Source: Nemertoderma westbladi (lineage: Eukaryota; Animalia; Xenacoelomorpha). Taken from it: DNA of 43,392 nucleotides. The DNA is taken from contig JAUCBJ010000749.1 in the NCBI GenBank assembly GCA_032718475.1, positions 1 to 43,392 of the forward strand. The letters run 5' to 3'. Shown piece by piece: positions 1 through 43,392 of the stretch (its first letter is position 1; every line of letters starts with the position of its first letter). The translations under genes were made by a program, and so were the position numbers. The notes under the pieces were generated by a model. It made no database searches. It was not told where the DNA came from and saw nothing but the letters and a program-made list of their open reading frames with translations.

Positions 1-967
1 TCTGGTCTGCCGCTAGAGGGCGAATTCTCTGAAGATGAAAACCTTCACCCGTCTCTTTGATTTTAATCCGGTTAAGATGAAACTTGGGATATTTGCACTA
101 GAAAATTGTCTGCGTCTTTATGGGACGCTGCTCCATCTTTACTTCTAAAGTTAGCCGCTAGAGGGTGAACTAGCTAGTAGCTTTATTAATTGCAATTAAT
201 GCTTGAAAGGGCAAACTGAACAAATAACTTATTTGATATTTATGGAAAGGCGGTTTTAGTACATCTATTGGAGATTTTTACACTTTCTTATCTAAGCTCT
301 CATGATGTGTGAAGGCCCTACAACATGTTTAGTTAGAATACTAGACTAAACACTAGAATAATGAGAGTACTACTTCAGCTGCGCCGAAGCAACTACTGTA
401 CTTTGTGTAGTAGTTAATAAAATATTTGTCACAATCCACAAAAAGGATACACGAGATATAAGGAAGATACACAAACAAAGACAGTCAAGTACAGTTGGGT
501 ACTGGCTTTACCACAGGTTTTTTTTTTAACTTTACAAGCCTCATTTATTCACAAAATATTAAAAAACCTCTTCAGAAATACAAACACTAAATACAAACAG
601 AGACACTATAACAAAACAATTAAAGACAGTAATTACAGAAACGCGGGAAATTTAAAAACTTAAACAACAACAAACAGTTAAACTGCACCACCACCAAACA
701 GCCTATAACATACAGACCTATACCACAGGCTTTACCACAGGTACTACATACACTACTAGCTGCACTGACCCCCTCACACCCTGTCCTGTGATCAGTACCA
801 CGGGATAAACATACAATGTACTCCAGAACTGCACTTAACTGTGGGACCAGAGGCTAGAATCCTTCCATACCAGACAGAGATTGAATCACTCTACTTAATG
901 TTCATGTTATGCGGACGCGTTACATGAATGGGCGCATGATCTCGTCCAATGCGTGTAATTCTTTCAC

Positions 968-1746
968 CTACTACTACTATAATCGGCCTGCTGCATTGAA
1001 ACTGCACATTGAGATGCTATGCAGCTTAACAAAAACATTTTGTCACCACCATGCAATCCACAATTGGCAAGCCCAATGCAGCGTGCATTAAGAATGCTAT
1101 GCCGGCTTATCAACAAAGTTGCACCGCCACAACTCCCTATCCCCCATGACTTTCGCGAGATTATCCGCATCTTCAAGGCCAGTGTCCTTTAGGAGGCGTC
1201 TCACGAAAGTCATGGCTGTCCACCATGCTTATTTTCTCCATGGGTCTGCCAAAGCACAAGATTGTGCACAGGCTGGTCCTCACGGCGAAAACAATGTCCT
1301 GCAAAGCGGAGGCTGGCTTTGTTCTAGTGTCAAGCTTGGGGGAACCAATGAGACTACCTCCAATGTTATATAGTGTCTGGTTGGAGATGTGTGCATTGTA
1401 CTTGACACAGTGAACCCAATGTAGCATTCTTGTGAATGTGCCATTCAGAGATTTAATGTCCTCAGCAGTTAGAGCCAGCATGGACTCCCATAAAGGAGTA
1501 CTGGAACTAGTGCTGCTCTAAATAATCGGACCTTATGTTTCCGATGAATTCTGTGGACTTCCAAATCCTGGAAAGCCCATTCAATGCTGCCCATGCGTTG
1601 CTTTCCCTTGCGTATTCGAAGGCTGACTTCCGGATCCATGATCCAAGGTAACAGAAGTCGTCCACATGCTCAAGTATACCATCCTTTAAGCTTATGCTCA
1701 TGCGATCAGAGATTTGCTGAGGACTTTCAAAGTTAAATTCTTTCAC
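968..1746 (-). mobile_element. RTE-clade non-LTR retrotransposon, 5'-truncated 3' fragment (degenerate)
   Basis: Minus-strand peptides 'LEHVDDFCYLGSWI' and 'SLNGTFTRML...YNAHISNQTLY' match the RT thumb/C-terminal region of RTE LINEs; same family as 32838-34335, 37655-38103 and 39061-39360; short (TAG)n tail at ~968-980; frameshifted. Confidence 0.85.
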
Positions 1747-2368
1747 AGCTAACGAATTTTTGTATTATTATACCTAATTGGATGTGCAATGAGGTGACGA
1801 TTACGATAAACATTTACTATTTACCTCAAAAAGTAAGATTTTACAAATAATAATAATATGACCTTTTACATGAAGGACGAATCATCGTGTCCGCCATACC
1901 TAGCTATAATTTAATTCATATTGATATAAATGTGTTGCAATTAGCAATACGGTCCTAATTTGTTTTACAGTAGTTGAGTAGTTTAAATTCAGGAAAACTT
2001 TAAATCGCTAGCTCATCCACAATGGAAGTTCGTTTTTGGATAACATTACATGAAGGAAGCGAAATACGGCAAAATCTGTAGACACCCAGCGGACCATATT
2101 GTATCATGAGCAGAACTATTTCCTGTTTCTGGTGATGTATGTGGTGTAGCTGTATAGGTAGAAAAATGTTCCATCAACAATTAAAAATATAACCTGGACT
2201 TTACTTCCAAACAGCCATTTTTTAACATATAAATAAATTTTTATGATCCATAATATATTGTCTGCAATTTGCGCAAAAATGTTGACGAAATTGGAGATAA
2301 AATTTCCCATTGTATGAAACTTGGTTTTTGTCGAACTTCCAACATTTTAGGCACTGAACGAAGTCTGG

Positions 2369-5300
2369 ACAATGTTTGGGGCTCTTTTGGTGAGAATCCC
2401 CCACAATGTTTGGGGCTCTTTTGGTGAGAATCCCCCACAATGTTTGGGGCACTTTTGGTGAGAATCCCCCAAAATGTTTGGGGCTCTTTTGGTGAGAATC
2501 CCCCACAATGTTTGGGGCTCTTTTGGTGAGAATCCCCCACAATGTTTGGGGCTCTTTTGGTGAGAATCCCCCACAATGTTTGGGGCTCTTTTGGTGAGAA
2601 TCCCCCACAATGTTTGGGGCTCTTTTGGTGAGAATCCCCCACAATGTTTGGGGCTCTTTTGGTGAGAATCCCCCACATTGTTTGGGGCTCTTTTGGTGAG
2701 AATCCCCCACAATGTTTGGGGCTCTTTTGGTGAGAATCCCCCACAATGTTTGGGGCTCTTTTGGTGAGAATCCCCCACAATGTTTGGGGCTCTTTTGGTG
2801 AGAATCCCCCACATTGTTTGGGGCTCTTTTGGTGAGAATCCCCCACAATGTTTGGGGCTCTTTTGGTGAGAATCCCCCACATTGTTTGGGGCTCTTTTGG
2901 TGAGAATCCCCCACAATGTTTGGGGCTCTTTTGGTGAGAATCCCCCACAATGTTTGGGGCTCTTTTGGTGAGAATCCCCCACATTGTTTGGGGCTCTTTT
3001 GGTGAGAATCCCCCACATTGTTTGGGGCTCTTTTGGTGAGAATCCCCCACAATGTTTGGGGCTCTTTTGGTGAGAATCCCCCACAATGTTTGGGGCTCTT
3101 TTGGTGAGAATCCCCCACATTGTTTGGGGCTCTTTTGGTGAGAATCCCCCACAATGTTTGGGGCTCTTTTGGTGAGAATCCCCCACATTGTTTGGGGCTC
3201 TTTTGGTGAGAATCCCCCACAATGTTTGGGGCTCTTTTGGTGAGAATCCCCCACATTGTTTGGGGCTCTTTTGGTGAGAATCCCCCACAATGTTTGGGGC
3301 TCTTTTGGTGAGAATCCCCCACATTGTTTGGGGCTCTTTTGGTGAGAATCCCCCACAATGTTTGGGGCTCTTTTGGTGAGAATCCCCCACATTGTTTGGG
3401 GCTCTTTTGGTGAGAATCCCCCACAATGTTTGGGGCTCTTTTGGTGAGAATCCCCCACATTGTTTGGGGCTCTTTTGGTGAGAATCCCCCACAATGTTTG
3501 GGGCTCTTTTGGTGAGAATCCCCCACATTGTTTGGGGCTCTTTTGGTGAGAATCCCCCACAATGTTTGGGGCTCTTTTGGTGAGAATCCCCCACATTGTT
3601 TGGGGCTCTTTTGGTGAGAATCCCCCACAATGTTTGGGGCTCTTTTGGTGAGAATCCCCCACATTGTTTGGGGCTCTTTTGGTGAGAATCCCCCACAATG
3701 TTTGGGGCTCTTTTGGTGAGAATCCCCCACAATGTTTGGGGCTCTTTTGGTGAGAATCCCCCACAATGTTTGGGGCTCTTTTGGTGAGAATCCCCCACAA
3801 TGTTTGGGGCTCTTTTGGTGAGAATCCCCCACAATGTTTGGGGCTCTTTTGGTGAGAATCCCCCACAATGTTTGGGGCTCTTTTGGTGAGAATCCCCCAC
3901 AATGTTTGGGGCACTTTTGGTGAGAATCCCCCACATTGTTTGGGGCACTTTTGGTGAGAATCCCCCACATTGTTTGGGGCTCTTTTGGTGAGAATCCCCC
4001 ACAATGTTTGGGGCTCTTTTGGTGAGAATCCCCCACAATGTTTGGGGCTCTTTTGGTGAGAATCCCCCACAATGTTTGGGGCACTTTTGGTGAGAATCCC
4101 CCACAATGTTTGGGGCACTTTTGGTGAGAATCCCCCACAATGTTTGGGGCTCTTTTGGTGAGAATCCCCCACAATGTTTGGGGCTCTTTTGGTGAGAATC
4201 CCCCACATTGTTTGGGGCTCTTTTGGTGAGAATCCCCCACATTGTTTGGGGCTCTTTTGGTGAGAATCCCCCACAATGTTTGGGGCTCTTTTGGTGAGAA
4301 TCCCCCACAATGTTTGGGGCTCTTTTGGTGAGAATCCCCCACATTGTTTGGGGCTCTTTTGGTGAGAATCCCCCACATTGTTTGGGGCTCTTTTGGTGAG
4401 AATCCCCCACATTGTTTGGGGCTCTTTTGGTGAGAATCCCCCACAATGTTTGGGGCTCTTTTGGTGAGAATCCCCCACATTGTTTGGGGCTCTTTTGGTG
4501 AGAATCCCCCACAATGTTTGGGGCTCTTTTGGTGAGAATCCCCCACATTGTTTGGGGCTCTTTTGGTGAGAATCCCCCACATTGTTTGGGGCTCTTTTGG
4601 TGAGAATCCCCCACATTGTTTGGGGCTCTTTTGGTGAGAATCCCCCACAATGTTTGGGGCTCTTTTGGTGAGAATCCCCCACATTGTTTGGGGCTCTTTT
4701 GGTGAGAATCCCCCACAATGTTTGGGGCTCTTTTGGTGAGAATCCCCCACATTGTTTGGGGCTCTTTTGGTGAGAATCCCCCACATTGTTTGGGGCTCTT
4801 TTGGTGAGAATCCCCCACATTGTTTGGGGCTCTTTTGGTGAGAATCCCCCACAATGTTTGGGGCTCTTTTGGTGAGAATCCCCCACATTGTTTGGGGCTC
4901 TTTTGGTGAGAATCCCCCACAATGTTTGGGGCTCTTTTGGTGAGAATCCCCCACAATGTTTGGGGCTCTTTTGGTGAGAATCCCCCACAATGTTTGGGGC
5001 TCTTTTGGTGAGAATCCCCCACAATGTTTGGGGCTCTTTTGGTGAGAATCCCCCACAATGTTTGGGGCTCTTTTGGTGAGAATCCCCCACAATGTTTGGG
5101 GCTCTTTTGGTGAGAATCCCCCACAATGTTTGGGGCTCTTTTGGTGAGAATCCCCCACATTGTTTGGGGCTCTTTTGGTGAGAATCCCCCACATTGTTTG
5201 GGGCTCTTTTGGTGAGAATCCCCCACAATGTTTGGGGCTCTTTTGGTGAGAATCCCCCACAATGTTTGGGGCTCTTTTGGTGAGAATCCCCCACAATGTT

Positions 5301-5496
5301 TGGGGCACTTTTGGTGAGAATCCCCCACAATGTTTGGGGCACTTTTGGTGAGAATCCCCCACAATGTTTGGGGCTCTTTTGGTGAGAATCCCCCACAATG
5401 TTTGGGGCTCTTTTGGTGAGAATCCCCCACAATGTTTGGGGCTCTTTTGGTGAGAATCCCCCACAATGTTTGGGGCTCTTTTGGTGAGAATCCCCC
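2369..5496. repeat. 34-bp minisatellite, ~92 contiguous units (ACAATGTTTGGGGCTCTTTTGGTGAGAATCCCCC)
   Basis: Directly visible; two recurring variable positions (ACAATG/ACATTG, GGGCTC/GGGCAC); lies in the intron upstream of the first myosin exon seen. Confidence 0.98.
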
Positions 5497-5649
5497 AAAA
5501 CAGTGAGAGAAAGAAAAATCTTGTCCAGAGTTCGCCATTAAAATATTTTTTTTTTTTTAATATTTTAAATCTAAAGATAAATTGATTCGAAGGAATAAAT
5601 TCGCGACCGCGCGAATTTTTTCTCTGAGGTTCATATTATTGTTTTTCAG

Positions 5650-5836
5650 ATTCGAACAATTTTATATAAATTATGGCAGCGAAAAACTCCACCAGCTGGT
5701 TATTAGTTTAACACTAACACGGGACCAAGACGATTATTATCAACAAGAGGTGCCATGGCAACACATTGATTATAATGATAACGACGGTATATGTGCAATG
5801 TTGGATTCGACACCTTCTGGGATAATCGCATTCATG
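5650..5836 (+). CDS. Myo1c: Myosin-I (Myo1c-like) coding exon, relay helix region
   Basis: tttttcag| ... |gtaggg; FEQFYINYGSEKLHQ...WQHIDY aligns by eye to myosin FEQFCINYCNEKLQQ...W. Upstream exons not found in window. Confidence 0.9.
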
Positions 5837-6819
5837 GTAGGGCAATTAGGTTGCACTTGTTATGTTATGTTGCTTTTAATTCTAGCCAAAGTCCATATGA
5901 AATACATTAGAATATTATAATAATATAGCACAATTTACGGAAGTATAGAATATCATCATAAGTACATGTAAAGCCCCTACTGGAACGAGAGCGACCAAAA
6001 AGGGAGGCCAGTTTGTGAGGGGTAAGTGGGGGGGGGGGGGGGGGGGGGGGGGGATTCTGGAGTTGGAGGCTACTCTCATGTTCCACCCCGACCAACTAAG
6101 CCATTGGTGAATCTGAGGCAAGTCACTAGACTAGCCTCAGAACACCCTAACACTTGGGTCCCCAATGCGACAAGGTGAGTTGACTGCCTTGGCAGATAAG
6201 CTTTCTCTTAGCGCAGTGGGTATTCAAGAGCACGGAATGCAGACTGGACAGACTGATTAGGTTCTGATTAAGGACATGGGGCGGTTGGGGACTCGCCCTC
6301 GCATCATCAGATGATAGTGGCAATAGTGGAATTGGTATGAATGACTGGTTGGATACTATTATCTGATAATAATTGTTTTATTTATAAATCTTTTGGCCAA
6401 CATTAAACTATGGAGACTGTATGTTTAAAAGGCTGTATGTTTACTCAGCTTCATGATTCTCCATAGGCTAACATTATAGTTTGAAATGTAAAAATCACCG
6501 CTTATTAATCTATATCAGGTTACTCACTATTGATTGCAAAATATTTTATAGATGAATAATATTTAGCGGTTCCATGCAGACTATATGCAAACATTAATAC
6601 AGAGTGGGATCTCTCTCTAATAAGCATTATTATTATTAATTATTAACTATTAATCATTTTACCCAGTTGTTAGCTCCTTTCACAGAATACAACACAGACT
6701 CTTGCCCTGGATTCAATGAATGTGAATCTCTATTACAATAGACATCTGATATGCTCATGGGTACTACGATTTGCACATGGTGCTAGGATTTATTACTGGT
6801 TACATGGATTTGGAACTGA

Positions 6820-7105
6820 GCAGTTCAATTTGTAACTGGGTGCTCAGATTTGTAACCATTTGTAACAAATTATAACCAGGGACATCAAGTTACGACAGGG
6901 TGCTCGCTCATATATGTAACTAAATATACTGATTTGTAACCAAGAACACAGATTTGTAACCAGGAACTAAAATTCGTAACTGGAAATGCCAATTCGTATC
7001 CAAGCACTGAGATTTGTAACAGGGAACTCGAACTTGTTACAGGACTCTCAGATTTGTAACTAGAATCTCAACTTTGTAACCTGGAGCTCAAATTTGTAAC
7101 CTCTA
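6820..7105. repeat. Degenerate ~21-bp tandem repeat with (A)TTTGTAAC core
   Basis: Repeated CAGATTTGTAACCAGG-like units in myosin intron. Confidence 0.8.
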
Positions 7106-7254
7106 CCAGTTGTCTCTTTATTTGAAATAAAAAGTCGGTTCCGCAGCTAGGCCCGTTTCTAGTATGAAAAAGTGTTATGGTTTACCTTGTAATAAAATAT
7201 TATAGGCCTACATATATTTTTCTGAATTAAGATACTTTTTTGTTTTACTTTAAG

Positions 7255-7476
7255 GACGATGCATTCTTCGGCTCCGAATCCGACACCGGTTGCTCAAGCG
7301 ACCAGTCACTATGGAAGACGTTTAACCAAGAACTTTCTACTGATAAGTTTTATGTTGAGATTCAGAATACCGCTGCGCTCCAGTTCGGAATAAAACATTT
7401 CGCAGGTGACGTCGTATATGACATAAACGGATTTGTGGAGAAGAATAGCGATGTAATTCAGATGGATTTGAAAGAG
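7255..7476 (+). CDS. Myo1c: Myosin-I coding exon (motor domain)
   Basis: taag| ... |gtgaaa, phase 0; FGIKHFAGDVVYDINGFVEKNSD = myosin F.I.HYAG.V.Y...GF..KN.D motif. Confidence 0.92.
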
Positions 7477-7604
7477 GTGAAATAAATTTGTCTACATTAA
7501 TTTATTGATATCCTTTCTAAGTTTCATTATTTTTATTATTTATTTTATGTATCAGATTTGTACCACATTCTTATTAAATCTTCCCAACCTCTTTAACTCT
7601 GTAG

Positions 7605-7797
7605 GTTTTGAATTTGAGCACCAACCGCGTCACCAGAATGTCCTACGGTGACCCTCAGGAATGGTCGGAATCCAACAGACCAACAACTTCAATAATGTCA
7701 CAATTCAGGCAAAGTGTCATTGACATTCTCAAAAATATATCAAGAATGCAACCTTTCTATATCAATTGCATAAATCCCAACCGAATCAAGAAATCAG
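7605..7797 (+). CDS. Myo1c: Myosin-I coding exon (motor, loop 2 region)
   Basis: gtag| ... G|gttcgt; QFRQSV...PFYINCINPN corresponds to F..SL..L...P.YIRCIKPN. Confidence 0.9.
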
Positions 7798-8481
7798 GTT
7801 CGTGCTTAGCCAAAAATAATTATTTCCTTGATTACCCTTAATGACTGCAACATTTATAATTTAATATGATATGACATGATATATACAATAATACATTAAC
7901 ATTAGTTTTATCCCATTTGGGAGTTCATCATAATATAAAAATTATCATTTTTTCTGGAGTTTGCTAAAGTACCAATAACAGGTACTTTCCCAAACTGGGT
8001 AAAGTTTGTTTAAAAAATTGTTGTGATTTCATTTTTACTTTTGTGAGATGGTTGAATAATTGTGACAATCAACAAAAAATTAAATAATTTGTTGTGGATA
8101 GTATAGTGGAAGATTGTGTTTTTTGACAAAGAAATGCTGGACTCAATAATTGCTTACAATTTGATTGATATATTAACCATAATATTACTTTATGCACTTC
8201 CAGTTGAAACAACAGCACTTACAGAATATGACACGTTCGTGGGGACTTCGCGCAGCACGAGGCCTAGTTATTATATTCAAATTAAAATGCAGCGACTGTA
8301 TCACAAAATCAGGTTTTGAGAAATTTACCCACACCACCAATCAATCAAAGAAAGGTGGACAGTACGTGTTCACCCCTTTTAATCTCCCCCCCCCCCCCCC
8401 ACCCTTCCCAACCACCAATACATAACCGCGACATCTACCACCCACGGAAGGGTAGCACGAACTTATTTCCAATCGCACGTT

Positions 8482-8773
8482 AAATATGCAAAGCCAGGTG
8501 GTTTATAGGAATATAATAAACGCAGTACTCGTTTTCATTATAAGCCTCTTTGCGTTCGTCCTGTTTTGTATTTAAATATATTTCTTAAACGCAAGCTAGG
8601 ACGATCTTTATAATAATAATAACTAGGGATGCGATCAATATGTGAAGCCAGGTGGTTTATATAATAATTTAGTCAACGCAGTACTCGTCTTCATTATATG
8701 CCTCGTTGCGCTCGTCGCTTGTCCTGTTTTGTCATAAAATATTTTTCCTAAACGCAGACTGACGATCTTTATA
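8482..8773. repeat. Diverged ~155-bp direct duplication
   Basis: AAGCCAGGTGGTTTATA...ACGCAGTACTCGT...GACGATCTTTATA occurs at ~8490-8612 and ~8645-8773. Confidence 0.8.
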
Positions 8774-9699
8774 CAGTTATAACTATGCGAAGTTTCGAAA
8801 CTGTGCGAGTAACTGTTGATACATCTATGTGGAGATGTGTGATATGTGGAGATGTGTGATACAACGCCAACGCATCTTATGCCGATGTAGTAATATGGGT
8901 ATTGAAATAATATTAAATCAATGTACACTCTTAAAGCTGCAGCGAAAAAATGTAGCTAATTTCCTAGGTTACATATAAAATAATAATATTATTTTTAAGA
9001 ACATTAATTTTACTACTTTGCAAAAATTCAATTAAAAAATAACCAGACATATACATTGTGGAATAAACTATTTCAGAAGCCTACAACAGCTATGCCATGG
9101 ATTGTATTTATGTTATTATATCTGTCATTTAACTGAGATAGCAATAGTAGTAATAGTCGAACGGTTATGCGGCCCGTCCAGCCTATAATAAACACAATTC
9201 AGTGATTGGGCTGGAATAGCAATACTGGTTGCCTCTATTACAATTCCTCTCAGGTTAGTCTACAGCCACAACTCCCAGCAGCTAGCTCCACACCAGCAGA
9301 GACTTGACCAATAATGGGAAGGATTAAATTTGTACTCAATAATTGTGCGGTTTAATTACGTTTAGATCAATTAAAGACACATTTATTAAAGCAAATCACT
9401 TAAACTAATTAAAAACTATAATAGAATGGCGTATGGGGATTATATCTGTATAATTTTTAAGTATAATTATTTAAATCTTATACTGTAAAACAATTAATTT
9501 CCTTTAAAAGGCAGGTTGAAAATGGCGTTTTCACCGCAATCAACTTAATTAACTAATTAACTGCTATTATCTTAGCTTCTCGAAGGCCACACGGAAATTC
9601 TACTTGGAAAATTTCTAAACTTTTGCCAAACAACATGTGTACCAAGTTTGGATAGATTTCATCAAAGATTGGCCGAGTTATTAACGTTTAAAATTGAAC

Positions 9700-9746
9700 A
9701 CGACAGAACGACAGAACGACAGAACGACAGAACGACAGAACGACAG
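9700..9746. repeat. (ACGACAGA)n 8-bp microsatellite, probably inside a non-autonomous element
   Basis: About 6 tandem units visible. Confidence 0.85.
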
Positions 9747-9990
9747 GTTGATTAATGGTACCACTACGCTAAGGCTCACTCACTTCGTGGCTCGCCCCAC
9801 AGTATGATGATACAAGTTAAAACGACATCCCGATATCACTTACAGATTATAATGTACCGGTAATACAACAATGTGACCATATATCAATTCCGGCTGGCGG
9901 AACTCTATTATATTTCCGACATAATTTGTTCGACTATAAATTAATATATTGTCGACCATATTTGTAACCAGTATGTATGATTTTTCTCAG

Positions 9991-10108
9991 GATTTTTAGA
10001 CGATGAGTTTGTCAGGAACCAAGTCAAATATTTGGGTTTGTTGAATCTCGTAGAATTGAAACAAACTGGTTATGCATATTCCAGATCCTATGATAAATTC
10101 GTTGCGAG
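9991..10108 (+). CDS. Myo1c: Myosin-I coding exon (SH2/SH1 helices)
   Basis: ttctcag| ... AG|gttagt; translates GFLDDEFVRNQVKYLGLLNLVELKQTGYAYSRSYDKFVAR (class-I QV.YLGL motif); phases match neighbours; not in ORF track. Confidence 0.92.
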
Positions 10109-10239
10109 GTTAGTTCAAAGTAAACTCCAAATTAACTACCATCCTCAATATCTTGCTTTAGATTCAAACTAACGAAGCTAATTTAAATAAAATGCGACAT
10201 TTAATTTTCGTATGTTTTTCGTATTTATTTGTCTCTCAG

Positions 10240-10433
10240 GTACAGACCACTGTGTCCGACTTTGTGGCCTACGTACGACGGATCCGATAGAGATGCCACC
10301 GAGATCCTCTTGAAACACCTCGGGTATTCCGCTCTATTCGAATATTACATGGGGAAGTCGATGGTGTTTATAAAAAACGCGCAAACGATATTCAACGCAG
10401 ATAATGCATTCCGGAGCAAGAAAGAGGACATTG
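10240..10433 (+). CDS. Myo1c: Myosin-I coding exon (converter)
   Basis: ctctcag| ... G|gttggt; RYRPLCPTLWP...MGKSMVFIKN = myosin-I RY..L...TWP...GKTKIFI. Confidence 0.9.
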
Positions 10434-10805
10434 GTTGGTGACTTTAGTGAGGCGTTGTGCTGTGCGTAGAATGTTTGGAATGTATTGTGTAATGTGCTTT
10501 CTCTGCTTGGCAGATCTATTAATGTATACAAGGTAAACAAGGGATATATTGGTATAATCATAACATCATCATAACATAATCATCAACCTTGTAGCGATTT
10601 AATATATTTTCTTATTAATTAATATCAAATCTAAAATTAATATTTAATACATTTTCTCAATAATATTCTCCAATGATTTTTTCCTGACGAAAACGATCCC
10701 GCGCCGTTGTCCAATACGTTCATGTCAATTGTAAATAGTTACGATGCAACTCCAACTTTCACATTCGTCTTCCTTTTGTATGCTTCGGTGCTTTATACGT
10801 TAAAT

Positions 10806-10935
10806 GCGGGGTAGCTGAGTTGGTTGAGGGCCGGGCCTGCAATCTATTGGTTGTAGGTACAGCCCCGCCAGGGTCCACTCAGCCTTTCAGCCTTCGGGTC
10901 GCCTCTGGCCTCGGCCTACTGTTTGCTTGCTTCTT
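10806..10935 (+). mobile_element. tRNA-derived SINE, internally deleted copy
   Basis: Same head and tail as 16508-16738 (GGTTGTAGGT.CAGCCCCGCCAGGGTCCACTCAGCCTTT ... GCCTTCGGGTCGCCTC) with the middle missing. Confidence 0.8.
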
Positions 10936-11110
10936 TGCTTTATACTAACATTTCACCAAAAGATTGGTGAAATAGAACAAATAATATTTCGCTAATATTT
11001 TTTTGCGTCGTTCATATGAGTAACAACATTTGGCTAATTTATTTATTATTTAATTATAAGTCGTTAATATAATTTCTTCTTGTAATGCGAGTTATTTTCC
11101 TTGAATGCAG

Positions 11111-11264
11111 CGGTAATTATCCAACGGCGATGGAGGGGGTTTAGAGAACGGCGAGATTATCTGCACACGAGGATGTGCGTAAATCGCGTAGCATCTATAT
11201 GGAGGGGTTACAAAGCGCGGGTTGTCAGAGACCAACGGAAAGATGCTGCTGCCAAGGTAACCAG
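11111..11264 (+). CDS. Myo1c: Myosin-I coding exon (IQ motifs)
   Basis: atgcag| ... AG|gtcagt; IQRRWRGFRERR and VASIWRGYKAR IQ motifs. Confidence 0.9.
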
Positions 11265-11783
11265 GTCAGTGATTATGTCGCTACACCGCGCAGCACGTGG
11301 GAACGGTCTCCAGCAACTAGTCTAATGTTAATTAGTGTAAAATTTTAGGTATTTTGTGTGAATTAGTAATATTATTTTAATTTGTCTATTTGCTTTAAGT
11401 TTTAATTAATCAGTGTACTTACTTAGTTTTGGGAATCGGTTTGCGCACTATTAATGGCAATTGCTTAATGGCCAGAAGTTAACCCTGCAGGTTAAAGAGT
11501 GGCGGCCTAAGCCCGAAAAAATGTCATGTAAACGTAGCCCTCATAATTTATTACATTTAGTACAATAAATAAATAAAGTAAAAATAATATTTACAATAAT
11601 TTTAACATAATGTCGTCGATTATAGCCAAGACCCGAAGGCTCTGAAAAATGTGAGTAAAAGTTACAACTCAATCCCATCCGTACTGAATGGCATAATATT
11701 AGCATAGAGTGAACAAAACCATTGGTACCAGTATACAAACCTATCAGTTCCATAAACGTCAATCATAAACTTTATATTTGCAG

Positions 11784-11953
11784 TTTTATTCGCGGTTACT
11801 TGAGAAGGAATGACCCAGAAAGCCAAGAGAATAGTTTTTTCTTGAAGGAAGTCCGTAACTATTATTTACGGAAATGCAGAGAGGCGATGCCGACGTCCCT
11901 ACTTCAACCGTCTTACTTCCCGAAACCGCCGCCGGTTCTCCAGCAGACGTCAG
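11784..11953 (+). CDS. Myo1c: Myosin-I coding exon (post-IQ)
   Basis: ttgcag| ... G|gtagga; FIRGYLRRNDPESQENSFFLKEVR...PKPPP resembles Myo1c [24 protein letters not shown]...WPTPPP. Confidence 0.9.
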
Positions 11954-12272
11954 GTAGGAAAAGTGTCCGTGTTCGCCCAGATATATCATTTTTCCGAAAA
12001 TAATGTGTTCAATAAGCGAGTGGGGTGGTGTTCCCACGGCTCCTACATGGTGTAACCGATGGTTACCATGGCCAATAGCAAGGTTGTTAAGGTAGCTATT
12101 TCAGGGACTATTAACCAGATTTCTCATCGGCGGATTTTTTCGTATTTTGGATATGTTACCACAGACTAACAGGGTTTTGAAAGGCGTGAAATCCAGCTTG
12201 GTTTTATTATTTTCCAGGCCAATCTCTATTTCTAGCAGTAGTTAATTTCATTGTTTTATAATTGTATTCTAG

Positions 12273-12517
12273 TTTTACTCAACGATATTTGGCGTATAAA
12301 TCATTCCCGAAAGCTGATAAGAGCCCTAACAAAGTCAGACATTATGGTAATGGAACAGAAGTCGGTAGCGCAGGATCTGTTTGGCGGGAGGAAATCGATG
12401 TATTCGGCGAGCGTGTCGATGGTTTTCCGCGACTCTCATCTGGATGAGGATCAAACCGAGTCACTGATGGAAGTCTGGAATAAATCTATCCAGAGCAGCG
12501 ATAAGGAGATAATGGTG
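12273..12517 (+). CDS. Myo1c: Myosin-I coding exon (TH1 start)
   Basis: ttctag| ... |gtaagt; QKSVAQDLFGGRKSMYSASV resembles Myo1c [20 protein letters not shown]. Confidence 0.9.
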
Positions 12518-13363
12518 GTAAGTATAATAGGTATTATAATAATAGCATAATATATTGGTATAATAGGGGTGGGGGGTGATCCCTCAATAGGGAAGAAAAA
12601 TTTAAAAGGGCAACACAAACAAATTGGCATTTTTGATGCAACATTCAACAAAATCCAGGGTTGAAGATCGCACAGCTGCTGAGCAAGTTGGAGCATTTAT
12701 GTACCGTGTCTGGAAACCGGCACCTCGAACCGAGAACTTTCAGTTCAATTATAATCGCCTAGAATATTAACTACCACTACTATTCGAGTGAGCTCAGGCA
12801 GTTGAAATGTGGTCCTTGCAGGCTTCCCGATTCTCTATAGTTATCGCAGTGTCTTTTCTCCCAAGTGCAGTACCTTTCAAATTCGTCCATATGTCATTGC
12901 CAACAAACTGGTGCAGGAAAGCTCTGATTTCCAGATGGTATCCATTTTTAATAGAGATTTGATTTTTATTTATGTTTATGGCCTCATGGAACTTCTTTAT
13001 TTTCTCGAGTTAGGAGAAACCTTGTTTGATGCGATATTAGGACCAAGAGCACTGACTGGTCTAGAGCGTAAAAAATCGTCTAAATCTCTATGTTGGTTTT
13101 GAGACCTCAAACTACCAATGTCAACAACCACTTTCTTGGCTAAGCAATGCCAGGAGCAACCATTATAAATAAAATAATATGAAGTTTATTAAGAACCATA
13201 TTTATTATGAGTCCAGATTGATGCGATATTGGCAATTGTGCTCACTGGCAGGGCACGCGGAAACAACATCCCATTCCCGCAATTCCGACCGCAAGGATGT
13301 TTTTTCATTTGTAATTAAACATTTTGTGGAATATTTTTGTTATTATAGATTACTTTGTTTCAG

Positions 13364-13582
13364 TTTGTAACTCCTGTTCTAAAGATTAATAGAAGCGGGT
13401 TTACTCGGACTCCAAGGATAATGATTGTCTCCAACTCATCCATCATTACCTTAAATGAAAACTTCCGCGTAAAACAACGAATTGGATATGAAGATCTCGA
13501 ATCTATTGTTTTAAGCAAAAATAGTGATGATGTGTTGATTCTAAAACATAAAGACTGTAATAATTGGACATCTTTGAATAAG
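13364..13582 (+). CDS. Myo1c: Myosin-I coding exon (TH1 PH-like domain)
   Basis: tttcag| ... |gtacac; KINRSGFTRTPR keeps the K...R phosphoinositide-binding signature of TH1. Confidence 0.9.
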
Positions 13583-14218
13583 GTACACACGTAGCCAATG
13601 AATTCATGTTATTGATATATTAATTTTTTATTTTAATTTTCATTAATCCTATAGTAAGCGATATGTACTAATCATGCAAAAAAGCCAAAATGTTATCTAA
13701 AATCTGAAAACTGAATAATATTTCATATTGAGTTATATATGTTCTTAATCTTATATAATTATAAAACTATAATTTAATGGAAGATATTTTTGTAGCATGA
13801 ATATTTATTTAACTAACGCTTTTTAACAAATTTGGTGATGATTTCTCATTTAAACGTTTTGCTTTTCGAACTAAAGACATTTAAAAATGAGAATATCCGA
13901 ATCTTTTGCTGGCACTGTGTATTGCGGATACTAAACTATAAAACGAGTAGCGGACACTAAACATTCTGGAATAATATATTAACATAATAATATATATTCA
14001 ATTCAATATTCAATTATTTTATTGGTCTAAAACTTCAGTCAGCAAGCTGAGCTGAAGGCAGTTTAAAACAACTGATAATTATAAGACCAACGTCTACGCT
14101 ACCCTAAGTACAACCAAACAAATACGTGAACTGTACTGCATATAATAATATTGAACTGTAATTTACAAACAACATATAATAATAATAATATATATATAAT
14201 ATATTAACGATATTTTAG

Positions 14219-14310
14219 GGAAGTTTAATTGTATCCACGAAGAATGCCATAGAGTTAGCAACGAAGATTCATTTGTATAGTCTCATAGATGTTGTTATTG
14301 ATAACGAACC
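14219..14310 (+). CDS. Myo1c: Myosin-I coding exon (TH1)
   Basis: ttttag| ... CC|gttagt; GSLIVSTKNAIELATKI matches TH1 KGD......H.IE..TK; phases consistent. Confidence 0.85.
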
Positions 14311-14451
14311 GTTAGTATTGAACTCCGTGTAATGTTTTCTAGGATAATAAACATGAACTTTGGTGTAAATTTGTAGTAACTCTGTTCTTGCCGTTCTAGA
14401 ATTTTCTGATTGAGTTGGTATGTTTTTTTTATGTAATTACTCTCGTTACAG

Positions 14452-14572
14452 AATTGTAATCCCTACGGTCTATGGAGAACAGGCAGTTGAATTCAAAAAA
14501 GGTCGTTCAGCGAAGCTAAAGACTGGAGATAAAGGTCAACTCGTAATTGTATCTCCCCGAGATAAAAGTTGA
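14452..14572 (+). CDS. Myo1c: Myosin-I last coding exon
   Basis: ttacag|; IVIPTVYGEQAVEFKKGRSAKLKTGDKGQLVIVSPRDKS* (TGA 14570-14572) resembles the Myo1c end NGHLAVVAPR. Confidence 0.87.
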
Positions 14573-16507
14573 TCTAAAAGTCAACAGCAAGTGGTGATTC
14601 TTCTCAAATTATATGTAACCAAACAATATCCTTTCAATGGCTTACTCCTTCATATGTTACAGGACTACCCCGGCTGTGCCTACACATTATTATAACTTCG
14701 GTGTAAGTAATGGGAACGTGTTTATCTCCAATTTTTTTGGATTCAAAATATCTTCTGGAATTATTTATATATATAATATAACAATAACTGCAATAATTTC
14801 ACTTCATGTCACCACCGTGTTAAATAAATACCTTTGGCTGTTATTTTTCCCTTTACCGCAACTATGATATTTACTCAAATCGTTGTCTTTAATTTTACTG
14901 TTATTTTTGTTACTATAACTATATATAGCACCGGGTTGGCACTGGGTTGGCACCGGGTTGGCACTGGGTTGGCACTGGGAAGGGGTGCAATTCGCCCCAC
15001 TTGGGTAAAGAATTGCTGAAGAAACACAATATACAGTCACAACGTTTTTGAGAATTCTCAAATCAAATCTATTTGGCAACTTAAAGGAAATCATCACTCT
15101 GTGGTTGTACTTTTCGTTTTACCTAACAATGTACTACACAGCTGTAAAATTTGTAATTATGTAATTATGTAATTGTTTAATTTCTTTTTAATATGTTATA
15201 TATATATATGGATCGCAGAAATCAATCAGCATTAGTATAGGATTCTGCACCGCTGCAAATCCTTATAAAAATGTATTTTCAAAAATTTAAAGATTTCTAC
15301 AAAGTGCCACCCAGACTTTTTTTTGGCACAACTGCATAAAATGGGTCAATTTAATTCAATGACTCAATTTTTTGTCATTTGATTAAACCTCTTAAAATGC
15401 CGGGTTTTGAAAATTGTCACAGTGAATTCTCTGATGGCGATTTAGTGAAGAATATATCAGTGTTAGAATTCTTCAGGAATCTTTTTTTCGTAATGACCTC
15501 GTTTTGCCATGGTAATATTTTTGAACTTAATTTGCGCATGGGTCATGTGAATTTTTTTACCATTGCAATTACCAAGCAATTTATGAGGCTTTTATAAAAT
15601 TTTTTGTTGGCAATTTGTAAAGCATAACAGAATCTACTACTAAGAACAATGTTGCAACTAAAACAATAACATTTTGCACCAAAATCTAAATGTTAATTTT
15701 TAATTTACCACACCTTAAATTTTCCAAACTTCGTGTTGTTTAATAATAACGGCATCAGAATAATATTTCAAATCCCTAGGATGACTATGGTATGGTAACT
15801 ACTATGTCCCTTACCTGTAGTCAGCTGAAGATAAGTACAATTCTACAATTATGAAGTTCTACCGCTATAAATAGTCTCACTAAACGTTTACGTGCCTCAG
15901 AGAAACCCGTAATAAAGTCTATTTTGTGTCATTGTTCAAAGGATTCTAGAATTTTACCATTGGCTAACCTTTACTTACCTAACCTACCGAGTAATTTCTA
16001 TAATAGTTACAGTAATAATATAATATTGTCTAGTTGTGGTAAAGTATAAGTATGGCAAAACCATGCTTGTATGTATTTATATAATTAATTGTAATAGGTG
16101 TATAAATGTAATATGTATAAATATTTAATATTTAATATGTATAATATAACTATTATTGGCTTAATTACCCTGAATAAAGAAGAAATATATGAATAAAATT
16201 GAGTGCATTTGTTTAGCAGATTGTTAACGCCATCTAACGGCATCTACAGCAAATAAGTTATTGTGTCTTTAGACTTGAATGGGTGATGTTTCAGTACAAT
16301 ATTAGTACAATATTTTTTTTGCTTTGCAACAATCTATGTTACCTATACATAAACGTCGATATATTTTAGCACTAATATTATATATTATACAGTACTACAA
16401 GCACCTAATTCAAGAATGAACTATTTTCAACTGATAGTTGGCGTGCAAATTATGGGAATGAATTAGTTCCGCGTTCCGTTGTAATTATAATACTGTGCAA
16501 TTTAAAA

Positions 16508-16738
16508 GGTGGAGCTCGTTCAGTTAGTTGAGCGCCGGGTCTGCATCTAGTGGTTGTAGGTTCAGCCCCGCCAGGGTCCACTCAGCCTTTCATCCACTGG
16601 GGTCGATAAAATGAGTACCAGTTAAATTATTGGGAGCAAAACATTGGATAGGAGCAGCGCCCACACCTACCCTCTGGTAGCAGCTATCGAAAGATGAGCC
16701 TTCGGGTCGCCTCCGGCTTCGGCCGACTGTTTGGTTGT
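16508..16738 (+). mobile_element. tRNA-derived SINE
   Basis: A-box/B-box-like head, central CACTCAGCCTTTTCATCC...GGTCGATAAAATGAGTACC domain typical of conserved-core metazoan SINEs; second copy at 10806. Confidence 0.8.
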
Positions 16739-17098
16739 GCAATTTATTGATTTGATGTTTAATGTGATACGATCGTACAATATTGGCACAAGACATTTAT
16801 ACTACACGCACCGTACATGGCATCCTACGCCTTACATTATGCTTGTTTAATTATTTATATTATTAGCAATACTATTGCAGTCATTCAAATAATATGATTT
16901 CCCTCAATAATTTGATCCATTCAATAATGAGCCACTGACTCTTATAATTTATTAATATAAGTAATTAATAAGTAATTAATTTTATTAATTAGTAACTAAA
17001 ATTCATATATTAATAATAATCTTATAATTATCCCGCATATTGTTTTAGTTTATCAGTAATGGGGGAGGGATGGGGGTTTTGTGTCAATATGGAGTGAA

Positions 17099-17619
17099 TG
17101 TGACGGGATCTACGGATCCCGGTTTATCCGTTTGGGTTTTCTATCCACGCGTCCCCGCCGTGTGTGAAAGGTAAACGAGTTCTGATGTTGGGTAATATGT
17201 ATAAAGGTATAATAGTCTGACAGTTGATATAATATAGTATGACACAATAGGTAATATATAATGGCGGTAGCGGACGGTGACAGAAGTCCCCGTTCCACCC
17301 TACTGATCTGACCTACTGAGTAAACTGAGTGAATGATTACAGGTTACTGGTTATATTGCACGGTGGCCTTATTGCTACTCAATCGATGCCTTTCCCCCCT
17401 CTGATTGGTTGATACCCCTGTTGGCACCCTGTGGAGTATTCCGTTCACTCCACCTGTTCTCCTTGGGTTAGGGGTTTGGCCCCTGACCCTCTATTGTGTG
17501 CTTCCTTCCCACTCTCATTGGGATGGCACGAGTTGGTTAATTGCCCAATCTCGTGGCTCCCAATATTGCTTATCGGCTAATAACTTTATGGGGTGTTGGC
17601 GGGATTGAATAAGCTAACA
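17099..17619 (-). repeat. 3' LTR (521 bp)
   Basis: TGTGACGGG...GCTAACA; differs from the other LTR by one substitution and one 4-bp indel that I could see. Confidence 0.96.
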
Positions 17620-17628
17620 CTCCCCCCC
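17620..17628 (-). promoter_or_regulatory. Polypurine tract
   Basis: Plus CTCCCCCCC = minus GGGGGGGAG directly before the 3' LTR; preceded on the transcript by a 10-bp-stem hairpin ATGCTATCTT/AAGATAGCAT (17629-17657). Confidence 0.88.
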
Positions 17629-18539
17629 ATGCTATCTTCCCGGTAAGAAGATAGCATCAACCAAAAAAGTGCGTTACAATCCCGCTGGATCCCGATCTAG
17701 TATCGGGTGTGGGGTGGAATTCTTTTCTCTAGGAGCCGGCTTTCCAGGCCGCCCCCTATGGGTATGATAACGCTACCCTGTGTGCCTGGCGTCTCATGTC
17801 GGGCCGATCGCGCTCACCTCTTCACGCGATTTTTGTTTCCCCAACATTTTCGCCCTACCTCACCTTCACTCTCACCCTAACTCTCTCATACCCCCGGACC
17901 TCCTCGTCCCACACTCTTCCTCTCACTTCTCCTCCCCCACACTTGAATTGCGCCCACACTCTTTTCGCACTCCGCACTATCACTCCATCCCTCCTTGACT
18001 ACCTCATCCCTTCTGACGAATCTCACCCCCCCTCCGTGCCGTCGCACTCAGGAAATGTGAAATCGTCTGGCGTCTTGCCCCTAGTGCCATAGTCACTTAG
18101 CCCCCCAGTCCCAGTAGCTAATTGAGAAAGGTTGTATGACTATAGTACTTACACCACTCTCTCCGCACTCCGCACTATCACCTCTCCACTCTCTTGTCAC
18201 TCCCTAAGGCTTTAATCTCTAATGTTACCCCTGTGCTATCATACTATCTACCTACTGCTTACTAACTCTAACTATCTAACTAACTCTGCTAACTACTAAC
18301 TCTTACTACTTCTAGCTCTAACTGAGAGCCTCTAACTTTCTACTGACTCTAACTCTCCACTAAGTCTAACTAACTCCTACTAGCTCTCTACTTCTACTAA
18401 CTCTACTTGACTCCTCTGAGTCTACCAACTCTGCTAACTAGCTCTACTAACTCTACTCCACTAGCTCTGCTAACTCTACTCCACTAGCTCTGCTAACTCT
18501 ACTAACTAGCTCTACTAACTCTACTCCACTCTTCTAACT

Positions 18540-20290
18540 ACGTGGCGCTTGCGGTGCCCACAACCACTCTACTATATGGCACCCTATGTGCCCTCTCTGC
18601 TCTACTCTACTACCTGGCACCCTATGTGCCCTCTCTACTACACTACTACCTCTCTAACTCTACTACCTGGCACCCTATGTGCCCGTCTCTACTCTTCTAC
18701 TCTCTGGCACCCTATGTGCCCGTCTCTACTCCTCTACATCCCCTTTACGTCTCATCGCCTACACGTGACGCTCTGAGTGCCGGCAGAGTGGGTACGTTAA
18801 TTATGTGAACTACTACTGACTCTACTAACTCTACTAACTCTCTTCTAACTCTACTAACTCTTTTTGTGCCCGGCACCTCTTGTGCCCGGCACCTTCTAAC
18901 TCTACTAACTCTTTTTGTGCCCGGCACCTCTTGTGCCCGGCACCTTCTAACTCTACTAACTCTACTACTAACTCAACTAACTCTACTACTAACTCAACTA
19001 ACTCTACTACTAACTCTTTTTGTGCCCGGCACCTCTTGTGCCCGGCACCCACCCTAATTAACATACCCTGCTCTTACATCAAACACGTCATCACGCCCGT
19101 GCCCCACTAAGTTCAGCGCATTCCCTACTGACTCTAACTACGTGGCGCTCCCGGTGCCCACAACCCTTCTACTGCTACTACTAACACTCCTAACTAGCGG
19201 TACTACGTACCCTCTTACTACTCTAGCTCTCTCTACTAGCTAGCGGTACAACGTACCCTCTTACTACTCTAGCTCTCTCTACTAGCTAGCGGTACAACGT
19301 ACCCTCTTACTACTCTAGCTCTCTCTACTAGCTAGCGGTACTACGTACCCTCTTACTCTTACTCTCTAACCGGTACTTACGTACCCTCTAACTCTAACTA
19401 ACTATTGGTACTACGTACCCTCTAACTCTCTAACTATCGGTACTACGTACCCTCTAACTCTAACTAGGTACTACGTACCTACTGACTCTCTAACTATCGG
19501 TACTACGTACCTTCTAACTCTAACTCTAACTAGGTACCACGTACCTACTAACTCTAACTCTAACTCTAACTAGGTACTACGTACCTACTAACTCTCTAAC
19601 TATCGGTACTACGTACCCTCAACTAACTAACTAACTAACTAACTAACTCTTACTCTCTAGCTAGCTAGCGGTACTACGTACCCCTTAGCTCCTACTCTCT
19701 AACGGTACTGCGTACCCTCTAACTCTTACTCTCTAATCGGTACTTACGTACCCTCTAACTCTAACTACCTAGCGGTACTTACGTACCCTCTAACTCTTAC
19801 TCTAACTAGCGGTACTTACGTACCCTCTAACTCTAACTACCTAGCGGTACTTACGTACCCTCTAACTCTAACTACCTAGCGGTACTTACGTACCCTCTAA
19901 CTCTTACTCTAACTAGCGGTACTTACGTACCCTCTAACTCTAGCTAACTAACGGTACTTACGTACCCTCTAACTCTTACTCTAATTAGCGGTACTTACGT
20001 ACCCTCTAACTCTCTTCTACTAACGGTACTACACGTACCCTCCTATTAACTCTTCTACTAACGGTACTACACGTACCCTCCTACTAACTCTTCTACTAAC
20101 GGTACTACACGTACCCTCCTACTAACTCTTCTACTAACGGTACTACACGTACCCTCCTACTAACTCTTCTACTAACGGTACTACACGTACCCTCCTACTA
20201 ACTCTTCTACTAACGGTACTACACGTACCCTCCTACTAACTCTTCTACTAACGGTACTACACGTACCCTCCTACTAACTCCTAACTACCT
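18540..20290 (-). repeat. Array of short inverted repeats (GGTAC-N3-5-GTACC, GGCAC-N5-GTGCC, GTGCCCGGCAC) in G-poor CTA-rich linkers
   Basis: About 29 GGTAC/GTACC units (19199-20267, ending in 7 copies of a 38-bp unit), 4 GGCAC-CCTAT-GTGCC units (18578-18720), 6 GTGCCCGGCAC units (18866-19049). Confidence 0.92.
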
Positions 20291-20329
20291 AACTTCTACC
20301 TACTTTATTATTTAATTATTTTTATTTAA

Positions 20330-23300
20330 TTAAATAATTATTTTATATTTTGTGCGTGGGAAGGGCGTCTCGCCCTCATTCCCACCCCCCTCAGTCCAAA
20401 ACTTTGGACGACTAAACACTCTCAGGTGCCCCTCCTTCCGGTAGGCACTCTCCTGCTGCCCTCCTATACGTCCTCTAACTCTTCGCCACACTCTCTTCGG
20501 TGCTACCTTTGCTGGCCTCCCCCTTCGTATGTGCGCTGGCATTAGAGCCCTCGACGACCCCCGCTCGTTCCTTGGTACACGCGGTGTCTGCCCATGTAAT
20601 GCCCCCTCGCACTGTGTCCGTCCTGCGTGTGTATGCAACACGCCTCCTCCTACTTTCCCGACTCCCTTAAGTTTGCTGATAGGCTTCTCTGCCCCTTGTT
20701 TAATCCTTTCATATCCTCTCCCTTTCCAACACTCTCCGGATCTGTGTCCTTTTACCACACATCGATGACATAGTCCGTTTGCGTCTGTGTAGGCTACACG
20801 ATCTCGTTTGGGCAACGCTTGCCAGTACTTGCAACTCCTGGTCTTATGGGTTCCGTCCCGATGTAATTGACATTGGAATCCTGGATTATAGCGTTTCCTG
20901 TATAGTCCTTCACGTATCGCGCTTAGGTTTATACGTACCGATTTAATGTTTTGGTTGTCTAGACTCGGCCTACTGGGTATATTGGGATTGTGTTTATTTT
21001 TGGTGTTATTTTCTTTCTGTCCCTGCCACGGTGTGGCCCTGCTACCAGCTAACCGTGGACTAGCAGTCCCCTGTACGGCCGCGTGTGGTGGTAACTGTCC
21101 GCACGACCTGTTCTCGTCCAGGGAGTTCGATGTTCTCGCTCCTATCGGGGTACATTGTCGATATTGTGATGGGGGAATGTCACCCTGTCCCCCCCCAGCC
21201 GGTATGTTTGGTACTGGGGTTGATGTTAATATATTGGGGCCCATACATCTATCTACAATAACTCCCCCCTCCCCTGGATGTATGTTATGTCCCTGTGTAT
21301 TATAGTCATGCTGCTGTACCGATATAGGCCTACCTACCTCTCGCCTACCTACCGGTATGTACTCCGCGACTTCCGGGTTTAATCCCGTCGTTCGCGCTAC
21401 CCCATCGCCTACTCTATCTCTCCCAGCATGGCCTATAATAGTATGTGCAGTAAGGCCTACAGTATGTCCTGCAGTCTGCATGTGCCCTTCCGAACCGAAG
21501 TTTATTCTTCGCGAATCTCGAATCTCCCCGCGACTACCGTACTCTCGATCGGCAGCTATATCCCGTCGGGAAGTTTCCCCTCGATCCCCTCTCCTGTTCT
21601 CTTCTTCGTACTGGTACGTCCTGTACCCCCCTCCTGGCGTGCGGTGTGTTTCTCCGGGGCGACGGCAATCTCCCGAAGTTCGACTCCACCGACTTCCTAA
21701 CTCCATCTCTATTATCGACGGTCCGCTATCCGTCCTCACACTCCTATCGTTCGTGGCGACACTTCTTCTACTATCTTCTCTTCTTCTCTTTTCTGTGTAG
21801 TATTCCGGCTCGTGAGGTCTCTCGTCGACCCCCCGGTTAAACTCCACTGTTCTTCTTCCCTCTTCTGGTCGGGCTCGACGCTTCGTCTGCCCTCTCGCGA
21901 CGTCAACCTGCTTCTCTCTGCTCGATCGCACGCCGCTGGGGATACTCGCAATCCCCCTATTACTCTCCGTCGCCGGTTGTTGCGGTTTACCTATTTCGGC
22001 CCTCGCATTATCCGCTGACGGCTGTGGGACACTCCCTGCCCCCCCTCTCTCTCTACTAATCTCTCGCGGTGGGGTGCCCGTAGCCCCCCCCCACCCGCCA
22101 CTTCTAACTTCACTATTTCTTACTATACTTCTACACCCCTCTTGTGGGGCATTCTCTGCCCCCCCTCTCTCGCCACTAATCTTATGTGGTGGGGCGCCGG
22201 TAGCCCCCCCCCACCCGCCACATCTAACTTCAATATCTCTTACTTCGTCTCTACACCCCTCTCTAGTCGACGCACTGTCTCTACTACGGTTGGGTCTATT
22301 CACCCCCGCCTCTCTCTCTACTACTGCGTGGCCCATCAGGCCTACTTCGGGTTGGCTCAACCCCGCTACCCCCTGCCTACCAACTACGTGGCCTACCAGG
22401 CCGCCGTCGGGTTGGCTCAACCCTGCCACTTCCTGCCTACTAACTACGTGGCCTACCAGGCCACCGTCTGCTGAGTTATGTACGTCCGACACGCTCATAT
22501 TAATAGCACCATTCCCAATATTATTTGTTAAATCAATTAAATTGTTAGAATTTGAAACGGGATTATTATTTAAATTATTTAAATTACTTAGATCACTACT
22601 ATTCTCTAAACTTAAATTATTATTCGAATTATTTTGCGGGTTTGAATTGAAATTATTATTTAGAATATTTGTATTTAAATTTAAATTACTACTACCCGGT
22701 AAAATATTATTTCCTGTAATAAAGGGATTAGGGTTATTTACTACGGTACTATTAACATTAACTGTCTCTAACGTACTACTACTACACCCCCCGCCCGTAC
22801 GGCTACACCAGTTCTGGCTCTCTCGCCCGGTGCCTGTAAGTGGGGGCTCACTCTCTGATATCTCCAACCGCGCCAGTTCTAGTCGGCGCTGGTCTAATTT
22901 GGCTTGATATTGCGCAAGCCTCCCTAGCTGAGCACGCAAATCATCCCGCATGCGCTCACCCTCTATCCCCATCTCTCGCATATTCTGCTCGGCCAACTCT
23001 GCCTCTCTCGCAAGCATCTCAAGCCGCCTCGCCGGCTCGCTCTCTACTCCTATCTCTCGCTCTCTACACTCCTTGGCTCCCTCTCTACACTTCTCGGCCC
23101 TCTCTCTACACTCCCTCTCCAACTCTCCTACCTTCTCTGAGAATGCGGTTCCCTCTCTCAATCGTCTCTCTAACTCATTCTGCTCTGTCGCAACCATTTC
23201 TAATTTATACGCCATGCGTTTACTCTCTCGCACCCGTCTTTCTTTTACGGAGGATGTAGCAGACTTATCGGTTGCGACGGACTCCCGTCGCCCCTCCGTC

Positions 23301-24178
23301 CCACTAACTTTCCCCCGCCTCCCGGAACTTCCTCCGACCGACGAGACCGAATCCTCGGAGTTAACCTCGGATTCGCCCTCCTCAGGTCTCTTCCAACCCA
23401 CTAATTTTACTCCCCGGGCATCGACTAAGTATGGCCCTACGTACACTACGCTAGGTTCCATACCCCCACATTCCCATAGTTCGATCAGTTCGTTGGCAAC
23501 TCCCCTCGCCCTCTCCTCGGCTAGTTCTCTCTGCCCAAAACGCATTAGGTAATCAAAGTGTCTATTCGACTCACCTAGTCGTTTCCTCAGTCTCACCTCG
23601 TCTATCTTCGCCCCTCCTTTGGCCTCTCTCAGTCGCTCTCGGGTCGCGAGGTAGGCTCGTCGGAGCCGGTCGCTGACTCCGACGTCCTCGTTGCCGACAT
23701 CTCCTCTATCCTTCCGTGTCCGGCGTCGTACCGTCGGCCCCACCGTCGCCCCTCCGGTGGACCGTTCGTCGTCCTCGGCCTGTGGCTGGCCGGCGACATC
23801 GGTACCGACATCTCCCTCATCTCTCCGGGTCCGACGTCGTACCGACGGCCCCACCGTCGCCGTTCCGGTGGACCGTTCGTCGTCCTCGGCCTGTGGCTGG
23901 CCGGTGACATCGGTATGTCGACCCTCGCTCCGCGTCGACTCGTCTTTCTCTTCTTCTCCCTTCTCGTCTCCTTCCCTCGACTCACTCTCCGGTTGTAGAC
24001 GACCCCCCACATCTTGATTCGTCGGGTTGCTCGTTGTCGACGTGGCGTCAACCTGCGTCGACGTGGTCGGCGTAGCATCGATCGGCGTCGTGGGTTCGTA
24101 TCGTCTCGCCGTGGCCTCGCGGATCGTTAGATCGTCGTCCGGGGTCCGCGGCGGTGTCATTCCTCTCTCTCGACTCAT
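20330..24178 (-). CDS. Gag-like protein (~1282 aa from first ATG): coiled coil, long low-complexity region, two zinc knuckles
   Basis: Uninterrupted ORF inside the LTR element; CQLHRDGTHKTRSC...DR......GLCHRCVVKGHRSGEC follows the BEL/Pao Gag Cys-His layout; the track start at 24223 is GTG, first ATG at 24178. Confidence 0.85.
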   Translation of the reverse strand: MSRERGMTPPRTPDDDLTIREATARRYEPTTPIDATPTTSTQVDATSTTSNPTNQDVGGRLQPESESREGDEKGEEEKDESTRSEGRHTDVTGQPQAEDDERSTGTATVGPSVRRRTRRDEGDVGTDVAGQPQAEDDERSTGGATVGPTVRRRTRKDRGDVGNEDVGVSDRLRRAYLATRERLREAKGGAKIDEVRLRKRLGESNRHFDYLMRFGQRELAEERARGVANELIELWECGGMEPSVVYVGPYLVDARGVKLVGWKRPEEGESEVNSEDSVSSVGGSSGRRGKVSGTEGRRESVATDKSATSSVKERRVRESKRMAYKLEMVATEQNELERRLREGTAFSEKVGELERECRERAEKCREGAKECREREIGVESEPARRLEMLAREAELAEQNMREMGIEGERMRDDLRAQLGRLAQYQAKLDQRRLELARLEISESEPPLTGTGRESQNWCSRTGGGCSSSTLETVNVNSTVVNNPNPFITGNNILPGSSNLNLNTNILNNNFNSNPQNNSNNNLSLENSSDLSNLNNLNNNPVSNSNNLIDLTNNIGNGAINMSVSDVHNSADGGLVGHVVSRQEVAGLSQPDGGLVGHVVGRQGVAGLSQPEVGLMGHAVVEREAGVNRPNRSRDSASTREGCRDEVRDIEVRCGGWGGATGAPPHKISGERGGAENAPQEGCRSIVRNSEVRSGGWGGATGTPPREISRERGGAGSVPQPSADNARAEIGKPQQPATESNRGIASIPSGVRSSREKQVDVARGQTKRRARPEEGRRTVEFNRGVDERPHEPEYYTEKRRREDSRRSVATNDRSVRTDSGPSIIEMELGSRWSRTSGDCRRPGETHRTPGGGYRTYQYEEENRRGDRGETSRRDIAADREYGSRGEIRDSRRINFGSEGHMQTAGHTVGLTAHTIIGHAGRDRVGDGVARTTGLNPEVAEYIPVGRREVGRPISVQQHDYNTQGHNIHPGEGGVIVDRCMGPNILTSTPVPNIPAGGGQGDIPPSQYRQCTPIGARTSNSLDENRSCGQLPPHAAVQGTASPRLAGSRATPWQGQKENNTKNKHNPNIPSRPSLDNQNIKSVRINLSAIREGLYRKRYNPGFQCQLHRDGTHKTRSCKYWQALPKRDRVAYTDANGLCHRCVVKGHRSGECWKGRGYERIKQGAEKPISKLKGVGKVGGGVLHTHAGRTQCEGALHGQTPRVPRNERGSSRALMPAHIRRGRPAKVAPKRVWRRVRGRIGGQQESAYRKEGHLRVFSRPKFWTEGGGNEGETPFPRTKYKIII

Positions 24179-24257
24179 CGTCGTCTTTGGTGGCTGGCAG
24201 CCACGTTGATAACAATCTATCACTGTCAGGGCAGCTGGGCGGATCTGATTCTGTCAC

Positions 24258-24774
24258 TGTGACGGGATCTACGGATCCCGGTTTATCCGTTTGGGTTTTC
24301 TATCCACGCGTCCCCGCCGTGTGTGAAAGGTAAAAGAGTTCTGATGTTGGGTAATATGTATAAAGGTATAATAGTCTGACAGTTGATATAATATAGTATG
24401 ACACAATAGGTAATATATAATGGCGGTAGCGGACGGTGACAGAAGTCCCCGTTCCACCCTACTGATCTGACTGAGTAAACTGAGTGAATGATTACAGGTT
24501 ACTGGTTATATTGCACGGTGGCCTTATTGCTACTCAATCGATGCCTTTCCCCCCTCTGATTGGTTGATACCCCTGTTGGCACCCTGTGGAGTATTCCGTT
24601 CACTCCACCTGTTCTCCTTGGGTTAGGGGTTTGGCCCCTGACCCTCTATTGTGTGCTTCCTTCCCACTCTCATTGGGATGGCACGAGTTGGTTAATTGCC
24701 CAATCTCGTGGCTCCCAATATTGCTTATCGGCTAATAACTTTATGGGGTGTTGGCGGGATTGAATAAGCTAACA
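24258..24774 (-). repeat. 5' LTR (517 bp)
   Basis: Copy of 17099-17619; TATA-like CAATATAA (24513-24506) ~30 nt upstream of Inr-like TCAGTT (24483-24478) on the minus strand. Confidence 0.96.
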
Positions 24775-25713
24775 GTGAATAGGGGTAAATATTGGGTTCC
24801 ATATTGAAATTTCACACTTTTGTTTTTCAATTTCACCTAGAGCAGATTTCTATGTGGATTCCAAATCTAAAAACCGCTTAGCACGGTATATGTTACCACT
24901 CGAGATATTGTTCTCTGCTCGTCTGACTAGCGCCCTGTCAGTATCAACATTTTAGCAAGTACACACTGGAATAAAAATTATTAAATGGTTTTTTCTGGTT
25001 CGGTGATTTCATGATATCTCGTTGGTTCGTTTTGTTGTGTCCATAAAAATAAATCCGATAGCCGGGCACAAGCCGTTGTTAACCACAAACTTAGTTAACC
25101 CGATATGACCATGGTATCTCTCCCAAAATCCGTTGTTTTACCCTAACCCTGCTGCTGTTAAGTCCAAAAACCCGGTTGTTGTTTAACAAGAGTGTAAAGA
25201 TTTCCAGGTTGATTCTGTAAGTTGAAAGTAAGTTGAAAAACAGCTCATTTATAAAAAGGAAGTCTTAAAGGTAACTTGCATTTTGGTTTACCCAGTTGTT
25301 ATACTGGCACTGCTATATACATAGGGATGAAGGATAATAAAGGCAAAGCGACAATGAAATCTCCAATGAATGCGAGGAATGAATCTACATCGACAACATC
25401 AGCAGGTCTGATTTGAGGATAGCATACAATTATCCTACCCTGGCTGGCCCTGGGAAATTCTATCATTGAACTCGTATCTTTGTAGTATTTGTCGACTAGA
25501 AATAAGGATTGCCTTGTCCAGTGCTGAAGTGGCAGTTTGATTCTTAAGTATTCCCACTCCATTCTCCACCATGAACTCTCAGCCACATATCATGGGGAAA
25601 TACAGTTTCTTTCAGCACAATGTATTGCTCCCCAATCACTGAACTGCAAGTATGCCTACATAAAGTTCCCATTGAGGTATGTAGATGTGAGGGTCTATTC
25701 AGCCTAATTGGTG

Positions 25714-26926
25714 CACGGTCCCATCCAGTGAGTGAGGGGATACCCCACGGTCCCATCCAGTGAGTGAGGGGATACCCCACGGTCCTACCCAGTGAGTGGG
25801 GGGATACCCCACGGTCCCATCCAGTGAGTGGGGGGATACCCCACAGTCCCATCCAGTGAGTGAGGGGATACCCCACGGTCCCATCCAGTGAGTGAGGGGA
25901 TACCCCACGGTCCTACCCAGTGAGTGGGGGGATACCCCACGGTCCCATCCAGTGAGTGGGGGATACCCCACAGTCCCATCCAGTGAGTGAGGGGATACCC
26001 CACAGTCCCATCCAGTGAGTGAGGGGATACCCCACGGTCCCATCCAGTGAGTGAGGGGATACCCCACGGTCCTACCCAGTGAGTGGGGGGATACCCCACG
26101 GTCCCATCCAGTGAGTGGGGGGATACCCCACGGTCCCATCCAGTGAGTGAGGGGATACACCACGGTCCCATCCAGTGAGTGAGGGGATACCCCACGGTCC
26201 CATCCAGTGAGTGAGGGGATACCCCACGGTCCTACCCAGTGAGTGGGGGGATACCCCACAGTCCCATCCAGTGAGTGAGGGGATACACCACGGTCCCATC
26301 CAGTGAGTGAGGGGATACCCCACGGTCCCATCCAGTGAGTAAGGGGATACCCCACGGTCCTACCCAGTGAGTGGGGGGATACCCCACGGTCCCCTCCAGT
26401 GAGTGAGGGGATACCCCACGGTCCTACCCAGTGAGTGGGGGGATACCCCACAGTCCCATCCAGTGAGTGAGGGGATACCCCACGGTCCCATCCAGTGAGT
26501 GAGGGGATACCCCACCGTCCTACCCAGTGAGTGGGGGGATACCCCACGGTCCCATCCAGTGAGTGGGGGGATACCCCACAGTCCCATCCAGTGAGTGAGG
26601 GGATACCCCACGGTCCCATCCAGTGAGTGAGGGGATACCCCACGGTCCTACCCAGTGAGTGGGGGGATACCCCACGGTCCTACCCAGTGAGTGGGGGGAT
26701 ACCCCACGGTCACATCCAGTGAGTGAGGGGATACACCACGGTCCTACCCAGTGAGTGGGGGGATACACCACGGTCCCATCCAGTGAGTAAGGGGCCCACG
26801 GTCCTACCCAGTGAGTGGGGGGATACCCCACAGTCCCCTCCAGTGAGTGAGGGGATACACCACGGTCCCATCCAGTGAGTTAGGGGATACCCCACGGTCC
26901 CATCCAGTGAGTGAGGGGATACCCCA
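25714..26926. repeat. 32-bp minisatellite, ~38 units (CACGGTCCCATCCAGTGAGTGAGGGGATACCC)
   Basis: Directly visible contiguous units with a few recurring variants. Confidence 0.97.
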
Positions 26927-28218
26927 GACCAAGTGTGTAACCATTTAGCCTCCCAGATATAGGGTTATGAGGTTATAGGGTTATTTAGTAATAAAACAGT
27001 TAGTTCATTATAGTCCCACCACCGTGGTGTAATGGTTGCATAGAATTCACATCTCTCCGGAGTTCGTGGGTTCATTAATTTTTATCCTTAAATTTGTTAT
27101 CCTTATTTCTACATTGCATCCTTAAGTGGTAGCTGGACTTTCCTCTGGGGAGTATAGTTCTGGGTGGACCGCACTGGAAATAAGTCCAATCCCTTGCCTA
27201 ATGGCCGAATAAATTTTAATTTTTTACTTATTATGGGGTTTCCATTTTAGGTCCCTTCTTATTAATAAATTATATTAAAAGAGTACCTCCTCAATATTTG
27301 AAATATTTTGACTTAATGGTGCTGACAGGGGAGTCCAATGAAAGTTATCCGTAAACGTAAAATACAAAAAAAGAGAAACACGCTAAGGCAACCAACCTGA
27401 AACACGATTTCTTTGAGTAACCAGGGAACTTTCACACTTACTCCCAAGTACAAAATACGCTCACTATCCAATCCCATTTTTAGTCACATAATAAAAGCCA
27501 GGGATTTATTGCAAAGGAACGAGCCCAGGACTACACAACAACGACCTATAATCAGGAGCGGGAAACAACCACCCCACTTAGCGAGCTGTAGCTGATACAA
27601 TAGTTACTGTCTGTGTAGGGTACGTGAATAGTTAACTCGAGTACTAGGTCTACGAATAATACATAATATAATACAATATAATACACATATTATTAATAAT
27701 GATATTGACCAATTCCATTCACTAAACAATTTAACATTAATAAGATACAAATAATTTTAACAATGTTACTCATTTTTCAACATATTAAATTCTAGAACTA
27801 GGTTTAACTAACAGAACAACTAAATTACTACGAGGAATTTCATCATACAGCACATAACTTTAATTAATTTCAACAAATATATAGCCATTTATTAACCTAT
27901 AACATATTTAGCAACAATTCTAATAATTTCCAAAACACAAATAGAGTAAATGATTCGAAGAATTGTATGGCTAACGATGAAATACACTGCGATGGAAGAG
28001 GGTAATTGATGCAAATCCCATATCAACGAATTAATATCCCATCTCCGGTATTATAATTGTTAATTATCAATTACAGCAAAGGAGCAGGTCGCGTGGTATG
28101 TTATTTTAATCAAAACAATAAACGAGAGTAATATAACAGGCTACCTTTTAATTTTCGCTCGAAATCATCTAATACTTGCATGATGTTACCCTGGAGAAGG
28201 TTCAGTTCTGTTTACGTC

Positions 28219-28398
28219 AGGAGCCCCCCGATCTGATCTAGGTAGAGTATATTCGGGAGCCCCCCGATCTGATGTAGGTAGAGTATATTCTGGAGCCCCC
28301 CGATCTGATCTAGGTAGAGTATATTCGGGAGCCCCCCGATCTGATGTAGGTAGAGTATATTCTGGAGCCCCCCGATCTGATGTAGGTAGAGTATATTC
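28219..28398. repeat. 36-bp minisatellite, 5 units, in the receptor 3' UTR
   Basis: GGAGCCCCCCGATCTGAT(C/G)TAGGTAGAGTATATTC(G/T), alternating variants. Confidence 0.95.
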
Positions 28399-28411
28399 TT
28401 ATATGAAGAAG

Positions 28412-28591
28412 CTACACTTCTGTAGACGTAGGTAGAGTACATGTTCGATCATGTATACCCTCATCGTCTGTATATTGCGTGTATATATACCAATATATTA
28501 TATTGAAGATGAGAAACGTTAACGGAAATAGTAATCGACACACCTGGTCTATTCGACTCACGGAATTGTAAGGAGTTTCCAAGCTTTTAGC
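28412..28591 (-). CDS. Cys-loop GABA-A alpha/Grd-like receptor subunit, last exon (M4)
   Basis: tttttag|; AKSLETPYNSVSRIDQVCRLLFPLTFLIFNIIYWYIY...* matches NSVSKID..SR..FP..F..FN..YW..Y; not in ORF track. Confidence 0.92.
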   Translation of the reverse strand, partial: AKSLETPYNSVSRIDQVCRLLFPLTFLIFNIIYWYIYTQYTDDEGIHDRTCTLPTSTEV

Positions 28592-28751
28592 CTAAAAAGG
28601 AAATAATTTGTTGTTATTAGTTGTAATGACAACAATATATACTTTGGGTGTTGTGGTGGTTGGTATAGCCTACGAGTTATGATATACTGTACCGGTATTG
28701 TGTCTTAGTGATATATTATAGTCAGTATGGTTGTTACATTATTATTAATAA

Positions 28752-29225
28752 GCAGCAGCTTGGTCTAGTGGTGACATTCCTGGGCTTCCAATTAGGGAGC
28801 CCTGGTTCGATCCCAAGATGGGGCAGCACTATTTGGGTACAGTGCTTTAAATGCTGCAGCCTAGCCCAACCCCGGCTTTCATCCTTCAGTGGTCGATAAA
28901 TGGGAACCAAGGCAACTTGGGAAACAGAGTGGAAGGGTTTACTGTGGAAGATCACCCATGGTGGTGAACAGGCATTCCTTGGCTTAACGAGCCTGAAAGA
29001 TTCTCCCATTCATTATTATTATTATGACTATAGCAACAATGACTATATGAAGCGGCAGCCTAGCCCAACCCCGGAATTCATGCTTCAGTGGTCGAAAATT
29101 GGGAACCAAGGCAACTTGGAATAACAGAGTGGAATGGTTTACTGTGGAAGATCACCCATTAGTGGTGAACAGGCATTCCTTGGCTTAATGAGCCTAAAAG
29201 ATTCTCCCATTCATTATTATGATTA
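28752..29225 (+). mobile_element. tRNA-derived SINE with tandem duplication of its 3' half
   Basis: TGGTCTAGTGG A box, GGTTCGATCCC B box, (ATT)n tail at ~29012; the segment GCAGCCTAGCCCAACCCCGG...TTCTCCCATTCATTATT repeats at ~29055-29225. Confidence 0.85.
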
Positions 29226-30056
29226 TTATCGTTATAAGATCACCACCATGGGTGATCTTGCTTCCCATTTATCGAACAATTATTAATAATTATATGAAAC
29301 TAAGTCCCAATTGGTCATGGTTCCTTTCACGTCAGAATATGTAACATAACATCGATTAGTTGATGGAGGGATGGAGCCTAAACTGGGTTTTATCACGTTT
29401 GGGTTTTATCAGCCCATACGTTGTTTTTCATGTTTTTGTGAGTTAGGCACTCATTTGCAACATCATAATATCCCTAATTTGAGATTGGCTTATTAACAAA
29501 AGTAATTAACAGAATAAAAGAACGGAATTGGATATTAAATTTTATATGCGAGGGTTCAATGTTTAATCTGCTAGATTTCGTGTTTATATAAACTCCTCAT
29601 TTGATCAATGTCATTTTTCTGCCGACATTTTAATATTTAATTAACTTTAGAGGCAGATACAGAGCTACATAAAACTGCGGCATTTACCATTTATTTGTGA
29701 TGGATCGAAAACTCCCTTAAATTAAATTCGGAAATTTTTGAATACAAATTAGTATTATGATTATTTTAAAATTATTATTGCCGTACAAAAAATTAATAAT
29801 TAGAAATGTGATGTAAAAGATCATAAACCCTTGTTATTATCTAGTAAGCCGTTAACCATAATACTGATACAAATGATATTTAAGTTTAAAGTAATTTATT
29901 ATATGGTTTCAACAGATTGTCCCAGCATATAAAATATAAACTTATAGCGACATTAAATAGAAAAGTTAAATATTAATACATTAATACATTAATAGTACTC
30001 CGGCTTATAATATTTCGGCATATGGGCATCTGATATATAAGAATAAATGATTTAAC

Positions 30057-30200
30057 CTTTAGAATTAGATAAGCCGTGCTGCCCATCATACAGCTAGCGA
30101 CACCTTTAAAGCAACTAAACGTTTCCTTTCGCGGCTTAATCCATATTGTATCAGAATTATCTGTTCCGTCTATCTTCATTTTCTTTGCTGCCGGTTCGTC
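30057..30200 (-). CDS. GABA-A-like receptor subunit exon (M3-M4 intracellular loop)
   Basis: ttatag| ... |gttaaa, 144 bp, phase 0/0 joins flanking exons in frame: DEPAAKKMKIDG...STAYLILK. Confidence 0.78.
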
Positions 30201-30415
30201 CTATAAAGTAATTTTTATTCGACGATGAAATAATGTAATTCCGATTAAATATTAAAATACTTATTATTATATATTTAAATATAAATATTTAAACGCCCTT
30301 TATGGCTAATGATTTTTTTCATTTTGCCCGATTATTGTAATAATCGGAATTAAAATGTAAATAAACTGCAAAATGTATAAGTGATAATATATTATTCAAT
30401 TAGGTTTCTTCATAC

Positions 30416-30624
30416 CGAATTTTCCTTTGGTATCGAAACAACTGGTTTTCCACCTTCAGTTCTCTTTGTGAAATAGTGAACGCAAGAAAATTCTAGAACC
30501 GCGGCAAACACAAACATTAGGGAGGTTAACACAAACCAATCCATTGCGCAGGGATAGGAAACTCGGGGGAGGTATGATCGAGATTGGTTCCCCAACATGA
30601 TCGCAGTTAGCAACGTCATTATAC
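30416..30624 (-). CDS. GABA-A-like receptor subunit exon (M2-M3)
   Basis: ttttatag|GT ... |gtatga; GIMTLLTAIMLGNQSRSYLPRVSYPCAMDWF...FVFAAVLEFSCVHYFTK matches G.TT.LT...R..LP.V.Y..AMDWF...FVF.AL.EF..V.YFTK. Upstream exons not found in window. Confidence 0.93.
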
Positions 30625-30899
30625 CTATAAAAGTAAGATAAACTGTATAAACATTACTACATATATTATACAATTTAAAATATACACAATCACTCTTAAT
30701 ATAAACAAACTTTTTTTATAGAAAAAAGTTGCCCACCCCCTTAATTTTTTTCATATTTCAATCAAATGCTACTAAACTTGGAATAAAGATAGTCTGACAA
30801 CTTTTCTTACTGCTGGAATGGCCGGATTTTTTAAATTTAAATTATTTAAATTTTATTTTAATTCAATGGTACAAGACGTAAAAAATGTCTCTTTGCAAT

Positions 30900-30975
30900 A
30901 CTTACCCACCTCCACCGCCCTTACCCACCTCCACCGCCCTTACCCACCTCCACCGCCCTTACCCACCTCCACCGG
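30900..30975. repeat. 20-bp tandem repeat (CTTACCCACCTCCACCGCCC), ~3.7 units
   Basis: Directly visible. Confidence 0.9.
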
Positions 30976-31371
30976 CCTTATTTTTTACTTTGGAATGTAA
31001 TCTAGATATCAATATAACCGCCTTCGTCTGTAGTTCCGAAACTGAAAACCGTTTTTAATTTCACAAATAACTTCAAAATTCCATGTGTAATATATTGCTA
31101 AATATAAAATTGTTAACGGGCTTGTTGTAGCGAAATAAATAGAAAATTATAAAAGTCAGAGCCAGAGCCTTAAGAAAAAGTTTCAAACTATCACCATACC
31201 AAATTTCGTAGTATTTGATTGAAGTTTGAAAAAATTCGGGAGGGGGTGTGAGGCTCAAAAAGGTTTTTTATATTAAGTGTTGTTGAACATTTATTCCGGG
31301 CAAAACAACACACTGCTAATGATAGTCTACGTAAAAAATGTGTTGTTTTGTCAACAATTGCATGTTGTTAA

Positions 31372-32774
31372 CCAACATGCACCAACATGCGAATGATAGA
31401 CCATTATTGAATGTTTGCAAACGGATGTTAAAAGGGGAAAAGCCACCACCAATTTGGACTAAAGGTCAACTAAAGCCTCTCCCCAAGAAAGGAGACCTCG
31501 GCATACCAACAAACTATCGTGGGATCTTTCTGCTTGTGGTAGCTGCCAAAATATACAATAAAATGATTCTATATAGGATTAGGCCTCACATAGAGAAACT
31601 ACTGCGTAAGAGCCAAAACGGATTTCGACCAAGTAGATCAACAATAGCTCAGATACTTGCACTACGGAGACTGATTGAAGGAATTAAGTCAAAGAATCTC
31701 CCCGAAGTCATGACTTTTGTGGACTTCAAGAAGGCATTAGACTCCATCCATAGAGGTAAAATGCTTGAAATCCTAAGAGCTTATGGAATACCAGAAGTAA
31801 TTGTTGCTGGCATTGGATTGTTATATTGTGACACAGAAGCGCAGGTACTCTCACCAGATGGTGAAACTGAGTTTTTCTCAATCCTGGCTGGCGTACTGCA
31901 AGGTGACACATTAGCACCATTACTATTTGTAATTGTGCTGGATTACGCAATGAGGACGGCCACAAAGGGTGAAGATCTGGGATTCACACTTCAAGAACGC
32001 AGAAGTAGTAGATATCCGGCAACTACAGTCACAGACACCCACTCTGCTACGCTAGCAGATGCACAGCTTCTACTAAATAAACTGGAGAGGGCTGCTAAGG
32101 AGGTTGGATTGCATATAAATGCTACCAAGACCGAATTCATGACCTTTAATGTTGATGGAAACTTGACAACCATTGATAATAATCAACTAAGGAAGGTCGA
32201 TGACTTCCACTACCTTGGATCATGGATAGAGAGTAGCAATAAGGACATAGAAGTTAGGAAAGCAAAGGCTTGGGTAGCTCTATCAAAAATGGATACCATC
32301 TGGAAATCAGATCTCTCCAGGCACCTGAAGACTAAGTTCTTTCGAGCCACAGTGGAAAGTGTATTTTTATACGGGGGTGAGACCTGGACACTGACTAAAT
32401 CACTTGAACAACGAATTGATGGTTGCTACACAAGACTACTAAGGGCAGCCCTAAACATCAGCTGGAGACAACACATGACAAACGCCGAGCTTTATGGTAC
32501 AATACCACCTGTATCAACCACCCTCCGTGAACGCAGATTAAGATTCAGTGGGCACTGCTGGCGAAGTAAAGACGAGGTCATACCAGATCTACTTCTCTGG
32601 CAACCAACTCATGGAAAGCGTAGTCGTGGACGACCTGCCATAACATATATAGATCAACTTGAAAGGGATACTGAACTTGGGAGAAACGAAATTGCGACAA
32701 CTATGGAGAATCGGGAAGCCTGGAAGGATCTCATTTCCACTGTCCGAGTTCGCTCGACCTAGTAGTAGTAGTAG
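31372..32774 (+). mobile_element. RTE-clade LINE, 5'-truncated, RT ORF lacking the FADD motif
   Basis: NYRGI, QNGFR, FVDFKKA.DS, GVLQGDTLAP, YLGSW motifs; (TAG)n tail; TSD CATGTTGTTAA at 31361-31371 and 32775-32785. Confidence 0.93.
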
Positions 32775-32837
32775 CATGTTGTTAAACACTTTTCCCGGAC
32801 AGAACAACACTCTGCTAATGATAGTCTACCTAAGAAA

Positions 32838-34335
32838 CTAGTACTAGGATCGGCATGCTGCATTGCAGCTGCATTTTTAAGAATGCTGTGCCGGCTTATC
32901 GACAAAATTGCACAACTCCCTATCACCCATGACATTTGCTAGATCATCCGCATCTTCAAGGCCATTGTCCTTTAAGAAAGTCATGGGCTGTCCACCATGC
33001 TTATTCACTCCATGAGGCTGCCAAAGTACAAGATTATGCACTGGCTGGTCCTCACGGCGAAAGCAATGTCCTGCAAAGCGGAGGCGATTTTTTTCTAGTG
33101 TCAAGCTTGGGGGAACCAATGAGACACCTCCAATGTTATATAGTGTCTGGTTGGAGATGTGTGCATTGTACTTGACACAATGAACCCGGCGCAGCATTTT
33201 TGTGAATGTGCCATCCAGAGATTTGGTGTCTTCAGCAGTTAGAGCCCAGCATGGACTCACATAGAGGAGTACTGGAACTACTGCTGCTCTAAATAATCGG
33301 ACCTTAAGTTTCCGATTAATTCTCGGTGACTTCCAAATCCTGGAAAGCCTATTCAAGGCTGCGCATGCCTTTCCCTTACGTATTCGTATTACGTATTCTG
33401 ACTTCCGGATCCATGATCCCAGGTAACAGAAGTCATCCACATGCACAAGCATACCATCTTTTGAGCTTATGCTCATCCGATCAGAGACTTGCTGAGGACT
33501 TTCAAAGTTAACTGTCAAAATTTTGGTCTTTTTGGAGTTAATAAAAAGACCAACACTAGAAGCAGCATGTTCTAATGAGCTGAGGAGCCGTTTGGCTCCC
33601 TCTAGTGATTCTGAGAGTACTCCTAAGTCATAAGCAAAGATCAGTTAGGTACTTGGCAGGATTTCCTCGACTTCTGGAGCCAGTAGGTGGAGTTATCATC
33701 ACCCCATCATCATTATGATGATCTAAGGACATGCGTAGACCATAGTCAACAACAATTATAAACAAGAATGGTGCAAGTGTGTCTCCCTGGAGGACGCCCC
33801 ATAACACTTCAAATGGTTCTGTGTCATCGTCAACAGTAGACACAAATGTTGTCGAACCATCGTTTACTGATCTGATTGCTGCAATAATTTCATCAGGAAT
33901 CCCATATAATGAAAGTATGCTGAACATACGTGAGCGAGATACTGAATCAAAGGCCTTGAAGAAGTCAACAAATATAACAGCCAGATGCCTGTCTTTCTTT
34001 TTTGATAACTCTTCAATTATCCTTCTAAGTGCCAAAATGTGCTCCATGGTCCCACGACCTTTACGGAACCCATTCTGATTTCCACGGAGCAGTCTCTCAA
34101 TGGGATCCCTGATGCGATTTAATAGAATTCTATTGTATAGCTTTGCAGCAATCGAGATCAATGAGATTCCCCGAATAGAACCATAGAGTGTTAGGTTGCC
34201 CTTCTTGGGAACTGGCACCAACTTATTTGTTTTCATTTCTTGTGGGACTCTTGTTGTTCGGTACATGTCTACTATGATGGGATAGATGAGCTTTAAACAC
34301 TCAGGTATTTTGTGATTTTTAAAAGTGTTATTCAA
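32838..34335 (-). mobile_element. RTE-clade LINE (second family), 5'-truncated, frameshifted RT
   Basis: RGISL, QNGFR, FVDFFKAFDS, GVLQGDTLAPFLF then frameshift/stop at ~33628-33640; C-terminal ORF 32877-33518. Confidence 0.92.
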
Positions 34336-36120
34336 AGTGTTATTTTAGTCCTAGGACAAAACAACACCTGTTGTTTTTCCGCTCCTGCCAGCTTGTCAGC
34401 CTGTCTGTAAATATGACCGGCAGGCTCTGGTTACCTCGGCTCTCTGCAGACCGGTTCATTACTGTATTACATCATTAGGTACGGTACTACATTGCTGTGC
34501 CTGCCTGTAGCAGTAGGCCTACTACACCAGTACTACACTACACACATCCTGACAAGTCGTATATAGGCCTACCCATGCAGTCATATCAGCACTCAGCATC
34601 TATCTGTCTTGCAGTCTAGTGTAGTTTGGTTCTCAACGAGTTTCAGTTTATGCCTACATTGTAACGATTACTGGAAGACGGGTTAGTCTATCAGTTTGTC
34701 CGTCAAAATTTAGAAGACAGACAGACAGTCAAACTGTCAGACAGATATATTAGATACTACCAAAATTAAATACATCAGATATGAAATCAGAAATGAAATC
34801 ACCGATCCGGAAAACCCCCATATTGAGAATTTTAGTGACTTGGTATGAAACCATAATAGTGTCCAACATTACTGACCGATTTACAGACTACAGACGTCAG
34901 GTTTGAGCCAGAAGGTTCAACCTTTAAAGCAAATTATCTCGGAATTACATTTCACGATATTTCCATTTTTCAAAATACTACTTCTCCGCCGTTTTTCACC
35001 CAAATTCGACAATTTCTGGCTCGTTTAAAAGGTTTTTGACGATCTTTAAAAATTATCCAGTATTTCTTTGAATTTTTTTTTTTAATATTATTGAAAATTT
35101 TAATTCAATTTATTAATTCTAATTAATTAAATTAGTTAAAAATTAATTAAGTTTTGAAAATCGGCTGGACAATTTTTATAGATCCGAAACGAAGGTGCTG
35201 AGTCCAAAAAAGTTGGATTAAAAAAAAAATTGGATAAATATTACGGGACGTCGTAGTATCTAGGGTGAAATATTACTTTCGCCACTCGCCGCTAGAGGGA
35301 CACAAAACATTTTAAAATTTCCATTATTGTTGCTCTTTGGCCTTCCCCAGTTTGATTTGACACCACGCCATACTATAACATCTTGATAACATGTCTATGT
35401 TGCCATGTTGATTTACACTATGCTTTTTGTCTAATCGTTAGAAAAATAAACATTCATATTTGTTTAACCCCAAAAAGACCAAGCCCCATTTTCTATACTG
35501 GACCCCCCAAACTAAACCCTCTTCAGAATCTATTATTGTCGTTTCATTGTAGTAGTTAATCTGAAATTACTACAGCGGTACTAAATTATCTTATCGCGTT
35601 GTGTTGTTTTGTCCGGTAAAAGTGTACAACAACGCAATTATTGACCGGTTGTTTTGTTGTTTTTCCTGTTGTACAAAACAAACGGTCAATAATGTACGTG
35701 ATTGTGTAATTACTTTATCACCCGCCACATTGATGTTACACCGATGGCGAATTATAAAATTACCATTTCTTTTCGTAATCAGTTAAAGGTACCGGTAGTG
35801 TATGGACAGCAACTGCAATGGCTAGACTGCAACATTTTTTCTACCTTTATTATTCTTATGCCAGCTTATTGCTTGATAAGATCCAATTAATGCAAACCAT
35901 TAATTTGTAAGTAAGAGAAGATGCCAATTATATATGCATAGCATTCCATCAACCTTGATTTTAGGGTTCAGTACTTCTCCATGGAAAATGATGGAATGCG
36001 AATGATAGCCAAAGCACTAGTGCATAAAACCAGGCTTCCCGATTGAAGGAGTAGTAACTAATGTTCTATAAAACCAGGCTTCCCGATTGTATGAGTAGTA
36101 ACTAATGTTCTATAAAACCA

Positions 36121-37483
36121 ATGTGGAGACACCGATGCCCTTGTCCCAGAAACGAAGGGAGCTCAAAGAAATTCATTTATGAAAGCAAACTTCTCAAACC
36201 ATGTTCTATTCTTGGTGGAAGTGAGAAGTTGCATGAGATTATTAGCGTAATGAAGACAGATAACATAACTGCAGCTGTAATGTCTGATAATCTTATTCTA
36301 CAATACGGAAGGAAATTGGCGAATAAATTTGGCCATAATGTCGATCAACACCGATTTGTTCGGGACAAATTGAGGGAGATTGGGCGTCTCTTAATAGGAT
36401 TACGATCATACAATAATTCCCCAGGTGCGGCACTAAGTGAATACATCGACCCAATGAAAATCTCACTTGTTATTAATACAGTGCATTCTTTGGCAGGATT
36501 CAATTCCCATGACCATACATTGAAGGTTCCAACTCTGGCCCTCAAACTAGGACATGCTGTGAAGAAATGTGCGGTAATTGTGAAAGGTAATGCCATAGAA
36601 GTTGGCAACATTCCCGAAATAGAAAATACTGAAAGATTTCTACAAATTTGCGCATTAAGGTGGCCTGAGTTTGTGTCATCTCACGCCCTAAGGACTCTAG
36701 ATGAAAAGAAGCGCAATAAGACGTTAATCTTACCTTCCACTGATAGCGTAGTTACCCTATGCGAATACCTACAGGAGAATATAAAGTACCACTCTGAAAT
36801 GCTAAATCGGGCCATCGATGTAAAGTCAAATTGGGAATGTCTCAACGAACTTGTTTTGGCATATCTTATTGTCTTTAACAGGCGTAGAGAGGGTGAAGTT
36901 TCTCGCATGCATGTCACAGATTTTAACAAACGGCATTGTGGAACCGAATTTCCCGATATTGAGAATCTGAGTCAATTTGAACAAGGACTTTGTAGTCTCT
37001 ATGAAGTGATTGACATCATTGGGAAACGTGGTAGACCTGTACCTGTGTTGCTTAGTAATGAACTGACAGAAGCCATTGAAAGATTAATACTTTACAGAGG
37101 TGAAGCTGGGGTAAATAAGAGCAACCTATTTCTGTTCCCTCGTTCAAATCAAGGAAGTAGTATCCATATACGAGGTTATGACTGCATTAGAAAATATGCA
37201 AAGAAGGCAGAAGTGCAAAATCCAGCTTCCCTGACCTCAACCAACTTACGAAAGCACATCGCAATAAATGTTCAAATGCTTAACCTTTCGGAACGAGAAC
37301 TGGACCTTCTGGCGGATTTCATGGGACACGACATTCGAGTCCATAGACAATTTTACAGACTACCTGATAAAATCCAAAGGGTGACAAAGCTCGCTCAACT
37401 GTTTAAGGTTATGGAGGAGGGCAAGTTAAGGAACTTCGCTGGAGGGAATCTTGATGATCTTCTACATGATCATAGTGATCCAG
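36121..37483 (+). CDS. Tyrosine recombinase gene, exon carrying the whole catalytic domain (5' end probably truncated)
   Basis: FNRRREGEVS (Arg), IIGKRGRPVP (Lys), STNLRKH (Arg), FMGHD (His), FYRLP (Tyr) in tyrosine-recombinase order; strong donor CAG|GTAAGT at 37483. Confidence 0.88.
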
Positions 37484-37654
37484 GTAAGTAGTACCCTTTG
37501 TTGGTTTTGAATTCAATTAAGGTCATCTCATGACTCACGTTTATTGTTTTGGTTGATATAATCTTCCACTGAACCTGTTCCTTCAATGTTCCTCAATGTT
37601 CCTGTTCCACAATTTGTTTTTAGCATCTTCGATGCAGGTTCGATTATTTATGGC

Positions 37655-38103
37655 AGTAGTAGTACAGTACCAGTACTCTTATATGGGAGTCCATGCACAG
37701 AGATACCAAATCTCTGGTTGGCACTTTCACAAGAATGTTGCGCCGTGTTTATTGTGTCAAGTATAATGTACACATTTCCAATAAGACTCTGTACAACATT
37801 AGATGTGCTCCATCAATCTCCCCTAGCATGACACTCGAACGAAACCGCCTCCGCTTTTCAGGACATTGCTTTCGCCGTGCAGGACCAGCCAGTGTATAAT
37901 ATTGTACTTTGGCAGTCTCATGGAGTGAATAAGCATGGTGGACAGCTCATGACTTTCATGAAACGCATCTTAAAGGACGCTGGCCTTGAAGATGCGGATG
38001 ATCTAGCAAATGTCATGTGTGATAGGGAGTTGTGGCGGAGTAATTTTGTCAACAAGCCGGCAAAGCATTCTTAATATACATGCAATGCAGCATGCCGATC
38101 GTA
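37655..38103 (+). mobile_element. RTE 3' fragment in recombinase intron 1
   Basis: Same family as 32838-34335 (GTFTRMLRRV...RLRFSGHCFR; ends GCATGCCGATC). Confidence 0.88.
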
Positions 38104-39060
38104 GAATTTAGCATAAATTCGAGTATAAATTGTTGTGGAGGCTGTACTGATTAATGTAATATAGAAAATGAGACATTCCTCTATCAAATTTTTTCACATA
38201 AATAATTTCGTAATAATTGATGAGAAGTTAACATTGAAATCTTTAAAATCTTTTATCATTAAAATCATTAAAATCTTTGCCTTTTACCAAATGATTATTA
38301 ATCATAATTAATTATGTCCTCCGTCATTTTTCAACCAATTTTCTTCATTTTTGGCTAATTCGAACGAGCTTTGGAAGCTTTGGAAGTTTTGGAAGTTATC
38401 TTATGGAATTTTAATAAATATTATCATTTTTTGTAAATAGCCAATTTTAATTGAAAATATGATTAATTAAATTAATTAATTAAAATAAAATAGCTAATTA
38501 AAAATTATATAAGATAACTTTTGTAGAGTCCATGACACTGAGTCCAAAAAACTTGGTTTCAAGGAACCAAGATTGAGGGATTAGGGGCAATTTTAGTGAA
38601 TCTTTAATTCCACTACCAGCCGCTAGGGGGAGGCTATAAATTTTCAAATTTTCCTATAGAGGCTATTTGACCTTCCACAAAGTGGTTCGCCATGATAAAA
38701 TAGCAACATTATCATTTACCACTAATTGACATTTTAAAAAAAGGTTCATGGGGGGTACCCCCCACCCCCCCCCCCCCCCCCCCTTAATTTAGCAATGTAA
38801 GAAATTGATTAATCAACACATAGTTAAGTGTTAGCCTACTTTGCACACAAGTAAATACTGTATAAATATTGCAAAATATATAATATATATTATTAAAACA
38901 GAAATAGAATTGAAATAAACATAAATTAAAAATATATATTAATACAAAATAATATTAAATAGAGTATATATTAATACAATATAATATTAAATAGAGTATA
39001 TATTAATACAATATAATATTAAATATATAATATTAATATTAAAATAGTATAGTATAGTAT

Positions 39061-39360
39061 ACTACTACTACTACTACTACTACTAGGATCGGCATGCTGC
39101 ACTGCAGCTGCATTTTTAAGAATGCTGTGCCGGCTTGTCAACAAAATTGCACCGCCACAACTCCCTATCACCCATGACATTTGCTAGATCATCCGCATCT
39201 TTAAGGCCAGTGTCCTTTAAGATGCGTCTCAAGAAAGCCATGGGCTGTCCACCATGCTTATTCACTCCATGAGGCTGCCAAAGTACAAGATTATGCACTG
39301 GCTGGTCCTCACGGCGAAAGCAATGTCCTGCAAAGCGGAGGCGATTTTGTCCTAGTGTCT
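39061..39360 (-). mobile_element. RTE 3' fragment with (TAG)n tail, inserted in a TATAG tract
   Basis: Near-identical to 32845-33100; (TAC)n at 39061-39084; AGTAT repeats on both sides. Confidence 0.9.
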
Positions 39361-39365
39361 ATACT

Positions 39366-39983
39366 ATATAGTATAGTATAGTATAGTATAGTATAGTATA
39401 GTATAGTTAGTATAGTATAGTATAGTATAGTATAGTATAGTATAGTATAGTATAGTATAGTATAGTATAGTATAGTATAGTATAGTATAGTATAGTATAG
39501 TATAGTATAGTATAGTATAGTATAGTATAGTATAGTATAGTATAGTATAGTATAGTATAGTATAGTATAGTATAGTATAGTATAGTATAGTATAGTATAG
39601 TATAGTATAGTATAGTATAGTATAGTATAGTATAGTATAGTATAGTATAGTATAGTATAGTATAGTATAGTATAGTATAGTATAGTATAGTATAGTATAG
39701 TATAGTATAGTATAGTATAGTATAGTATAGTATAGTATAGTATAGTATAGTATAGTATAGTATAGTATAGTATAGTATAGTATAGTATAGTATAGTATAG
39801 TATAGTATAGTATAGTATAGTATAGTATAGTATAGTATAGTATAGTATAGTATAGTATAGTATAGTATAGTATAGTATAGTATAGTATAGTATAGTATAG
39901 TATAGTATAGTATAGTATAGTATAGTATAGTATAGTATAGTATAGTATAGTATAGTATTATTATATTATAATAGTATAGTATA
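39366..39983. repeat. (TATAG)n pentanucleotide microsatellite, ~120 units
   Basis: Directly visible. Confidence 0.98.
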
Positions 39984-40049
39984 TTATTTTCAAATGTTAT
40001 AGTAATTTTTATTATAATAACTAGGTCTACTTCATATTATTAATTACAG

Positions 40050-40163
40050 GTGATGTGGAAATTGGAACAACAGACTCGGAAGATGAGGAGCCGGCAAAGG
40101 AATCATCACCATTAATCCAAAATCGCAAACCAACTAAATCAACGCCATTCCCATCAAAGAAAG
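40050..40163 (+). CDS. Tyrosine recombinase gene, exon 2 (acidic/basic linker)
   Basis: ttacag| ... G|gtaata, 114 bp phase 1/1, in frame: GDVEIGTTDSEDEEPAKESSPLIQNRKPTKSTPFPSKK. Confidence 0.75.
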
Positions 40164-40439
40164 GTAATAAATATTCTTAAAATTCTTAAGAGTAAAAATC
40201 CTTAAGATTCAATAAATTGTAAATGAATCTTTAAATTAATCGCTGCTGAATTAATTAATTAAATAATTTTAATTAATAAACTACATAAAATAGTAAAATA
40301 TGTAGATTAATATTAAAAAAAAATAAAAATAAATTTTGGATACATAACAGACTGTTTACTACAACCCTGTAGTGTCAATATAATAAATCACATGTTCTAA
40401 CAATGTAGCGTCATTACAATAAAGTAATTTTCCTTGCAG

Positions 40440-40663
40440 TGGATGTGCGAAAGAAATTGGAAAGCAAAGATGTTGTACGAAAACCGTGGAGTTTGGCGGA
40501 GAAAGAACTAGTGAAAGAACTTAACAACCACGGAAATAAACTTCCGGGAAAGGCTGAGATATTACAACTGAAAGATAAATATCCTGAGCTAGGAAGCCGA
40601 TCATGGCGGAACATAAAAGATTTCTGCCGTAATAAACAACGAAACAAACTCAAATTTAACTGA
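40440..40663 (+). CDS. Tyrosine recombinase gene, last exon (Myb/SANT-like domain)
   Basis: ccttgcag|, in frame; RKPWSLAEKE...LPGKAE...RSWRNIKDFCRN* has Myb/SANT-like W-S-x-x-E and R-S-W-x-x-I-K pattern. Confidence 0.78.
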
Positions 40664-40677
40664 AATTGATTGTCTCG

Positions 40678-40930
40678 ATTCCCGTCAAGGAAGTTTTAAC
40701 TACATTAATAACTGACATTATTTTAATGACAATATATTAACTGGCATTATTGTAGTAGTACTGTATAATAGTGTATAATAGTGTATATTCCATAAATCTG
40801 GATACCCGTCGGGAAGGTTTAACTAACAATAATAACTGATATTATTTTAATGACAATATTTTAACTGGTATTATTGTAGTAGTACGTAGTATATTCCATA
40901 AATTTTGTTTCCCGTATAGGAAGGTTTAAC
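40678..40930. repeat. ~115-125-bp tandem repeat (2 and a partial copies) in recombinase 3' flank
   Basis: CCCGT..GGAAG.TTTAAC...ATTATTTTAATGACAATAT...TATTCCATAAAT repeated. Confidence 0.8.
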
Positions 40931-41446
40931 AAATATTAATTTGAGTTTAGTATAAGAACAAGTTTAGTACATTACATTAGTAGTATTTCATGTATCCATA
41001 AATATTTTTAGTCAGATTATAATTAAAAATAAATTTCGAAGAACGTTGGAATAAAAGAATTAGATTTCATTGTTAATTTAATTTTTAATTCATTGTCTAA
41101 TGCTGAGACTATTGCAAAAACTACTTGTAGAAAGATATGGCGGTGTATATATTGTACTCAGTTTGTATAAATATTTTTGGTTCTGTCACCCTCATTTATA
41201 ATCAAATACAAAACGGGGACATATTTGTCAACCACCACAGAGTGTTATAACGGGGACATTTTATACACAAAAGTAACACAAACAATATCCGCAAGTTTAA
41301 CACAAACTGTGGACATGAAGCTGTTCAACTGAAAATTTGGAAATATATAAAATAAAACCCGCTGAATCGATTTTAGCTGTAAAACAGACCGGGGACGTCC
41401 CCGTTTTGCAGTATGTCCCCGGTATGTGGGTCAAATTTATGATGTG

Positions 41447-41466
41447 TGTCCCCTATTTACACGAGT

Positions 41467-41556
<90 letters not shown>

Positions 41557-41581
41557 GGGTGAAAGGTGTAAATCGGGGACA
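41447..41581. repeat. (CA)n tract (41472-41556) bracketed by 25-bp imperfect inverted repeats
   Basis: Left TGTCCCCTATTTACACGAGTCACCC (41447-41471); reverse complement of right arm (41557-41581) TGTCCCCGATTTACACCTTTCACCC; 21/25 identical. Confidence 0.9.
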
Positions 41582-41974
41582 TCCCTTTGTTACAAACAAA
41601 CCGAGACCACCTTTCAAATTCATTATTTTTGACAATATACTTTTGAAAATATTATATTCTTTATCGCTATAAAATTTCCTATCTACCCTATATCCTTTGA
41701 TTGACCCAATCACCGTTTTTCCAAACACGCACTTCACCTTAAAACCGGGGACTCACCACGTCGGAGGGAATACACATATGTGTATAATTGTGTTAAATCT
41801 TGGTATGATATAAACAATACAAAACGGGACATTTTACATTTGACAAGCATATTTCATTACTCAAATAAGATATCCATCCCTGAATATTACCAAAGCCTCA
41901 TTACTATTATTCAGCATGATCTTGAAAATATTATTTACATTATTGTCATAATTTAAAGCTATGATTGCAGTTTT

Positions 41975-42425
41975 TCTGCAAACCCGCGGGTGTACATACA
42001 ATTCGGGGACATATTGTATTTCGTTCAATGATTCACGTAGATAGTGGCGGATATTGACCGCAACGCCTTCTTGAGCTGGAGCTATGGTATAGTATATGTC
42101 GATGCTAGTTTTAGCAGGTCTGGATAACTTTGCTCCCCGCCCTCCATATTTTGACAGTGTGCCTTTTGGCTGATATTTATTATGATATCGAAAACATTTA
42201 TTTCATTTGTCAAATTTTAAGGCTATTATTACAGTGCAAACCCGCGGATGTGCATAAAACTCGGGGACATATTGTATTTGGTTCAATGCATTCACCATAG
42301 CAGCAATACGCCTTTTTAGTGCAGGAGCCATGGTATTCTGTATTTCAATGCTTGTTGTAGCAGCTTTGGATAATATTCACCACCCTCCATATTTTACCGG
42401 CGTCTTTTAATTAATAATATGATAT
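41975..42425. repeat. Diverged ~250-bp tandem duplication, each unit with CGGGGACATATTGTATTT
   Basis: GCAAACCCGCGG...CGGGGACATATTGTATTT.GTTCAATG and CCCTCCATATTTT each occur twice. Confidence 0.8.
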
Positions 42426-43392
42426 AGATAAAATTATTTACATCTAAATGTTTTACCCCAAATAAGTTTATAAATAGCACAAACGGCCAGTGTAAAAGAT
42501 CTATCCGGCAAATTGGAAAAAAAACGCTTTCTGTGAATCCTATATAAAGTTTTCATTTTTGTCTGGCAACAACCTATAAACTAGAAAGACTGCTTCTGTT
42601 TGGTCGTCCAATGGAAAGATATAAGTAGTAATGTACTAATGTACAATAATACTAATTTCTACTATATATAAAAAATAGATTTAAAAAATAAGTAGAGAGG
42701 TTGGAGAATATTATTAAAGGATCACATTGTTAGCTATCGATATTTATTTTCGGGCGTATAGCAGTTTGTTAACGAGGGGCTATTTTAATTTCGAGTGTTG
42801 CTAAAGACTAACCCTCGCGTAAAAACCTGGCTCTTTCCAGAGTGTAGGGAATTTTAGATTCTTTTGCTATTTATACTAAATTAGAATTTAATTAGAAAAT
42901 TAGAATTACATTAGAATTTTAGATTCTATTACACTAGTACTACTCATTAAAGATCTGACAATAGGCCTACGACTTTTTTTAACGTTAATATACTGTACAT
43001 ACAATATTGCAATGTTCTAGAGTTAATATATGGAAATAATAATAATAATAATATTGGTTATTTATATAGCGCTTTTCTACGCTCATCATACTCAAAGCGC
43101 TTTTATTATAATTACCCCAGCAAAGCCAGGTTCCCATTATACCGCTGGGTTGGCGTTGGCATTAATGTCTAAAGTGTCTTGCCCAGGGACACAACAGTGC
43201 GAAATTTCCTGAAGTTTTCCAAATAACCTGAAGCGAATAAAACTGAATAATCACTGATGCCGTTCCAGAAGCAAATTAACCTGTATAATTACCGAGGCCG
43301 CAGGCCGAGGTTATTATATTAGGTTATTGTTAATTTTCGCATATTGCTTCGGAAACTAGGTAAAATTATAATCGTATAATTTAAAAAAAATG

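Follow-up and report, generated by a model that had tools for sequence, protein, structure and literature searches.

The inverted arms and CA tract at 41447..41581 of the window (the whole stretch of 43,392 nucleotides of Nemertoderma westbladi DNA analyzed here) are probably the right and left ends of two copies of a Crypton-type, CryptonV-like DNA transposon, one that is likely to integrate into CA repeats and whose copies would here be stacked head-to-tail. The first copy carries a 5′-truncated tyrosine recombinase (YR) gene, and the second begins directly beyond the microsatellite.

The two 25-nt arms (41447..41471 and 41557..41581, + strand) show an inverted identity of 21/25, with no extension of the match outwards. 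The preliminary description had set such arms on both edges of an 85-bp CA tract, and its coordinates and identity were reproduced. Chance is ruled out for the arm match: an inverted identity of 21/25 was reached by none of 199,571 pairs of random 25-mers taken from the window (the best pair had 20). A search of the whole window at up to 8 mismatches gave no other site for either arm. The 85-nt spacer (41472..41556) is made of AC repeats with a single slip near 41518 and ends in ATAC; nowhere else in the window are four or more CA/TG units found in a row. The ends differ from each other: in the left arm (end B, the terminus of the YR-carrying copy) the motif GTCCCC is followed by 18 nt and then directly by the AC repeat, and on the other side the TAC linker (41554..41556, +) separates the tract from the right arm (end A, the terminus of the next element). 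The (AC)n tract itself (41472..41553, +), the presumptive target microsatellite, was probably lengthened by slippage. A repeated element that is linked to the YR gene ends in these arms, and the order across the site is best read as right end, tract, left end. Of the two arrangements that the preliminary description offered for this geometry, head-to-tail stacking fits best and an attP-like circle junction does not hold as the site stands, since the spacer measures 85 nt as against the 6-8 nt given for YR sites in PMC3212892, and the site has host exons around it. A spacer of this length argues against a working attP and fits two integrated ends in a common target.

The stretch is present in three contig sets from public sequencing runs (X1, X2 and X3) that come from two samples, X1 and X3 being one sample; no RNA run was among those listed, and the best-matching run may be the source of the window itself. 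The 5′ and 3′ flanks of the tract were queried separately, and the results refer to the matches listed (left flank: 24 pieces out of 73 and 16 loose ends out of 23; right flank: 32 pieces out of 1377 and 24 loose-end rows out of 396, the latter dominated by a high-copy repeat from 43030 onwards). Among these matches the left arm ran on into 9 AC letters and then 18 letters not found in the window (X1), into at least 17 AC letters (X2) and into 16 AC letters followed by a C-rich run (X3); AC repeats with differing continuations thus follow the left arm in 3/3 runs and both samples, among the matches listed. On the right side the main contigs of X2 and X1 have their first position at 41553 and 41555, respectively, and these contig breaks suggest that the bases directly before the right arm differ between copies. 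The median depth in the listed rows was 203 left and 207 right of the tract in X1, 148 and 128 in X2, and 250 and 172 in X3, a comparison of 5-8 rows per run that covers the longest pieces only, is noisy for X3 and leaves out two X1 contigs of depth below 5, two X3 allele contigs and all rows of a fourth set, X4. The latter (share 0.08) has no cover at 41543-42968 and carries no weight, nor do the gaps in cover at 40400-40695 (X1 and X3) and 42659-42968 (X2). Near-identical contigs exceeded those of other loci or diverged copies 6.8-fold in X1, 9.0-fold in X2 and 2.6-fold in X3; as contig depth is no copy number, we infer rather than count several copies. In X2, contigs at depth 104-192 span the stretch from YR exon 3 through the left arm, and the subterminal region of end B (41150..41446, +) has a depth like that of exon 3. 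The proposal that the site is the terminus of a recombinase element is borne out by these repeated ends and by the continuous depth from exon 3 to the arm.

The relatives of the element are less uniform. A diverged family in X3 aligns across arm and tract with 19 differences in 99 nt, 9 of them without position, and has 121 unrelated letters upstream of the aligned part. A subfamily with 8-10 differences over 98-114 nt departs at 41436 and has no terminal arm (X2 and X3, among the matches listed); in both sets this 41338-41436 segment, about 90-93% identical, runs into one common other sequence at 41436. Among the matches listed, a copy of end A at about 85% (X1, X2 and X3) is aligned from 41560 and preceded by about 347 other letters, and a second diverged copy is aligned from 41556 with 29 unaligned letters upstream. 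Because the diverged copies of end A have other upstream sequence, not every relative adjoins a long tract. The family probably inserts specifically in microsatellites, with exceptions among the diverged copies. Integration into (CA)n, as proposed earlier, is supported by the AC repeats with varied continuations and by the end of a distant family described below; diverged copies with no arm, or with no long tract, run counter to it.

The YR gene next to the site consists of three exons on the + strand. Exon 1 (36106..37483), which encodes the core-binding and catalytic domains, is 5′-truncated near 36115 and is followed by a GT donor at 37484; a predicted exon 2 (40050..40163), an acidic, low-complexity linker, runs from phase 1 to phase 1 in an open frame with AG/GT ends; exon 3 (40440..40663), for a small helical C-terminal domain, is in phase and ends with TGA at 40661-40663. 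The stop codon of this last exon lies 784 nt before the left arm, which agrees with the 0.8 kb given earlier. The match of the open reading frame 36106-37488 to Pfam Phage_integrase (E 3.7e-5, 24 bits) is under the cut-off of 27.1. An AF2 model of the YR had a pLDDT of 87.7, and all ten of its PDB structure matches at E<=0.001 were XerH/XerA chains, with XerD and Cre next in rank. In the YR alignment R259, K307, R382 and H408 are present in 51/51 members and Y417 in 50/51; from their spacing and from what is generally known of YRs, these are taken to be the catalytic residues. The His of the HxxR motif is replaced by Thr at position 379 in 49/51 members, so its absence is a trait of the whole family and not decay. 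The predicted fold and the catalytic residues together place the window gene in the tyrosine recombinase superfamily. A PDB sequence search gave weak matches only (E 0.66, a zinc finger), the ESM Atlas yielded unnamed eukaryotic clusters (0.92-0.94), and Foldseek with the model of a full-length homolog returned YRs and topoisomerases only, the extra domains having no match.

The window gene lacks parts that its homologs possess. Two N-terminal Cys/His motifs (C2H2 and C2HC) are found in 61-62 of 63 homologs before the point at which the window gene starts, and this zinc-finger-like block was not found in the window, whether by a profile or by tblastn with 240 homologs. An end A or a GGGAC cluster upstream of the YR gene, and a 5′ exon of that gene, were likewise not found in the window: this YR copy is without its N-terminal zinc fingers and without its left end. 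At the other terminus exon 3 is matched by 11/240 homologs, and the homolog P0001 has a helical domain at 735-789. A 44-bp tandem duplication of 2.2 copies (36024..36120, +) coincides exactly with the 5′ breakpoint of the gene, and a 124-bp duplication is seen in its 3′ region (40673-40940), where the local depth in X1 and X2 is far over the level of the element; both duplications hold TTCCCG...GAAG-like words.

An alternative is a captured circle: an excised circle would have been inserted at the break in the gene, the junction would be internal, and the 5′ part of the YR gene would lie to the right, beyond the window. The YR sequence breaks off at about 36115 with neither left end nor GGGAC cluster upstream, the depth is equal on both sides of the tract, and end/repeat/end junctions are described for episomes or concatemers of nimaviral YR elements in PMC10871703. 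We nevertheless consider a captured circle unlikely: a core of 85 nt is far beyond the 6-8 nt of a YR spacer, 41557-43392 holds no YR 5′ sequence, and the break is explained equally well if an old copy, in whose intron LINE fragments and an extended TATAG array are found, simply lost its 5′ part.

Both sides of the tract also share a motif. GGGAC occurs 11 times in 41150-42350, a count reached in 0/1000 shuffles (mean 1.36), with six occurrences in mixed orientation left of the tract and five in a single orientation right of it, and the outermost GGGAC of either side begins exactly 24 nt from the tract. In the end B subterminal region the motif is found at 41216+, 41253+, 41392+, 41397- and 41415-, and in the body of the second element (41582..42993, +) at 41748, 41826, 42006 and 42264 in one orientation. 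This right-hand element, which has a depth of about 200 in X1 as far as 42993 and contains a 73% duplication (41908-42152 and 42174-42395), would belong to the YR family on account of its common arm, motif and depth; no YR coding sequence was found in its visible 1.8 kb (41557-43392), its far end being outside the window. Very high-copy short repeats, or a single one, with a summed contig depth of 10^4-10^5, occupy 43030-43392 and could be an insertion into the second element or its boundary.

Relatives of the YR with about 35-44% identity were found in echinoderms, molluscs, fish and one frog (655 and 418 proteins), all of them unnamed in NCBI/UniRef; those of fish, echinoderms and molluscs are annotated as uncharacterized genes. 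PF00856, the SET domain in UniRef, is present in 65/120 of the longer homologs listed (P0121-P0240, isoforms counted separately), and such SET-bearing ‘host genes’ of fish and echinoderms may be misannotated transposon genes. We compared 82 loci with YR relatives, 7 of which hold at least 8 kb downstream of the gene, most being too short for an end to be reached. Three of them (L078, L079 and L080), which come from other samples and encode a YR 38-40% identical to that of the window, have, 8.3-8.5 kb downstream, nine GTCC(T/C)C motifs that all point the same way; the series ends in GTCCCC-N18-GTA(TG)n, which corresponds to the tract, TAC and arm of the window read as reverse complement. The exact pattern was present in 3/82 loci, only with a spacer of 18 (12-29 were tested), at an expectation of 0.001; because the three loci are one family, it is one independent case. 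They are 99% identical up to the tract, and beyond it the flank of L080 differs from that of L078 and L079, a change to be read in the light of short-read assemblies that can switch paths at a TG tract. In this family the YR faces the TAC-type end, opposite to the arrangement in the window. Other simple repeats at the ends of loci (L012, L058, L074 and L035) have no such arm or GC-rich motif cluster. A remnant of a PF13843 DDE transposase was noted in L080 (7749-8803, - strand), between the YR gene and the end of the element. No YR relatives were found in IMG/VR, and the end pattern in 10 viral loci was dismissed as chance, 0/10 running on as a TG tract. Two GTDB loci on bacterial MAG contigs (L081 and L082) encode an animal-type YR; no terminus was found in them and they are most likely contamination with host DNA.

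The distant family also bears on a reading in which the ends belong to CA-targeting elements moved by another enzyme, such as a DDE transposase, or are relics of duplication, with the YR a mere neighbor. It would account for the DDE remnant between YR and end in L080 and for the 79/82 loci without such an end; moreover, the animal Cryptons described in PMC3212892 (CryptonA and CryptonI) are without terminal repeats, and depth alone cannot separate a transposon family from a segmental duplication. Against it stand the single depth level from exon 3 to the arm in X2, the continuations that differ at the tract and nowhere else, and the equal end geometry 3′ of a YR relative from independent samples, and we judge this reading quite improbable. 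It is very unlikely that the assembly has wrongly joined two unlinked element ends over the microsatellite, or that the arms are fortuitous. Among the matches listed no contig bridges the tract, and two repeated ends do invite mis-joins, but the arms are beyond chance and ordinary reads can span a tract of 85 nt. A MITE of 135 bp with the arms as its outer ends and the CA tract as its interior, for which only the short interior enclosed by inverted arms speaks, is contradicted by the bases immediately flanking the arms, which show no target-site duplication, by contigs that are unbroken over the outer edges 41447 and 41581 and variable on the tract side, so that the outer flanks are not unrelated sequence, and by a motif field that reaches hundreds of bases outwards.

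For two stacked copies of a CA-integrating YR transposon, the reading we prefer, the following course of events can be proposed. The YR of an intact copy would bind the terminal arms via its core-binding domain, and the subterminal GGGAC repeats would probably be bound by its zinc fingers or C-terminal domain. The element would then be excised as a circle that links end B with end A via a short AC/TAC core, and the circle junction would be recombined into a (CA)n tract in a single orientation. Each integrated end would keep AC repeats beside it and so stay a target, and because integrated ends remain targets, copies would stack head-to-tail. A second copy that landed next to the first would leave the order end B, (AC)n, TAC, end A, after which slippage probably lengthened the tract. 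The left copy, having lost its 5′ part and left end, cannot mobilize itself. The TAC may be a part of end A or, by analogy with Tn916, a coupling triplet carried over from elsewhere: its identical bases at the identical place in L078-L080, and thus in two distant families, favor the former, whereas the contig starts at 41553 and 41555 hint at variable bases instead of a fixed TAC. A more far-reaching version, which we hold to be doubtful, takes the site as a captured circle or concatemer of a recently active family, with GTCCCC-N18 and TAC as an end code conserved across species and a one-way, homology-tolerant integration into (CA)n resembling that of Tn916; if true, nature would have provided an integrase for a repeat that is among the commonest in animal genomes, and the species would still have intact copies.

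The site lies among host genes in chromosomal animal DNA. Exons of a class-I-type myosin (Myosin_head, IQ and Myosin_TH1) are found at 5561-13591 (+), and exons of a Cys-loop ligand-gated ion channel at 28415-28591 and 30413-30715 (-). None of 75 short minus-strand ORFs in 30.6-43.3 kb is a further exon of the channel, and as no channel exon follows up to the end of the window, the site is probably in an intron of that gene. The window also holds a pair of LTRs (17099-17619 and 24258-24774), 99% identical, that encloses several kb of C/T-rich tandem repeats and, on the minus strand, an ORF of 1307 codons (20330-24253) for which Pfam gave no match; the segment 17099-24774 looks like a young LTR element without recognizable pol. 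Reverse-transcriptase fragments of LINEs, presumably of RTE type, occur in both orientations at 31335-34344, 37636-38104, 39076-39359 and 1074-1736. Such fragments lie upstream of the YR gene, its intron 1 holds further stretches of these repeats, and both fit separate LINE insertions. Tandem arrays include (TATAG)125 at 39367-39987 within YR intron 1, a 34-bp unit repeated 92 times at 2369-5497 and a 32-bp unit repeated 38 times at 25714-26926.

The presence of both ends at one site suggests a minimal substrate composed of the arm, the spacing, the TAC linker and the GGGAC repeats. These parts are conserved in a distant family, with a spacing of 24 nt, and the mechanism is directly testable; a recombinase for placing cargo in (CA)n might be obtained from it. 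CA tracts are also predicted to undergo rearrangements mediated by the YR, as seen with the active CryptonF (PMC9977147). The open literature searched says very little about the catalogued microsatellite-targeting YR transposons of animals, and no study on the ends or biochemistry of such elements was found in it.

The YR protein family of the window is likely the CryptonV of Repbase. That class reportedly comes from Kapitonov and Jurka (2012, Repbase Reports 12:2034). The name CryptonV is used as a class name in PMC4455052 and PMC5753468, and some CryptonV families are said to insert specifically in microsatellites (PMC8869645); the likeness to the window element is this microsatellite insertion. 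Together with the nimaviral end/(TAACC)n/end arrangement (PMC10871703), it runs against the view of the preliminary description that no such animal system had been characterized. The other Cryptons (A/I/F/S) are DNA elements with a YR only, as the window element may be, and resemble it in a short sequence common to both ends and target and in a proposed circle. In PMC3212892, YR sites are given as inverted repeats of 11-13 bp around 6-8 bp, Cryptons are proposed to move via a circle through a short sequence common to both ends, and they are described with direct repeats of 4-6 bp and no terminal inverted repeats. The window element is unlike these Cryptons of 2011 in its imperfect inverted arms of 25 nt, its subterminal motif field and its dinucleotide tract. 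The active element CryptonF-1_cRei is described with clean excision and with integration at a short shared core (PMC9977147). Membership in CryptonA or CryptonF was rejected for the window family, no Pfam match to DUF3504 or GCR1_C being found in 51 members, nor in P0001.

Endogenous nimaviruses share with the window element an animal-genome YR in a simple repeat and a C2H2 motif before the YR. According to PMC10871703, (TAACC)n is an insertion site of nimaviral YR elements, and reads that run end/repeat/end are taken as concatemers or episomes; they differ in being viral genomes of several hundred kb with (TAACC)n or 28S rDNA as targets, and no viral genes were seen at the window site. Tn916 and SXT/R391 offer a mechanistic analogy to the proposed element, with YR excision and integration via a circle. 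According to PMC5812530, the Tn916 integrase does not need core homology and carries coupling bases over, contrary to the earlier assumption that homology in the core is obligatory, and SXT/R391 elements form tandem arrays at one attachment site. They differ in being bacterial and conjugative, in having an excisionase and in their non-microsatellite targets (PMC5812530). The concept of a microsatellite-targeting YR transposon is itself already known, and the window element probably belongs to a kind that has been catalogued and little studied.
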